64,000 bases of DNA, from positions 23,932,001 to 23,996,000 of the forward strand of contig CM114271.1 of assembly GCA_050084515.1 (NCBI GenBank), read 5' to 3'. Below the pieces are notes generated by a model. The model searched no databases, was not told where the DNA came from, and saw only the letters and a list, made by a program, of their open reading frames with translations. Shown one piece after another: positions 1 to 64,000 of the stretch. The translations under genes were made by a program, and so were the position numbers. How positions within the stretch are numbered: position 1 is the first letter of the stretch; each line of letters starts with the position of its first letter. This stretch comes from Blasia pusilla. Lineage: Eukaryota.

Positions 1-469
1 GGGTCCTCATCAAAGTTCCTGGAGAGTTGGTAATGTTGTTGGTGTGAAAGCACGGAGGGCGATGGGAGAAGCGAGTGCGACGACTCCTATTGTTGATGCT
101 CAGGAGGGGCATGTGTCAAGCACGTTCTTGGGGGCGGCCACCGTTGTGTACCGCACTCCTTTATTTTCTGCTTCCGATGTTGTGACGTTGGGAGGTACGC
201 CCGCCGAGGCTTCTCGGCTGGCCGCTTCACTATGTGAGCGCGGAGTTGGAGTTCCTGCATCACGTTCAGAGGTGATTGCAGAGGAGGTGATGGACCTGCC
301 CTTGGAGCGGATGCTAGGGCCGTCCACGTCAAATTCATGGCAGGCTGCAGCTACTAGGATGGCGGAGATGCCCGCTAGACCCGCGATAGAGCGTGCCATG
401 GCTTCTCCTGGTATTGTGTTGCTGGATAACCGAGGAGAGGTCTTCCAGTTGGTGAGTCGTGGAGGTAGA

Positions 470-830
470 GCTTTTAGTCTTGTTGGATTCAGGAGCGCAA
501 CCCTTGATGTTGGGGAAAGCGTCATTCAGAGGATTGGGCTTGACGAGAGCCGATGTGGAGTGTTGTCCATTTCGGATACAGACATCCTTGGGTGGAGCGA
601 GTACCACAAGATATATCACCCGGCTGGAGTCGTGGTGAGGATTCGCGGGACATCCTGCGATGAGTCCGTGGTGTGCGCCAAGGCGATAGTGATCGATCTT
701 TGAGTCCTACGACGTCTTGGTTGGTGGAGCGATGTTATACCCGATGGGGTTTCCTGGATTACTAGGAGGAGTCAACGTCCCCTGAGACCAGGATGGCGTC
801 GGTGATGGGCGCCTTAGCTCATTACCCGTT
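470..830 (+). pseudogene. Retroviral-type aspartic protease domain of copy 1
   Basis: A frame not shown in the ORF track reads LLDSGAQPLMLGK (GAT TCA GGA GCG at 486-497); SYDVLVGGAML follows at about 705-738 after frameshifts. Confidence 0.8.
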
Positions 831-1180
831 TGATTCACAGTGCGATGATCGAGCAGCGGCCAGGAGAGATGGCGACCTTAGCAAAGATTTAGCAAAGTGC
901 CATCACTTGGCCTAGTGATTTGATTGAGGACATGTCCATGCAGAGGATACTCCCTTTCCGACATTTCTGTGGAGAGGAGTGTTATGGTAGTGCATCATTC
1001 CGTGGAGGAGAGGTGCATTGTGGGGCTCGATTGAGGAGCTTCAACGATTGGCGGATCGCAAGACATGCAGCATCGCGTGGAGCGGCGTTTGCACAGAGCG
1101 TGACGGGTCCGAGGAACCCGAGGTAGCGGGAGTGCTACGATGACACCCTTGGATACTACACCCATTGTGTGGTGTACCCG

Positions 1181-2150
1181 GAGGAGGGTATTCGAGTGTT
1201 AGATCTCTTTGGAGGGATTAGCACGGGTTAGTGCTTGTTTTGCAGCGGGAGTGCGAAAGTCTGGAAGATACTTGTATGTGGAGAGTGATGATGTTGCAGG
1301 CGTCTCACTACGACATGTGGCGCAATTACGCCACGTTTTCGACTTATTATGCGTCCAGCGATGGGTACCGAGTTCCCTATCGAGGATATTTAGTTGTTGG
1401 GGCGCAGGACTAGAGCGGGTAGGGACCATTGATTTGGTCATTGCCGGTTGGCCATGTCAGGGCCAATCGAGTGCTGGACGAGGCAGCGGGTTGGCTGACA
1501 CTCGGTCCAGGTTGTTTTGGGAGATGTTGAGGATCTTACTTTACAAAGAGAGAATCTTACGGCGATTGCAGGAGCACCAATCTCGTTCCCAGCCTACATT
1601 CTAGAGAATGTGCCGATCTTAGGAGACTCCAGGTCACGGGTCGTGACGAGTGCTCATCAGGTGCGTGCCTGGATCGGCCCAACAGTGTTCTTGGATGCGG
1701 CGAGTGTAGGTTCTAGAGCCCATCGCCCGCGTCTATGGTGGACCAACTTGGTGCCCCATGCGGTGTTATGGAGGGCGATGCAGAGTGGAGCGCCCCCCCT
1801 TTGTTAGTGGATTCCATTTCGATCCGGTCGCCGATCACGGCAAAGTGAGGCACGATGATCGACCACCGCCGACGTAGGGTCAATAGGTAGGGTAGGCCGC
1901 GGGCGAGCGCCTTGCCCACGTTTGTGAGTTTTCCCGCTTCCTATGCATACAAGCAGGCCGGTCCTGGCTTGATTTGGGATGACCAGGTTCAGCGGTTGGT
2001 GGAGCCCAACGCCGAGTAGAGAGAGAGCGAGCGATGGGATTTCCCACAAGAGTGACGGCAGTACCATCAGTGTCAGAGGCATCACGACGCCATGTCTTGG
2101 GTCAGGCGATGGACCTGAACTGCTTGACATGGATCCTCAGCTTGGGAGTG
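1181..2150 (+). pseudogene. DNMT3-like C5 cytosine DNA methyltransferase domain within pol (frameshifted)
   Basis: Motif I IRVLDLFGGISTG (1190-1228); motif IV DLVIAGWPCQ; motif VI YILENVP; motif VIII AHRPRLWWTNL; motifs IX-X MGFPTRVTAVPSVSEASRRHVLGQAMDL. Confidence 0.9.
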
Positions 2151-2559
2151 GCTGAGAAGCGTCGTATGAGATCGCGACAGATCACAGCGGTTGCGTTGGA
2201 GAGCCCCATGCCTACCGAGAGAGTGGAGGCAGTGGCTGGGGGCGAGACCCAAGGAGATCTACGCACCAGGGTAGATCGGGAGAGACACCCTTGGACTTCT
2301 TGGGATGTTTTGAAGGTACGCAAGGAGATGATAGCCACAAAGATCGAGCGTGGTTTTTGCAATCGCACACGTGGAGGAGATCGAGTTTGCGATTGGTCGC
2401 AGGAGAGCGGCCGAAAGTGTTGTTGTTCGAGACGGGTTGCACCATAGCAACCACCGATACCCGCGCGGAGAGTCCTACCGTAGTCACGATGGAGACTTGG
2501 GAGCCGATATGGGCCCTAAGTTGACACAGGAGGAGAGCGGCGCCGAATACATCGTTCCT

Positions 2560-3910
2560 CGGGAGTTATAGGAGCCGCTGCGTTTAGCATGGAGGATTTG
2601 GGTACGTTGAAGGGACCGGGATCCGCATTGAGTTGTCGAGTGATATGCCGATCTTCCGACGACCCTACAGTGTACTGATGATATGGAGAGGGCTCGATTG
2701 AGTAGGAGCCAAGACTTGGTCGGAGCAGACTAGTGGAGATGTCGCATGGGGAGTATGCATCTGCGCCTTGTCATGCCCGCCAAGAAGGATGTGCATGGCA
2801 ACTGGACGGATAGGCGGATGTGTGGGGATTACCGACCTATCAATCAGCAGACGAAGTCCGATAGGTATGCCATGCCCACCCCTGAGGAGATCTTTGATGC
2901 GATTGGTCACGCAAAGGTCTTGAGTTCATTGGATTTGCGAGCTGGATACCATCAGCTGCCTATAAGATTGGAGGACAGGCAGAAGACGACATTTTGGGGC
3001 ATCGATCCTCACGGGAAGGATTGTTTGTACCAGTGGCGGTTCTTACCATTTGGGTTAAAGAACGCCCCGGCTGAGTTTCAGAGGGTCATGGATAGGATCT
3101 TGGCTGGTCTGGATTTTGCTAGGTGTTATATTGATGACATCGTAGTCTTTAGCACCACGGTTGAGGAGCATGAGCAACATCTAGAGGAGGTGTTTCGACG
3201 ATTGCAATTACATGGGCTGAAGCTACATCCAGGCAAGTGCAAGTTCTTCTACGACCAGATTGAGTACTTGGGTCATACGATATACCCAGGGGGCCTTGGT
3301 GTTCAGCAGACGAAGGTAGAGGCTATCTCACGCATTTTACGCCCTACAGATGTGAGCCGTGTTCGCGCATTCATGGGATTGGCAAACTTCTATCGGCGAT
3401 ACGTCAAGGGATTTAGTTCGATTGCGAAGCCGCTGACCTTGCTCACCAAGTGGATCACGAGTGGCACTCGGGGGGATGAGCGAGCGAGCATTTGATTGCT
3501 CAAGGATAGGTTGACGTCCGCACCCATCTTGAGGAGACCGATCGGCGTCCTTTCCATTGCACCACGATTGGAGCATGTTGGGGCTTGGAGCGGTGCTCAC
3601 CAAAGATGATGATGAGGGTAGAGAGTTTGTGGTGGCTTACGCTAGCCGCTCGAACAACGCCGCAAAGGCTAAATACACTCGTATGAGGGTGAGTGCTTGG
3701 TCGGTGTGGGTCGTCGCGCATTTCAGGTGTTACTTATTCGGCAACCCTTTACCATCATCACTGATCATCAACCACTGAAGTGGTTGATGGAGTCCGACAA
3801 GCTTACAGGGAAGCTTGCGAGATGGGCTCTGTTGTTGCAGGAGTATGATTTTGGTGGTACATAGACTGGAACGCTCAACCAGGATGCAGATGGGTTGAGT
3901 CGTAACCCAT
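2560..3910 (+). pseudogene. Reverse transcriptase and RNase H of copy 1
   Basis: RMCGDYRPIN, LDLRAGYHQ, LPFGLKNAP, YIDD (3127-3138), KCKF, YLGH; RNase H DWSMLGLGAVL, VVAYASR, DADGLSR. Confidence 0.95.
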
Positions 3911-4099
3911 GCCCGTCGGCCGAGATGTGAGTGGAGCTCGATGGCATGGAGAGAGTGATGAGGAGTCGGTGGCGGTGGATGGCACGCGGCGTCGGCCTAT
4001 TCGGGCATGTTGGCTATGGAGAGCCAGAGTGTGGAGACTTCGATGGCGAGGTCTAGTGGAGAGTCTTTGGATCCCGAGGCGAGTGAGGACACGACAAGT

Positions 4100-5540
4100 G
4101 GCCGAGATATTCATGATGATGGAGTAGTCTTAGAGTACCTTCGTAGTGGCAGCCTTGTGAGCACCATGGATGCTAGAGAGCGGGATCGGATCCTACAGCG
4201 GGCCAGACGGTTCCGTTGGGAGGGGACATTTGTTTTGAGGGTTTGGGAGGATGGCAGAGTACGCGTAGTGCCGCATCCTTTGCAGAGAGCACAACTAGTG
4301 CAGCATGCCCACGAGGAGTTGGGTCACTTTGGGGTGAAGCGGACGTATAGCTTGCTCCAGATTCAGTATTGGTGGCGAGGCATGCAGACTGACGTTCAGC
4401 AGTTTGTTGCCAGGTGCATGGTGTGTGATCGGGTCCGAGCATCGTTCAATGCTCCGACTCCACAGTTGCATCCATTACCAATCATGGGCTTAGGGTATAG
4501 ATGGAGTTTGGATTTTGCAGGACCTTTGCCCTTGACGGAGCGTCACAGTCGTTATGTGTTGGTGATGGTCGAGCACTTCTCGAAGTGGATCGAGTTGGTT
4601 GCATTGCCTGACAAAGCGAGTGAGGGAGTAGCTTATGCCTTCCTTGACAGAGTTCTGAGTCATTATGGCATACCAACTTAGGTGTTGACAGATCAGGGTA
4701 CCGAGTTTCGTGGTGAGTTCCAGGCCTTGTGTGATCAGGCGCTGATCGGCCACCACACGACTTCGCGAGATCATCTCGAGGCGGATGGATTAGCGGAGAG
4801 AGTTGTCCAGACGGTGAAGAGGGTTTACGCAAGTATGGCTTGCAGAGAGGTCACCTAGGAGATTGGGACCTCCAGTTGCCATGGTTGGCGATGGGATACA
4901 GATTCAATAGGCAGGCATCCTTAGCGTCTTTTTCACCGTATTTGCTACTTTATGGCCGAGAGCCAGATTTACTTGCGGCCATTCGTCGAGATCTTTGGTG
5001 AGGTCTGAACCTTGATGACCCTGATGTATGGGTGCGAGCATGTTCTCAGAGGGCTGAGTTATTTCGGAGAGTGATGCCCATGGCGTTCGAGAACTTAGCG
5101 ATTGCACAACATCGGGATACGTTGAGGTATGCGACTATTCGAGGTGGTGGTTATCGACCAACTATCCGGAGGTTTCATCATGGAGATTATGTCTATTTGC
5201 AGCAGACGGCAAGCGGCGTTGGATGTGATGCAGGCGCACTATCCTGAGAGTGCGTGACATTTTGCCATCGGGTGTTCTCTTGCTGGAGGGACGCGATGGT
5301 ATGGTATGGAAGGACCATGTGCGTAATTGTGCGCCATGTCACCTTCCTATCATTGATGGTAAAGTAGATCCGAGCTTAGTAGTAGTTCCTGCAGGCTTGC
5401 GTTGTATGTTTGTGGTTACGCCGTAGTGCGCCACGATGCTAGTCTGTGATGGGTGTTCGAGAGGATGGCATATGGCATGTTTGACGCCACCTCTCACTAG
5501 GGTTCCTAAGGGACGATGGATGTGTCCCAGATGTACATAG
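4100..5540 (+). pseudogene. DDE integrase with C-terminal PHD finger, copy 1
   Basis: HHCC motif HEELGHFG...CMVC; core SLDFAGP / VLTDQG / GLAERVVQ; PHD ...[33 protein letters not shown] with stop at 5538-5540. Confidence 0.92.
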
Positions 5541-5711
5541 AGAAGGTAGTTCTACATTCCGACTTGTGTCTATGACATGGATGACAAGGAGGCGACTAAC
5601 GATGGGGCCACATGAGCACCCGACCTTCTTGCTCTTAGCGTCCGAGAGATGTATGTCATGATAGGTAGGGATAGATGGCTATCTGGAGTTAGAGGGACCT
5701 AACCACCAGCT

Positions 5712-5720
5712 AGGGGGGCG
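5712..5720 (+). promoter_or_regulatory. Polypurine tract of copy 1
   Basis: AGGGGGGCG lies immediately before ATTGGAGATA, the start of repeat B; the same arrangement is at 25321-25329 (-) in copy 2. Confidence 0.75.
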
Positions 5721-6490
5721 ATTGGAGATATTTTGGTTCTTCTTGTCTCGTTGTTTGGATGCCATGAGTTAGCATGGGATCATGCGTGTTTGTGTGTGTG
5801 TTCGGTGATAGCGATGTATGTTGTGTAGCGATGTGTATGCGCACGACAGCTATCACGTCTTTTAGGATAGATCGGTGGGATCTAATAGAGCTCCTTCATG
5901 AGTAGTGGAGGACACGCCCAGTAGTCGAGGGTGACCTGCTGAGGCCCTTGGAAACCTGAGATAGCAGGTTTCCCCTTCGTTTCGGCTCATTTGGAGCCAT
6001 ATTGAGGAACTTACTATTTTAGGTAAGTACCATTTTGAGTATATGATCGACTTTCTAGTTTTGGTAAGTGGCCCTTGACCTCCTACATCAAGTCAAGAGC
6101 CAAGTAAGTGACTTGGGAGAATAGGTTACCATGGAGAGAGCTTGGGAGAGGAGAGGGGTATACCTCAAGGAAAGAGAGCTTGAGAGCTCATTCTCTCTTT
6201 GTTGAACCTCTTGGCATGAGGCGGCGGAGCTATGGTACCTTGTCTTGTGAGTGTAACCCAAGCCTCTCATTAGGAGAGTGGGTTTGGTTTGACATGAGAG
6301 AGAGTGCACACCTTTGAGAGCTATGGTGTGAGATGGTGGAGAGAGAGATTGGATCTTACTTTATTGGAGATATTTTGGTTCTTCTTGTCTCGTTGTTTGG
6401 ATGCCATGAGTTAGCATGGGATCATGCGTGTTTGTGTGTGTGTTCGGTGACAACGATGTATGTTGTGTAGCGATGTGTATGCGCACGACA
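5721..6490 (+). repeat. Split terminal repeat B1 (5721-5848) - GC - A2 (5851-6362) - B2 (6363-6490)
   Basis: The 128-bp B unit is present twice and nearly identical, flanking a ~510-bp A unit homologous to 33757-34273 and 24692-25190. Confidence 0.92.
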
Positions 6491-6499
6491 GCACACATG

Positions 6500-7720
6500 C
6501 TATTATAATTGAAAAAAAGGTTGGTAGGAAGTATGGTGTTGTATCCCCTTGAGTTTATCCTTGATTTTTGGGAGGAGACTCTTGTCTATTCATTGGCCAA
6601 GTTGATGATTTCATGATTTTTGGAAGGACAAGACATTCTTTTAGAGGAGAGTCCTATAGAGAGATAGGCCATAGTAGGTGTCTCTTCCAATGACAACAAT
6701 ACCCCTTGACCATTGTGGGGTATAAGTGACCAGAAGAATGTGAACAAGCTTGTGAAGCAGTAGTAGAGCTAGGTGACTTTAGTACCCAAGAGCACAACTA
6801 TATTATCACTTGGAGTGGTGACATTGGTACCCTTGGAGACCATACACATCATGTGGTAATGTCAAGAGGAGGGGGTGCAAATGTTTTTTTTTTTTTAGAA
6901 AGATGAGCATGGGGTTGGATTTAGTGTCGTAGATCATTGTATAGATACATCGATATCTATATATTGAGAGAAATGAGATATATCACATGACGAGTCTCAT
7001 TATGCCCTATGATGAGGTTGGTCTAGTAGTATCTTGAGTTATTAATGGTATTCGCATTATATGGGTACAAGCCTCCATTTTTTATGAATATTTCATTAGT
7101 AGGGGCATAGGATGTGAAGTCTTGGACAACGTTAGCATCGTTCATTTCATGGTCTTTGGATGGCCAAAACACAATCATTCGTGAATTGGTTAGGGGCATG
7201 GTTTGTAGGATACAAGTTCGAGCATATTTTGGGAGATTTTGCGAGTATAATGAAACTTGTAGGAGAGGCAAACATGTTCTCCAATGTATATGCATTTGAG
7301 AATCTGGCTATTGGTCAACATAGGGATACATTCAGATGTGCGACCATTTATGGAGCAAGTTATCATCCATGGACTAGGAGATTTCATCCTGAAGATTGGG
7401 TGTAATTACAGTAGAGAGCACTAATGAAGCAAGAAGTTACTACATGGTGCATAATTTTGCATGTGCACATGATGTTTTCAACAAGAATCCTCATTTTGGA
7501 GGCAAGACGACATCTTTTAAATATAGGTGGGAGAGTACATATGAGCTTGCAAATCATATCTATGGGTTTGAGGTGTATATTTGTGTGGATTCAAGAGGGA
7601 TACATCCACCATGTTGGGTTGTAATGGTTGTTCTAGAGGGTAGCATTTATCATGTTTGACCCCACCACTTGACTTAGCTTCATCGAGATTATGAGTGTGT
7701 TTTAGATGTGTATAGTGTAA
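6500..7720 (+). mobile_element. Older, highly degenerate remnant of a related Gypsy element
   Basis: ORF 7160-7405 ends AFENLAIGQHRDTFRCATIYGASYHPWTRRFHPEDWV versus copy 1 AFENLAIAQHRDTLRYATIRGGGYRPTIRRFHHGDYV. A PHD-like remnant lies at about 7610-7710. Boundaries are uncertain. Confidence 0.7.
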
Positions 7721-9672
7721 TTGAGATCATGTTAGATTAGTGTGGATGTCATGAATGATGTCTTGAGTTTGTATGTTTAATTTCCAGTTAGGGGGATGAT
7801 TGTGTAGTTTTGGAATACATTTATGAGTGTATTTTTATGTGTATATGAATCTTCTCCCATTTTGGGAAGATTAATGGTGCAAGGTTGTCCTATGATCTTG
7901 ATGATATTGGATACTCTTGGGGATGGCACGCCTACTCCAATGTTTATGATAAGTGCGATGGCTTCAAAGGCGACGGTTAAATTTCTAACACTTTGATAAT
8001 GTAGGGAGTTAGCAAGATGTTGAACTATAACTTTGTTGCTTTTTAAACAACTTCCGGTGAGATCAACGTTTACTCATGAACATGTATGTAGAGGTTACCG
8101 ATTAGGGTTATATTGCGGGGAGGGCTCTTTGCCGGGGGAGGAGGGGGAAGATCAAGGTTGCACACAAACGAAGTCTATGTCTACAGGCTTATATTCATCC
8201 CTAGGACGAACATGTCTGAGTGGGCCCGCCCTATGCGCAACGTCGACACGGGCTTAGCGAGCCCATACCCAGTCTAGCAACTTGTCGTCCGTTCTTGCCA
8301 CCTCTTTTGTAGCCCATGCCTTGCTCATAGAGGCCCGCACTGGCTCGGGCCTGCATAGGGCCCTTGGTAGGCGTGTGGCCAGACCCACAGGGCTAGCCAA
8401 GTTCTAGGGGGGCTCAATGCAGACCACGTGTATGATTGATGCGGGTCAGGTAAGGGCTCATACCACCCACAACCTTTTAATCCATGCTCGCATTCCTTAA
8501 TCAAAGCCCTCACTCGCACCCGCTCCCATACCCTAAGCTCAGCACTCTTTTCCCTCATGTCACGTGTCTCAAGAAGAGGGTAAGACAAATAAGAAGTTAT
8601 TTGTAATAATAAAATTAGTATGATATATAGTAGAATATTTTTATTATTATAAGAGAGTGCCCTCGTGAATTCGGAACACATCTCCTTTCCAAAATGACAT
8701 TTTTAGCCCATTGGTCTTGCCACGAATCCTCTAGTGATTAGGGATCACTTTTTAGGGCCTTATCCCATGGCCCCGTTTCTTGGTGTCACGTGCGATCCTA
8801 AAAAACTGGCCCCCGGCTGAAATCTCAGCCAGTTCCAGGCTGAACATTCAGCCTGAAAATGCCCCTCGCCACTCACTCTACTGAATGTCACCTGTCACTC
8901 ACTCTACAGAGGAAAAAAATCGCGGGGTCACAGTTCTTGTGGCAAGCCCGTCAAATTTCTGCGACTCCGGCTAAAAGTAGACAAGTCTGGGCCGCATGAT
9001 GAGGTTGATCTAGTCTAACGGCGAGAGGTTGTGGCCCATGGGATAAGGCCCTTAGGACCCGGTCCCATGCGGCCGAGGTCGTCAAGACGACACGAAGACC
9101 CCATCCCACTATTCCGGATCTTGGTTGATCTTACGGATGAGATTCTTGGGACTCCACGGAATTCGCATCCTTAGAACATAGGGCGCAAATCTGTGCAACC
9201 CTGCTAGAAGAAAACAACACAACGATGGAGGCTGCTATTTGCAGGGAGCCGGTAGCAGCCGGTCCTTAGATATGAAGAGGAAGGCAAGTTCTAATTGTAG
9301 AGAGCTTAAACTCTCCTCCCGCGGGCTAACTCATGTGACCTCGATAGCATAGAGTATGCATGGGGACATAAGGAATCCACGTACCACCCGAGATCACGCC
9401 CGGCAATGTGGGGCTCTCGGGATATCCTGCGAACTGCAGAAGTTTGTACTTGACCGCTATTTCGGGACGACTTCCGAAGGTGCTGCGGAAGGAACACACA
9501 CAAGCACAGACAGACAGACAGTCGATGTCGATCTGGAAAACTAGAGAGAGGAGGCGAATGTGATTGACGTGTTCGCGAAGGATTCCTGAGAATCCCTGAA
9601 ACGGAAAGACGATACGATCCCGTTCTTGGAGCCGGAGTCCGAGTCGGAGATCCGTGGGCTGCGCCAGAAACG

Positions 9673-12101
9673 ATGGCCACAGTCTCCTTCATAAGCTGCA
9701 AGCTCCTGCCCGCGCTGTCGTCGAGAGGGTCGTCAATTACACGAGGTCGATCGCGATCGCGTCCGCTGTGTTGCGCTACTGCGATCGGTCGCCGGAACGC
9801 GCTGCCACTGCGTGGAGTTTCGTTTAGGGCGGGGAGGGTTTCGCGAGGCGGGCGAGCCATGGCGATGAGCGGGGGAGGCGCAGGCGCGGGTCCGCAAGGG
9901 CAGAAGACGGAGGAGGAGTGGCGCACGATTCTCAGCCCGGAGCAATTTCGCATTCTTCGCCAGAAGGGCACAGAGTGAGTGTTTGGATTTCGTGCGGTTT
10001 TCAGGTGTCAGTCATTGAGTTCATTGATCGCATATTTGCCTTGAGTTCTCGTATCGACAGCGATTGATGCCACAGTTTACGGTTCTAGATTTTCGGAATT
10101 CTCGTACATTCCTACTTGTGTGGGTTTTGTGAGTATTCTGGATCCCGAGGTGTCAAGAATCTCCAGGAGAGGATTCTGAAACTAAGAAAATCTACGAATT
10201 TAAAGAGGTGATTGCGAGAATCGGTAGGAGATTGAATCGGTTTGGAGTGAAAGTCGGAGGTAAAGGGTGGAATTGTAGTGAGTTTCGTCACAACAGGGAA
10301 GATGCCGTCATGGGGAATAGCGCATGGGCAGGCTTTCGCTGTTTTCTCTGGGGAAGAATTGGACAAAACAAACCTTCTTGAATCTGGATGATTAACTAGT
10401 TTGTCGTGATCAATTATTTCTCAACCCGGGAAGCTTTTCTGCTGGCACGGATCTTTTCCCGCACCTTTCTCGGGAAGGATCGGAAAAAGAATTCCACCTT
10501 GAATTTGGATGATACTAGTTTGTTGTGATTATTTATTTCAGTCTGGGGAGCTTCTCTGCTGGCTCGAATCCATAACCCGTATCCATGTGGAGATTTTCTT
10601 TCCACACTCATCCCCGAATAATCCTAGGTGAGAGTTTTGGGTCAGACTGTCGCTTATCACACACATAGACAATCTAAGAGTTTGGGTCTTGGAGAACAGT
10701 CAGTACGAAACCTTCGTTGTCTCTTAATAATGGCATTTTGTTCTGTGTAGACTTTGGATGAATACATTCAGTCATTATCATTCGTTCTCTGACTGCAGAA
10801 GTTCGGTTCATTGATTTTCGATGTGACTGGTTTGACTGCGATGTATTTGTCCTCTTCGGGAATTAGGGACTCCGTCCAACGGGTCTTTTGAGAACTTCCA
10901 ACAGAGTGATCATCCTTCGAAACCATGGCTCGGATACAAAAGAAAAGTGCTTTGGGTTTACATCACACTTGTGTAGTAGCAAAGTGGCCAGAAGGATATA
11001 CAAAGCCTTTTGATTTTTTGACACTCGGCTGAGTGGGGATCTATAGAAACTACAGGTCTATGAGCAGGGATCCGTTTTGACCACCAAAACGGTTTCCGGA
11101 TTGGATATTAATCGAGCTTTCTGAATTTGCATGGTATTGAGAATTCTGGGATCATTGCAGGAATCCCGAGTTTAGTTTGAAGTTTGGCTCTTAGAATTGA
11201 AAACTTAAGTTTTTTCTCTGATACATGATGATTCAATGATCAAGTTTTCTGTCTTCTGACTCTCGATGTCTCGACATTTCAGGTGGGCTGGGACCGGGAA
11301 GTATGATAAGTTCGACGCGGAGGGTTTATATGAATGTGCTGGATGTGGAACACCTCTCTACAAGTCAACAACAAAGTTCAATTCAGGCTGTGGTTGGCCG
11401 GCTTTCTTCGAGGGTCTGCCTGGTGCTATAAAGGAGACAGTGAGTTTTTCTTCTTTTTAAAAAATTTCTCGTGACGGAATTGTCCGCGCTATTTCACTTC
11501 TTTGTGGTAGTTACTGAAGTCCAAACCCTAAACGCGTCCCCCAGGAGATGTGGAAGTTCATGACCAACAAAAAAGACTGTTCCAATCAACTATGTTTCCT
11601 TTGCAGTGCTTTGAAATACGAAGCCTAAGTATGCAGGCAGGCAGGCCTTGGGAGACAGGAGGATGGTCTGGAGGCCTAGAGGAAGATGGTAGGAGAGTGG
11701 GCAGATGTCGAGGAGCATTGACACTTGGGGGATTGGAACAAACTTAGAATAATGAGCCTAGATTCAGTCTACTTCTTGGCTGAGGGCTGGAGACCCTTTT
11801 TAGTTTTTTGCTTGATGCCAGTGTCATGGAGTTTGCTCATGTGGCCCCATTAATGATCCAGAAGAACCGGAATTGAAAGTCGAACCTTGAAGGGGGTTTC
11901 CCTCCAAAATTTTCTGCCACCCTGTCCTGATTGGAACACTGGATGCAGGTTGATGCAGATGGCCGACGGATTGAGATTACCTGTTCTGCCTGCGGGGGTC
12001 ACTTGGGCCATGTGTTCAAGGGTGAAGGATTTCCCACTCCCACCAATGAGCGTCACTGTGTGAACAGTATTTCCCTGAAATTCACCCCAGAAAAAAATTG
12101 A
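9673..12101 (+). CDS. MSRB: Peptide methionine sulfoxide reductase B, probably plastid-targeted (3 exons: 9673-9974, 11283-11439, 11949-12101; 203 aa)
   Basis: [22 protein letters not shown] / [26 protein letters not shown] / [19 protein letters not shown]...RHCVNS. GT-AG introns join in frame (612 nt). The Ser/Arg-rich N-terminus resembles a transit peptide. Confidence 0.95.
10378..10570. repeat. Degenerate two-copy direct repeat in MsrB intron 1
   Basis: GGATGAT..ACTAGTTTGT.GTGAT...TATTTC...GCTT.TCTGCTGGC occurs at about 10385 and again at about 10505. Confidence 0.55.
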
Positions 12102-15100
12102 TCTGGAATTCTGGTCTGGAAAATATGCCTTAAGCTTGGCAGTCAGCCTTTGCGAAAGGTATGATATCTGTGAGGTACAATAAATACGTAAATTATTAGA
12201 GAGCCCTGTTGTAAACGTTACTGCTTGTCAAACTTTTGCTGAAATTGAACAGCCCAACATTCTCCACCCTTTGTCCCAGACTTGGATCGGAATTCTGGTT
12301 ATGTTACAACTCCTCCTCTATGGGTACAAGATATATGGAGCCAAGCGGCTCATGGGAGTCGGTGGCCAAGTAGAGAAGACAAGTCGACGGTTTCTCCGAA
12401 GCCTTTGTTGAGAATCAAAACTAGGGCTAGGAAAGTCCACCCAATCTGTGTATGGATGAAGAGGAAGAGCCGGTAACATCAAGGTCACCAAGGAAGTTGC
12501 AGATGTCATTATGGATTGACTTGCCTTGGCCAGTGTGAGAAGCATGGTGATGGACTATTGTAGAGATCGCCACACGCTTTGTAATGGTGGTCACCGAAAA
12601 GAGGGGGCACACTTGTGATTGAGCTCTGATAAGGACAACAATCAAAAATTAAAAAGTGTGAAGAAAGGCCTCGCAGACACTAGTGAAGGAGTTCGGATCC
12701 TTGCGCCAGGAGAGAAATAAGACCATTGTAGAAAGCGGAGAACCTGATTATTAGTGGTACCTACCTGAAGGGCAGATTGTGGCGATTTTGTTAAGATGAG
12801 TAAGAGGTGCGAAATGGAGGTATCAGGATTGTTGGGGTTGTCAGCAACCAAAGATACGCAGAATCTCGACTAGAAAGTTTTAGGCGATTTTTGTGTCTGT
12901 GTGGTACTTTCACGCCATTGAAATTCATGCATCCAGAGTGCCAGATGCTATTGTATGTACTATGCATCACATCCAAAACATATGCAATCAGTGTTGGATG
13001 ATACCATAAACCCGCAATCTTTTGATGTGGTGGTAAGAGTCTTCTCACCTTTCGCAGCTTACAAGGGAACATCGAGGTATGGAAATTCTCTCCAGAGTCT
13101 CGCTGTGGACAGATCAGGAAACCGCTTTCCAGATCCGCAGCAACGAATCTAAAAGACTAGTCTTAACTTCTCACAAGGCTGTAGTGATGGCTTCGTTACG
13201 AAGTCAAGAAAGCAATGGAGTACTCAGTGGACTGACCCAGAAAGGCGCGAAGTTTGAGCATCCACACGACTCATCGGGATAGCAGTCAGTCACCAAACCG
13301 GTCTGCCACAAATATCGTCACCGTCACTGCTAGCTTCTGTTGCTGTGGTCAAGTTCCCATTAATTCATTACCTATCCTCGTAATAAACAACGCTATACAA
13401 ACTTGACATCTCCGCAGAAATTCCTCTCTCTAAGGTGAGTCAGGGCTCAGCACTACTGCTCATAATTACCTTCCCAATAGCTGCTATCACATACATGTGA
13501 TTCTGAGAAACGGAAGAGGAAACGCTTATTTCTGCTGGGAGGAGGTGGGATCTGGGCCAAGACGAGATGCAACGAAGTGAAATTAATGAAGACGTCACTC
13601 AAAAGACCAACATCGATATGGCATTCAATGCTTGACAGGATTTGTATCGAATCTTTGCGCGCGAGGGACGGATTCTTCCCTCAAGCCGCAAAAGAGTAGA
13701 CTAAGCAGAGGTCACGATCAAATGTTTTCCTGCAGATTGTTTCGTAAATACTTCTGTTTCTCTCGCTACAAATCTTTCACTTTTCGTCAAGAAACATGTG
13801 AAGAACCGACATTGTCGAATATCGACTCGAAAGTACGAAAGTACGAAAGTGTTCCCCCTTTACTGACGAAGATTTATGCGGTCGGGACTAACAATCGCAG
13901 GCGAAGCGAAGCATGGTGTAATCCAAACAGCATACACTCCGTCGAAGGACAGTGCATTAGTTCTTGGACGGTACCGACTTTTGCAGTCGCAGGATACAGC
14001 GGGGCGAGGACGGTACACTCTGAGCTGATCCGTAGCAATGAACACATGTGGAGCAGGAGGAGGATCATTCTTCACGAGTGAGCCGAAAGTCGATAGCAGG
14101 GAGAGACCAGAGGCCATTATAAGTAGCGGTTGGAAAAATTCTCGACTTTTCAGTACACTTGGATGCGTTTTACTGTCCAACTCTAGCACTCTACTGACTA
14201 CTGCTCCTATGGTTTCTTTCCTCGTCCTCCCCTTTGGATTCACGAGCGCCTTCCCCTCTGAAATCGTGAGCAGCACTCGTCCATTATATCCATCCCCGTC
14301 CGGTGCAGTACTGTCCAAAGCCCCGGCCCTTCTCTTCATGCAAACATGGTTTATTTTATTCTGCCAACTTCTTACATGCGACACTGTAGGCTCGAGGAAG
14401 GGCCTTCACCGCATGAAGTCGCAAGCGAATTTATCCCACGATACGTGTGGAATTCCGAGCGAGGTGAGCTGGATGGCTACGATCTTGCAAAGCGGGGCTG
14501 GCAGCCAAAAACCAACTATCGATGCAAACGAAAGCCCTTACCCCTCCCTATCCTGTGCAGCGCAACAAGGGGAGAGAATGCCGAATTGAAATTGTGGCGC
14601 CTTTTCCACGCGTCCCTTGCGATCGAGATCGCCATTGCTGCATCGAGCGAGCGACGGAACTTGTCTGCTTATCGCGACTTGCTTGGACTGGACCGCAAGG
14701 CCACACTGCTCGGCCCGTACTGCTCAAGGACATCGCAGGTGGATCCTGTCTCTCGGACTACTCTCACCTGACAAGGCTACAAGGAACAGTCGCACACTTC
14801 CTTCATTGCCCTTTTCGAAAAAAAATTCTTCTCTCTACTCTCATTGTTTCGACACACCTTTTCTTCTTCTTTTCATTCCATGGGGTTAACTTCTTTTGCC
14901 CTCTCTCTTCACTGTTTCGACACGCCTTTCTTCATTTTCCAATCCCATGGGCACTTTAGTGTAGTGCGCCGATGGACAGGTCAGGAAGGGGGATGATGCG
15001 AGTTAGTTGCAGTGGTACGTAAACTTGACACAACTTCATGCAAGGCGTCACTTTTATGTTGAACTTTAAAGACTTGGGCATTATTGAAGGAGGGTAATAG

Positions 15101-15437
15101 GGCGGCTCAGAGCAGCTGCTTTACCAAACGTTCCAAGCAGCTCGCTGTGTAACCAAACCGGGTGGTACTCTAAGGGACTTTACTTCAAAATACAAGTTTC
15201 TTCTTAAGATAGAGGTCCTACTTGTGTGGGACAATTAATTTTAGAACAAGATCCGAAAGACACTAAATGTAATAAAATTCAACTTTTTAAAATCTAATTC
15301 TAAAAAATTATGCATAACCCAGTAACAATTTGTGATATGTGTGAATTATCGTGAGAAGGTGTGAAGGGACTAATCATGTTACACACAAAATATTTTTCTT
15401 GTTGCATGTAGAAGGAGACATTTTATCGCATGTCAAA

Positions 15438-15700
15438 CTAGTAAGGTGCACGTGCGATGCACGAGAAATAAAAAAAGTGTATGAAGAATTAGTGTATAAC
15501 TCATGAAGGAAAAGATTAATGATGCTTCATAAATTCAAATTTTTTTCTTGTTGCCTATAGCATGTGAAACATTTTCTTGCTGCCCAATTGCCATGTGTCA
15601 AGTAGAGAAGTGTTTGTAAATCAAGAAGACACTCTCTCAAAATAATATAGATAAAAACGTGTTTGCAAATCAAGAAATTACTCTCCAATAATAATATAGA
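15438..15700 (-). mobile_element. Short non-autonomous Helitron
   Basis: The minus strand starts A|TCTATATTAT and ends CTCGTGC-ATC-GCACGTGCACCTTA-CTAG|T: a hairpin, terminal CTAG and an AT target site. Confidence 0.55.
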
Positions 15701-15744
15701 TTTTTTGGACGCTAGTTTAGTTTTATACTCATTTTGTCATTCTA

Positions 15745-18700
15745 TACTATAAATAATATATCCACTTTATTATAAAATAAACCTCAAAAGAGGACAAAGA
15801 AAAGTAATAACATCTCAAAAGAGGAGTCAAAAAATGCATAAAAGAATGCAAAAAGAAAATGGCAACAAGCCAACGCAAACACGTGCTCAACGAGCTACAC
15901 GATTGATAGCCTGAAACAAATCTGACAAGAACACGAGTGGTTGGTCAGACGTGAATGGACGACGAGGCGAGCGACCCCCCACCACCTCGGCACGACGTAT
16001 CAATGCCAAGGCTTGTGCATGTTGTAAGGCCACTGAGATACATTGCCAAAAATAAGTAGTAACTATCGAGAGAGAAGGACTACGGGAAGGGACAAGGTGA
16101 TGATTCTCGAGGGAGTGGTGAGCACATGTTTTCAGGAAAGTATCAAAAGACACATGTAAATGACCGAATACTTCCACTGCAAAAGGAATAAATCCATCAG
16201 TTGCATGTCTCACAGCATAACTTAACTCCTTGATTCTTGCTGCAGCTTCGGCCGCCAAACCTTTGGTATGTGCAGCTCGACACACCAAATCAGAACGTGT
16301 TGGATCAGCAACCACCACATCACCTAGTGTCCGAAATCCACCTCGAGACATAACAAGATCCACTCTCCGACGAGAGGTTTCTTGTGTGGTTGAAGGTAGG
16401 ACATGGAGTTGCTCTTGCCCAACGGTGTATCCTGCAGTACTAGCCACCGATGCTACCGCCTCTCTAATGACATCGTGTGTGGCCGTTCGTTCTCCACCAT
16501 GTGCACATCGGAGAATATGGATACCCTTGGCATCAATGGGATCCCCGCATACACAATTTGGCACACCTAAGAGAGAAGGATGGGGAAGTCCAAGACGTAA
16601 CCGGAAAGTTGTCGAGAATATACTTTGAGGAAGACGAAATGGAAGAATAAGAGGATTTGCAGAAAGCCACGCCCCCGCTCCGGTACCCGCACATGAACGT
16701 AGACGAGCTCGATTAGCGTCGGAGGATGCCTCGGAGAGAATGCTGGAAAAGTTGATTTGATGCAGATTCTCGGAGATATGCTCTTGAAGTCGATCAAGCC
16801 CTTCCGTAATCAGTTGACTGAAAGGGGGTAGAATTGCTTGTGTAGCAAGAGGAAGAAGAGCTCGTGCAGATCTCAGTTGTTGTTGAAATAACAAGTCCCC
16901 CTCCTCTACATGGGCGATATGATCCATCAAGATAGGTGTATCTCCTTGGAGAAACCTTGAAGCCATAATCGGTGCTACCAACGCCCAACTCCCCAAAAAG
17001 GTCGGGAGAGCAGATGATTTGTGGAGGACAGTCCCACCCCTCCAAAAGAAATAGGCAAGATAGCTTGTCGTGAAGCAAAGACACCATCCTCTCCTTCAAA
17101 GGTATTCAGGCCAAGAAGTTGACCAAAAGTTGCCAAGATAGAAGCATCAAAAGAGGCCAACCGATGTAAGAACCTTGAAGTGGGAGGACAAATGCGAAGA
17201 AGGTAGGAAGGACGTCGTAGAAAACATTGGGAGAGAATCCCATAAGCCACTTGGGGATCCCCAAGATGAGGTAACAAATGAAGCCATTCCACGTCTTTCA
17301 AAAGGGCCTCATCCAAGAACTTTGAGACATGGTCGATGAAGCCAATTGGGACCCCCAGGAACTCTAACCCCTTCAATGTAGATGGGAGAATCAGGAGTAG
17401 GTGGGGTGAATGTTGAGGGAAGGCATGAAGGAGACCATACTCCACATTTACTAGGTTGGACTTTAAGGTTCAAGAAAGAGAGTTGCTCCACGAAATGGGT
17501 ATAAGCTGGAACCACTTCAGAATGAGGACCTATTATGTGAGTGTCATCAGTAATAGAAGGGAAAAGGCAAGATGGAAATGCTTGCGCTGATGCTCAAAGG
17601 GCACGAAAATGGGCAATGGCAAAGAGTGGGCCCCCCATAGGATCACCTTGACGTGTGCCACAAGCTGATTGTAGAATATTATATTCCCCAGAAGTAGCAT
17701 GATGGGAATAGATAATGGGCGTATCATAGGCATAGAAGGAGCAAACAAATGGAATGAGGCTTGCGAGTTGTCCTCCTTCACAAGGTAACTCCTCAAAGAT
17801 GGCCGCACGAGAAACTGAATTGAATGCGTTATCCACATCGACTTGAATTGCTACCCAATCTGGATGAATATCAAGAGTGGAGCAAATCCCATGCACCACA
17901 GCCTCACAACCTCCAGGAGTTGCCACTCCAAATTGATGAGGAAGTAAGTGGGCACTAAAGTGAGGACGAAATTGCAAGCATAGGGATCGACTAACCAAGC
18001 GGTATAAAACCTCTCCAATAGCCAAAGGGCGCACACCTGAAAGAGGCTTATCCATAGCCAACAAACAACAAGCCCCTAAGAGCCTAGAGATAGAGAATGG
18101 GAGACGACATGCCGCCATATGTGCCCACACCTTATATAGAGAGACAAAGCTACTTGCTGAATCTGCTGGGATAAAGCAATCGCGAAGATGCTCAAAAACC
18201 ATCCCTGATAGCCCGCTTGCTGATAAGCGATGAGTATGCAGAAAAGCCCTCGTGAAAACCTCCAAGTCAAGATCCAAGTCAAGGTCCGTTGTATAGTCTT
18301 CCACAAAAGATGGAGCATTGCCACTTGAAGGAGGATGAAGAGCTTCTAAGAGAACCATTGTTTCCGCACTTGGAACCGCCGGAGAAAGAGGACCCAATGC
18401 TCAAGCTGCACGTGAAAACTCACCAACCTGCCCCAAAAGTAGAACTTCGTCGAAGGCGTTGTTGTATTGAAGGCCTCCCATGATTAGCATGTTGAGTGGG
18501 ATCAGCCGTCAGCTAAGGCCTCTGCTCGAAGTACATGCTCATTCTAAGATTCTCCCAATCCCCAGACATAAAGCGTTGAATACGTGTGGAGGTTTCACGA
18601 TGACCTGTTGCACCACCCCTTGGAGGGAGGACTAAAACCCATTGTGGGAAGAGTAATAGGAGATACCAAGCATTTATATATGTGGGGTCACGCGCTAACC

Positions 18701-19472
18701 TTTCTAATGGGAAAAGAAAAGCTTGTTGGGTGATGGGGCGAAGAGCAATAGGAATGCAAGTGTAGAGTCTAGGACGAGGAAGACCTAGATGGAAAGAGCG
18801 AAGGAGATCAATTTGGCTTAACCAAGTCCAAGCAGTTGTTGTGGGGAGTGCAGTAGGAGGTGGTATCAGGTTAGGGATTGAAGGCCCATGCATGGATCGA
18901 CAGTACCGCTGATGTCTTTTGATCCCATTAAGAGCAAACTCTTTACCACAAGGTATGCAATGAACCTTTGGTACAAATGGAGAAGTAGAAGGGTTACAAG
19001 GAGAGGAGGTGGGAGGTGCAAGAGGTGGTGATGACCGACGATGAGGGGGTAAGTAGGTTGGGGAAGGAGGAGGAGGAAGAGGGGAGATTCGGGTAGAATA
19101 GATGGGAGTTGGAAGCAAGGGCATAGATGAGATATGTGGGGATGGCAAAGTAGAAGGATTCGGTAATAATGGATCAAGATTAGGCTCAATAGGACAAGGC
19201 GAAGAAGGGAGAAGAGGAGAATCCGAAAGAAAAGTAGCAAGTGTAATGGGTGTATTAGCATCTGGAGGAAAATGGCGAGATCTACGATGAGGAGGTGAAC
19301 CAGGGGGAGAGGTTACGGCTGTAGGAGGGCGTGTAAAACCAGATAAGCGAGTAGATGGAGAATCCAACTCCATCTCTGATGACATAGAAGTAAAGGTAGG
19401 CAAGTCTTCGAAGACAAGAAAAGACATATGAAACGTGGTTTGGAGAAAGCATGAGGATAACGAGCAAAGCAA
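15745..19472 (-). mobile_element. CRE-like non-LTR retrotransposon (RT plus restriction-like endonuclease), disrupted; 5' boundary may extend further right
   Basis: N-terminal CIPC...HQRYC finger; RT motifs GVRPLAIGE, QFGV, DVDNAFN, GTRQGDPMG, SITDD; C-terminal CVC...HILRC knuckle, THDVIR, RRVDL...GDVVVADP and FIPFAVEVFG. Confidence 0.88.
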
Positions 19473-22400
19473 AAGTAGTGGAATCCGTCCAAAAGAAATT
19501 TAGATGGAGAGATGAAGATTAGGCAATACCAAATTTATGATTGAAAGTTACTATAAGAAAAATATTAAAAAAAATTGAAAAGGAAAAGTGATGTATATGG
19601 CATCGGAAGAGATGGCTCAAGAATATGAATTTCTAATGTCCTTAAGGAGATGGCAAACGTATGTAGGGGCGAAACAGTAAGGTAAGGAGTTGAAAGAGCA
19701 AGTAAGACTTTTGGGAGGAATTGACCTAAAACAAACCCGTACCCAAAAATAGGCGCCTATAGAGAAGGAAGAAAACTAGAAATCCTACTTGATATCAAAA
19801 GAACGAGCTCGTCAAGACGATCGAAACAGGCCCAAACACGTCCAAAACCGACATTCCAGAAGAAAGTTATGAAAGAAATTAGAAACACCAAAAAAGAGGA
19901 TGTGAGGAGTAAGTGAGCCACCCACCAATGACCGCTATGAGGGAATGAGTTCGTAATGTTGGGCCCAGCCCGTATCAAAAGATCCAGAAAAGCAAGAGGA
20001 ATCCCTTAAACCAATGGTAACCTAGTATCACTCTAAAAGGAGAGCGCTATGTTTGAAATTGCGTGTAGGAATCTATGAGCACATTTAGGAGAGAAGGAGG
20101 TCCAAAGATCCCAAGAACTTTGGAAAACTCAATCTTAAGTGGAAAAGAGAAGAACCCAAAGTTCAAACTTGAGAAGATGAACACATTGGGCCTTAGATTG
20201 AAAAGATTGGATCACCATGGAAATAGTTAGAAGTAAAATTCTAGACGTCCCTCTATCTCCTCAGCCATAGTCCTCCTCCTCCATGTCTCCTCCTCGTGTT
20301 GGCATCGCCATCTTCCGGAACATGTTTTTATTATCGCTTTGTTGTGCGGCAATGGTGATTGGGCACAATTGTGAGAGTTTTCATTAGAAAACCACTTGAA
20401 TGAATTGATCAATGGATCCATCCAATGCAAGTAGAGTAAAAGAGGACTTCTTCCGGTACTTCAATTGATTAATTAACGCAAAGCGAATAGAATAAAAGAC
20501 TTCTTCTTATCTATCCCATCCCGGGAAAACGAGGCAAAACCTTTGGAACGATGTGGAACGACAAACGCGTCATTGATTCCAGATTTCAGCAGACAGCTTG
20601 TGAGTGCAGAAACTGCTTAGAACCTTCCAAGGAGTGGGATAAGAAAGGATTAGCGCCCACCGCCCACTAATAGATTGCAACCGGAATCAGTCTAGTTGTT
20701 GGGAACTGTTTAAGAGCAGTGCCACGGTGTTAGTTAGTGGGTATTCCGATTCCTATCGTTAAGGTAGGAACACACCATAAACAAACAAACACAACCAGAA
20801 CCCTAAACCTTACGAAACTCAACACGTGTACGCATCAAGGTTCCTTCATGACAGGAATCGTGTCAAATGTGCGTGTGGGACCCCACAGGATGAGCCCTTC
20901 CTTCACCCTTTACACATGGGACCATCATGTAATTCTGCTCGAGAATCTTTTGTGCTTGTGTGGAAATCACACAAATCTTTGCATGATTTGAACACGAGAC
21001 ACCCATAAACGGACCTCCGTAGATATTCTCAAGATCCGATGTCATCTCGTCCGTTCGCACTTCCATCCTGTACTATTCCTATGTGGGAAGAAGCTTCCAT
21101 TGACTCGTTACACAATGGTGTATCGCATGCTCTTCCGTCTAAAAAAAACAAAAGGAAAAGGATCATGTGATAAGTTGTGTCCCACACGCTCACAAAGAGG
21201 AGATGGGACGGTCTCCTTCTTGTGGCAGGTGACTTTAGTGACATTGTAAATGAGGTCCCGTATTCGTTGCAAATCGTGTTCATGTTTTGTTATCCTTTCG
21301 CTGGTGACTGTATAAAATTTCCTCTTTTTTTTCCAGGTTGGGACGGAAGAACGTACGAGAGGCTTTTCGTTCTCAGAAATGATTTTTTTTTATAAATTTC
21401 TTAGACCGATTTCTTTTTTATGAAGGTCGCGATGCTCACGAGGAGCACCGAGTTCGTTAGAAACTGCCATCTGCCAGCTTAAGCCTAAGGCGCCCGAGTG
21501 TTAACCACAAGTCTCGCTCGAGTAGTAGTCTATTTTTAACCCTGGTTGAAAAGCACGGGTTGTGTCTGTTGTGACATTGAACAGGAGGGTAGGCGCAAGG
21601 TTAAAAGCCGGAAACTCCTAACCACTAGACCCACTCGAGTCTATTATTAACCCCGGTTCATTGGACGGGCTCTCTCTCGTTTCCACATTTAACCAGACTC
21701 ACGCACCCACGCACGGCGGGCAAGTTAAGCACAAGCTGGCTGTAAAGCGCACGGCGTCCGTAGGAGAAAGTGACATGGCATATATAAAAAAGGCTCGTGT
21801 GGCGGTAATTAACCTCTCTCCAGCGGACATCCAACGTGGATTTCCCAGCTTGTCCACGTGTCAACAATAATTTTCAAAGGTCAAAGTTCGAACGCGAGAA
21901 TGAATAATAAGTCTTGTGGATGTGTAGGTGTATGCACAAAGTCATTACTTTTACTTTACCACACGAGACATGTCATGTACTTGTCCCTCTGACTGTTTTG
22001 TCTTTCCGCACTCGGAGGCCTCTCTCTCTCTCTCCTCTATCTCCGTGTCATCGAAAGCTTCCGACCTTCCCGAGAGCTCGAACTCTCGAGTCTCGACGGG
22101 TTTACGAATCCGGACATCATCGTCCGGGGAGAGCGTCCACTCATGCCCCTCTGACAGCAGTTACAACTGTGCCGTGCAGCGCGAATTCGGAACGAGTATT
22201 CAATGCCGTCGTCTCGCGCTTTCACTCCCGGAGGTCGGAGCGGAGCGCAGGGGAGTGGAGTGGACTCAGAGAAACAAACAAAATTAGCATTCTTCAAGAC
22301 TTCAGCAGCAGATCGTGGCTAATAGTGCATGCTTCTACCGTTGAATAGTGCAAGATTCGGCATGGTCCTTATACGTATCGAATCCGTGGAGTAAATGTGT

Positions 22401-24564
22401 CGAATTCCGATGCGTGGACCCGATTCTCGAAGGACGGGCGGAAGGAAGAAGGTAAGATATCTTGCTATCGTTCTTGGCGTTTAGCTCCGCTTGGCGCGTA
22501 CTTAATTCTTCCCGAATCCTGATCATCGACTTTCGATGGGGCCTCTCTCGCTCCCTTGTCACCACTATGTCTTTTCCGGAGCGCATCGCTCACGGGGGAA
22601 AGAGCCAGCATTGATGATAATCCTCGATCACGTCCTCCGGTCATTTTTCTTTCTTTCTCTCTACGACCCCTCCCCTGACCGCTGGGGCCTCGACGACACC
22701 GGACGGGACTCGCGATAGTCGTAGGACCTCAAGGATGGGACAAGGGGCTACGATCCGATCCGGATGACTACGGAAGTCCCAATTTATCACGTGCATGATC
22801 GAGCCAGGGCACGGGACCGGGCGCATCCCGTGCTCTCGGGCGAGCTACCGGACTGCCATGTTCATGCGGATTCGAGGAGGGACAGGACTCGGTAGCGAAA
22901 AGAGGCATCTTGGGATTGTGCGCGTGGTATGTGGGCGCTTGTCATACGACGTCGCATGCACTATTCCAGTCCTCCCAAAGCGGGACCTTTGGGCGGCCTT
23001 ACAGCGAAGTAGTAAGTACTTAAGTACTGCATCGATTTCGGTCGGCGCACTTGCACTTTCCCGTCCCCGTTCCCTCTCTCGGACGCAATCGACGCGCTCC
23101 CTGTCGTCGTCGGCGGAACTGCACAGTCGGACGTCGTCCGGTGCATGATGAGGATCCGGATGTAATATGCTTAGCATTAGGAGAGCATCGCTTAACGTGT
23201 GTAATTCACGATAGTTTCAAGGAATCGAGGACTAGGAAAGAAAAGACGAAAGTACTAATCACTACGTCGTCCTTTGCGCGTGATGGGACCACACATGTCA
23301 TGGACATGGATTTCATTCTTGTTCCGGAAATTTTAAACGTCCGGAACAAGAATTATTAACACTGGCTGGCCAGCTAGTGTTAAGAAAGAATTAGAGTCAA
23401 GAATTAGATAAAATGGTGAAAATTTTTGGTTTTTTTTAAGTTAATGATTAAATCTTTTTTAATCAATTTAAATCAATCCTACTCATCGAAAGAACTAGTG
23501 ATCCAATTAAATGAAATGGCGAACAATCTTGTTGGTTGAAGGGAGCATACGTGAAGAGAAGAGTTGTTTAAAAATCAAGAAGGGATTTTGCAATAGTACC
23601 TTAAAGTACTTGATAATCCTTCCACGTGAATATAAAAACTTCTCCTATGAATGGAGCTTTGACTCATCATTCCAGTCGGCATTTAGTGCCGACTAAGGTA
23701 ATAGCTTTTGGTTTTGCTTTCAGGCTTCGGAGCTAGGGTTTGTACCTTGAAATAAAGGTGGGGTAACATTCCACTTATGTTTGGTGCCCACATAAAATTT
23801 TAACTAGCGTGGCCCCTTGCCTTGTAAGATAATCATGGGGGAGTGGAGTAGCACTTACAGAAGATTTAATATGGCACTATTTTAATTTTTGTAATACATA
23901 GAGAACCCAAATCCATTTGGGGTTCATGTTGGGGATAAAGATACCATTAGTAAATGAAAAAAAAATAGAAGAAATTTGGTTCAACCAAATTAATTCAAAA
24001 TTGGATCTAAAATCATAAGAGAAAAGAATAGAAATTTCACTTTTATGAACTAAACTGATAATAGTATAAACTATGTCAAGAGAGTAGGGGGAGGGGGATT
24101 ACTAAAAAGATAACTTCTTGCAATTATATATCTTTTATCCCATGCACTTTGTGAAAACCCGATGTGAATGGCTCAAAGGAGTTACAAGGCCCATTGCTAA
24201 ATATTTTCATGGGGACAGTCATACACCTTAATGATTTAAATCATGTAATAAGTAGTTACGAGAAAATCAAGTTTTGGGTGTGTGTTGGTTTCGAGTTTGA
24301 TTCAGTTCTTTGAGTTGACTCAAAGAAAGGATTTTCATGGCTTTTTTTACTAAAAAAATTCAATATTTTCTCCCAATTTTTATTATTTTATTATTTTTGT
24401 TCCAAAATAATGTGACAAAGATCATAACCATGTACAAGGTACCATAATTTCACTCTATTAAGAAAAATCTTCATCAAGAAAGAATTTCAAGAAGATCATA
24501 TTTCCCAAGAAGATTTTCTTTTAACGTAAGTACTATCAAGGTAGCATATGGATAAAGTCGTTGT

Positions 24565-25320
24565 TGTCGTGCGCATACACATCGCTACACAACACACATT
24601 GTTGTCACCGAACACACACACAAACTCGCACAATCCCATGCTAACTCATGACATCCAACAACGAGACAAGAAGTACCAAAATATCTTCAATCTCTCTCTA
24701 CACAATCTCACACCATAGCTCTCAAAGGTGTGCACTCTCTCTCATGTCAAACCAAACCCACTCTCCTAATGAGAGGGTGGGGTTACACTCACAAGGCAAG
24801 GGACCATAGCTCCGCCGCCTCATGCCAAGAGGTTCAACAAAGAAAGAATGAGCTCTTAAGCTCTCTCTCCTTGGGATATATACCCCTCCCCTCTCCCAAG
24901 CTCTCTCCATGGTAACCTATTCTCCCAAGTCATCTCCTTGGCTCTTGATCTGATGTAGGAGGTCAAGGGCCACTAACCAAAAATACAAAGTCGATCATAG
25001 ACTCAAAATGGTACTTACCTAAAATAGTAAGTTCCTCAATATGGTTCCAAATAAGCCAAAACGAAGGGAAATCTGCTCTCTCATGTTTCTCAGGGCCTCA
25101 ACAGGTCATCCTCGACCTCCTAGGCATGTCCTCCACTACTCTTGAAGACGCTCTACTAGATCTCACCGATCTATCCTAAAGGACGTGGCAATTGTCGTGC
25201 GCATATACATTGCTACACAACATACATCACTGTCACCGAACACACACACAAACACGCACGATCCCATGATAACTCATGGCATCCAAACAACGAGACAAGA
25301 AGTACCAAAATATCTCCAAT
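24565..25320 (-). repeat. 3' split repeat of copy 2: B1 (25193-25320) - AT - A2 (24692-25190) - B2 (24565-24691)
   Basis: Same B-A-B layout as 5721-6490; PPT at 25321-25329. Confidence 0.92.
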
Positions 25321-25506
25321 CGCCCCCCTAGTTGGTGGTTAGGTCCCTCTAACTCCAGATAGCCATCTATCCCTACCTACCATGAGATACATCTCTCGGA
25401 CGCTAAGAGCAAGAAGGTCGGGTGCTCATGTGGCCCCATCGTTAGTCGCCTTCCTGTCATCCATGTCAGAGAAAAAGTCGGGATCGAAACCTACCTAGTA
25501 TCTCCT

Positions 25507-27000
25507 CTATGTACATCTGGGACACATCCATCGTCCCCGAGGAACCCTAGTGAGAGATGGCGTCAAACATGCCATATGCCAACCTCTCGAACAACCATCA
25601 CAGACTAGCATCATGGCCGCACCACGAGCAGAACCACACAACATACAACACAAGCCTGTAGGAACTACTGCTAAGCTCGTATCCACTGTACCATCAATGT
25701 TAGGAAGGTGACATGGTGCACAATTATGCACATGGTCCTTCCATACCATACCATCACGTCCCTCTAGCAAGAGAACACCGGATGGCAAAACGTCACGCAC
25801 TCTCAAGATAGTGCGCCCTGCAGTCACATCCAACGTTGTCGGTGCCGTCTGCTGCAAGTAGACATAATCTCTCTGATGAAACCTCCGGATAGTTGGTCAA
25901 TAACCACCACCCCGAATAGTCGCATACCTCAACGTATCCCAATGCTGCACAATCGCCAAGTTCTCGAATGCCATGGGCATCACTCTCCGGAATAACTCAG
26001 CCCTCTGAGAACATGCTCGCATCCATACATCTGGGTCATCAAGGTCCAGCACCTCACTAGCATCTCAACGAATGGCCGTAGGTAAATCTGGCTCTCGGCC
26101 ATAAAGTAGCAAGTACGGTGAAAAAGACGATAAGGATGCCTGCCTGCTAAATCTGTATCCCATCGCCAACCATGGCAACTGGAGGTCCCAATCTCCTAGG
26201 TGACCTATCTTCAATCCATACTTGCGTAAATCCCTCTTCACCGTCTGCACAACTCTCTCCGCTAATCCATCCGCCTCGGGATGATCTCGCGAAGTCGTGC
26301 GGTGGTCGATCAGCGCCTGATCACACAAGGCTTGAAACTCACCGCGAAACTCGGTACCCTGGTCTGTCAACACCTTAGCCGGTGCGCCATAATGACTCAG
26401 CACTTTGTCAAGGAAGGCATAAGCTACTCCCTCACTCGCTTTGTCAAGAAATGCAACCAACTCGATCCACTTCGAGAAGTGTTCGATCATCACCAACACA
26501 TAACGATTGTAACGCTCCGTCAAAGGCAAAGGTCCTGCAAAATCCAAACTCCATCTATACCCTAAGCCTATGATCGGTAATGGATGCAACTGTGGAGTCG
26601 GAGCATTGAACGATGCTCGGACCCGATCACACACCATGCGCCTGGCAACAAACTGTTGAACGTCAGTTTGCATGCCTCGCCAACAATACTGAATCTGGAG
26701 CAAGTTGTACGTCCGCTTCACCCCAAAGTGACCCAACTCCTCATGGGCATGCTGCACTAGTCATGCTCTCTGCAAAGGATGCGGCACTACGCATACTTTG
26801 CCATCCTCCCAAACCCTCAAAACATGTGTCCCCTCCCAACGTAACCGTCTGGCCCGCTGTAGGATCTGATCCCGCTCTCTAGCATCCACGATGCTCGCAA
26901 CGCTGCCAGTAGGAAGGTACTCCAAGACTACTCCATCATCATGAATATCTCCGCCACTTGTCATATCCTCACTAGCCTCGGGATCCAAGGACTCTCCATT
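25507..27000 (-). pseudogene. Integrase plus PHD finger, copy 2
   Basis: ORFs 26065-26757 (HEELGHFG, SLDFAGP, VLTDQG, GLAERVVQ) and 25507-25857 (CMLC...CDGC...HMAC...CPRC, C4HC3). Confidence 0.92.
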
Positions 27001-27129
27001 AGACCTCGCCATCGAAGTCTCCATAGTCTAGCTCTCCATAGCCAACATGCCTAAATAGGCTGACGCGTGCCATCTTGGCACTGACTCCTCATCACTCTCT
27101 CCATGCCATCGAGCTCCAATCGCATCTCG

Positions 27130-28555
27130 CTAACTCGGGCCTGGGTTACGACTCAACCCATCTGCATCTTGGTTGAGCGTCCGGGGTCTATGTACCACCT
27201 GAAAATCATATTCCTGCAACAACATAGCCCATCTCGCAAGCTTCCCTATAAGCTTGTCGGACTCCATCAACCACTTCAGTTGTTGATGATCAATGATGAT
27301 GGTAAAGGGGTTGCCGAATAAGTAACACCTGAAATGGGCGACAACCCACACCGCAACCAAGCACTCACCCTCATACGAGCTGTACTTTGCCTCTGCAGCT
27401 TTGTTCGAGCGGCTACCATAAGCCACCACGAACTCTCTACCCTCATCATCATGTTGGGTGAGCACCGCTCCAAGCCCCAACATGCTCCAATCTGTGTGCA
27501 ACTGGAAAGGACGCCCCCGGATCGGTCTCCTCAAGATGGGCGCAGATGTCAACCTATCCTTGAGCAACTGAAATGCTCGCTCTTGCTCACCCCCAGTGCC
27601 ACTCATGATCCACCTTTGTCAGCAAGGTCAAGAGCTTCGCAATCGAACTGAATCCCTTGACGTACAGCCGATAGAAGTTCACCAATCCCGTGAATGCGCG
27701 AACACGGCTCACATCTGTAGGACATGGAATGCGTGAGATAGCCTCTACCTTTGTATGCTGAACACCAAGGCCCCCTGGGTATATTGTATGACCCAAGTAC
27801 TCAATCTGGTCGTAGAAGAACTTGCACTTGCCTGGATGTAGCTTCAGCCCATGTAATTTCAATCGTCAAAACACCTCCTCTAGATGTCGCTCATGCTCCT
27901 CAACCGTGGCTCTAAAAACTATGATGTCATCAATATAACACCCACAAAAATCCAGACCAGCCAAGATCCTATCCATGACCCTTTGAAACTCAGTCGGGGC
28001 ATTCTTTAACCCAAATGGTAAGAACCACTGGTACAAATAATCCTTCCCGTGAGGATCGATGCCCCAAAATGCCGTCTTCTACCTGTCCTCCAATCTAATA
28101 GGCAGTTGATGGTATCCAGCTCGCAAATCCAATGAACTGAAGAGCTTTGCGTGAACGAACGCATCAAAGATCTCCTCAGGGGTGGGCATGGCATACCTAT
28201 CGGACTTCGTCTGTCGATTGATAGGTCGGTAATCCCCACACATCCGCCTATCCGTCCAGTTGCCATGCACATCCTTCTTGGCGGGCATGACAGTGGCAGA
28301 TGCATACTCCCCATGGGACATCTCTACTAGTCGTGCTCTAACCAAGTCATGGCTCCTACTGTGAATCAGAGCCCTCTCAATATCACAGTACCTGTAGGGT
28401 TGTCGGAAGATCGGCGTATCACTCGACAACTCAATGCAGATCCTCGGTCCCTTCAGCGTACCCAAATCTTCCATGCTAAATGCAAAGTAGCTCCTATAAC
28501 TTGTGAGGAACTGATGTATCCGGCGCCGCTCTCCTCCTGTCAACTTAGGGCCCAT
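27130..28555 (-). pseudogene. RT and RNase H, copy 2
   Basis: RRMCGDYRPIN, LDLRAGYHQ, KCKFF, LHTDWSMLGLGAVL, YEGECL, DADGLSR. Confidence 0.95.
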
Positions 28556-28914
28556 ATTTGGCTCTCAAGTCTCCATCGTGACTACGGTAGGACTCTCTAG
28601 CGCGAGTATCGGTGGTTGCTATGGTGTAACCGCGTCTCGAACAGCAACGCTCGGTTGCTCTTCTGCAGCCAACTACAAACTCTGATCTCCACATGCAGTG
28701 TTCGGAACCACGCTCGATGTTGTGGCTATCATCTCCTGGCGTACCTGCAAAATATCCCAAGAAGTCCAAGGGTGTCTCTCCCGATCTCCCCTGGTGTGTT
28801 GATCTCCTCGGGTCTCGCCCCCAGCCACTGCCTCCACCGTCTCGGTAGGCATGGGGCTCACCAACGCAACCGCTGTGATGTGTCGCGATCTCATCCGACG
28901 CTGCTCAGCCACCC

Positions 28915-29835
28915 CCAAGCTGAAGATCCATGTCAAGCAGTTCATGTCCATCGCCTGACCCAAGACATGGCGTCGTGATGCCTCTGATACTGATGGGACT
29001 GCCGTCACTCCTGTGGGAAATCCCATCGCCCGCTCTCTCTTGTTGGCGTTGGGCTTCACCATCCTTTGAACCTGGTCATCCCAAACCAAGCCAAGACCGA
29101 CCTCCTTGTATGCATAGGAAGCGGGAAAACTCACAAGCGTGGGAAAGACTGTCCGCGGCCTGCCTACCCTGTTGACCACAGTTAGCAGTGGTCGATCATC
29201 GTGCCTCACTACTTGTGATCAACGACCTAGATCTAGAATGGAATCCACTAACAAATGGGAGGGGCGCTCCACTCTCGCATACGCCCTCCGTAACACCGCA
29301 TGGGGCAACAAGTTGGTCCACCATAGATGTGGGCGATGGGCTCTAGAACCTACACTCGCTGCATCCAAGAACACTACTGGGCCAATTCATCCACGCACTT
29401 GATGAGCACTCGTCACCACCCGTGACCTAGAGTCTCCTAAGATCGGAATATTTTCCAGAATGTAGCCTGGAGAATGAGACTGGTGCTCTTGCAACTGCCG
29501 TAAGACCCTCAACATCTCCCAAAAAAATCTGGACGGAGTGTCAACCAACCCACTACCTCGTCCAGCACTCGATTGGCCCTGACATGGCCAACCGACAATG
29601 ACCAAATCAATGGTCCCTACCCGCTCTAAGTCCTGCGCCCCCAACAAGGAAATATCCCTTGGTAGGGAACTTTGGTACCCCTATACCGCGGACGCAGACA
29701 ATAAGTCGGGAAAACGGAGGCGTAACTGCGCCACATGTCCTAGTGAGACACACCTCGCAACATCATCACTCTCCACATACAGGTACTGTTGTACTCGCAC
29801 TCCTGCCTGCAAAACAGCAGCTAACCTTGTGCTGA
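28915..29835 (-). pseudogene. DNMT3-like C5 methyltransferase domain, copy 2 (motif I deleted)
   Basis: DLVIVGWPCQGQS, YILENIP, ERAMGFPTGVTAVPSVSEASRRHVLGQAMD. About 340 bp corresponding to roughly 880-1217 of copy 1 is missing at about 29837. Confidence 0.88.
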
Positions 29836-30649
29836 TACTGAGGTCGCCATCTCTCCTGGCCGTCGCTCGATCACTGCACTTGTGAATCGAACGGGTAATG
29901 AACTAAGGCGCCCATCACCTGACTGCCATCCTGGTCTATAGGATCGACTCCTCCCAATAATCAGGTCGGTATAACATCGCTCCACCATCCAAGACGTCGT
30001 AGGACTGCATGAGTCACTATCGCCTTGGCTCGCACTTCCTGACTCATATGTAGGATGTCCGGGAGAATTCTCACCACGACCTCTGTTGGGTGATATACTA
30101 TGTGGTACTCGCTCCATCCAAGGATAATGAATGGACAACGCCACATCAGCCCAATCCTGAATGACGCCATCATCGGGGTTGGTCTAAATCAACAAGACGC
30201 TGCCGCGACTAAAAGCTCTCCCAATAATCCAGCAACACAACACCAGGAGAAGGGCATGGATCTAGCGGGCATCTCCGCCATCCTAGGGCGTGGGCGGTCC
30301 GAGCATCCGCTCCAAGGGCAGGTCCATCACCTCCTCTGCAATTACCTCTAAACGTGATGCAAGAACTCCAACTCCGCGCTCACATAGCGAAGCGGCCAGC
30401 CGAAAAGCCTCGGCGGGCGTACCCCCCAATGTCATAACATCGGAAGCAGAAAATAAAGGAGTGCGGTACACAACGGTGGCCGCCCCCAACAACGTGATCG
30501 ACACATGCCCCTCCTGAGCATCAACAATAGGAGTCGTCGCACTCGTTTCTCCCATCGCCCTCCGTGCCTGCACACCAACAACATCACCAACTCTCAAGGA
30601 ACTTTGATGAGGACCCATCGATGGGATCCTCATCGCTTCGGACAATGTG

Positions 30650-32900
30650 AAAGACTGAGGAAGCCTAGTCTATTTTCTGGCTTCCCCTCGTTGTGGATCC
30701 AACTTTGCGGCTGCTCCACGCGTCACAACTGCGGCGGCCTCCATCTGGGCAACCCCGCACATCCAACCAGGATCCTCCAGATCTCTGGCTGCTCCATATG
30801 ATGTCGATGCCACGGATCCGGCATCGGGTAACCTCAATGCCATAATGGCAATCTGCTCCTGTAGATGTTGTATCTGAGCAGCCATCCCAGCCTCACGTCC
30901 GGCGTCTCCCTCGGCGCATCTAGGTGGTGGTACTCTACCTCCTCCACGGGCAGCTCCACCACCTTGTCGGGAAACTCCAGCTCCTCGTCCCCCAAGGGGA
31001 CCTTCTGGTGCAGCACCATCTCCTCCTCCATGCTGAGGCAACGTCCATGACCCTGATGAGTGCAATCGCGATGATGATGGGCTCCACCACATGACCAACA
31101 AGTAATAGTGGGCGGCTGCTGCTGAGCCGCATATGAAGGCACAGGTCTCTGTGGCACGGCCTCCTGGTATCCTCCCTGAGCTCGTGGTGCCACAGTCGAC
31201 CTATCCCGGAGTCCACGTTGCTGCACAGGTGGTGCAGACAATTGTGACTGCTCTTGCCCAGAACCCATGGTGGCTACGCTCTCCTCCGCCATGTTGCGCT
31301 CAATGTTCTCGGCGGTCCTAAAAACATCTCTCAACGTAGGGGAGTGTTCATAAGAAGCATCCCCTCCCGCACCCATGTCCGCAGGGTCCGGTCCAGCATC
31401 GCGTAATATGACTGGATAGCCTGAGCCTCTGTCACCCCCTGAGTGATGTTGATCAACCGGCGCAAGCGAGTGTAAGCCTCACGCAAACTCTCACCCGGGC
31501 GCCTCTGGAAGTCATGGATGCTCTGCAACTTCTCCGTCCGTAACCCCCTGGTAGCTCGCCCTCAACTCAGTAAAGAACTCAACCATGGGGTTGAACCTGG
31601 GACGAACCCGACTAGACGGTGCAACTGCTCCAATGCGAGTGACCCCTCCTAAAACATCACTAGTGGAAGAGGAAGTAGCCTCTCATGACTCCTCCTCCTC
31701 ATCTGAGAACGGCTCCGTCCATGACACATAGTGTGGGTCGTAATAGAGTCGCCATGCCTCAATCTCTTGGGCATATCTGTGGGAAAAGTCATGGTAATCG
31801 TCCATGGGTGCCCCCTCCTAATGCTGGAACATACCATTCCATGCTATAAACGGGTTAAACTCTCTAGAGTTCCTGGCCCGCTAGGAGTCGTACCAACTCC
31901 TAAACTCTGCTATGAACTCGTGCAACTCAATCGTACCTACTGCACTTGAAAACCTACGCGGTCCTCTACGTCCTTCTCGTACGCCCAACTGGTAGGACCA
32001 CTTACAATGTGTGGCGATGTGCTCACAAACTCCTATACACCCTCCCCCTCGTCTGACGATGACACAGAAGGAGGTCGAGGTGATCCCTGAAGTGAAGACC
32101 CTCGGAACCTCACGCCACTCCGCGTAAAACCTCTAGAGCTACTCTCGGGTTCACCACCTTGTCTCTCAAAGTCCCGAACAGACGCCTTGATGACCCTGGT
32201 GCCCTCCTCACCCGATCACTCTTGCCTTGAGAGTAATCCCTCAATCATTCATCCCAAACATGCAACACTTGATCTACACTCTCCCTCCCCGAGACATGTA
32301 ACGTGCGGAAATAAGCGGCGTGGTGGGGCAAATCGACCAGGCTATCATTTCATCGATAACCTACCCTCAACTCCAAACATCCCACATAGGTCTATGTCCC
32401 CTAAACCACATACATAAATGATGCTCTCAGGATCCACACATCCAGTATCCCCAAATAAACTACCCAAATTCCAAAATCCCTCACACGTGCAGGGTAAATG
32501 ACCAGAATGGGTAACCTGAACACATCTCAATGTCGCTCCTCAGCAACTGCAAATCTCGACCCAAACTCAATCATGGAGACAACTCCTCCAATCAGCAAGT
32601 CATACTCCTCCCGTACTAACGTTGCTCAAAACTCCTTGATAGACGGTGCGGTTCTAGCGGAACGGTGCAGCGTTGCAGGTGGCACGGAACGGCTACGAAT
32701 GACACGGCCCTCGATGATGGGATGCGGCACTCGCGGCATACCCTCCTCAATCAACAATAAACCCACACTCTGCTCCACAATGTCGGAGCGGCTCCGCGAT
32801 CGAGACGCTGCGGTGCGGCCACGAGCGGCACGGCGCGGCAATCAACGGCGCGTTGCGGCTACGGGCGTTACGGCACAGTACTCGATCGTCGTCGAGCGGC
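30650..32900 (-). pseudogene. Gag of copy 2
   Basis: FQRRPGESLREAYTRLRRL (retrotransposon gag motif, 31331-31528), CWSCGGAHHHRDC zinc knuckle and AVVTRG motif. The N-terminal limit is uncertain. Confidence 0.75.
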
Positions 32901-33744
32901 TACCAATCACAACATAGCAGCATGAAATCAAAACTCAAACACTAGAACATGAGGTCATATGCCATCACAGGTTGATGACGGTGGCGGCCAAAACAAAGTA
33001 CGTGATGGCGACGCAAGTCCGAGAATCAACGAACGTTGTGGAAGACCCTCCACTCCGTAACGGCGGCAATGGCAACCAAGGGTGGATAACGGACGGTGGA
33101 CCATTGACTGTGATGGTGACGGCCAAACGGTGACGATGACGGTTGACCATCGACGGTGATGGTTGATGGAGACTATAACGGAGACGGCCGCCGCCGGTGT
33201 GGCGTTTGGTTTAGGGTTTGCACAATTTAACCCTAAAAATCGCCTAGCAATGGCAGTTTTTCAAGATTGATCATAACTTTTTGCTCGCAACTCCAAATTG
33301 CGCATTGTTTGTTGCACAGCGTGCACAGCTTCACGATCTACACGAGAATCAAAAAATATTTAGAATCTAGCATTCCAGTAAAAATTTACAGGGACTGTCG
33401 TAAAGCCCAATGTCTCTTTCTCCTACACAAAATTCGGCAACGCTTCCGCGCTGATTCCTCCCAACAAAAACGTAAAACCTGTAAAAATGAAAATCAGAAA
33501 GTGACATGGTGCTCCCAAAAGCACCGGCATGGGGCAACCCGCCCCCATACTCAATCCCTATCAGAAATTGGGCAGCGCTTCCGCGCGCCACTCTTCCACA
33601 CGAAAAATCAGAAAATGCAAAGAACAATCCAAGCAACCCTTGCTCCGATGAGCACTCCCATGACCGTTGAACGGGGAACACGGTCCCCAACCTGCAAAAA
33701 TAGCGAGTGACCAATGAGCTCCCCCATGAAGCTCTCTCATTCTT

Positions 33745-33759
33745 TCATTCTCTCATTGT
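33745..33759 (-). promoter_or_regulatory. Putative self-priming primer-binding site at the U5 end
   Basis: Minus-strand ACAATGAGAGAATGA is complementary at 14/15 positions to TCATTCTCTCTTTGT at the predicted TSS; no TGG-type tRNA PBS is adjacent. Confidence 0.65.
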
Positions 33760-34273
33760 AAAGTAAGATCCAATCTCTCTCTACACAATCTCACACCATA
33801 GCTCTCAAAGGTATGCACTCTCTCTCATGTCAAACCAAACCCAATCTCCTAATGAGAGGCTTGGGTTACACTCACAAGGCAAGGGACCATAGCTCCGCCG
33901 CCTCATGCGAAGAGGTTCAACAAAGAGAGAATGAGCTCTCAAGCTCTCTCTCCTTGGGATATATACCCCTCTCCTCACCCAAGCTCTCTCCATGGTAACC
34001 TATTCTCCCAAGTCACCTCCTTGGCTCTTGACCTGATGTAGGAGGTCAAGGGCCACTAACCAAAAATAGAAAGTCGATCATATACTCAAAATGGTACTTA
34101 CCTAAAATAGTAAGTTCCTCAATATGGTTCCAAATAAGCCAAAACGAAGGGAAATCTGCTCTCTCAGGTTTCCCGGGGCCTCAGCAGGTCATCCTTGACC
34201 TCCTGGGCCTATCCTCCACTACTCTTGAAGACGTTCTACTAGATCTCACGGATCTATCCTAAAGGACGTGACA
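33757..34273 (-). repeat. 5' terminal repeat A1 of copy 2 (no B unit)
   Basis: Matches A2 (24692-25190) with roughly 20-25 substitutions in ~500 bp by eye; unique flank begins at 34274. Confidence 0.92.
33928..33965 (-). promoter_or_regulatory. LTR core promoter: TATA box and initiator
   Basis: TATATAT at 33965-33959; TCATTCT (YYANWYY) at 33934-33928, with the +1 A (33932) 33 nt after the first T of the TATA box. Confidence 0.6.
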
Positions 34274-34501
34274 TTGTCCGCGGACAATGCCAGATATGTC
34301 CATGTATGTGAACTTACGTCCGTCCGATGGAAGGACTTATCCATGTGGGCCTCAACTTTCTCTTCTTTCTTATTCTCTCCACTTGCCTATGTGTTCCATA
34401 CTTTCCTCTTGAAGCCCATAGATTGCCTCGGTATCGCACTTAATGCGAGATCGGGCAGCTTGGACGCGGGCAGGCAAGTGAGGGGGAATGCCAAAACAAT
34501 A

Positions 34502-34573
34502 AATGCAGCCGGATTCGAACCCGGGTCTTTGCACCGGCACTCCGCGACCCTATCCACTATCCTACCAGCATTC
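34502..34573 (-). pseudogene. tRNA-Gly-like pseudogene or tRNA-derived SINE head
   Basis: Minus strand has TAGTGGATAGG (A-box-like), TGCC and AGACCCGGGTTCGAATCCGGCTG (B-box/T-arm as in tRNA-Gly), with AATGC/GCATT ends. The anticodon stem is broken. Confidence 0.55.
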
Positions 34574-37500
34574 CATGGTGTTAGGTAGGGGGCTTTGTTA
34601 TTTACTTGCAAAATTCTCTTTTAACTACTTGCCCGAGCCCCCTACCCGCTGAAAGTACCAGGTCTTGCAATCAATGCAAGACCGCGGCAGTTTAGGGCCT
34701 TCGCTGTCCCGTTTCTTCCTCCCCCCTTTTTTCCCACTCGGCCTTTTCCTACTTTCCATCATGAACTACAAGTGTGGGTCCCATCTTTTGCTATCATGAT
34801 CCGTCTCCGGACCAGACTTGTCCATTTTTGTACAGTCGTGAGTACTCTGTGTTAAGGAATGGAATTGTAGATAAATGAAGTTGCCTTCAATTTAGAGTTG
34901 CACAAGTGCAACTCTAAATTGAGGCTGAAAATAAATATGTTCATTACGTTATGCCCATCACGTTGAATGATAATTTCATCGAAGTTTGGAATGCTTCTCT
35001 TGTTGCTAATTTTTGTTTGCTAATAATATGCCTATGCTTCTCTTCTAGCAGTTTGTTAAGGTCATTCAAAGCGAGCCTCGTAGGCTAGAGTCATGAGATT
35101 TCAGTTAGGACTCCCAATAAATTTTCACGAAAATAGGTAAAACAATATTACTTTGTAGTAAGAGATAAGAGACTGTACGGTTAAATGGAATGACAGAATA
35201 CATGGAAAGGGAGAGAAGCCGTCCACAATATCAACCAACTCCTTGACATTAGAGGTGGAAGAACCCCACTACAAGTAACTTCACCACAACACAATATTAG
35301 CAAAGAAACAATGCAAAAAATGCAATGAAACCCAAACTACGTGACAATGAATAAAATGTTAGAGGGAAGCAATGTCAACAAATGCAACCAAAGCAACACA
35401 ACATGACAAAATAAACAATGATAAAACAAATCAACGAATGCAAAGAAAAACACGCCACGTTGGAAGATTTTACAGATAGTAGCTTACGGGATCACAACAA
35501 GAATTCACACATAGTAGAAAACAAAGCGAATTTTTTGGATGTTTTGGGGGGAACAAACTGACGCCCGTAAAAATCAAGTCTAGGGTATATGGATTTACGT
35601 AGGAAAAGAATGGGGTTTTTTAATTTCGAATAATCTAAATAAAACATCTTTTCAGCGAAGACTATTTCATTTTTTTAAGAGGGAAAAGAATGATTGCTAC
35701 AGTGACCAGAAAGGCCCATGAACTTCCACGACACGTCGCCATGGCCGGGAAGTTCCTTGGAAGGAAAGCAGGAACGGTAATTCGATAACAATGCGGCGCC
35801 CTGAGGTCGCGTCTGAAGTCCGTCCTTCCGAACAACATCGAAGTTTGTCTTGAAAACTGGCGTCTTCGCTTCGCGATAAAGGTTTGGATGTTTCTAGACA
35901 CCACGAAAATCGTTTCTTTGGACTGAAGTCGTGAGATCCCTGTCGCCTACGAGAAGAATGTCTTGGAGATAATCGCTCTTTCCTCCAGTTTCAAACCCCA
36001 CCGTCCCAAGAGAAGATATTGTTAACCAGGGGTACATACGTACTTCTTTCCAACTGTGACGGCGTTAATATAACGGTGACCCTATATACAGAAGACAGAG
36101 AGACACATTCCTGCGAGGCCCCCCACGTACTTCTTCCGTAACGTACGCCATGGTACAGGAAAAAGCGATCGACGGTAAGAAAGGGTCCCATTACCCAACA
36201 ACATGTCGCTATCTTTGGGGAGGCATCAAGGGAAGACAGTCGTAGCTAAAATAAAGAGGATGGAGCATGATGGCAGTGGTGGCATTGTGGTCATAACTAG
36301 GAACGACTAGCGAGGAGTTGGACCGAGAGTTTGGCGGCAGAATTATAGGAGACGGTTGTGCTCGCCCACAATGGCGACGCATGCAAATCAGATGTTCACG
36401 TTCCACCGACAAACTTAGCTCTCGTCCCATCCTCGGACGTTCTGCGTGGCGCGCCAGCATTGGACATGAGAGTGCTCACATCGGTGGCACATGGGAAAGG
36501 GAAGGTTCTTCCCTCACATCTTGGCCTCCGACGACTCCGAATTAAGGTGCCGTTTACATCGTCTTCGGGCACCGAGCGAGCCGGTCAGACAAACAAAGAC
36601 AGTCACCGGCTCGCCGTTTCACCCACTGGACCCTGCCAGCAAGCTGGATATCCCGTCACTTTCACCTCGTCTCCACTTCACGTACACGGCGGCCACCGCG
36701 TGGGGGGGCTCCTTCGAATTATGGAACTCGCCCGCCATGAACCGAGCGTTTTTTGGACGGACGGACGGACAGCGCTCCGCCTACAATGCGAACGAAAGTA
36801 TGGTAGTAGCGCGGTCGCGACTTGTGGGACTTACGGGCGGACGTACTGGCTCAGACACTATAGCATGTTCTTTCTTTCGTATGGGTGCCCCTCCCATGGG
36901 CACCGTATATCGCGAGAGCTTTCGTGCCGCTAAACGGAAAGTGGTTTCGCGACACGGAGCCGAACAGAGATTTCGTATAGTTCCCGCGGAAAGACGGCCG
37001 GTATAAATTAACGAGCGGTACGGACAAATGAAAGCCGTCACGGAGCCACGGCGCTCCATTGGATGAGAGACATCACGGACGGACGGCAATGAGAGCAGAG
37101 GTGACAGGCGGGCGAGGGAGAGAGAGAGAGATCAGAAGCGCAGAAGGTCTGCGCTTGTGAATCAGAAAAAATCGATCAGAACTGCAAGCAATCAGAGAGG
37201 CACGTGCCGTCGGAGGGCTAACGCCACCCCGAGCATATGCCGTGCGCTGTTGTTGCGAACTTGTGGTACGGAGCGGTGCTTTAGGCCGAGCGGGAAGACC
37301 GTGGTGAGTCCGGTGAGCTGTGGTTGGGATAGGCCAGGGAAATGGTTTTCAAACTTTCTTCAGTCGATTCGAAAGATTCGCTTTCCCTCAAAAATGGAGG
37401 TTCGTCCAACTTTCGGAAAAAGCTCGCGTTTCTTTTGAAAAGTTTTGACTTTAATTCGCTGGTTTCTCTGGTATAAGGAGAAAATGGGCACTACAACAGC

Positions 37501-39643
37501 TGTTAGGAACCTCAAGAAAGCAAGATTGATACCCAGCTGCTTGTCTAGAGCGAATCTCGGGAAACGGTGCTCGCTGCCTCGTAGGGAAGGTTCGCCTGCG
37601 GCTTTGCAATCCCTCCGAGCCTTGTTCGAAACCCATCCATCCAGAGACGTGTTGACTAAGCATGATGAAGCGGCAGCTTCGAATGCGCTCACTCCGGCGG
37701 AGCGAAACGACTGAACGTGGTCTCGTCCGAAGCGCGGGGCAACACGAAGCCCAGGCAAAGCAACGAGGGGGCGCTTTCGAGGATTTCCGCCACGCGCAAG
37801 ACCTGCTTCGCGCTCTCGCCACAAGAGCATGATCAGTCGCGAAGGCACCCGGGCTTACCAATCGGGCTGTTTTCTGTTTTCCCCAGACGTCGTATGCTCC
37901 TATCCGTGGAAACATGATTCAATGTATGACATCATATGATCTAGTGACCAACCCGTGCCCTGGCCCAGACGCATTCTTTTCAATATTTTATGTCTTCCGG
38001 AAGTTTTCGACTTTGGAATTTGCGTTAGTTCGCACAGCCCCAAGCCTTCTCGAGGCCTGAAGAGAATGAATGGATACAAATCGGGGAATAATGGACGGAA
38101 AGGAGAATCCATTTCTCGAAGCGAGTGCCGCGACAGCAGAGCATGCAGAGCAAAGAGAAGACAAGAGAGCAGACATAGTCCGTGTCGCGGAGAGAGAGCA
38201 GGGGTCGAACTTCGGAAGGACAGAAGCCGAGGCGCTGCCCGTGGGAATGAATGAAATCCGGTGAATTATACAGGGGATGCTTTAGGGGGAAGGAAAGAAG
38301 GAAAGAAACTGATTTCGTTTTTCGCTTTCCCCTGGCATTTGTGAATCGGTCACAACTGGCGATCGGAAGCGGGTGGTGCAGGCGGAAAGTCAGTAGTAAA
38401 CAGCGGCACTCAGTCACTTGACTTGACTCTCAAATAAACTCCGCTTCCACGTCGCCAGAGCGCCATGTCGCCTGTCTGTCCGGCTGTGTCCTTCCGTCCC
38501 CGTAGCGGGGTGGCAGACCTTTGACTGCTTCTGACGGACGCGGACAAGTTCCAGCCCAGAGCGAGAGCGAGAGAGAGTGGAGGGAGGGATGGATTCTGAC
38601 CAGCGCCGGGTCTGCATGGACCCGGACAGCGGCGATGGCGGAGGCTACTTCCACGGGCTCTCGCTGCCTTGATTCCCTTAACTCCCGGCGGATCTCGCTT
38701 GCGGCCACTCTACCAGCGGCGAGCCGGCGACTTACGAAGGACGGCGCTTCCCCCGAATGTCACGTGGAAGATGCCAGATGCTCCCTCTCTCTTGCCCATC
38801 AGGTAAGCACTGCTCCAGTGGTCCTTCTGCCACGCCAGTGCGGACAAGCGGGACAGCCTGCCCGATTCGAAGTCCGTCGCAGGCACGGAGTGCGGAATCT
38901 GCCGTAAACGTGTACAACCAACCGGAAGAAACAGAAGAGTAGGGGGTGGAGAAGCAGAAGGAAAGGAAAAAGGAAGTCGTCGGATGAAAAGAGCCTGAGC
39001 GCACTGGGGAGAGACAGTAGTACAAACTGTACAGCAGTAGTACCGCCAACGGACTCGGCATTACGAAGTGTTGCTTTGCACAACGCACGCACAGACATAT
39101 TGTGCTGTGACTCCTGTCTTGTCTCGGTACCAGACTGGGGCGAGCGGTGGTACAGCATATATTATTTCCAGATCGGCCAGTTGGTCCCGGTTCAGTTCTG
39201 ATTCGGCTCATAAAGAGTCGTGAGAGTCCGTTCCCCGGCCGCCTTGCCGTGCCGTGCCTGAAGGGCGGTCGTCAGAAAAGGACAAGTGGCAGGCCGAACA
39301 CGCAAGTTGGAATGTGTGATGTCATCACACCAGACATGAGAAGTAGACGAGGGGAGGGTTAAGGCAAAAGCGTGAGAGAGAGAGAACCGCCGAGACAAGA
39401 AAGCTGTGGTATGTCATTGCATCACCAAAGGGATGGTTTCTTGCTACTTTTATTGATAGACGAATTGTGAAACAAAGTGCAATGGATAAACTAACGTGTC
39501 TGACAAATCTGGTCAAGAATTCCGCCGGCAGTAAGCACGCTCTGCTAAGTGACATGTCTGAATCGAATCGAACCGAGTGAAGGACACAGCTAAAGTGTAA
39601 TCTACAAAAATACATCATCTGAGCCCGTGTAAGGTCAAGTGAA

Positions 39644-39673
39644 TGACTGACTGACTGACTGACTGACTGACTG
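39644..39673. repeat. (TGAC)~7 microsatellite
   Basis: Direct reading. Confidence 0.9.
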
Positions 39674-39969
39674 CTATACTTACAACACTAGATTTTAACA
39701 TCAGGTGGCTGCTTTCTTCCCAAGGTTATGGGGTCTAAACTGCGTATTCAGAGAACCAGTGAATGTACTGGCCACCAACTTTCCCACCTCTCAACGGAAA
39801 GCAAAAAAAATAGTTGATTTCCCACTGCAGGGGATTGACTACGAACACCTCTTATCATGGGTCTCTTCTTCTTCTTTTCTTCTTCTTCTTCTCTTCTTCT
39901 CCTCCCCCTTCATGCTTTCTTCCTCTTCACATATACATTGGCTGCAGAACTGTCTAAAATTTCGCGTCT

Positions 39970-41352
39970 TCATCTCTGAGGATCGCACATGTCTGGGTCC
40001 TCTACTGGGTTTGGAGACACTGGACAGCTTGGCATCATTGATGGTTGGGTTTGTGGAACAGTGGGTTGCTGTTCTCTTTGCCGTCGCATTTCAAGGATCT
40101 TCTTATGGGAATTAGAGTGCTTATGGCCGATGTACCCAGGACTTCCCGCGGGCCTGTACTCGGGGAGAAGCCTGCCCGACTTGAAACGGACACCGCAGGC
40201 ATTACACAGAGTTTTGGGACCCATTGGACCCGCTCTCCATTGAGGAGTTCGCTGCGTCGAACAGTGCATACATCTCCATGGTTGTGTTGCATCCTGCCCC
40301 TTCTTCCCAGTCTTGCCTGCTTTCCATGGTTTCTTCGAAGTGGAAACGGCTTTCGGCATTATCATGGCCACGGCTTGGCTGTCCACGGAAAGAGACTGAG
40401 AAGATGAGTGCGCACCGGTTTCGGCATTGGAGTCGGAGGACAACGAATCCGTATCATTAGCCGAATTGCTCGAGGTAGAAAGAATGCGAGCTGAAGTGCC
40501 CCACACCCGCCCACCTGTCCGAGCCCTCTTGCTTCGTGCACGCCCGCGCACGGACAATTCTCGACAAAGATTACCCGCCCTTTCCGAACTAGCGCTGCTT
40601 TCTAACACAGATACAGGACTCGCACTTTGGAAACGGTCTCGGTCCTTGTTAGAATAGGACTCAATCTGCGTGTCAGTGCTGACGCTAAGTCCGCCCGAAC
40701 TCGTCAAGGGCTTCGCTGCTTCCCCCATGGAAAACGACTCTTCGACAAATTTGGAGAGCCACTCCAGCTCAGCTAAATCGTCACACTGGCACACACAGGC
40801 AACGGAAGCGCTGTGTGAGCGTAACATTCTCAACAATAAAGAACCCCAGCTCTGCATACTGCGCAAGGCCAGCCACAGAAGTAAAATTGTAAACAAACTG
40901 CAAGAATCCCCTCGAGGTATAAGACGACGAACACTATCAAGGGACTGCTTCTGTGCATAGCATGGGGTTAATTGCGCGCCATGGGCGAATGCCGGGCGTA
41001 CAGAGCCGCATACAATGGCGAGGGCAGTAGGACTCGCTACTGCGCGCGCACAACTCTATTCACTGCCATGTCTGTACAGCTCTTCATTTAGGAATAACGA
41101 ACTTACAGGCACGCAAAGGTCTCCCGCTACGTGCTCGTCTCCATCCAACATGTGTTTAGTCCCTGTGAGTGAGGGACTGCCAGTAGTGCTGACGGTTTCA
41201 GCCCCACTAATCATCGAGTCCAGGCCCGACAGCAAACCTTCACCTATCGGCCCAGCAATGTCCTCATTTGAAAAGTCCAGTAAATCATCAATGTGAAACG
41301 CATCTCCCATGATGACTGGACCTGCACCCGCGAATGTGCTTTGAACCTCCAT
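39970..41352 (-). CDS. GATA: Class A plant GATA zinc-finger transcription factor (exons 41352-41107 and 40785-39970; 353 aa)
   Basis: [92 protein letters not shown]...[12 protein letters not shown]. Phase-0 GT-AG intron; probable 5'UTR intron acceptor at 41361-41363. Confidence 0.95.
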
Positions 41353-42456
41353 TCCACCACCTGTACATTGTTACAGAAACGACATCAGCCACTACAACTT
41401 TCGCGAGCGAGATTTCTCACAAAGCCATCCCAATTTTCCGCGTCACTGCCGCAGACGCAAAAATTTCGCAAGCTGGAAATTGTCCGAAACTCTTACTTTA
41501 CACAAACGGCTTCAATGTGAATGACACAGCGAGAGAAACATCACTACTACGAAAGTTTCAAAAACGTAGGCAAAGCTGTATTCACTTCAAATGGGTAAAA
41601 TTCGATAGGTCGACAGCATGAACCGATACGGTTCGTGACTGCTCGGGTGGCTTCCATGAACGTCTCCAACTCTACATAAGACGTAATGTGGATAGTTGGT
41701 CTATGTATGGTTGATGCTCTGGCTGTTTTGGCCGGTGATGTTAAGAAGGATATAGGACACTAATGTGAGAAGATGGATGGCTCCAGATAGTGGACTCTTG
41801 TTTCTGAATTAAGCGTTTGGTATGCTACATGTTTCATTAGCCGGAGGTCAAACCCATTCTTCGGGTGCAAGGAGGAGCGACGTTGCTCCACAAATTGCTA
41901 ATGATACCTACGCGAACCACCCTCGAAACCTCTAACGCGTGGGCAGGAGCTCTTGGACATGCGGCATTACTCTCCACGTGCAGCGTTGGCGACCGAATCA
42001 CTAAGGCCCCTGCACGAAAGAGACTTCATGATGCCCGGAGCGACAATGCATCACACCGCTCTTCAATCAGGCTAGCAGAAACTGTACATTCTTCGTCTAG
42101 TTACACCAAGCTTTCCGACCCCCGAAATCCTGTGTCGTAATCCCTCTTCGTGCCTACGAATACTAGACTTCTAAGCTCTGCAACCTCGTTTGTAATCTGT
42201 CTGCGTGAGTGAAACAGAGCATGTACATGCTATTTTTCAGCACACCAAGGACAGTGAGCGCAAATAATTGGTGATGAGTGTCGTACATGAAATGTTGTAG
42301 ACCAGCGACGGGTTAAGTTTCGAGTCCAATGAGCAGCTCCTTCAGAAAGAACTAGTGAAGGTTGTGAAACGGGACCGCGAGCGCGACTCGTGATACTGGT
42401 TTATAGACTCTGGAACTCACACCGTACGAAATGAAGCTAGAGTCCCAGCAGAGGCA

Positions 42457-42513
42457 GAAGAAGAAGAAGAAGAAGAAGAAGAAGAAGAAGAAGAAGAAGA
42501 AGAAGAAGAAGAA
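42457..42513. repeat. (GAA)19 microsatellite, probably in the GATA 5' leader
   Basis: Direct reading; lies about 1.1 kb upstream of the GATA ATG. Confidence 0.9.
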
Positions 42514-45500
42514 GCAGCAGCGGAGGAGAAACGTACGTCTTATTAAATTGAAACTTGGCAGGGAAGTCTCGCCCGCAGAAGTGCAGTAGAAATGACGGAG
42601 TCTCAAGGGGAGATAGGACAGAGAGGAAGAAGGGTGTCGCTGAAGGGTTCAAAGGCAGTGCCTCAAGCACCAAATGCATACATACGCTGAGTGTGCGAGA
42701 TCAATGTCGCTCAGTCCACACAGCGGAACAAAGGTTCATCCTGAAACGAGGCTTGCGGAGTCAATGCGGATGGTCAAGAGCAGATGACAAGGGGAGGACA
42801 GAGGAATTGAAGGCAGACTCTAGAGGAGAAGGGGAGAGAAAGAGAGATGCGAGCGAGCGAGCGAGCAAACAGGAATGGAACAAAACACAGGTAATGCTCG
42901 GGAGGGTAGGGCGAGGCAATACAAGCTGCCCCGGGCAGGGCTGCAGAAAAAGTGGAGGGGGCGAGAAAGCACAAGGCAGGGGCCTAAACAGAGACGGTTC
43001 GTGTTAAGTCCGCCTCAGTGATTGTGTAAGTAAGTACACAGTAGTGTGCGCGCGAGCGACTATCGCCGGACGCGCTATGCTGTGCTGGAAGCAGAGGATG
43101 CTTTGGCGCAGAGACGCACAGAAGGCGCTCACATGTCTCGGCTCCGAGACGGGACGGGACGCTGCTACAGACAAGTCCCCCCTCCCTCCTGCTAGGCTAT
43201 CATAGGCGAAATCCTTGCCGACGATCTCCCCCGCTTCAGCAGCACTACCCGAAAGCGAGCTCCAGTGCGCTCCGTCATTGCAGAGTGACTCTCTACGCTA
43301 CTCACCCGAGTTTCCGACTGCAGACTGTGTTCGGAACTACCTGTCGGCTACGTGCGCGACGTGTGCTAAACCTCCTACACAGCGTGCGCGATCCGGCCCT
43401 CGCATGCGAGTGAGTGGCCTCGCCGACCCTGACGTGCGTGCACGCTCATGCCGAGACCCGAGCCGAGCCTTCGCGCCCCTCAAGCATAACGAAGCATCGT
43501 AAAATATTCCCCGTCACCACTGGAGACCTCGCCCCGTCCCATCACCCCTCCCCCCGCCCCTGCCACCCCCTCCGCCGTTGCCGTTCCTCCCTCCCCGTCC
43601 GCTTCCCTGCACACCCGCTCTGCGATATCCCGTCTCGTCGCTTCTCTCCGGCTCGGCTCGGCTCGTCTTGTCTCGTCGCACCGCGACCCCGCGCACTCGC
43701 CAGCCGACGTGGCAGGGCCCAGCGAGTCGCAGCCTGGCATATACGGCACACGACGTGGTGGAATGACAGTGATTGGCTGCTTGCATTCACCGAGTTGTAC
43801 AGTTGTAACCACCGCCCCCCTCGTCTTACGGCCACCCCTTGTTGTTCCTCTTGGCATCGTCGCTGCTAAATCACCCTCCACATCTGGTCGCCGCTAAACT
43901 GCTCCCCCGAAACGCGACCGCGGAACTGTATAGTCGTCGGCTGTAATGATGCGCCTTTTTGGTCCGATATCCAGCCAGCATTATGCGTTCGAGTGTTGGT
44001 GGGCTTCGTGCGCTTTGAGGCATTTTCTCGCTCCGCTTCATTTAATGGCCGATCCCGTTGATTACAGCCTCCACCGTCACGGGGATTGCGCCGTTGCTCT
44101 TCTCCCACTCTTAAAAGGCGAATCCACATGGCTGTCGCTACTGTGGGTTTTGCGATCTGTCAGAGTGACGGAGCCAGGACCTGCGACCGACCGAATTCCT
44201 CTGCGTTCCGACCCAACTTTCCATGATCTAGACTTCCACAATGTCACCCTGCTCCGTTCGAACTTACGCCCATTGATTCAACTTCTTGTTGCATTATTTT
44301 CGAAAAGTGGAGAGACCTGCCATTTGTTCGATGTGGCCATCTGGAATTCAAATATTGGCGAGTGCTATTCTCCTCCACAGCCCTACCGAACCCACACCGA
44401 GAAAAATAGTTTACAATTTAGATAGAGGGGAGAAATTTTCGTTTTTCCTCCAGAGATGAAACTTTTCACAAAACTTAATAATTAAAAAAATAAATTCACT
44501 GCGACTACAGAAATCTTGACTTACTGCAGTTGCCGAACCGAGGAAGGTAGCCATCTCAAACTAAGTGAGAAAACTCTCTTTCCATTCTCTTATATTATTT
44601 TCCATAAAAAATAATCGCGTAAGTTTTCACTCCACATACAGACAGATCTGAGACGCCCTAATAATAGACTACCAACATCAAATCCTTATCCAAATGCCAA
44701 AATCGGAAACCAATTTCCGTGGCTCCGACTCGTATCGTATGGAGAAAAACATATTCGCCATTCGCGAGCCCTGAATTCGCGTTTCATCCGCCTATTGGCG
44801 GTTTGTAGCACTTGAGACTCCCTTCGCTCCGATCGTCCGAGCCGGTCAGACATGAAACTCCGGAGAGCACCCGGTCGAAGTCAACACGTGCTCACACTGT
44901 GCTTTTTCCCTCGCGACGACGACTTGCTATAACGGGTAACGGGGGATCGAAAACTATGCTCTGGCAGGTCAGCCTCTAGACTACAATCGCGAATAGCAAA
45001 CTGCATTCCCGTAACTTACAACGCTCGCATAAATTCAAGTCGTAAGTTTGGGGCGCCTTATAACTAGTGGGGTCATTTTTCTATATATGGTAAATGTGAC
45101 GTACCCCACGGGACTGGAGTAGCATAAACAGATAAGATTCCACATTGTGTGGGACTTAAGATGGTTCAATTTTAGGTCTGGTGTCTTAGATAGGGCTAGG
45201 AAAGAGTTATAAATCCTTTAAGGGTTAGTCGTTGGGTGAAGTAAATATCAAATTGCATAAATTGTGTTGCATGTCATGTTAAATCCTTATCATTTTTTTG
45301 CACTATTCCACTATTTTTTTCCCTTAATTACTAAGGGGGTGCACATTATTTAATCTAACAACTGTTTTACGGTTCAAAGGATCATGTAGCATGTTATTAG
45401 TTTTAGTGTTCAGATTAATCTATTTTTCTAGGTTATATTTGGGGTTTATTTTATACTAGGGGATGCTTTGGGCAATGCATGCGGAATGGTGGGTGATTCA

Positions 45501-46808
45501 AATTACCTTTCGTCACTCTAAAATTGTGACCCAATAACTTGACCAACCCCGAAAATCGACTCTTGAGTGACCATAAGATGTGTGGGGCATGTGGCAAGAT
45601 GGCATTGGTCAAAATTTTCAGATGTCGAAATCTCTTCCGAGCATCGAAAGACGAGGTTCTAGAATACTAGTATAGATTAGGAAAGGAGAGATACATACAT
45701 GACTAATACTAACCATAAAATCAACTGAATTCTTGGTTTTTTGTGTCATCTACTAAAGGAAGTTAACTTGTGGATTTGCAGATGTCTATCCAATTGAAAA
45801 AATTTTAAATCGTACGAGAGGTAAGATTTTTTTTGGAAATTTTGGGAATAATAAATTTTGGACACAAGTGCCATATTAATAAGAAATGCATAGTGACCAC
45901 GCTAAGTATTGTATTGACTTCCAAATTATACTATTTGCAAACTAGTGGCAATCATGATTACCACTATCTTTTTATGCATTTACATTTACATCTATTGTAA
46001 TATAAGGTGAACTATTTTTCAAACGAACTTCAATTTATGATTTGTTCTAGTTGAAGAACTTGTAGTTACCAACTTACCTTAACTTTGAGAAATTTTTTGA
46101 ATGCAAGGGGTCATTTCAATGAGAATCCTTTGGTCCAAGACTCTCAATGTGATATGAGTTATGAGTGCATAGTAATTTGATGTGCGCATCCTTTATTTAT
46201 AAATTGAATTTACTCATAAATAGTTTTTTTCTCTCTCTTCTTCAAATGATCCCGTCTTCCATTAAAATATGTGGTTATCCAGAGTGCACTCCATATATCA
46301 AACTTGAACTCACCTAAAGTGTGCACACCATCCATTTACAAAGCAACGTCATTCTAAATACAAATAATTCCTTCTTGAAATAGCCCCTCTTCTGCAATGG
46401 ATACTATAAATCTCTTCTTGTCAAACACAACGGCTTCTTGAAGACTTATTCCTCAAAATATGTTCTTGAGAAAAAGTTATACTCGTTTCCGTTTTTTATT
46501 CGAAAATACTCCCTGAAAGTCCCGAGACTGAAATCCCTGACATGTTAGACGTCTACAAAATTGATCGAATAATCGAACGCACGTCAATAATTGCTAACAT
46601 AAAAAAATGACGGAGACAAATTCGTCATAGTGAAGTTACATATTCTTAATCTAAATCTAAAGATTGGTCAATTAATTAATCATTCAATATTATTTTCGAT
46701 AGTTTTTCTTCTACCCTAAGCTGGCTGACTTTTTTTTCGCACACCCTACGAACTCCGCTAGTGTCTATTCTAGAATGGCCTATGACCTCCAAAAATATTA
46801 ATTTTCAA

Positions 46809-47357
46809 CATCTCTTCTCGCCTTCTTCTACTGGAAAAGAACAAAGATGCACTTCGATAAAAACGAGTGATGGAAAACCCATCGAAGTACAAAAGAGGGG
46901 ACTCAAAGAGTCAAAACCTGAAGGCCACAACACTACTGAAAAGGAAGAAGGGGCATTCCCCCTAACGATTTAAACTCACCAACAAAGCCCAGAGACAATA
47001 TCAAAGAACAACAAGAGAGCTATGACTACTACTAAGTGGGCCTCTAGGCGGGCGTCTCCCACCCCGAGCCGGCCAAAATCCCATTAGCCGGGCACGCCTG
47101 CAACGCTATGGAGACCGGCCGCCTACTGAATCGCAGAGCTAAGGACAACCCATTTCTCGAGTGGAGATGATTCCGTGAACGAAGTCGAACCTCTCCCCCA
47201 TAGCCCCATACATCTTGGCGGGGGATGAAGATGTGTCCTCGTGTAGTCGAAGATATGTCTTCTTTCGCCTTGGGCCACCAATGTGGACTACCAACTGGAA
47301 GCGAGGTAACACGCCCAAAGCCGAACCCTCTAACACCCCCCCGCCATCTATCTCCAC
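46809..47357 (-). mobile_element. 5'-truncated CRE-like LINE fragment
   Basis: HIFIP...HLHSRNGLSLAL...VSIALQ matches the endonuclease tail of 58493-58984 and shares its 3'UTR. Possible 16-bp TSD AAATATT(A/C)ATTTTCAA at 46793-46808 and 47358-47373. Confidence 0.65.
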
Positions 47358-50300
47358 AAATATTCATTTTCAAAAGTTTTTCTTAATCTAAGTGAGGTAA
47401 CATTTTACTCCCACACACAACGCACACTCTAGCACCCCCCCTTAGTATATACCGGACGAAATACGGCTCTATGATATAGAGGGGTAGCGCATAACGGTAG
47501 GGTGAGGAGGGAGGGGAGCGATCGAATCATCGAAAGAGTGATTGATTGATTGATTGGGTGGAGTGATTGATGCAGTCTCAATCGGAAAATGGGCTCCATT
47601 AATGGTACCGGAACATTCTTTTATTTCTCTCAAATGATTTTTCCCGGGGCCGAGGGTGCCAGTAGAAAGGCGACCTCCTCACATGGCTCTCATCTCTGCG
47701 TCCTACTTATGGTTGCCTAAAGGCGCGGGGATGGATCTCTCGCACCAACCCGGGCGGGCACTACATGCGGTGTGGGGTTAGCACAACCCCGCTTCACATG
47801 TTCCCTCCCTCCCTCCCTCGGGTCACTTTCTCACTCTACTCCCTGCCCTGACTGAACCCACCGTAGGGCCTCTCCATAAGACTTTGTGTGCTACGGCTTG
47901 CAGTTACGGCAGTGGTCCTCCCCGTGGAACCCTAAATGCCTCACCACCACCTGGCTCCCTAGTCATGGGAAGAGGACGTCACATTCCTGCTTGTCGCTAC
48001 GGGTTGCGATCCTTACTCGTTGTCGCCGGCGTTTACCCTGAGTAATAAATTTTGAAAACAGGAAGGAATCGCAAACGTAAACCTTTACGGGGAATGAAAT
48101 TCGAAACATCCGAACTGTGACTTGAGACGCCCTACTTTCTCTATTTCCCGCCTCCACCGCGGGTTCAAACCGGTCCACTGCTGCTGCCATGGTTGAGTTT
48201 AGTGCGATGTCCACCTGGCAGGCGATTCCGGGCAGGTGAGGGTCCACCTGGTGGAAACTTGGGAAGAGCCCATAATCACCTTGTTCCTGTGTCCGCCCTT
48301 TTCGTTGCCATCTGTCGTCCACTGACGTGACTCACCGCCTTTCTGCCCTTTGCGAACAAGTCTCCGTGCGCTTCCCGTAGAGCCATGGCGAGTTCATCTC
48401 TCCCTCCAGTAGGCGGGTCTAAAAAGAGGAGTTAGGATGTTCCTTACGGGTTAATTTATCATTCTTTTTAGATAGGGGATGGTATATTTTCCGGGTCGTT
48501 TTATGGAGGTGGATGATGTTTGGATTACGGGTTAGGATATGGCATGCGTTCATTATTTTTATATTTATTATTATGTTGTCGCAACTTAGTGGTATTTCCT
48601 AGCTACAATCAAAGGTTTTACTAATTCGTGTTTGGAGGTTTCTACGAGCACGACATGCATTTTTTTCTCCCATGGGACGTGACCGGGGGTCTTCAATTTC
48701 TCAGTACAACCAATGAAGAATTTCCAAACATTTTGAAATAAAAAGGTAGGCGAGAAAACGATCTTACTCTAAAAATTTAGAGAAAAACTACTATCTTCAT
48801 ATTTTTCATGGAGAAAAAGTTCCCTTTGAACACATGAGTTTCTTAAAAGAACCCATCGACGTCCATTTCTTCACAGTATGCAACAAACACTACCAAGTAG
48901 ACCCGTCATACCCATCCTCATTTATTACGTTTTAATATCTCTACATTGTTATGCAACGTGATCCTTCATACGAGGAAAAGATCCTATTTTTCCGATTCCA
49001 AATTCCTGTTTTTTAATGACTTTTGAATTCTTTGTAAAAACATTTACTCGTGTAACGCTAGGTGGAAGAACTTCTTGGGTGACACCTGTTGCGTCCGTCG
49101 TTACACAACAAATGGTCTCCACGGGTCCCCATAAACAACCGATCGACAAGAATCCATGACTCGTCTCTCCATTGCGATGGTCCCTCTCCCTTCATCGACC
49201 TTTGATATTGACCGTTTGGGTTTCACACATCGTCAAGAAGTTTAGAGACGATTTTAAATGGACACTCGCGCCATTGATGATCCACATGACTCGACAAATC
49301 TACCAAAAACTCATACCTCAAGAAATGCCGGAGATTTGTGGAGCTCATATCTATGTGACTAGACCAATCCGCCAAAGATGGTGACTATGGACTCGGACTT
49401 GGTGAGACCTTGGACGCTTCCTCATGAAGTCATGCTATGGAGGAAATGGAGAGCTTATGCAAACGATCAATCTCGATAAAAGCACTTCGGAATCGGCATC
49501 AATCTTGAGGCGAACGCACAAAACCATTTGCTGCTGCTGCTGCTGCCACAATCGAAGACCATAGAGCATTCAATCCCTTGCGATCGTGCAAATTACTCTA
49601 TTTTCCGTAATCAATTCTTTCTTGACTTCGTCTTAAGGCCTTGGAACTTCTTCAAGGTCGCCTCCAACGCCCGAGTGACACCTGTTCCAAGGGATGCTGG
49701 TGCCGTGTCGTAAAGTGGTTTAGCAGTATATTACATTTCTTCAAAAATAGTTTTATATGGTTAGCCTAGTATAATCTTTTTTGCCCACTAGGGATATTGA
49801 ATGCATGAATATCTTTTGGAGTAAAGTCCGAACACATGTGGTTTCGGGTGTTAAAAAAATCATGTTCAATATTTTAATAAAGAATAAATAATCTGGAAAT
49901 CTTAGAACTTTAAAGTCATATTTTTCAGAATTTTAATATCATTATTAAATTGAATTACAACTTAAGAAAATAAATATTAGAGTATCTTACATTCCACTCT
50001 GCCCAAAACAATTCTCTCCTTTTGAGAATTTCGCACTATGGAGGGTACTTTTCTCATAATTCGTCACACATTCATGGCACTGGAACTCAACACGTGGTAT
50101 TCTCCTTGCGAGCATACATAACCGAAAAGAAAAGTACACCGAGAGAATGAGATTTTAATAAAAGGAAGGAGTAAAGAAACTAATCGCCAAAAAAATAGGA
50201 ATGACAGAATCCAAAAGAGTAAACGAACAAATAGTGAAAGGCTAAGGTGTGGGCATAACATGCGGAAACAAAAACAATATTCCCACTGTACTTTTATTCA

Positions 50301-50954
50301 CTTACGACAACAAGAAACGGTATGGTAATGGATTAAAAATTATTGTTTGGAAATTAAAAAATGCAAAACATTTCCCCCAAAAATATTTATTGATTTTTTT
50401 TTCTGCTCAAAAGTATATGTGTCATATTCTAAAAATGTGAAATATAAGAAAAAACCTCCTTGACCAATAAATTGGCAATAATCATCATCTGGTTGAAATG
50501 GCCCTTGAAATCCTTAATCAACGCTTAAATAAAAGAGGTAGAAAATCCAAAATTTCTTGGACTAGAAATTTTGAAATAAAATTTCTTTTCACACCTAATA
50601 TAATAATACTATGTATATATTTCATATTTTAGAATCGTCACCATCTATATATTAATATATCTTCTCTAAGATGTAGACAGGGCACGGTTTGAAAAACAAT
50701 TATGAATTTTTTTGGCTTTGGATTCGGATTCCCATATAGACAAGAAATTAGTAGACTTTATATCATTGATGGGATGACCAAAGGAAAATTCAGGATTCAA
50801 TACTTGGGAAGTACTCGGAAAAAGTCATTTAACATTCGCATTATGCCAAACCTTGATACAAATGCCACCGTAAGACACATGTTCTTTTTCAAAGTCATAT
50901 GGCTTCATCTCTTCAACTCTATCTCCTCAAGAATTTCAAGTTAGAGTCCTTTTA

Positions 50955-51095
50955 ACTTGGTGAGTTTGGTCGTACAGGGGGGAAGGCCCCTTCTGTCTCT
51001 TCAGGGCCGGTTTTGGCCTGCGGATTTTTGGCTTTCTATGCCCCCCCTCCCTCTTTGTATCCTGAAGGGTTTTCCATCAAAGTTTCTATCAGAGT
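50955..51095 (+). mobile_element. 3'UTR-only fragment of the same CRE-like family
   Basis: TTGGTGAGTTT..CGT..GGGGGAAGGCCCCTTCT...CCCTCTTTGTA...GGGTTTTCCATCA aligns with the reverse complement of about 46865-46985. Confidence 0.6.
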
Positions 51096-54000
51096 TTATA
51101 TTGAGTTTAAAGAATAATTAAACACCAAAACTAAAATTTGAATATCACGCCTCTCCTTGCAAATTTCAAAATTTATATTGTTTTAATTTGGTGCATTTTA
51201 CTTGCACTACACCTTACTACTATAACACAAAAGATTACGACATTTACGAGGCACCGGTTGGAAGTAAACACAAGAAAATTATGGAGAGAAACCCATTGAA
51301 ACGCATGAAAACCCATGGAAGATGAAATCCAGCATTGAGTGTTTGGTAACCACATGGGAATCAAAGCCTAAGCTTAAAGTACCAATATCCTTTGTAAAAT
51401 CAGCCCATATATTTTGAGAGTTTTCCCTTATATACTAAGCGTCAAAATTAAACTGCCATAATCTATCCACTAATTGGAAGATCCAATTTTCTCTTTTTGA
51501 CATGTGTAACTACTCTTCTCTCAAAAATACTTTTGCACTGAAAATTGATAAAGAGGGGGGAATTATTGATTAAGGGTGGGGTGGGGGGGGGGGTGGGGGG
51601 GCCTTGCATAGCGGGCCCTAACTAGTAAATGCAAAAAAAGAGCAACACTTTCCAGATATGTAGCCTTTCTTTTCTCCGGAATGCCCTGCTTAAAAAAACC
51701 TACCGGAAGCCATAAGGAATATCTCACAATAGCAAGGCCTCCAGCTGTGCTGGGGAATATTCACCTAAATCGAGCGAAGCACCGGCAACATCTAACCAGG
51801 AGAATACGGAACTACAGTACACGTGACCCATGGCGAGTGGTACCCGCAGTCAGTGAAGGTGGTGAGTGAGCAAGTAAGTAGTCACTGGTCACTCACTCAG
51901 AGAGAAGTGAAAAAAATAAAATAAAAAATAAAAAATGATGAGGTACTACTGCAGCAGTAACAGTGCGTCAAAACACTGCAGTTATGAGCCACGCCTAACC
52001 TCAGTTAGTTACCTGACTCGGAGTTACTATCGGCGCCCACGGTGGCGCTATAGTTTCTACGGCGCGTTCAGATAAGCTAGAATATTCCCCTTTTGGCCTT
52101 GTGCCACCTTTCGTCCGACTTCTCCTCTTTTTCTATTTGTTTGTTTATTCGTATAATGAAATGCCGGGAACCCGAAATTCGGACTTAACACGTTTTGACG
52201 GATTCTGCCGCCTTACATGATCACGTGGGTGCAGGCCCTTGCCCCACGTGTTGTCTGAGCGCGTACCTGTGGGATAATGGTGGGGACCAACCAGAGCACT
52301 GCATTGACCTTCCCAACCGGGATGTATGGAATTTGGGAGGAATATTATTTCATGTTATTTATCTAGTTGGATAGTGATATTATTTCATATCATTTGAAAT
52401 GAATTTTTATTTGGTTGTGGGATGAATAAGGAGGTGCCTTGTTTGTTGGGATTCGAGGTCCAAATAAACAGAGATGATCCCGGGAATCCGTCGGATTCAT
52501 TCAAAGAGGTGTACTTAGAGAGCGAGGGACACCAAAGCGTTTGGACTTGAGGGGTAAGGGATGGCGTGGGAGGTCTTTAAGCTCACTAGTATTCATGGGT
52601 TTATATTACCTCCCATGATATCTGTTATATCTCTGGTAATTTTCAAATATTATTTTAAATTAACTTCAAGCAATCCCATGGTGAGAAGTCTGGAAAATAA
52701 AAGGGCATTCTTCAATAGTAATATAAATTTTAAGATAAAAGTAAGTATTTTTTTCTATTTTGTTTTCTCCATTTTGTAATTAGGGTTGGACAATTATGAA
52801 TATTAGGAGGCAAAAGAGATATGCTTTGCCCTAAAGGTAAGTCTTGTGGCTCCCTTTCTTTCAATTATGATACATGGGTACACAATATTTGTGTACCCAT
52901 GCAATTTGACATTTTTTGAGGTTGTATTATTCTTCGGCCAACCTTCAAGGTGAGCACTAGAGCTTATCCGCTAGATTGCTAGATTCTTAAAGCCATTCAA
53001 TTTAGCATGACCTCCATTCCTTACACCAACAAAACATGAATTATTGGTGCACCTTGCTTTTACCACCCTATATTCATTTGTTGGATGTAACATCCTAAAA
53101 GATCTGTCTTTTTGTGTTTGTATTTTATTTCATTAGTGTATAAGTTTGGTTATGGAAGTGATGGGGGTGACGGTGGTCCCCTGCCCGATTTTTTAGAACA
53201 TGGATATCTCTTGGAGCTAGCAAGTGTCATAATAAAGACTCTCATGCATCATCAATTTTTCTTAGTTTAAAATTTTCAAAAAAGACATTTTCTACAAAAA
53301 CTTTGAGGCTAAAAGTTGCACTGTCTGCTTTGGGTGTTTAGTTCTTTGAAGAGAAAGACTTCCAATGGCCTATTGGGCTCTATGGGAAACCACACTTATT
53401 CTTACCACAAGCATTACAAGTTTTATTTCACTCCTCATATAGAGTCTCAATGGGAATGTAACAAGATGGGAATGAACTTTTTTGACAAAAGTTCAAAAGT
53501 CACATGCCACATAGCAAAAAAAAATTTGATATCTAAATAAATGCAAATGGACCAAACTCCATAGCACAAGCAACAATTTGAAGTAAGGGCCAATCCAAAT
53601 TCTTGGGATGTTTTCTCCGATCCAAGGGCTATGACCTTTAGTTGGATGGGAAAATTGGGAATTCGGTAACCTTGGGACCTTCCCATTTCATATGAAGGAA
53701 GCATGGGATGATTTTCAATGATTTTATCCAAATGCCAAAGAGAACCATATGCAAGAGTCAAATGCCAGCCTCTATTTATTAAGTCGGCTTGTTCATTACC
53801 AGCTGATATTTTTATCCATCCAACATGTTTCATCTTCAAGACTCCCCAAGGGTCTATCTACCTACATCTTTTGTTTCTAATGGTTTGGACGACTTCTCTC
53901 CCTTAGTTATATACTATTAGAAAAAAATCATTTTAGCTGGTGTGGGATCGGCATACCCAATGGCTAGAGGGATTGATTAATGTTGTGAATATTTTGATTT

Positions 54001-57000
54001 CCATTATCGTGAGAATCCGCGAAAACTTGGGAGATAGGGAAGGAGGTGGAAGACTTGTGAAGCATATTAAATTTATAGAATCTTCTTTTTGAAGGAAATC
54101 ATAGAAATATATTCAACGGATGGCGAATATCAGATAATCGATGCATTATTGCATTTCTGACAATACATCGAAAGAAAATGCCAAGAATACTATTTTTTAT
54201 ATTGGTATTATTTATCAGCCTTTTAGCGACGACTTAATACATTTCCTTATATATATATACGAAAACTCTCGAGTATGGAAAAAGCTTACGTAGCATGGAT
54301 ACGATCGATTTAGCAAGGTTTCCAAATGTTCATCATGACCAAGGAAGTATAAGACGCAAGAATTTATGACCACTAATCCAGTGTCCATTAATTGCTCCTA
54401 AACATAGGTCTATTTTATTCCTCATTCCGTCAAATCATATAGTTTCTATATATATAGATATATAGACCAATATATGCCTATTTATAGGACGTGATCCATC
54501 GTGCTCTTAGGAACTAAGAAAGCTTCTGAGACTTATATGTTAATCTCAAGTTATCCTAAGTTTGGACAAAAATCATATGGAATAGTGTTCGAACGTTTGC
54601 TGGCGATATTTGCTATGAGATATACCATAAATAAACATATGATCTATTTTCCCAACTGGTCCCCATACTAGTGGTGCCCTAATAGTAAGAAATAGCAAAA
54701 TTCGATTCCTTAATTTTGACCATGTCCAACCTTACACTACCCCTATTTTAATTTTGAAAAATTAAACTAAAATATTTCAGGAGAAAAATTATTACCCAGA
54801 TGCCGATACAATGTTTACTTAATTGGGTTCAAATCATCTACCTCTTCACTTTCAAGATAGAGTGCTAACATAATAACATTATACCAAGACGAAAAAATAA
54901 GACACTTGTAAATTTTAGTTACATAGGGATTCATTTCAAGCTAACAATTCCCACCCATCAAGGAGTATTTTTACTATACTTGCACCAATATTTTGGGTCT
55001 CTTTGATCGTAAAAGTGGCATTATGACTCCTAATATATCCCTCACAAAAATTGACTCTTGATACTAGTCGACAAGATATTATTTAGATGGTAAGACGTGT
55101 GATATCATGTGCGTCGCCATCTATGAACGAGCAAGCAAAGGAAAATAGTATAATATTCTAAGGAGAAGCCGTTCAAGGTTGCACAAAAAAAACTTGTATG
55201 TTGCCTAATGGGTCCCTCACCGGAGTATTTTTTATACCCTGATCGCTCATCCGAGCTCTCGACGAGGGAAAGCGTGCAAGCACGGATCAAACGGGTGTAC
55301 GGGCTAGGAGCCCATGCCAAGCCCGCATTGAGCCCGTAGTAGGCCCGCGTAGGGCTTGCAATGGCCAGTAGAAGGTGGGCTCAAAGGCCGCACACCGCCC
55401 ACGGTTGGTCAGGATCTTGCCCTGCGCAAGCACCTTAGAGAATCATTTGGAAAATGGAATAGTGGTCTTTCTTGATACCCACGAACTGAGCAACAAATCA
55501 TGAAGTAAAAAAAAAAAGAGCAAATCCATTCACAATCCCAAAAATGTAACGATCGTAGGACCAAATTTTTTGGGATCAGAAGGCTTGACCCCTTGGAATA
55601 TCTTATTTGAACATACCATAAAGTGGATGGATGTTCAAATAGTGTAATATGTTTAAATGAAAATCAAGAAATACCTCCCTTATGTTATGAATATTAAATT
55701 TTATGGCAACCATACTAGCAATGATCCAAGAAGTGAGATATGATAGTGGGTCAAAGAGGATCTATTTTGGTGAGACACACCAAATTGAAACCTACTCTTG
55801 AGACTAGGGAAGATGGTCGCTCATATGCGTAACTAATTGTAGTCAAGACAAGTGTATGCCTCCTTATATAGTTGAAAGGTTGCAAAGGTGCTCATGGGCA
55901 CCTAGGATGAGAAAAGAGAGGTGGAAGAGTTCCCACTCAAAGGTGAGTAGATAATGAGTTGAGATTAGTCCAAGTAGGAGGATAGACTTTGAAACTAATC
56001 ATCAAACATTGAGGGCACTAAGACCAACCATGAGACGTGAAACGGTGGGATATGAGATGTCACATTATATGTGATGAAAAGGAATAGCGATGACACACTA
56101 GATTACATATGATAATGTGTACGAATGAAACATTTAATAATTTCATCTAGTATTTTTAGAATGACCCAATATGGAAACAATATTTAAAAAGATTGTCCTT
56201 AGAACCGATGTAGATTAGTCTAAGGTAACGAGATATGAAACATTTTACCAACACCAAGAGATGCTGGATGAATAGATACCCCCAAGAAAACCAAACCGTG
56301 CAAGCCCAATTAGGGTACCAATACTCATCTACACTATTGTGAGGGATCAAAGTTTTTTTTACCAACACCCGTTCCCACATATTTATGCTAATCTATATTA
56401 TTAATGGACACTGCCCCTTCATTTTGCAAATTCCTCTCCTCTTATGCTTGGCACTTTTAACCAAAAGGATGAGTCATAAGATCATTCAAAATTGATTAAA
56501 AATAGCAGTTGAAAATCTGAAATGTTTAATATGGCGGATAATTTAAGCTACGGTTCTACTAGTAACGAATGATTATTAAGTATTAATTCGAATGGCACTT
56601 CAATTTTCCCTTGCATCTCACTAGTGCAGGCAAATAATGGCTGAATAGGAATCCTAATTCGAAAAGAAGAAGGGCAGCAAACCAAATCCAGGCGAAACTC
56701 CAGGTGATGATCTCCCCCCCCTAAGAAAGAAGCGCTCAACTCCTGCAGAAGGGAGTAATGAAGTTGAATAGATGAAGAAGAGATGAATAGGAGCACTTCG
56801 TTTAGGGTTGGAGTCTCGGCGCACAGGCTGTACGTGCGGAAGGGCTGGTAAAAGGGTTTTTGGGCGTGAGGGACCAGCCAGCGAGCGACGACAACAATTA
56901 TGGTGTTGTTAACAGTATCCATCAGACAGACATAAATAAATTGCTCGCGACCTACTGCGATCATTGGAAACGACAAGCGTCCGCTTTGTTCCTTCGCAGC

Positions 57001-58334
57001 TCTTTTGTTTAGATAAAAGCACCTTCGATAATCGTAATCAATAAATAACAATCATTCATTCCGTCTCCTTGTGACATTCCCCCGGGCGATGGCGGGCCAC
57101 GCGGAGAGGGAGAGAGGGGAGAGGATGAACGAATTGAGCTAGCGTAATCTGGGGGTCGAAATCGGGAGGGGTGAAGAGGTGAGCGACGAAGGCGAAGGAG
57201 GAATGGACGCGAGATGTTTTAATTCTTCTCTTTGTCAAAACGACGTTCTCTCGTCGTACCGAATTGTAGGCATGTCTTGAATCGCGGATGAATAGCAGCG
57301 TCGAAGGAAGCCATAGTGGTGCGGGGATCCCCGTCGTCGGGAGGGAGTAACATGGCTGTCCGTTCCCGGGGGTGGAGCGAAGTATCAGAGGCAAGAAGGT
57401 CAAATCAGCCGGAGGACTCCCTGAATTAGTGAACACCTAACAGGGCTTCAGGTGACATCCACCGACCCCACGTACTTAACATGGCCTCTTCATGGTGCCA
57501 ACCTACCCTAGCGCGGTGGTCGACCGGGGATGGGACGGGCGGATGTCGGTGCGGAGAAGTAAATGTCGCGTTCTACTCCATGTAAAACTCTCGCCGCGGC
57601 AATCAATTCCTTGGTGTTTTCTCTCGACCTCATCCGCATCGTTTTCCTTTTCTGAGTCGAGCGCTTTTCTGGTACGTTTGGTCGATTTCGTAACCGTGGG
57701 GGTGGTATTTTCAAGGGTGCCCTTGACCTTCTGACTCTGTGGACGCATCCACTCATGTGTCGGTTGCCAAATTTTCTCGCACCTGAAGCTAAAAAAATAC
57801 TGCTCTGCTGCCTTTGCGAAAGGTGCTCGCAGGGGCACATATCAACCTTTACACACTGTCGTTTCTTTTCGCTGCGGCCTTTCCTCCTACATTCGCTCCT
57901 GAATTGGGACCCGGACTCTGTCGCAATGCGTTTTCGAGGATATCTATATACACTGCAAGAACGAGTCGGTAGAAGCTTCTGTTGCTGCTTTCTCGGATCT
58001 ATTCTTCCCGATAGTTGAGATTAGAATGCTTCGGTCTCATGTGCGTGGGAGGTGACTTCCAACGTATCTTTGCCGACGGAGTTACGACCTGCTACCGGAA
58101 GGTGGTAAGAGAACGAGTCTTCTCGTGAGGGCATCGGTTCTGTCTTTCTCCATCTCTCACGGCTTTTCTTCGCAAATTTACGACTGCAATTCTGTGGATT
58201 CCGTGGAGCCAGGAGATCAGGCTTTGTTTCTCTTCAAAGACACCGGCGAACTCAGCTTCTCGGCCTTGATGGTCACCCTACCTGCCATTCAGTGACCCCA
58301 CCCACCTCTGGATTCGTTCCAGGAAGCATGCGAT

Positions 58335-58915
58335 TCCCGAAAGCGCCAAGAATGTATGAATATATATAATATAAATGGAGAAACCCATCACCATACAAAA
58401 GAGGGGAGACCCAAAATATAGACCGGAATCGGGCCCGGAATAGAAGGAGGCTTTCCCCTTAACGACAAAAATCACCATCAGCAGAGACAACATCAGCAAG
58501 AACTTTGACTATTATTAAGTGGGCTTCTAGCATTGGCGTCTCCAACCGCTTGAACCCGTCGTAAAAACCCATTTTCCTGGACGCGCTGCAAAGCTATGGA
58601 GACTTGTTGTCTACAATAAAGTATCGCAATGGCTAAGGACAACCCATTTTTCGACTGGAGATGATGAGCACAATCCGTAAAGAACGAATCAAACCTTTTC
58701 CCCATCGCCCCGTGCATCTCAACGGCCAGGGGGATAAATCCATGTTCGTCATGAAATCGACTATAAATGTGGGTTTTTTTAACCACCGCCACTCCTTGTA
58801 ACAATCTCCCCTGTGCTACCACTTGAACTCGCACGACCTCTCGCGTAAGATCCGTTATTACAACATCCGCTACCACCACCTCAGACTCAAGAATTGAGGA
58901 TCGGCGCTGCGTCCA
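58335..58915 (-). mobile_element. 5'-truncated CRE-like LINE fragment
   Basis: VVADVVITD...GFIPLAVEMHGAMGKRFDSFF..CAHH...RQQVSIALQR is homologous to the C-terminus of ORF 15887-16996; a 3'UTR follows. Confidence 0.8.
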
Positions 58916-60192
58916 TGTGTAGATGAAATGAAATGAAGGAAAGATGGAGAACGCCTTGGCACACGCACACGGACCGAACCCCACCTTCGGACTTGTTCCG
59001 ATATGGGTGCGATTCTACTTTCGTCTCCATGAAACTGGGGGATTGGCGTTCAAATCATGTACCCCACCTCCGGACTAATTCTTCTACGACGGCAAAGCGA
59101 GGCATCGACGACGCGGCGTGCTGACCATCCGTGGAGAAGTAAGAGGTGCTTTGAATGCGTTTCTGCGCCGGAATCCCTAGAGCCCCTGGGTAGTAATGTC
59201 GCCTCGGCGCGGGAGACACACACCGGTGGTTGTTTGTGCACGCGAGAACTAGATTTCTATCGGCGGACCATGCATCCAGTGAGGATGCGGCCCTGGCGGG
59301 TGACACGAGAAGAACAGAGATCTCCGCGAGTCGAGACCGGGAACTCCGTGCTCGCTCTGGCCAATCCGAACATCATCCCCCTCCGAAGACCGCGCGCGTC
59401 GCCGCCAAGCGAAATTGGAAGTGCAGCGTCCGACGCACACGGAATCGACGACGTCTGCTGCTCGGTCAGTCCATCGCCCGACCTTTCCCATGAAACTGAC
59501 AGCGGCGCAGCAGCACGATCGACTGCCCTCCCGCGCGCTCCGATTGGGTGACTTCTCTCGCGACATCATTCCTTCCGGTGGTGTGAGGGACAACCGGGAA
59601 GACCGTCCGGAGGGAGCTGCGCAGACCACCGACCCTCCCACAGATAACCTAAGGAAGAGAAAGCTAGCTGTTGTTTTGATTCCGGAGAGGGGGGGGGTGC
59701 ACATTCAAAAGGATTAGAGTCCAGGCATTCCCCCGTCACACATCGCTCAGCTCCTCCTATAATAGACTGCATGATTATCCCAGACTGACCCACCATCACT
59801 TATTCCCAGCTTTCTGGAGATGTTCTGTTCACGTCAATCTCTCGGACTGTACCTCTGCCGCCAAAACTGTCCCGCTGTGTCAGTTCTAACGTGATTCGCT
59901 CGTTGTCCCGGCCCCGCGCAGTGAAGAGACTGCCAGTTTGAATTATTGTCCAGGCAGAGAAGAACATGTTCAAAACCCCCTGCCGTTGCTATGCCATGCA
60001 GCTCAAACATCTAGCCAGCACTAAAAGGCTTAGTGCAGGAATAGTCTAGAGCACTTATCCAAGACACCGAAACGTTCCTTCCCGACTTACATACGATTGC
60101 AAGGACAGAGCAAAGCATCTTCACATCAGAGCACTACAGGAAGAATTCTAGTTCCTACGAAGCCATTCGTTGCCCACAACCTCGGACTCCCA

Positions 60193-60363
60193 AAAAAGTC
60201 CGGCACATTGACCCATCAATTGAAGAAACATTTCCCCAGAAGAAGAGCACAGACAGCCATTACTTGCTTAGCCACTCGAAAAAGTCCGGCACATTGACCC
60301 ATCAATAGAAAAAACATTTCCCCAGAAGAAGAGCACAGACAGCCATTACTTGCTTAGCCACTC
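60193..60363. repeat. Tandem duplication, 2 x ~86 bp
   Basis: AAAAAGTCCGGCACATTGACCCATCAAT...TTACTTGCTTAGCCACTC is repeated with about 2 mismatches. Confidence 0.9.
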
Positions 60364-63300
60364 TATGGGCGACATGCCCTCTCCCGTGGAAAAAGAGGGG
60401 GAGGGGAAATCTTGGTTAGACTTGTGGCTACTTCTCAAATTGAATTTCGAGTTTCAGTGATGGCAAGTAGAAGTACAGTTCCTGGGTTTGTCCCTGTATG
60501 ACTGGGTCAAGGTGGAGTACCAGATGCTGCCATGATTTGCTGTTCTCATTCGACCCATGCCTTCCAGCACTCCAAAATATATGCGACCTTTATTACAAAG
60601 CAGCAACAGAAAATACTACGGACTTCACTCATGGCCACCTACTAAAGGGTTGAAAGAAGCGGGTCGTATCCATCTGGAAGAAAAGTCATTTGAGAGCCCA
60701 CCGCTTTAGTGGGCCTTCGTCCCGCACAACCGGCAGACATATACATCGTGGAACAGAAAATTCCGTTTCAATCGTAAGCTTATCCATTACAAGAACTTGC
60801 GTGGGGCTCTTCCTGCAAGCTGATCCGCCTTGTTCTGCACATCACCCACAAGACACTTCTTTAGGGAGACAAATTTTGACTACAATTCCACAGATAAAAC
60901 TACTGGTCAGGTATGATATTTACCCAAATAACTGAGTGATGAGGAAACATCAATTACCGGCTAGGCGACAATTCACATATTGTTATCAACAGTACGTGAA
61001 TACAATTACAAGAACAGGGGGTGCCTGGAAGAGTCAGTAAGGAGAAGGCACCACGAATGCAAAGCTAACATATGCGTTCAAGTGTTTCACTTCTCCATGT
61101 TCTTCTTTACAGTGATACAAACATGACGAAATTATAATCCCCAGAAATCGTAAGATTTCATCTTCAGGTCCAGGCCTCCGACCTGAAAAGATTTAACAAT
61201 TCTCCTTGCTAGAAATTCGAGCAGAATGAGTATACTTAGCTTAATTACTCTTATTTAAGACAAAGAGGTAGCAAAAGAGCACTGTAGTGTACTGGAGGTG
61301 AAGCGTTCTCATATAATTAGGATTTACCCTCCAACATAGAGTTGTACCTCACCGAAAATCTTTTCTCAATATTCTGGATGACAATGCTCGCCGAGGCAGC
61401 ACCTTCCAGAGTACATGTAAAGACTATACAACAAGGGTAAGACTACATGACAACGAGAATCTTCTTCCCGCCGTAGGGCGCTGGCCGAGGGCTTGATCCT
61501 ACCCAATTTGCGGTCAAGAGGATCAGAAGCTGCCTTGCATTTAGACTTGATCCTCCAGAAGACGAAACTAGAAGAATGCATGATGTAATTTCTTGCCTAC
61601 GGGGACAAAATACGGCCATGAGACTTTGCTTCACAACGCTTGCAACAAAGCCTTGCATATGGCCCCAAGACTCCATAAAAGGACAGTAGAAGAGGGTGAA
61701 TGAACGCATTAAGTGCTTTCTTGTCCACGGGGACTCAACACAGCCATGGGACAACACTTTAGGCCTTCTCAACTACTGAACAGATTAAACCAAAACCACT
61801 CCTGTCCTAGGATGTCAGCTGTTCCAGATAATGATTCCTAGAGATCACACATTGATGTAAAATTAAGTAATCTAAATCAGGTCCTTGCTAGCCATAAAAT
61901 CAGCTACACTTAAGGCAATGCCCTAGAAGATGACAGGGGGGATCACCAGTCTGTCGACATCATCATAAATGAAAAGGAGATTTTTTTACCCTATACAAGG
62001 ATCCCTGAACCACAATGTCTCTACGGTCTAGGATCCCTGAACCAAAAAATTCCCAAGTCAGGCTACCCCTTCTAAATCTCAGCAATGTATGATGAGGTTT
62101 GGGGGACAGGGGGCTAGAGGTGTAGAGAGCCTATCTTATGGATCTCCCAGTATTGATAAAAGTATGGTAATGTCGAGTCCTTTCTCCAAGTTTCCCAGAC
62201 GGATTGCATTTCTTGTCCCCCCACCCCACCCCCGGAAACCTTCTGGTGCTTATCCCAACTGGAATAGGAAAAAGTGTTTTGCAGGCCTTCTGAAAGGTAC
62301 TTTTTAGGGCTTGTTGAGAAATATTGAGTTGGTATGCCCAACTTGCAAAGCCATTCTTTGCAGTTGTGGTGCCCCTGTTTTGCCCTGGTAGATGCACTGT
62401 CCTTAGATTCTTTGCAAGGTCTCAAGGACACTTAGTAAATCAGCCACTAACTTAGCAATTAGGATCATCGTCACTGATACCCTCAAGGTGCTAGAGAAAT
62501 GGGATAAGATTTTGATAACATGAATTTCCACTGTAATCTGCCCAGACTTTTCCAACAGAAGGTCACAAGGAGTGTTTTTTTTCCTAATTCCCAGGCATTA
62601 TTGCACGATGAGCTTCAGTGGGACATCTAGTCTCTTGGGGGCAAGTAATTGAAGCTGAGGCCCCAGACTTTAGAAGCATAGAACGTGGCCGGAACTACCA
62701 TTGCTGTGAAGAGTTCCTATGGAGTGTGCTGCATTTCTATTCTTCTGAAATTCGCTCATTATGCCCTATATTTGCATATATTGATATCCAAAAAGTCATG
62801 TCTATTGATCTCCCAAAAAGCGATCTCCATAATCCAGAAAAGATCAAAATTTACGATAGTTTTTCACATTAAGTATCCCTTCGTCAGGCAACAGCACTTA
62901 CAAGCTTATTGACTTCTACAACTGAAAAACCTCCAAGTCTTTGCTCACCCCATCACTATCATATAAAACACGAAGAAAAGACAACAGAAAGTGTCTGCCT
63001 TGTCTCCTCAACCTAAGCCACCCCTTAAAGGAAGTGGCAAGCAAATAAGAAACATTAGGGCAAATAACTTACATATGTCATCATAAAGACCTATTGATTC
63101 AAATGGAATTTACAGAAATGTAACACGCGATCTTATAGTAATGCTTAGGTGGGCCTTCAGAGCCTTACATTACTTATTCCAGAGTACCTATCAGAGCCTT
63201 GCAACAAGAGAACGAATGCCCTGGTTGGACCCTGCTAATGACTGGGGAAAGCCAGTGAAGAGGTACCTTGTGTAAGGAGCAAGACTACTATAGAGTGAGT

Positions 63301-64000
63301 GCTTAACATACGGAGTGTTCACCCAAAAGACTATACACCAGTATCTGCCATACTTAAGTTTTGAAAATAAAGAAAATTCTCTGAGAGCTCTCACAGTGCT
63401 TTAGTTACAGTATCCACCAAGGATATACTCTCATACTCGCACACTTCATAGGGTTGTCAAGGTAACAATCTCTTGAAACTTCATCATCCAAGATTTTGTC
63501 TGCTTCTATGGCCTCCTCTGGGCTTCATAGCCAGAGCAAGAGGGCACATTAAGTTTTTTAGTCTTTGAAAGCATATGGACAATTTGTGCTTGGTAGCACT
63601 AGCTACCACTAACGTCAGACAGGGAAATTACCTTGGACTAAGTAAAAGAGGGAATACAGAAGTGAAGGTAACAGCTAAGCTCGACAGGAAACAATATAGT
63701 ATACTCTCCTTGAGTAGTGTCAGCCATAGCCTTGAAGTCATCGAAAGAAAGAAAAACTACGGTGGGATTGCACAGAAAGACACAAAACATAACCACAAGG
63801 GAGATCTAGAAACGTTTCCCGAGAAGATTGTTCAGACCAGAGGGCTAATGCTCAAAACAGCCCTCATGATTCTACAACTATCTTGAAGGACTGCAAACAC
63901 TAACGCATTCCACTCACTTATGATAGAAAAATGAAGATTGGACCAGAAAAGGCTCAATCACTCGATTCACAGATCCGACAGTGACGAAATGGTAGGTGAC

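Follow-up and report, generated by a model that had tools for sequence, protein, structure and literature searches.

We propose, with a probability of roughly 0.85, that the 64-kb window of Blasia pusilla DNA (the whole stretch of 64,000 nucleotides that was analyzed) contains two copies, both decayed, and an older relic of a high-copy element of the Ty3/Gypsy order, which carries an in-frame DNMT3-type cytosine methyltransferase (DNMT) domain in its Pol and falls within the streptophyte Gypsy-DNMT3 lineage. This is not a new kind of element; rather, the known Gypsy-DNMT3 is extended to bryophytes. Both copies in the window are dead and without any function. No intact copy was present within the 64-kb window, an open frame through protease (PR), DNMT and reverse transcriptase (RT) being seen only in the predicted proteins of relatives (cited below by our own numbers, P0003 and so on).

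Organization of the copies in the window

Copy 1 lies on the forward strand at 74-6490, and its 5' portion is outside the window. At 74-878, where gag ends and the aspartic protease region lies, a D-S-G motif occurs in the ORF 456-638; Pfam gave no protease family for this 60-aa ORF, and the region was assigned through tblastn to relatives (P0308 17-273 to 80-845; P0007 113-232 to 486-839). The DNMT3-like C5 methyltransferase domain follows at 1175-2159, as identified from ORFs, PF00145 and tblastn against P0007. An earlier note, made from the sequence alone, had claimed a C5 methyltransferase catalytic domain here, and all of the motifs it listed were found across the changing frames of this interval: I (LFGGISTG), IV (PCQ), VI (ENV), VIII (AHRPRLWWTNL), IX (ERAMGFP) and X (VLGQAMD). 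The piece at 1203-1604 matched PF00145 with an E value of 4e-9 and 36.8 bits (Pfam cut-off 22). Downstream, on the same strand, are the RT (2734-3495; PF00078, E 1.7e-32), an RNase H (RH) in two frames (3533-3864; PF17917/PF17919, E about 1e-12) and the integrase (INT), with its H2C2 zinc finger, rve core and C-terminal part (3962-5214; PF17921, E 6.7e-18, and PF00665; tblastn with P0342 1656-2198). A 3' repeat block closes the copy at 5720-6490 and consists of B1 (5720-5848), A2 (5853-6363) and B2 (6363-6490), delimited by blastn against copy 2 and with a repeat query.

Copy 2 lies on the reverse strand at 24564-34278 and begins with a 5' terminal repeat, A1, of 509 nt (33771-34278), which is 95.1% identical to its 3' counterpart A2 at 24688-25196. 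Gag, with a zinc knuckle of the form C-x2-C-x3-H-x4-C, and then the start of the protease region occupy 30328-31967 (tblastn with P0003: 9-321 to 31967-31041, and 395-573 to 30894-30328). The zinc-knuckle ORF, 30834-31478, aligns with Marchantia proteins named for a 'CCHC-type domain'; the Pfam family zf-CCHC matched the relative P0142 and gave no match in copy 2's own ORF. The earlier note had put a second methyltransferase domain at 28915-29835, and tblastn delimits it at 29836-28751 on the reverse strand, where tblastn, translations and PF00145 trace it in a single frame with three in-frame stops (29681-29683, 29387-29389 and 29219-29221). PF00145 matched the piece 29387-29680 (E 1.9e-8, 34.6 bits, cut-off 22), and by tblastn its identity to relatives (Marchantia, ENA and Logan) is 62% over 350-362 residues. 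Motifs IV and VIII-X are retained, motif VI has the form ENI, and there is damage to motif I; some 340 bp that stand just upstream in copy 1 are absent from copy 2. For the C-terminal DNMT pieces (1499-1807 and 1983-2447 in copy 1; 28673-29218 in copy 2) Pfam gave no match and tblastn to relatives was used.

A linker at 28565-28750, in the same frame and with three in-frame stops of its own (dN/dS 0.88), joins this domain to the RT at 27611-28564, whose frame it shares (tblastn with P0308 697-976 in frame -1; frame walk). The frame then changes near 27589, and an RNase H follows at 27130-27618 (ORF; tblastn with P0342 and P0308), with the integrase (H2C2 and rve) at 26065-27027 (PF00665, E 1.8e-12, and PF17921, E 3.5e-12, on 26065-26760). 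At the integrase C-terminus there is a PHD finger, as the earlier note had supposed, at 25513-25647 (PF00628, E 4e-11, residues 84-128 of the ORF 25507-25896). The 3' repeat block, obtained by repeat comparison, spans 24564-25321, with B1 at 25192-25321, A2 at 24688-25196 and B2 at 24564-24692; all of these features are on the reverse strand. That both copies are disrupted had been stated before and holds: copy 1 has at least three frame changes and stops in its DNMT domain, and copy 2 has the three in-frame stops and the damaged motif I.

A third and much more decayed PR-DNMT relic was located on the forward strand at 6521-7343 by tblastn, with 24-32% identity to P0003, P0006, P0007 and P0308. 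The region around it (6491-8300) has a CpG observed/expected ratio of 0.46 and a GC content of 0.40.

The repeats are arranged as A1 - internal - B1-A2-B2 (split direct repeats) in copy 2 and as B1-A2-B2 in copy 1, so that an extra 128-nt repeat (B) stands on both sides of the 3' A repeat in both copies. A purine run lies just before B1. In copy 2, A1 is preceded by about 15 nt that look like the end of B, and a search upstream of A1 recognized no B-type repeat; nor were a target-site duplication, TG..CA ends or a primer-binding site recognized when the element ends were searched. This split-repeat layout matches the DIRS-like arrangement reported for the element of Klebsormidium nitens, KnitGypsy-Dnmt3 (PMC5890265, Fig. 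4c legend). The pairing of a DDE integrase with DIRS-like split repeats counts against our best explanation, and the mechanism is puzzling.

The methyltransferase as a component of Pol and its class

Taking the copies together, Pfam and tblastn give the domain order gag (zinc knuckle) - protease - DNMT - RT - RNase H - integrase - PHD, which bears out the claim that the methyltransferase sits between the protease and RT of a Gypsy-order element. The Gypsy order PR - RT - RNase H - integrase was found in both copies with Pfam, and tblastn to complete polyproteins agrees. In copy 2 one frame spans DNMT and RT from 29836 to about 27590, interrupted by stops only, and tblastn with the Marchantia model P0308 matches DNMT and RT alike in frame -1. 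In each of the complete polyproteins P0142, P0342 and P0359 a single ORF reads gag-PR-DNMT-RT-RH-INT. No flanking repeats of at least 14 nt were found around the copy 2 DNMT domain, whilst the flanks of the copy 1 domain held two short imperfect matches only.

The methyltransferase is an integral in-frame component of Pol. Because it shares the RT frame in copy 2, has no such repeats at its flanks and occupies the same place in the polyproteins of relatives, it is a family trait, as had been claimed, and not a capture or a nested insertion. It is scarcely credible that the domain is instead foreign to the family, be it a host DNMT3 pseudogene that happens to lie next to the element, a single capture event or a nested insertion. 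The broken state of both copies could, taken alone, hint at degenerate mosaic DNA, but we found no other support for such an origin, and the position and frame of the domain are the same in the two copies and the relic. The same architecture recurs in Marchantia and Sphagnum, in Closterium and K. nitens, and in complete polyproteins encoded on metagenome contigs; no repeats flank the domain, and the RT tree agrees with that of DNMT. The earlier note had named termini or a target-site duplication of the domain's own as the mark of a nested insertion; with no flanking repeats and a frame common to RT, that candidate was ruled out.

The domain is best classed as DNMT3-type, in line with the earlier note, since DNMT3A/B/C came first by both sequence and predicted fold among solved methyltransferases. 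When the intact domain of a sibling was compared with solved structures, DNMT3A/B/C gave the best values (8e-13), followed by DRM (3.7e-8) and HaeIII (1.6e-5). The family profile run against solved chains likewise ranked DNMT3A first (1.5e-25), with DRM at 7e-17 and 3e-12, HhaI at 4e-11 and DNMT2 at 5e-11, and it returned no DNMT1 or CMT at E<=0.01. An AF2 model of the domain of the sibling P0008 had a pLDDT of 86.7; the best 49 Foldseek matches listed for it were all DNMT3 chains, and target-normalized TM scores were 0.79-0.85 for DNMT3 catalytic-domain chains. Single broken pieces from the window matched solved structures weakly (DNMT3A at E 0.004 for one, nothing relevant for the second), and PF00145 was matched in all nine of the nine relatives scanned. 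The assignment is based on this ranking among solved structures together with the published phylogeny in which the TE-borne relatives from K. nitens were placed inside the DNMT3 clade of methyltransferases (PMC5890265).

Set beside the host enzymes (DNMT3A/3B/3C of animals, and plant DNMT3), the window domain has the same un-permuted motif order I-X, that of DRM being permuted, and the target-recognition region between motifs VIII and IX is likewise short in the family. It differs in sitting inside a retrotransposon polyprotein, in an identity of only 20-23% to human DNMT3 enzymes (structural alignment with the sibling model), and in its companion domains, PWWP and ADD having given no Pfam match on window pieces or relatives. 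These domains do not define the catalytic subfamily, because protist and algal DNMT3s are also described as being without companion domains (PMC12344493).

Relatives in green algae and bryophytes

A DNMT tree of 149 rows was split 37 versus 112 (support 99), the smaller side holding the window, K. nitens GAQ93235.1 and all types with the order PR-DNMT-RT and the larger all 85 types with RH-DNMT-INT. In a DNMT tree of 69 rows the window falls in a 19-row clade (SH-aLRT 100) that includes 13 Marchantia rows and one Sphagnum row, and K. nitens GAQ93235.1 (P0228), Closterium and Mesostigma are in the same 59-row ingroup as the window (SH-aLRT 98). An RT tree of 80 rows has the same split, 9 versus 71 (SH-aLRT 93). 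The DNMT domain has thus co-diverged with RT in this lineage. The window element falls in a streptophyte gag-PR-DNMT-RT-RH-INT lineage whose other members come from K. nitens, Closterium, Mesostigma and Sphagnum, together with numerous gene models of Marchantia.

In the DNMT tree and the RT tree alike, the sister clade consists of RT-RH-DNMT-INT-PHD elements, whose named members are chlorophyte (Scenedesmus sp. 'pol' KAF8056149.1, Haematococcus lacustris and Chromochloris zofingiensis). Their DNMT is homologous (all E<1e-51 to the profile), and they share the Gypsy domain set and a PHD after the integrase with the window element; in contrast, their DNMT lies between RNase H and integrase, whereas that of the window family lies between protease and RT.

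Gypsy-DNMT3 was described in K. nitens in 2018 (de Mendoza et al., PMC5890265). Like the window element, KnitGypsy-Dnmt3 has an un-rearranged DNMT3-type domain in a Gypsy Pol ORF. The K. nitens protein in our trees, GAQ93235.1, has a gag zinc knuckle and then DNMT, and may or may not be one of the copies analyzed in that work. The window element differs in its host, a bryophyte land plant, and in that its domain falls in the separate 19-row bryophyte sub-clade; the PHD finger after its integrase may be a further difference. SymbioDIRS-Dnmt3 and SymbioLINE-DNMT of Symbiodinium are likewise retrotransposon-encoded C5 methyltransferases, and are set apart by their published description as having unrelated backbones (a tyrosine-recombinase DIRS and a LINE) and as independent acquisitions (PMC5890265).

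Such repeated capture of DNMT domains, by DIRS, LINE and Gypsy elements (PMC5890265) and by EpiLTRs (2026 preprint), might suggest that the bryophyte elements and the K. nitens element each acquired theirs separately, in convergent events at one and the same place. We regard this as very improbable, as the domains of the bryophytes group with those of Closterium, Mesostigma and K. nitens to the exclusion of the RH-DNMT-INT clade (SH-aLRT 98), their position in Pol is common to all and the RT tree splits alike.

Novelty of kind is not supported. The kind of element is known from K. nitens, with the same DNMT clade and architecture (PMC5890265), whilst no paper was found on land-plant members. 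Literature on bryophyte or other land-plant TE-borne DNMT3, including searches with five Marchantia gene ids, yielded no description, and supplementary files may list copies; passages in PMC6453930, PMC12344493, PMC11982613, PMC10952607, PMC9033089 and two preprints described no land-plant member.

Conservation, expression and proposed function

Between copies 1 and 2, dN/dS was 0.45 for the DNMT domain and 0.86 and 0.98 for off-frame controls, the value of 0.45 coming from two dead copies and being inflated by the neutral post-insertion decay mixed into it. The ratios for RT, RNase H and integrase were 0.39, 0.33 and 0.34, respectively. Signs of purifying selection on the domain were reported for KnitGypsy-Dnmt3 (PMC5890265). 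Among 148 aligned relatives, column counts gave the catalytic Cys in 147 and the motif VI Glu in all 148; the arginines of motif VIII were present in 147 and 145, and the glycines of motif I were kept too. The catalytic residues are retained across hundreds of clusters at 50% identity. This pattern is that which would be expected from purifying selection on catalysis. Conservative motif variants, for example ECQ and ENT, occur in relatives.

The domain of intact siblings is probably a working de novo methyltransferase, to judge from these sequences. We consider it quite improbable that methyl transfer has been lost and that the domain persists to serve Pol as a structural or DNA-binding module, or that it acts on RNA. 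In 77 of the 148 relatives, mainly in the sister clade, Glu stands in place of the proline of the PC dipeptide, and the only published assay of a Gypsy-DNMT3, with the K. nitens domain in yeast, gave no activity, both of which would fit such a loss. However, the authors call that assay inconclusive (PMC5890265, section 10), since human DNMT3B also failed in it, and the Cys, the Glu of ENV, the arginines of motif VIII and the glycines of motif I have persisted throughout a very deep family. SymbioDIRS-Dnmt3 carried out de novo CG methylation in yeast (PMC5890265).

Two RNA runs labeled with the host species cover the whole element with a strand bias of 10-50:1, whose reading as sense-strand RNA assumes the usual stranded library chemistry. 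Most reads have 90-95% likeness, and so come from sibling copies and not from those in the window. The reads speak for transcription of siblings in the host, and not for an open DNMT frame within a transcript. A query of a sequencing-run index with the DNMT stretch gave no RNA run among those listed. The depth of the element in DNA contigs runs to thousands.

If a working enzyme is made, it would be translated inside Gag-Pol beside RT, and might then be packaged in the particle and act in cis on the new cDNA of the element or at the insertion site. Packaging is suggested by that translation within Gag-Pol next to RT, and we hold packaging and action in cis as a tentative proposal, somewhat short of an even chance. 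That the domain acts mainly in trans, methylating the host genome or competing elements and so silencing rivals rather than marking its own cDNA, seems unlikely to us. The conserved catalytic residues are compatible with it, as is a family that is high-copy and transcribed, from which released enzyme could reach chromatin; the domain is also without the PWWP and ADD regulatory modules of animal DNMT3, and de Mendoza et al. suggest that the host genome might be hit accidentally (PMC5890265). However, K. nitens, which has relatives of the element, has a plant-like methylome (PMC5890265), and the location within Gag-Pol favors action in the particle or the pre-integration complex.

In chromoviruses, which are Gypsy elements too, the integrase C-terminus bears a chromodomain; the window element has a histone-reader module at the same place, the predicted reader here being a PHD (PF00628) and not a chromodomain. 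The solved fingers nearest to that of copy 2 are those of CHD4, PHF12, DPF2/3, KDM5A/B PHD1, PHF21A, ATXR5 and AIRE, which we take to be readers of unmodified H3K4. By this comparison the finger appears most like readers of unmethylated H3K4, and could steer integration toward silent chromatin, as chromodomains do in chromoviruses, a role we would give slightly less than even odds.

The wider history can be sketched with only a little more assurance, at just under an even chance: Gypsy-DNMT3 may be an ancient, green-lineage-wide retrotransposon lineage with a DNMT3-type enzyme and an integrase PHD, in which the position of the enzyme, between PR and RT (named members streptophyte) or between RNase H and INT (named members chlorophyte), tracks two backbone clades, and which persists, abundant and transcribed, in bryophytes including Marchantia. 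The Marchantia models are named only as 'hypothetical', 'CCHC-type domain' or '(cytosine-5)-methyltransferase' proteins, and for annotation it matters that a count of methyltransferase genes can take such TE-borne domains for host DNMT3s.

Hosts keep transposons in check chiefly by DNA methylation, and a de novo methyltransferase encoded by a transposon is therefore a paradox. The Gypsy-DNMT3 lineage reaches land plants, in the liverwort analyzed here, in many Marchantia gene models and in Sphagnum. With its residues kept and its copies transcribed, the question thus moves to organisms in which knock-outs, methylomes and transposition assays are routine. If land-plant members are indeed unreported, they would provide the first tractable land-plant system in which to ask why a transposon encodes the enzyme that usually silences it.

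The methyltransferase domain and the elements carrying it

The earlier note had placed a C5 cytosine methyltransferase (DNMT) domain of a Ty3/Gypsy-order element at 1181–2150 (+), and this was borne out by both its motifs and a match to PF00145. Motifs I (LFGGISTG), IV (PCQ), VI (ENV), VIII (AHRPRLWWTNL), IX (ERAMGFP) and X (VLGQAMD) were found in the stop-to-stop ORFs of this copy (copy 1), spread over three frames, and the piece at 1203–1604 matched PF00145 (E = 4e-9, 36.8 bits against a cut-off of 22). The proposed second copy (copy 2) is also real: tblastn with relatives placed its domain at 29836–28751 (-), in a single frame, with 62% identity over 350–362 residues, and the piece at 29387–29680 matched PF00145 (E = 1.9e-8). 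The C-terminal DNMT pieces alone gave no Pfam detection in either copy. A third, far more decayed protease-DNMT relic was located by tblastn at 6521–7343 (24–32% identity). The older region containing it (6491–8300, +) lies directly 3' of copy 1, with a GC content of 0.40 and a CpG o/e of 0.46, versus 0.76–0.85 in the two younger copies, as would be expected if methylated CpG had undergone deamination over a long time.

Copy 1 runs from 1, where the window edge truncates it, to about 6490 (+); copy 2 is complete, from 34278 to 24564 (-), and the two are 89.6% alike over 5353 aligned columns. By Pfam and tblastn, gag with its zinc knuckle is followed by a protease region (D-S-G), then DNMT, RT, RNase H, integrase (H2C2 + rve) and finally a PHD finger (PF00628, E = 4e-11). 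A 509-nt repeat, A, is present at both element ends (95.1% alike), and in both copies a 128-nt repeat, B, stands on either side of the 3' A, giving the arrangement A1 - internal - B1-A2-B2. These terminal repeat stretches lie at 24564–25321 and 33771–34278 in copy 2, and at 5720–6490 in copy 1. No repeat B was found next to A1, where only about 15 nt resemble the end of B, and a search of the element ends recognised no target-site duplication, TG..CA ends or primer-binding site. The split-direct-repeat layout is that of PAT/Ngaro-type DIRS elements; here it is found, in place of a simple LTR pair, in an element encoding a DDE integrase. For the DNMT-bearing Gypsy of the charophyte alga Klebsormidium nitens, de Mendoza et al. 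(2018; PMC5890265), in the legend to their Fig. 4c, give the repeat structure as "the same" "as that of a DIRS retrotransposon".

Elsewhere in the window, a single-exon, apparently intact ORF for a GATA zinc-finger transcription factor lies at 39970–41055 (-) (PF00320, E = 2e-14), closest to proteins of Riccia (62–66% identity) and Calypogeia (60%). By these matches the host is a bryophyte and probably a liverwort, though apparently not Marchantia polymorpha, as the ORF gave no near-identical Marchantia match. A non-LTR (LINE-like) retroelement is represented by long ORFs at 15887–19499 (-), including one at 17594–18400 that matched PF00078 (E = 3e-7), and at 58493–59014 (-), where the ORF resembles by eye the C-terminal ORF of the former element. 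The ORF at 9568–9978 (+) had no Pfam match at E ≤ 0.01; its end may resemble the N-terminus of methionine sulfoxide reductase B-type proteins.

Integrity, selection and transcription

The DNMT domain is part of Pol on four grounds: a shared frame, a private stop, single-ORF polyproteins and the lack of flanking repeats. Its frame is that of pol, as copy 2 keeps one frame from 29836, across the linker and RT, as far as about 27590; stop codons (three each in domain and linker, two in RT) are the only interruptions before this frame is lost near 27589. Marchantia model P0308, a single protein with DNMT, RT and RNase H, matches the DNMT and RT of the window, both in frame -1. At one of the linker stops (28565–28567) nearly all sibling RNA reads and DNA contigs have another letter, and this stop is therefore private to copy 2. 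Three complete predicted polyproteins from metagenome contigs (P0142, P0342 and P0359) hold zinc knuckle, protease, DNMT, RT, RNase H and integrase in a single ORF. The domain is not a nested insertion, given the shared frame and the lack of any surrounding direct or inverted repeats of at least 14 nt in copy 2; around that of copy 1 there are only two short imperfect matches. Copy 2 lacks about 340 bp present in copy 1 just upstream of the domain. Both copies are disrupted, as the earlier note had stated, with at least three frame changes in copy 1, and a damaged motif I and stops within the domain in copy 2. Copies 1 and 2 are dead.

Between these two dead copies the dN/dS of the DNMT domain was 0.45 over 324 codons, with off-frame controls at 0.86 and 0.98. 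Values elsewhere were 0.39 for RT, 0.33 for RNase H, 0.34 for integrase, 0.45 for the PHD region and 0.88 for the DNMT-RT linker.

On copy 2, two raw-read RNA runs bearing the host species label yielded 3529 and 3542 matching reads, counted from only 6–12% of each run. The reads cover 30/30 bins, including the DNMT stretch (depth about 15–36), and their strand bias of roughly 10–50:1 means that they are sense transcripts, given the usual stranded chemistry. About 87–88% of them are just 90–95% alike to copy 2 and therefore derive from sibling copies. In two runs, DNA contigs reach summed depths in the thousands, indicating a high-copy family. RNA joints were also seen at 27384–28451 (1066 nt skipped; 6 reads in one run, 8 in the other) and 25574–25824 (249 nt skipped; 1 and 9 reads, respectively); the same joints were absent from the DNA contigs and had no canonical intron ends, and they may reflect deleted sibling copies or template switching.

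Methyltransferase class and proposed function

For the question of which METHYLTRANSFERASE, a sibling domain, a family profile and a predicted fold were each ranked against solved chains. The intact sibling domain (part of P0007) ranked DNMT3A (8e-13), DNMT3C (1e-11) and DNMT3B (1.7e-9) ahead of tobacco DRM (3.7e-8) and HaeIII (1.6e-5). A 12-sequence family profile gave DNMT3A at 1.5e-25, DRM at 7e-17 and 3e-12, HhaI at 4e-11 and DNMT2 at 5e-11, with no DNMT1, CMT or DNMT5 chain at E ≤ 0.01. Foldseek with an AlphaFold2 model of sibling P0008 (pLDDT 86.7, pTM 0.87) gave exclusively DNMT3A/B/C chains among the matches listed, down to rank 49; for catalytic-domain-only DNMT3 chains the target-normalised TM-score was 0.79–0.85 at 20–23% identity. 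DRM has a permuted motif order, whereas the domain of the window is unpermuted. Pfam found no PWWP or ADD domain in the window pieces or in relatives. The label "DNMT3-like" is a predicted assignment, based on the rankings above together with where published work has placed the K. nitens relatives.

Among 148 relatives the catalytic Cys is kept in 147, the motif VI Glu in 148 and Asn in 140, the motif VIII arginines in 147 and 145, the motif IX Gly in 141 and the motif X Asp in 132; just before the catalytic Cys, 59 have Pro and 77 have Glu. Our results show that the domain is integral to Pol, has conserved catalytic residues and belongs to a transcribed family, and that it has apparently been under selection. 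In intact siblings it would be an active de novo methyltransferase, to which we assign a probability of about 0.7; a loss of catalysis is graded less likely, and appears improbable. Because DNMT is made within Gag-Pol beside RT, it might be packaged and work in cis, either on newly made cDNA or where the element inserts; this tentative reading is the one proposed by de Mendoza et al. (2018; PMC5890265). Against both activity and action in cis stands the K. nitens domain, which gave no methylation in yeast (PMC5890265, section 10), a result its authors called inconclusive because human DNMT3B failed too. That the domain instead acts in trans on host chromatin seems unlikely, with its synthesis beside RT favoring action in cis.

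The integrase PHD finger is most like those of CHD4, PHF12, DPF2/3, KDM5A/B PHD1, PHF21A, ATXR5 and AIRE. These fingers are readers of unmodified H3K4, and because of this likeness the finger could perhaps steer integration to silent chromatin.

Relatives and their distribution

The description of Gypsy-DNMT3 from K. nitens dates from 2018 (PMC5890265), and both PMC12344493 and a 2026 preprint cite Gypsy-DNMT3 as a feature of streptophytes. The kind of element is already known from that alga, and the window holds a further member. A search of full-text literature found no account of bryophyte or other land-plant members, nor of the PHD finger or the two alternative DNMT positions; the search covered main texts, and supplements may include data of this kind.

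A word-indexed search with a 133-aa piece gave 10 proteins out of 817 candidates, all ten with PF00145; seven are "hypothetical" proteins of Marchantia polymorpha with gag and protease upstream. A full HMMER search of 1.84 billion cluster representatives with a domain profile gave 7319 proteins at E ≤ 1e-3, of which 327 reached E ≤ 1e-30; the best 150 all had E < 2e-51. When 173 proteins were annotated by phmmer probes taken from relatives, DNMT stood alone in 72, mostly short or partial models. RT-RH-DNMT-INT-PHD was the commonest full layout (38 complete, plus partial forms), and gag-PR-DNMT-RT-RH-INT was a minority. Relatives with the former layout (P0139, P0150, P0163, P0183 and others) are the majority of those found, and the named ones are chlorophyte algae.

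The trees were quick or FastTree searches without bootstraps, on TE sequences only with no non-TE outgroup. The DNMT tree (FastTree, 149 rows) split 37 versus 112 with support 99, placing on one side all 85 rows in which DNMT follows RNase H, and on the other the window with all rows having DNMT before RT or after gag/PR. An RT tree of 80 rows gave the same split (9 versus 71, SH-aLRT 93), and the domain therefore travelled with its backbone. Named members on the window's side are K. nitens GAQ93235.1, Closterium spp., Mesostigma viride, Sphagnum fallax and many Marchantia models; those opposite are Scenedesmus "pol", Haematococcus and Chromochloris. IQ-TREE on 69 rows put the window in a 19-row clade (SH-aLRT 100) with 13 Marchantia, 1 Sphagnum and 4 other rows. 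In the streptophyte lineage DNMT thus lies between protease and RT, whereas in chlorophyte-named relatives it lies between RNase H and integrase, and the elements may form an ancient lineage across green plants with two layouts of DNMT position.

Fragments of this element family account for at least 17 of the gene models in public annotations of Marchantia polymorpha (P0003, P0296, P0308 and P0345 among them), where they bear the protein names "hypothetical", "CCHC-type domain" or "DNA (cytosine-5)...". Such element-derived models could inflate counts of host DNMT3 genes.

What the first reader, a model, noticed from the sequence alone, without database searches (positions are those of the whole stretch)
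6340..6375. A|B junction differs between copies, like independent end-joining scars of 2-LTR circles
Seen: the U5 end in A1 reads GAGAGAGATTGGATCTTACTTTACA and B starts ATTGGAGATA. Copy 1 joins ...ATCTTACTTT|ATTGGAGA, losing about 3 nt. Copy 2 (about 24685-24700) joins ...GAGAGAG|ATTG, losing about 18 nt at an ATTGGA microhomology. B is intact in both. Inference: this junction is made anew in each cycle by imprecise or microhomology-mediated joining of cDNA ends, so the B-A-B layout was not simply inherited from one rearranged ancestor.
Basis: partly seen in the sequence, partly recalled or inferred. Interest (0 to 1): 0.75.

Follow-up and report, generated by a model that had tools for sequence, protein, structure and literature searches.

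The report
Retrotransposon end-to-end joint, two variants
The site is where the tail of one terminal repeat meets the head of the next in an unusual plant retrotransposon whose repeats are laid out A-genes-B-A-B, and the two copies in the window differ there by a single 15-base deletion between two ATTGGA motifs, which may be a joining scar or simply later decay.

Summary
Copy 1 reads ...GATCTTACTTT|ATTGGAGATA. Copy 2 reads ...GAGAGAG-ATTGAA-GATA, which is 15 nt shorter, and the deletion lies between two ATTGGA motifs.

The element has Ty3/gypsy domain order (DNMT fragment, RT, RNase H, DDE integrase, PHD finger). Its repeats are split direct repeats, A1-internal-B1-A2-B2. This layout is in print for KnitGypsy-Dnmt3 of Klebsormidium and is typical of DIRS/Ngaro elements.

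- A polypurine tract abuts B1, and a sequence complementary to an internal stretch of A abuts A1. By these reverse-transcription signals the repeat unit is B+A.
- The integrated termini (TGTC...GACA, with a 4-bp duplication in copy 2) are A-start and B-end.
- A|B is therefore the U5-end/U3-start joint. In copy 1 it is flush, not 3 nt short.
- B1 and B2 are homogenised within a copy, and sense RNA depth over B2 is 13-14% of that over B1. Both favour a joint re-formed each cycle.

Two copies cannot separate a microhomology joining scar from a later slippage deletion in an old copy. The read lay did not resolve junction variants, and no outside copies could be fetched.

The parts
6348..6368 (+). 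Copy 1 A2|B2 joint: ATTGGA-TCTTACTTT | ATTGGA. The two ATTGGA motifs lie 15 nt apart. The joint is flush between the U5 end (...CTTACTTT) and the B start (ATTGGAG).
24686..24691 (-). Copy 2 A2|B2 joint: a single ATTGAA shared by the end of A and the start of B. It is 15 nt shorter than the copy 1 joint.
5721..5848 (+). Copy 1 B1 (ends ...CGACA). It is preceded by the polypurine tract AGGGGGG at 5712-5718.
5849..5850 (+). Copy 1 2-nt spacer (GC) of the B1|A2 junction: ...GACA-NN-T(G/A)TCACG.
5851..6362 (+). Copy 1 A2. It contains the stretch CTCATTCTCTCTTTG (6187-6201), which is complementary to the sequence that follows A1 in the family.
6363..6490 (+). Copy 1 B2, the right end of the element (...CGACA). 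Unrelated flank begins at 6491.
1..5720 (+). Copy 1 internal region, cut by the window start. It carries a DNA_methylase fragment, RVT_1, RT_RNaseH, Integrase_H2C2 and rve. All frames are broken.
33760..34273 (-). Copy 2 A1, the left end of the element. It starts TGTCACG and contains TATATAT at 33965-33959 and the primer-complement stretch at 33935-33921.
33744..33759 (-). Copy 2 primer-binding-like site directly after A1 (ACAATGAGAGAATGAA). It has 2 mismatches to the 15-mer read consensus.
25193..25320 (-). Copy 2 B1, preceded by AGGGGGG at 25329-25323.
24692..25190 (-). Copy 2 A2 (starts TGCCACG). The 2-nt spacer AT lies at 25192-25191.
24565..24691 (-). Copy 2 B2, the right end of the element (...CGACA).
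34274..34277 (-). Copy 2 left target-site duplication, ACAA.
   Evidence: read directly
24561..24564 (-). Copy 2 right target-site duplication, ACAA.
   Evidence: read directly
25321..33743 (-). Copy 2 internal region: weak gag, DNA_methylase fragment (29387-29680), RVT_1, RT_RNaseH, Integrase_H2C2 + rve, and a PHD finger (25507-25896). All frames are broken.

Best explanation
The site is the head-to-tail joint of the terminal repeats in a Ty3/gypsy-order retrotransposon. The element encodes a DDE integrase, a PHD finger and a DNMT fragment, and its repeats are split direct repeats: A1-internal-B1-A2-B2.

Two reading frames of the repeats are offset by one B:
- The reverse-transcription signals define a repeat unit B+A. 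A polypurine tract sits before B, and a probably self-priming primer site sits after A.
- The integrated ends, and the inverted TGTC...GACA termini that an integrase would use, are A-start and B-end.

A|B is therefore the joint of the U5 end to the U3 start, the same joint as in a 2-LTR circle. B|A (...GACA-NN-TGTC...) looks like the site that is opened for integration.

Inferred: the joint is re-formed at each replication cycle by joining the two cDNA ends, normally flush as in copy 1. Copy 2's form is the same joint minus 15 nt between two ATTGGA motifs. It arose either by microhomology-mediated joining at that cycle or by a later slippage deletion. Two copies cannot tell which.

Shown: the anatomy, the flush joint, the single-indel relation between the two copies, homogenised B copies, and low RNA depth over B2.

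Inferred only: the circular intermediate, integrase cutting at B|A, and self-priming.
For: Layout and identities:
- Domain order, from Pfam hits on broken frames, is DNMT fragment, RT, RNase H, integrase, PHD.
- No tyrosine recombinase hit was found in 14+33+38 ORF pieces (same calls).

Reverse-transcription signals:
- AGGGGGG lies 2 nt before B1 in both copies.
- The 15-mer that follows A in RNA and DNA reads (loose end at 6363) is the exact reverse complement of A at 6187-6201 and at 33935-33921.
- Allowing up to 2 mismatches, this 15-mer has 5 matches in the window against 0.23 expected.
- It lies 30 nt downstream of TATATAT.
- The same U5-end/primer-site joint is copied as a 21-nt filler at 1533-1553 in copy 1.

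Integration signals:
- The termini are TGTCACG...CGACA, with ACAA on both sides of copy 2.
- B|A keeps GACA + 2 nt + TGTCA in both copies. It also does so in an RNA read variant that carries a different A after the B end (loose ends at 5849 and 5855).

Regeneration of B2:
- Within copy 1, B1 and B2 are 98.5% identical, against 91-94.5% between copies.
- There are 3 copy-specific against 1 position-specific informative sites.
- Sense RNA depth over B2 averages 18 (X22) and 36 (X23), against 145 and 254 over B1. That is 13-14%.

Precedent:
- The same repeat layout with Gypsy domains and a DNMT is in print for KnitGypsy-Dnmt3 (PMC5890265, section 9 and Fig. 4c legend read).
Against: - Only two copies were available, so heterogeneity among independent insertions was not measured.
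- In the lay of two DNA runs, none of the 12 shown indel rows (36 in all) lies at A|B. The odd contigs touching the joint are single and rare.
- The majority junction therefore looks uniform. That fits flush joining, but it fits inheritance equally well.
- About 13-14% of sense RNA depth does continue into B2, so a minor read-through RNA carrying the joint exists.
- A circle would hold two identical B|A sites. The other permutation (A-B-A-int-B), and A-int-B from 1-LTR circles, should then also occur. Neither is seen in 2 of 2 copies here, which is weak evidence.
- The primer-site complementarity sits in GA/CT-rich sequence. In the folded copy-2 RNA the 5' stretch pairs elsewhere in A.
- The transcription start and the poly(A) site were not mapped: table 6 lists no pile-up of starts or ends.
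- The target-site duplication rests on one copy.
Confidence: 0.5

Rival explanations
1. The junction is inherited and copy 2 decayed later. On this reading the A-int-B-A-B unit is copied as a whole, as proposed for DIRS/Ngaro-type elements, from a transcript that runs through A2|B2. The joint is then passed on unchanged. Copy 2's 15-nt gap is an ordinary deletion between two ATTGGA repeats, made by replication or reverse-transcriptase slippage in that lineage or after insertion.
For: - A single indel flanked by a 6-nt direct repeat explains the whole difference.
- Copy 2 is old: A1/A2 are 95.4% and B1/B2 90.7% identical.
- The two copies differ by 79 indels, 9 of them 10 nt or longer within the shared part.
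- A second repeat-flanked event, the 21-nt filler with ATCTTAC repeats, shows that microhomology switching occurs in this family.
- None of the 12 shown indel rows (36 in all) lies at A|B.
- 13-14% of sense RNA depth continues into B2.
- Split direct repeats are the hallmark of elements thought to rebuild their ends from an internal template (PMC7192593, passages read; PMC8547959, passages read).
Against: - With a primer site after A1 and a polypurine tract before B1, standard strand transfers would not copy B2 or the joint, even from a read-through RNA. This is inference from the established LTR reverse-transcription scheme.
- B1 and B2 are homogenised within a copy instead of diverging by position.
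- No tyrosine recombinase is encoded.
- A 4-bp duplication flanks copy 2.
- Within copy 2's own repeats (about 630 bp, twice) the only other indel is 1 nt. A 15-nt post-insertion deletion exactly at the joint is therefore not expected by position alone.
Confidence: 0.35
2. B2 is not part of the element. On this reading the B-A-B look arises from nesting, from tandem elements or unequal recombination, or from misassembly of a very abundant repeat.
For: - The family is extremely abundant: 128,060 contig pieces were laid from one run. Collapsed or chimeric assembly is therefore conceivable.
- Nested insertions are common in repeat-rich plant genomes (general knowledge).
Against: - Two copies at different loci, on opposite strands, both end with B2 at the same base and then run into unrelated flanks.
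- Copy 1's B2 is closest to its own B1, at 98.5%.
- Contig pieces from two independent runs are laid across the A|B and B2 region.
- The same layout is in print for another Gypsy-DNMT family.
Confidence: 0.04

Closest known systems
KnitGypsy-Dnmt3 of Klebsormidium nitens (de Mendoza et al. 2018, PMC5890265; section 9 and Fig. 4c legend read)
   Same: - It has Gypsy domain composition with a DNMT inside the polyprotein.
- Its repeats are arranged 'the same as that of a DIRS retrotransposon', that is A-coding-B-A-B.
- The window element has the same layout and a PF00145 fragment upstream of RT in both copies.
   Different: - Sequence relatedness was not tested, because no KnitGypsy sequence was at hand.
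- The nearest proteins found are Marchantia polymorpha hypothetical proteins at about 50% identity.
- The sections I read of the paper do not describe primer sites, termini, duplications or the A|B joint.
- A PHD finger is present here. The term 'PHD' has 0 occurrences in that paper.
Ngaro / PAT / TOC-type DIRS-order elements with split direct repeats (PMC8547959, PMC4157794, PMC7192593; passages read)
   Same: The A1-[ORFs]-B1A2B2 layout, with an internal B1A2 junction that reproduces the junction of the element's two termini.
   Different: - Those elements encode a tyrosine recombinase and no rve integrase.
- The window element encodes Integrase_H2C2 + rve, gave no tyrosine recombinase hit, has TG...CA termini, and has a 4-bp duplication in copy 2.
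Retroviral 2-LTR circle junctions and their cleavage by integrase (PFV: PMC1180852; HIV-1: PMC1905944, PMC4372172; search listing and abstract starts only)
   Same: - A U5 end abuts a U3 start.
- A palindrome-like CA-NN-TG junction can be cut by integrase to give integration-competent ends.
   Different: - In retroviruses the two things are the same junction, and circles are side products.
- Here the RT joint (A|B) and the integrase-type site (B|A) are different places, 128 bp apart, and the integrated form is permuted.
- No circular DNA was observed here.
Tf1/sushi (Tcn1-clade) self-priming Ty3/gypsy elements (PMC6317226; passages read)
   Same: - There is no tRNA-type primer site.
- A 15-16-nt stretch directly after the 5' repeat is complementary to a stretch inside the repeat, downstream of a TATA motif.
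   Different: - The transcription start was not mapped and clade membership was not tested by phylogeny.
- Tf1/sushi elements have ordinary LTRs and a chromodomain, not split repeats, a PHD finger or a DNMT. The chromodomain point is recalled, not checked.

Membership tests
Ty3/gypsy LTR retrotransposon | Pol domain order RT - RNase H - DDE integrase | tested here: met
   RVT_1, RT_RNaseH, Integrase_H2C2 and rve occur in that order in both copies. The frames are broken.
Ty3/gypsy LTR retrotransposon | Two identical LTRs that form both ends of the element | tested here: not met
   The left end is A alone and the right end is B-A-B. No B lies upstream of A1.
Ty3/gypsy LTR retrotransposon | TG...CA termini and a 4-5 bp target-site duplication | tested here: met
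   The termini are TGTCACG...CGACA, with ACAA on both sides of copy 2. This rests on one copy, because the left end of copy 1 lies outside the window.
Ty3/gypsy LTR retrotransposon | Polypurine tract before the 3' repeat and a primer-binding site after the 5' repeat | tested here: met
   AGGGGGG lies 2 nt before B1 in both copies. A 15-16-nt self-complementary site follows A1. There is no tRNA-type site beginning TGG (read directly).
DIRS order, split-direct-repeat elements (Ngaro/PAT) | A1-internal-B1-A2-B2 repeat layout | tested here: met
DIRS order, split-direct-repeat elements (Ngaro/PAT) | Encodes a tyrosine recombinase and lacks an rve integrase | tested here: not met
   No PF00589 hit in 14+33+38 ORF pieces, while rve and Integrase_H2C2 are present. 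Because the copies are decayed, the absence of the recombinase is not absolute.
DNMT-bearing Gypsy with DIRS-like repeats (KnitGypsy-Dnmt3 type) | C-5 DNA methylase domain inside the Gypsy polyprotein region, plus an A-coding-B-A-B layout | tested here: met
   PF00145 fragments at 29387-29680 (E 1.9e-8) and 1203-1601 (E 4e-9), both upstream of RT. The layout is as shown above.
DNMT-bearing Gypsy with DIRS-like repeats (KnitGypsy-Dnmt3 type) | Sequence relatedness to the K. nitens family | not tested
   No K. nitens sequence was available. The nearest hits are Marchantia polymorpha proteins at about 50% identity.
2-LTR-circle-type end-joining junction | U5 end directly abuts U3 start | tested here: met
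   The copy 1 joint is ...CTTACTTT|ATTGGAG. The U5 end is set by the primer-site complement, and the U3 start by the polypurine tract.
2-LTR-circle-type end-joining junction | Junctions of independent events are heterogeneous (small deletions or insertions) | tested here: inconclusive
   The two copies have two forms. In the read lay none of the 12 shown indel rows (36 in all) lies at A|B. No further copies could be fetched.
2-LTR-circle-type end-joining junction | Existence of the circular DNA | not testable with these tools
   This needs sequencing of extrachromosomal DNA.
Tf1/sushi-type self-priming | Primer site complementary to the first bases of the transcript | tested here: inconclusive
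   The complement is exact over 15 nt and lies 30 nt after TATATAT. The transcript start was not mapped (table 6: none), and the fold of the decayed copy pairs the 5' stretch elsewhere.

The most novel reading that the evidence does not exclude
This would be a DDE-integrase retrotransposon that must pass through a circle. Reverse transcription makes a linear cDNA with (B A) repeats whose ends are not integrase substrates. The ends are joined head to tail, giving A|B: flush as a rule, occasionally at the ATTGGA microhomology. The integrase then opens the palindrome-like B|A site inside one repeat, producing the permuted A-int-B-A-B insertion with TG...CA ends and a 4-bp duplication. Split direct repeats would then be a by-product of a circle stage, independent of tyrosine recombinases. 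That would link LTR elements and DIRS/Ngaro elements mechanistically.
Probability: 0.3. Interest if true: 0.8.

Novelty: new variant of a known kind. Interest (0 to 1): 0.55.

Why it matters
Split direct repeats have been treated as the signature of tyrosine-recombinase retrotransposons. Their occurrence on a Gypsy element with a DDE integrase was noted in one figure legend (PMC5890265), and in my searches I found no explanation of it.

The anatomy here gives a concrete, testable picture. The repeat unit defined by the reverse-transcription signals and the termini used for integration are offset by one B. As a result, one junction (A|B) is the cDNA end-to-end joint and the other (B|A) is the integration site.

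If the joint is re-made each cycle, this family would be a natural case of integration from a circular or end-joined intermediate by a retroviral-type integrase. That idea has long been debated for retroviruses. It would also suggest how DIRS/Ngaro-like layouts can evolve from LTR elements.

The family is also very abundant, is transcribed in the sense direction in two RNA runs, and carries a DNMT domain with relatives in a liverwort.

Tried and rejected
**Getting more copies failed**
- No whole genome is held for this window.
- A gapped pattern spanning the junction found 0 loci in viral contigs and 0 in metagenome contigs.
- A 22-mer from the most conserved part of A found 0 loci in metagenome contigs and 0 in genome contigs.
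- Three look-ups of earlier findings (by place, sequence and words) gave nothing relevant.

**The one read lay**
- It shows only the best-supported rows: 12 of 36 indel rows, 15 of 59 joints and 12 of 36 'letters between'.
- The spectrum of junction variants could therefore not be counted.
- No listed contig bridges A|B with 31 letters on both sides.
- No holder of the stretch is on record as RNA in the run search. RNA evidence comes only from the two raw-read runs that were laid.

**Other dead ends**
- Read-derived variant motifs, one showing a different B and one a different A, are absent from the window.
- ARAGORN and Rfam found no tRNA or known RNA in the window. The tRNA-like stretch upstream of copy 2 therefore remains unnamed, and no host tRNA was available to test as a primer.
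- The bacterial promoter/terminator scan is not meaningful for a eukaryote and was ignored.
- Goodwin and Poulter 2004 (the Ngaro paper) is not held. What I say about their model is recalled.

**Readings considered and rejected**
- LTR = A+B with a truncated 5' LTR. This is rejected because the polypurine tract lies before B1 and nothing B-like follows A1.
- B as a long target duplication. This is rejected because no B lies upstream of A1.

Full report
**What is in the window.** Repeat finding and BLAST show two copies of one element.
- Copy 1 lies on the + strand. It is cut by the window start and ends at 6490.
- Copy 2 lies on the - strand from 34273 to 24565.
- Both copies are decayed, with all frames broken.
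- Pfam hits on the ORF pieces give this order: weak gag, a C-5 DNA methylase fragment, RVT_1, RT_RNaseH, Integrase_H2C2 + rve, and in copy 2 a PHD finger.
- No tyrosine recombinase hit appeared in the 14+33+38 pieces scanned.
- No other A or B copies occur in the window.

**Repeat layout.** In element orientation copy 2 reads: ACAA | A1 (34273-33760) - internal - AGGGGGG-CG - B1 (25320-25193) - AT - A2 (25190-24692) - joint - B2 (to 24565) | ACAA.
- Copy 1 shows the same 3' part: AGGGGGG (5712-5718), B1 5721-5848, GC, A2 5851-6362, B2 6363-6490, then unrelated flank.
- Nothing B-like precedes A1.
- This is the split-direct-repeat layout A1-[ORFs]-B1A2B2 of Ngaro/PAT elements (PMC8547959 and PMC4157794, passages read).
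- It has been noted once for a Gypsy element with a DNMT. [quoted passage not shown]
- The word KnitGypsy occurs in no other held paper.

**The observation.**
- Relative to copy 1, copy 2 lacks exactly ATTGGATCTTACTTT. This 15-nt segment is followed by a second ATTGGA (forward repeat 6). The retained motif reads ATTGAA in copy 2.
- B|A has the same spacing in both copies...GACA + 2 nt + T(G/A)(T/C)CACG.
- An RNA read variant in which a different A follows the end of B shows the same spacing, continuing T-TGTCATGACC (loose ends at 5849 and 5855).

**Where A really ends.**
- In RNA and DNA reads, the sequence that follows A at 6363 has the consensus CAAAGAGAGAATGAG... (loose ends: 42 reads in X22, 67 contigs in X1).
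- This 15-mer is the exact reverse complement of A at 6187-6201 and at 33935-33921. It has one mismatch at 24838-24852. Copy 2's own site after A1 (33744-33758) has two mismatches.
- Allowing up to 2 mismatches, the 15-mer has 5 matches in the window against 0.23 expected.
- With the preceding A the complementarity is 16 nt (read).
- The complementary stretch in A begins 30 nt after TATATAT (33965-33959).
- There is no TGG-type tRNA primer site after A1.
- This is the arrangement described for self-priming Tf1/sushi-type elements, which PMC6317226 (passages read) predicts for the Tcn1 clade found in mosses.
- I treat self-priming as inferred. The transcript start was not mapped (table 6: none). 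The region is GA/CT-rich, and in the fold of the decayed copy 2 RNA the 5' stretch pairs with another GA-rich stretch.
- If the primer site starts at that A, U5 ends ...CTTACTTT. The copy-1 joint CTTACTTT|ATTGGAG is then flush: the '3 nt lost' are primer-site letters.
- The same U5-end/primer-site joint (TTTACAAAGAGAGA) is found as a 21-nt filler between two ATCTTAC repeats inside the DNMT region of copy 1 (1533-1553). It is absent from copy 2. It is an independent witness of that joint in copy 1's lineage, and of microhomology template switching in the family.

**Two frames of the repeats.**
- By the reverse-transcription signals (polypurine tract before B, primer site after A), the unit that standard strand transfers would duplicate is B+A. 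The expected linear cDNA is (B A)-int-(B A). This is inference from the established LTR scheme.
- The ends of that unit (ATTGGAG... and ...CTTACTTT) are not inverted repeats and lack TG...CA.
- The integrated ends are A-start and B-end. These are inverted (TGTC.../...GACA), and copy 2 is flanked by ACAA on both sides. That fits a DDE integrase, but it rests on one copy.
- The integrated element is therefore a circular permutation of the expected cDNA. A|B is the joint of the two cDNA ends, the 2-LTR-circle joint. B|A (GACA-NN-TGTC) looks like the site opened for integration.
- Integrase cleavage of palindromic circle junctions has precedents for PFV and HIV-1 (PMC1180852, PMC1905944, PMC4372172; search listing and abstract starts only).

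**Is the joint re-made each cycle?**

Evidence for:
1. With these signals, B2 and the joint would not be copied from RNA.
2. B1 and B2 are homogenised within a copy.
   - In copy 1 they are 98.5% identical, against 91-94.5% between copies.
   - There are 3 copy-specific against 1 position-specific informative sites.
   - At the one position-specific site, both letters occur at both places in the reads (5811 and 6453).
3. Sense RNA depth over B2 averages 18 (X22) and 36 (X23), against 145 and 254 over B1. That is 13-14%, with a weaker strand bias.

Evidence against or neutral:
- The 13-14% shows that some RNA does read into B2.
- None of the 12 shown indel rows (36 in all) lies at A|B.
- The odd forms touching A|B are single low-depth contigs: one with 2 extra letters at the joint, and one complex form joining at the ATTGGA position. 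Similar oddities occur all along A (tables 4, 5, 5c).
- Most copies therefore seem to have the copy-1 spacing. That fits flush joining and inheritance alike.
- A circle has two identical B|A sites, so other permutations should exist. None is seen in 2 of 2 copies here, which is weak evidence.

**Copy 2's deletion.** It can be either of two things.
- A microhomology-mediated join: ATTGGA lies at the very start of B and 15 nt from the end of A.
- A later slippage deletion.

Evidence bearing on this:
- Copy 2 is old (A1/A2 95.4%, B1/B2 90.7%).
- The two copies differ by 79 indels over about 6 kb at 90.1% identity.
- On the other side, copy 2's own A and B pairs show only one other indel, of 1 nt.

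I put about even odds on the two origins, given a re-made joint.

**Context.**
- The family is very abundant: 128,060 contig pieces were laid from X1 and 5,809 from X3.
- C>T and G>A changes dominate among the differences.
- It is transcribed in the sense direction in two RNA runs.
- The DNMT piece has relatives at about 50% identity in Marchantia polymorpha hypothetical proteins that carry PF00145 near their C-terminal part. DNMT-bearing elements of this kind therefore occur in a liverwort.

**Verdict.**
The place is indeed the 2-LTR-circle-type joint, and it is probably regenerated each cycle. Heterogeneity by imprecise joining is not shown, and copy 1 is not a scar.
- The layout itself is a known kind, a Gypsy-DNMT element with DIRS-like repeats.
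- The offset between reverse-transcription signals and integration termini is, in the searches I ran, not described in print.

Noticed in passing
window 1533-1560 (copy 1), compared with 29506 in copy 2: A 21-nt insertion lies between two ATCTTAC repeats inside the DNMT-coding region of copy 1 and is absent from copy 2. It copies the U5-end/primer-site joint of the element (TTTACAAAGAGAGA). It looks like a double template switch at microhomologies.
   Followed up: partly
window 29387-29680 (-) and 1203-1601 (+): C-5 cytosine DNA methylase (PF00145) fragments lie upstream of RT in both copies. The nearest proteins are Marchantia polymorpha hypothetical proteins at about 50% identity, with the DNMT match near residues 840-1030 of proteins 1,034-1,278 aa long.
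   Followed up: partly
window 25507-25896 (-): A PHD finger (PF00628, E 4e-11) lies downstream of the integrase core in copy 2, where chromoviruses carry a chromodomain. It was not detected in the decayed copy 1.
   Followed up: no
window 34500-34570 (-), upstream of copy 2: A tRNA-like stretch (...gggttcgaatcc...) lies in the 5' flank of copy 2. ARAGORN and Rfam call nothing there. It may be a SINE or a tRNA relic.
   Followed up: partly
window 60193-60363: Two tandem copies of an 85-nt unit, 98% identical, with 86-nt spacing.
   Followed up: no
window 5685-5855, from RNA reads laid: Read variants show module swapping in the family. After the polypurine tract a different sequence replaces B (loose end at 5721). 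After the end of B a different A follows that still begins TGTCA after a 2-nt spacer (loose ends at 5849 and 5855).
   Followed up: partly
window 892-1224 (copy 1), compared with 29827 in copy 2: A 333-nt stretch is present in copy 1 and missing in copy 2, upstream of the DNMT fragment. Several further indels of 13-32 nt lie in the first 750 nt of copy 1.
   Followed up: no

Follow-up and report, generated by a model that had tools for sequence, protein, structure and literature searches.

The retroelement copy on the minus strand at 24565–34273 of the 64,000-nt window (the whole stretch of DNA analysed, in whose plus-strand numbering all positions are given) is, in our judgement, probably an old, inactive (dead) Ty3/Gypsy copy of the DNMT3-plus-PHD group, of the KnitGypsy-Dnmt3 kind, whose sequence in the chromosome is circularly permuted relative to the product of its reverse transcription. 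Judging from the sequence, the best reading, held with moderate confidence, is that joined cDNA ends would have been opened by integrase at a palindromic B|A site. In sense order this copy (copy 2) runs A, primer binding site (PBS), internal region, polypurine tract (PPT), B, A, B (Table 1). Self-comparison of the window and direct sequence reading both bear out the A...B-A-B layout proposed in the initial annotation, and direct reading also shows the B-A-B end that had been claimed for copy 1, a relative 89% identical to copy 2; the span of 24561–34277 given earlier contains the element together with both 4-bp duplications.

Table 1 Features of copies 1 and 2 in the window
Feature	Position	Strand	Remarks
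Copy 2: target-site duplication, 5' side	34274..34277		ACAA in sense, TTGT on + strand
A1	33759..34273	-	begins TGTCACG at 34273
TATA-like box in A1	33960..33965	-	A position 314
Predicted RNA 5' end, TCATTCTCTCTTTG	33921..33934	-	31 nt past TATA start; PBS-complementary
Self-primer binding site, CAATGAGAGAATGA	33745..33758	-	immediately after U5 end
C-5 cytosine DNA methyltransferase remnant	29423..29656	-	Pfam PF00145, E 5e-6
Reverse transcriptase (RVT_1)	27782..28252	-	Pfam, E 3e-27
RNase H (RT_RNaseH / RT_RNaseH_2)	27208..27588	-	Pfam
Integrase, H2C2 zinc domain + DDE core (rve)	26278..26772	-	Pfam
PHD finger, integrase C-terminus	25513..25647	-	Pfam
Polypurine tract, AGGGGGGCGA	25320..25329	-	adjoins B1
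B1 (U3 start)	25193..25319	-	starts TTGGAGAT, finishes ...GCACGACA
Spacer AT (2 nt) of palindromic B|A site	25191..25192	-	...GACA-AT-TGCC...
A2	24688..25190	-	starts TGCCACG; 3' end without final 12 nt of U5
A2|B2 joint	about 24688-24692	-	15-nt deletion versus copy 1, flanked by ATTG repeats
B2	about 24565..24690	-	finishes ...GCACGACA at 24565
Copy 2: target-site duplication, 3' side	24561..24564		4/4 match to 5' side
Copy 1 (same family as copy 2)	1..6490	+	5' part outside window
Copy 1 PPT	5712-5721	+	
Copy 1 first B	5722-5848	+	
Copy 1 spacer GC	5849-5850	+	
Copy 1 A	5851-6363	+	
Copy 1 terminal B	6364-6490	+	U5 end and U3 start abut exactly

Within copy 2, A1 and A2 are 95% identical over 509 nt, and B1 and B2 91% identical over 130 nt. 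The homology between A1 and A2 stops at 33771, while the joint in copy 1 and reads across the joint place the true U5 end of A1 at 33759. The order of Pfam domains on the sense strand (reverse transcriptase, RNase H, integrase with H2C2 and DDE core) is that of Ty3/Gypsy elements. Methyltransferase (PF00145, E 4e-9), reverse transcriptase, RNase H and integrase were likewise found in copy 1, in a scan that covered the element without its PHD region, and the metagenome relative L054 carries PF00145, reverse transcriptase, RNase H, H2C2 and rve integrase domains and a PHD finger. PF00145 lies upstream of the reverse transcriptase inside pol in all three, and this position, together with A-coding-B-A-B repeats around Gypsy domains, is what characterises Gypsy-DNMT3 elements; the combination of methyltransferase, reverse transcriptase, RNase H, DDE integrase and PHD finger therefore places the element in the streptophyte Gypsy-DNMT3 group. 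The nearest named relatives of the window copy are liverwort proteins (74–81% identity), and PF00145 occurs together with reverse transcriptase in Marchantia and other matching proteins as well. By pairwise similarity, Klebsormidium nitens protein P0056 matches the copy 1 reverse transcriptase at 51% identity (E 9e-66). A chromodomain was not matched at the integrase C-terminus of copy 2 or L054, where the PHD finger sits instead. The earlier statement that no tyrosine recombinase is present was upheld by Pfam scans: Phage_integrase (PF00589) was not found at E<=0.01 in six frames of copy 2, nor in the three sense frames of L054, and the Pfam domains listed for related full-length proteins do not include it. 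All examined copies are degenerate, with longest open reading frames of 180–847 aa, so what an active master copy looks like can only be deduced indirectly.

The signals for reverse transcription lie where the initial annotation had put them, with the PPT against B and the PBS next to A. A G-run adjoins B1 in 17/17 metagenome 3' ends and in both window copies. The PBS is not of the tRNA type but complementary to the predicted 5' end of the element's own RNA; in copy 2 the two share an exact 10-nt complement, reached by 0/1000 controls, and 13/14 positions pair by eye. That the PBS of copy 2 sits 12 nt past the end of the A1/A2 homology is explained by the 15-nt deletion at A2|B2 relative to copy 1. 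A TATA-anchored test recovered a complement in 6/12 testable elements (W2, L028, L041, L054, L063 and L080; 0/1000 controls each). L021 has a complement of 17 nt and L048 one of 8 nt, the latter reached by 6/1000 controls, which brings the overall count, based on predicted RNA 5' ends, to 8/14 elements (six at 10–15 nt, plus L021 and L048). None was detectable in 5/14 (L003, L006, L010, L034 and L073), and L042 fell outside the test as the TATA pattern matched no box. Self-primer complements of 10–17 nt start 31–34 nt after the TATA box and lie <=4 nt from the end of A, and the pairing is kept although the sequences involved vary from family to family. In predicted folds, nucleotides 1–15 of the L054 RNA pair with the PBS (z -3.8), while the 5' end of the copy 2 RNA pairs elsewhere. 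With a self-priming PBS at A and a G-run PPT before B, the repeat of the cDNA should be B+A. The family is expressed from the sense strand in RNA runs of the same organism, and the polyadenylation site and R are only putative because RNA reads (11 and 9) cross the A|B joint.

The ends of the integrated element fall elsewhere, one where A begins and the other where B stops. The outer ends of copy 2 (TGTCACG...GCACGACA) were confirmed by reading as the TGTC...GACA termini with a 4-bp target-site duplication described earlier, and across the family they take the form TGTCA[T/C]G...CA[C/T]GACA, again with 4-bp duplications. Among 12 complete members the duplication is perfect in eight and matches at 3/4 positions in four, compared with three perfect cases among 396 offset 4-mers used as control; the duplication is therefore not due to chance. 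(L010 was scored at its homology-defined end, TACA/TACA; an automatic anchor 8 nt further gave 0/4.) TG...CA termini with a duplication of 4–5 bp are as expected of Ty3/Gypsy elements, but the identical complete LTR that these should have at either end is missing, the 5' end consisting of A only and the 3' end of B-A-B.

This arrangement recurs well beyond the window. In a sample of 80 related metagenome loci, B-A-B 3' ends were present at 17 independent (non-redundant) loci, in addition to both window copies, and eight metagenome elements were complete A...BAB forms, the layout spanning independent contigs and three sequence families. B was found at 0/14 5' ends of these relatives, in agreement with the predicted lack of BA...BA forms; of the two layouts foreseen, A...BAB or ABA...B, the first was recovered and the second, A-B-A-internal-B, was seen at 0/14. 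A short A-internal-B form, which had not been foreseen, makes up about 22 copies, or roughly half of the 3' ends.

The A|B joint of copy 1 consists of the U5 end followed exactly by the U3 start, and 13 DNA contigs of the same organism contain exactly this joint (25319->33759). In the largest metagenome family it is blunt in 7/15 cases; 4/15 lack 2 nt at an AT microhomology (two of these four belong to sister copies), and the rest are +1, -1, -1 and -8. Altered joints occur in 3/4 copies of two smaller families (copy 2, L003 and L021), with a 17-nt templated filler in L003 and -4/+1 in L021. No other window of the B-A-B alignment varies as much by indels as the joint, where 8/14 sequences deviate compared with <=5 elsewhere, and given the AT-rich context part of these indels may be later slippage.

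In the reading we favour, transcription would start within A and the RNA's own 5' end would prime minus-strand synthesis in a Tf1-like manner. Plus-strand synthesis beginning at B would yield a linear cDNA, B-A-internal-B-A. The U5 end of A and the U3 start of B, which are its termini, would then become joined, whether as a 2-LTR circle, by host end-joining or by a reverse transcriptase jump. For its two ends integrase would use the palindrome ...CACGACA-RY-TGTCATG..., which lies where B meets A in the upstream repeat, and the product would be A-internal-B-A-B between 4-bp duplications. The A2|B2 joint would then be a fossil of the joined cDNA ends, and B1|A2 an uncut second copy of the attachment site, required in the next RNA. 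Short A-internal-B copies could stem from a one-repeat circle or from cuts at both sites, or be later recombinants between B1 and B2; recombination can account for the B-only 3' ends (about 22) with no circle involved.

The topology of the circle-opening route proposed in the initial annotation agrees with the reverse-transcription signals, the joints and the lack of BA...BA forms, but the free circle itself does not follow from them, as joining after integration, or an end-to-end template switch by reverse transcriptase, gives the same product. It is further weakened because symmetric cutting of a 2-LTR circle predicts A-B-A-internal-B equally often, with 0/14 seen. The missing A-B-A forms call for an extra assumption: either the upstream repeat becomes double-stranded first, or A-B-A forms collapse quickly. 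A route that dispenses with the circle, which we regard as rather unlikely, would have integrase bind and cut the B|A palindrome of the upstream repeat on the linear B-A-internal-B-A cDNA and insert both new ends, after which host end-joining would seal the original termini (A end to B start). Identical in product and in the end-joining-like spectrum at A2|B2, it cannot be told from the circle on sequence alone; it also permits asymmetry, since standard reverse transcription completes the upstream repeat first, which would fit the 0/14 A-B-A forms, but it leaves the chromosome broken until repair. Distinctly improbable, in our view, is a jump of reverse transcriptase from the U5 end to the U3 start, giving a longer-than-unit cDNA (B-A-internal-B-A-B...) of which integrase would use the first and third B|A sites. 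Joints that are blunt, +1 or at microhomology fit this too, as does the 17-nt templated filler of L003, all of these being typical also of end-to-end template switching by reverse transcriptases, but the mirror jump at the other end predicts A-B-A forms (0/14), and longer concatemers were not seen, the doubtful case of L013/L014 aside.

A cycle like that of DIRS, PAT or Ngaro, in which circular cDNA is integrated by a tyrosine recombinase acting in trans and the Gypsy integrase plays no part, could draw on A...BAB being described as the typical DIRS layout (PMC5890265, Fig. 1e legend). Against it stand the lack of Phage_integrase in copy 2, L054 and the Pfam lists of related full-length proteins, and the 4-bp duplications with TG...CA inverted ends, which mark the action of an integrase and would not be expected from site-specific recombination. 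We consider this cycle very improbable. It is scarcely credible that misassembly, local rearrangement or damage to the 5' LTR has disguised a conventional element whose LTR is A+B. In favour, TG...CA ends of the proper kind bound A+B and the window shows just one 5' end, but the PPT lies at B and the PBS at A rather than outside A+B, independent DNA contigs also contain the exact A|B joint, and recurrence of the layout in eight other complete elements and 17 3' ends, on independent contigs and in three families, refutes it.

DIRS, PAT and Ngaro elements encode a tyrosine recombinase and integrate without target-site duplication. The window element shares with elements of that order (PAT, Ngaro, and SymbioDIRS-Dnmt3 in PMC5890265) the A-coding-B-A-B layout and the internal B|A copy of joined ends, but differs in having a DDE integrase, 4-bp duplications and TG...CA ends and no tyrosine recombinase. 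The split-repeat layout on a Gypsy element is not new, being already in print: KnitGypsy-Dnmt3 of K. nitens is described as combining Gypsy domains with repeats like those of DIRS elements (de Mendoza et al. 2018, PMC5890265, Fig. 4c legend). It resembles the window copy in its Gypsy pol with a Dnmt3-type methyltransferase and in its DIRS-type repeats, the window copy being closest instead to liverwort proteins; the passages describing it do not give termini, duplications, primer sites or mechanism, on which the supplements may hold more. The earlier view that the route is undescribed for Gypsy fails for the layout (PMC5890265) and stands for the mechanism, for which we found no published account in the literature. 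A non-tRNA PBS next to U5 and complementary to the transcript start is shared with Tf1/Sushi and the plant Tcn1 chromoviruses (Neumann et al. 2019, PMC6317226), which have ordinary LTRs and a chromodomain where the window element has permuted repeats and a PHD finger. Foamy-virus and HIV-1 integrases cleave a palindromic LTR-LTR junction (PMC1180852, PMC1905944), a parallel for a retroviral-type integrase that cuts an internal palindrome of abutted ends to give integration-competent ends, as the integrase here would do; there, however, the palindrome is the U5|U3 joint produced by circularisation, whereas here it lies mid-repeat and the integrated copy retains its U5|U3 joint uncut.

As a tentative extension, which we regard as possible rather than probable, a streptophyte-wide clade of DDE-integrase LTR elements may replicate obligatorily via joined cDNA ends. 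Its integrase would ignore the linear cDNA termini and open a built-in mid-repeat palindrome, making a 2-LTR-circle-type molecule productive in convergence with the split-repeat logic of tyrosine-recombinase elements, and A-internal-B copies would be direct products of one-repeat circles. Circle junctions of the IS3/IS30 type, with abutted inverted ends a few bp apart, are active donors for a DDE enzyme; unlike the window element, these are bacterial DNA transposons without reverse transcription.

A circle with joined LTRs is generally regarded as a dead end in the replication of retroelements. The chromosomal copies described here, which come from at least three sequence families, have U5|U3 ends joined in their interior and ends of the integrase type elsewhere. 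If our reading is true, cDNA end joining would lie on the replication pathway in this Gypsy clade, and split-repeat architecture would not be bound to tyrosine recombinases; since the family is expressed from the sense strand in RNA of the same organism, direct testing is feasible in a natural system. LTR-based annotation tools will mis-delimit split-repeat Gypsy elements, and will miss the A-internal-B form entirely, because it has no terminal repeats.

Self-comparison of positions 23000–36000 against the whole window recovered two repeat pairs, A and B, together with a second copy of the whole element in inverse orientation (copy 1), whose 5′ part is removed by the window start (Table). GC skew and Pfam matches placed copy 2, the Gypsy element under study, on the minus strand, and base-by-base reading in sense order gave A1-internal-B1-A2-B2, in agreement with the A...B-A-B layout of the initial annotation. 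The B1/A2 boundary of copy 2 reads ...GCACGACA-AT-TGCCACG..., and the 3′ end of copy 1 has the same order, polypurine tract (PPT)-B-A-B.

Table. Positions of elements, repeats and neighbouring features in the window and in related metagenome loci
Feature	Position	Strand	Remark
Copy 2	24565–34273	-	from 34273 (TGTCACG...) down to 24565 (...GCACGACA)
Copy 2 flanks	34277–34274 and 24564–24561		ACAA on both sides
A repeat pair	24688–25196 vs 33771–34278		509 nt, 95%
B repeat pair	24564–24692 vs 25192–25321		130 nt, 91%
A2/B2 joint, exact form in other sequences	25319->33759		
PPT region matched by RNA reads	25320–25356		
Copy 1	1–6493	+	89% identity to copy 2
Copy 1, B1	5722–5848	+	followed by spacer GC
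Copy 1, A2	5851–6363	+	
Copy 1, B2	6364–6490	+	
ORF with RVT_1 match	17594–18400	-	E 3e-7
ORF with GATA zinc finger	39970–41055	-	E 2e-14
U5 stem	L054:5850–5880		9 bp
Junction-like site	L013:8888		GACA-GC-TGTCATG
B end and inverted U5 piece	L049:1628–1929		contig stops 124 nt on

Broken frames of copy 2, and likewise of the metagenome locus L054, were translated through, with stops as X, before the Pfam scan. In sense orientation, copy 2 carries a C-5 DNA methyltransferase remnant followed by RVT_1, RNase H, integrase H2C2 and rve, and a PHD finger; the order in L054 is identical, and matches to the methyltransferase, RT, RNase H and integrase were likewise obtained in copy 1. The absence of a tyrosine recombinase, claimed from the first reading, held in six frames of copy 2 (zero Phage_integrase matches at E ≤ 0.01), and none was found in the sense frames of L054. 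Both window copies are dead because their frames are full of stops, with 144 within one frame. The best protein matches to the RT of copy 1 were unnamed products of the liverwort Calypogeia fissa (78–81% identity), followed by a Marchantia protein (74%) also bearing PF00145; more remote relatives came from Klebsormidium nitens, Closterium and many metagenome proteins, the latter with RT-RNaseH-integrase-PHD and the methyltransferase present or absent. Two other ORFs lie in the window, one with a weak reverse-transcriptase match, unrelated to either Gypsy copy and probably a remnant of another retroelement, and one that encodes a GATA zinc finger and probably represents an exon from a host gene for a transcription factor.

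The layout itself had already been printed: De Mendoza et al. 2018 (PMC5890265) assigned KnitGypsy-Dnmt3 of K. nitens a DIRS-type repeat structure together with Gypsy domains (Fig. 4c legend), and the Fig. 1e legend defines this arrangement as A-coding region-B-A-B. Copy 2 is a dead and otherwise unremarkable representative of this group, whose architecture had, in the passages covered, been noted in one legend line only. The consulted passages of that paper contain no termini, target-site duplications (TSDs), primer sites or mechanism for KnitGypsy-Dnmt3, and the consulted part of a 2026 preprint (10.64898/2026.05.21.726589) holds a bare mention, 'streptophytes (Gypsy-DNMT3)'.

An alignment of 12 related polyproteins was used to find 80 related loci on metagenome contigs, from which 13 loci were dropped after 14 pairs proved near-identical; ends were typed by self-comparison and by probing with known A and B segments. 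Eight metagenome elements (L003, L021, L041, L048, L054, L063, L073 and L080) were complete in the A-internal-B-A-B form, and B-A-B 3′ ends numbered 17 non-redundant cases in total, the last B of L047 being cut by the contig end. At all 14 visible 5′ ends (13 loci and copy 2), a single A was preceded by unrelated sequence. The predicted scarcity of BA...BA forms is therefore matched by none in 14, whereas of the two split forms predicted, only A...BAB was encountered, A-B-A...B being likewise absent from the 14 5′ ends. The method was able to detect conventional LTRs where present, since it recovered ordinary 892-bp LTRs, with a tRNA-type primer binding site (PBS) adjoining the 5′ LTR, in L078, a distant Gypsy element of the same set. 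A more distant lineage on the overlapping contigs L013/L014, where the match spans only query residues 468–1513 and leaves the methyltransferase part outside, has a family-type TGTCATG start and a junction-like site; past its second A comes 5′-region-like sequence and then a 3.5-kb repeat of its own interior (99.9% identity). Such a contig may reflect a tandem arranged head to tail, a circle or chimeric assembly.

Family elements start with T[G/A]TCATG and end with CA[C/T][G/A]ACA. The expected TG/CA ends and short TSDs were thereby found, the 4-bp flanks being identical in eight elements, both of A...BAB form (copy 2 ACAA, L003 TCTC, L021 AAGG, L054 GGTC, L080 TTTA) and of a short A-internal-B form (L010 TACA, with its end set by homology; L028 TGTT; L005/L006 AACG), and matching at three of four positions in another four (L041, L048, L063, L073); among 396 comparisons at offset control positions, 3 matched perfectly and 22 at three of four bases. 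Where B1 meets A2, the sequence forms a near-palindrome, ...CACGACA-NN-TGTCATG..., whose spacer is invariably purine then pyrimidine: GC, AC, AT or GT at 17 of the 18 sites from metagenome loci and the window (L073 being unclear), and GC in L013. The simplest account would be an ancestral GC in CAGCTG that decayed by C-to-T change at two CHG sites, since this yields exactly these four states. Because sister copies differ, it was also considered that RT might add untemplated purines and so remake the spacer in every cycle; this was set aside, as CHG decay would suffice.

The signals for reverse transcription lie elsewhere. Six to nine G immediately precede B1 at each of the 17 3′ ends from metagenome loci, as they do in the two window copies. 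A TGG-type tRNA site is absent from the sequence directly 3′ of A1; the sequence at this position is complementary to a part of A starting 31–34 nt past a TATA box. The complement measures 17 nt in L021, 15 nt in each of L054, L063 and L080, 12 nt in L028, 11 nt in L041 and 10 nt exact (13/14) in copy 2, and none of 1000 control windows reached the lengths from 15 nt down to that of copy 2; the 8 nt of L048 were reached by 6 of 1000. This pairing is kept in three families despite quite different sequences, and a G-to-A change between L080 and L054 is compensated. Folding of the L054 RNA from its predicted start to the PBS paired nt 1–15 with the PBS (z -3.8); in the copy 2 fold, the 5′ end paired elsewhere and not with the PBS, and the complement was undetectable in L003, L006, L010, L034 and L073; no TATA box was recognised in L042. 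A perfect 9-bp stem (ACGGTGGCC...GGCCACCGT) occurs in L054 within the U5 portion of A, past the predicted RNA start and ahead of the PBS, and again in the A consensus, at columns about 525–555 of a 14-sequence B-A-B alignment. Self-priming of Tf1 requires a U5 stem-loop, which this stem resembles. A PPT at B combined with a PBS where A ends would make B+A the repeat of the cDNA, as first proposed. The self-priming arrangement is the same as in Tf1 and in plant Tcn1 elements, for the latter of which self-priming was predicted in the part of Neumann et al. 2019 consulted (PMC6317226).

At the A2/B2 joint of copy 1 (...GATTGGATCTTACTTTA/TTGGAGATATT...), the base preceding the PBS abuts the base that follows the PPT. 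In copy 2, 15 nt between two ATTG repeats are missing here, and because of this loss its PBS is apparently displaced by 12 nt. When reads and contigs of the same organism were mapped on the element, 13 DNA contigs contained the exact joint, as did RNA reads from two stranded runs (11 in one, 9 in the other); such RNA may derive from the A2 promoter or from read-through. Among the 15 joints of the largest metagenome family, 7 were blunt and 4 were short by 2 nt at an AT microhomology, with +1, -1, -1 and -8 for the remaining four; in other loci, L003 has a 17-nt filler copying a nearby piece of A, and L021 lacks 4 nt of B. Across the 14-sequence alignment, the joint was the most indel-variable 12-column window, with 8 sequences deviating versus at most 5 elsewhere, and the PPT/B1 boundary and B1/A2 site were constant in length. 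Such variability is the pattern expected if cDNA termini were joined anew at each insertion, but it is only suggestive: the surrounding sequence is AT-rich, and the -2 class includes two sister copies. Mapped on a tree, the joint classes lend weak support to repeated origin.

Raw stranded RNA runs of the same species label, mapped over 24300–34500, spanned the whole element almost only in sense orientation, with a depth of about 100–190 in the 3′ half versus about 15–35 in the 5′ half. Most reads were only 90–95% alike to copy 2, so related copies, not copy 2, are transcribed. The reads match the PPT region and then enter a different B, starting GTTGTGGTACAC and resembling the B of the metagenome family L003/L021; the expressed subfamily therefore has the same internal part and a diverged repeat.

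A form outside the initial predictions was also found: 22 3′ ends extend no further than the first B and pass directly into unrelated DNA (two of them, L016 and L036, have a common flank and may be one insertion). Four such A-internal-B elements are complete (L005/L006, L010, L028 and L034, the last with a truncated B), three of them with a perfect TSD. Without terminal redundancy, the short form should not replicate. It could arise from a one-repeat circle cut at its single B/A site, from use of both B/A sites of linear cDNA, or from later B1/B2 recombination; the ORFs of all copies, long and short alike, are degenerate. A few loci are irregular: in L025, unrelated sequence comes after B-A, and L023 has a partial A plus B immediately after pol. 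In L049, a piece from the U5 portion of A stands in reverse orientation right after a B end (...CACGACA); nested insertion or an event resembling autointegration may have produced this arrangement.

Integrase-type ends and TSDs thus fall where A starts and B ends, the RT signals fall where B starts and A ends, and U5 abuts U3 within the 3′ B-A-B. These observations fit the proposal of a circle opened by integrase at an internal att site: the two ends of a B-A-internal-B-A cDNA would become joined, and integrase would take the two halves of the upstream B/A palindrome as its ends. In the abstracts of PMC1180852 and PMC1905944, foamy virus and HIV-1 integrases cleave an internal palindrome of abutted ends; there the palindrome is the circle junction itself, whereas here it would be the B/A site of the upstream repeat. 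A symmetric cut fails, however, to explain why A-B-A...B was seen at none of 14 5′ ends; speculatively, reverse transcription completes the upstream repeat first, or recombination reduces A-B-A forms to the short form. Joining of the cDNA ends after integration, with no free circle, or by an RT jump would give the same sequence outcome as a free circle, and these alternatives share the fit to the ends, the signals and the abutment. Our search of literature other than subscription journals and supplements found no described mechanism for this layout. The architecture points to an integration route for which we found no published description, and the support for it now spans three sequence families.
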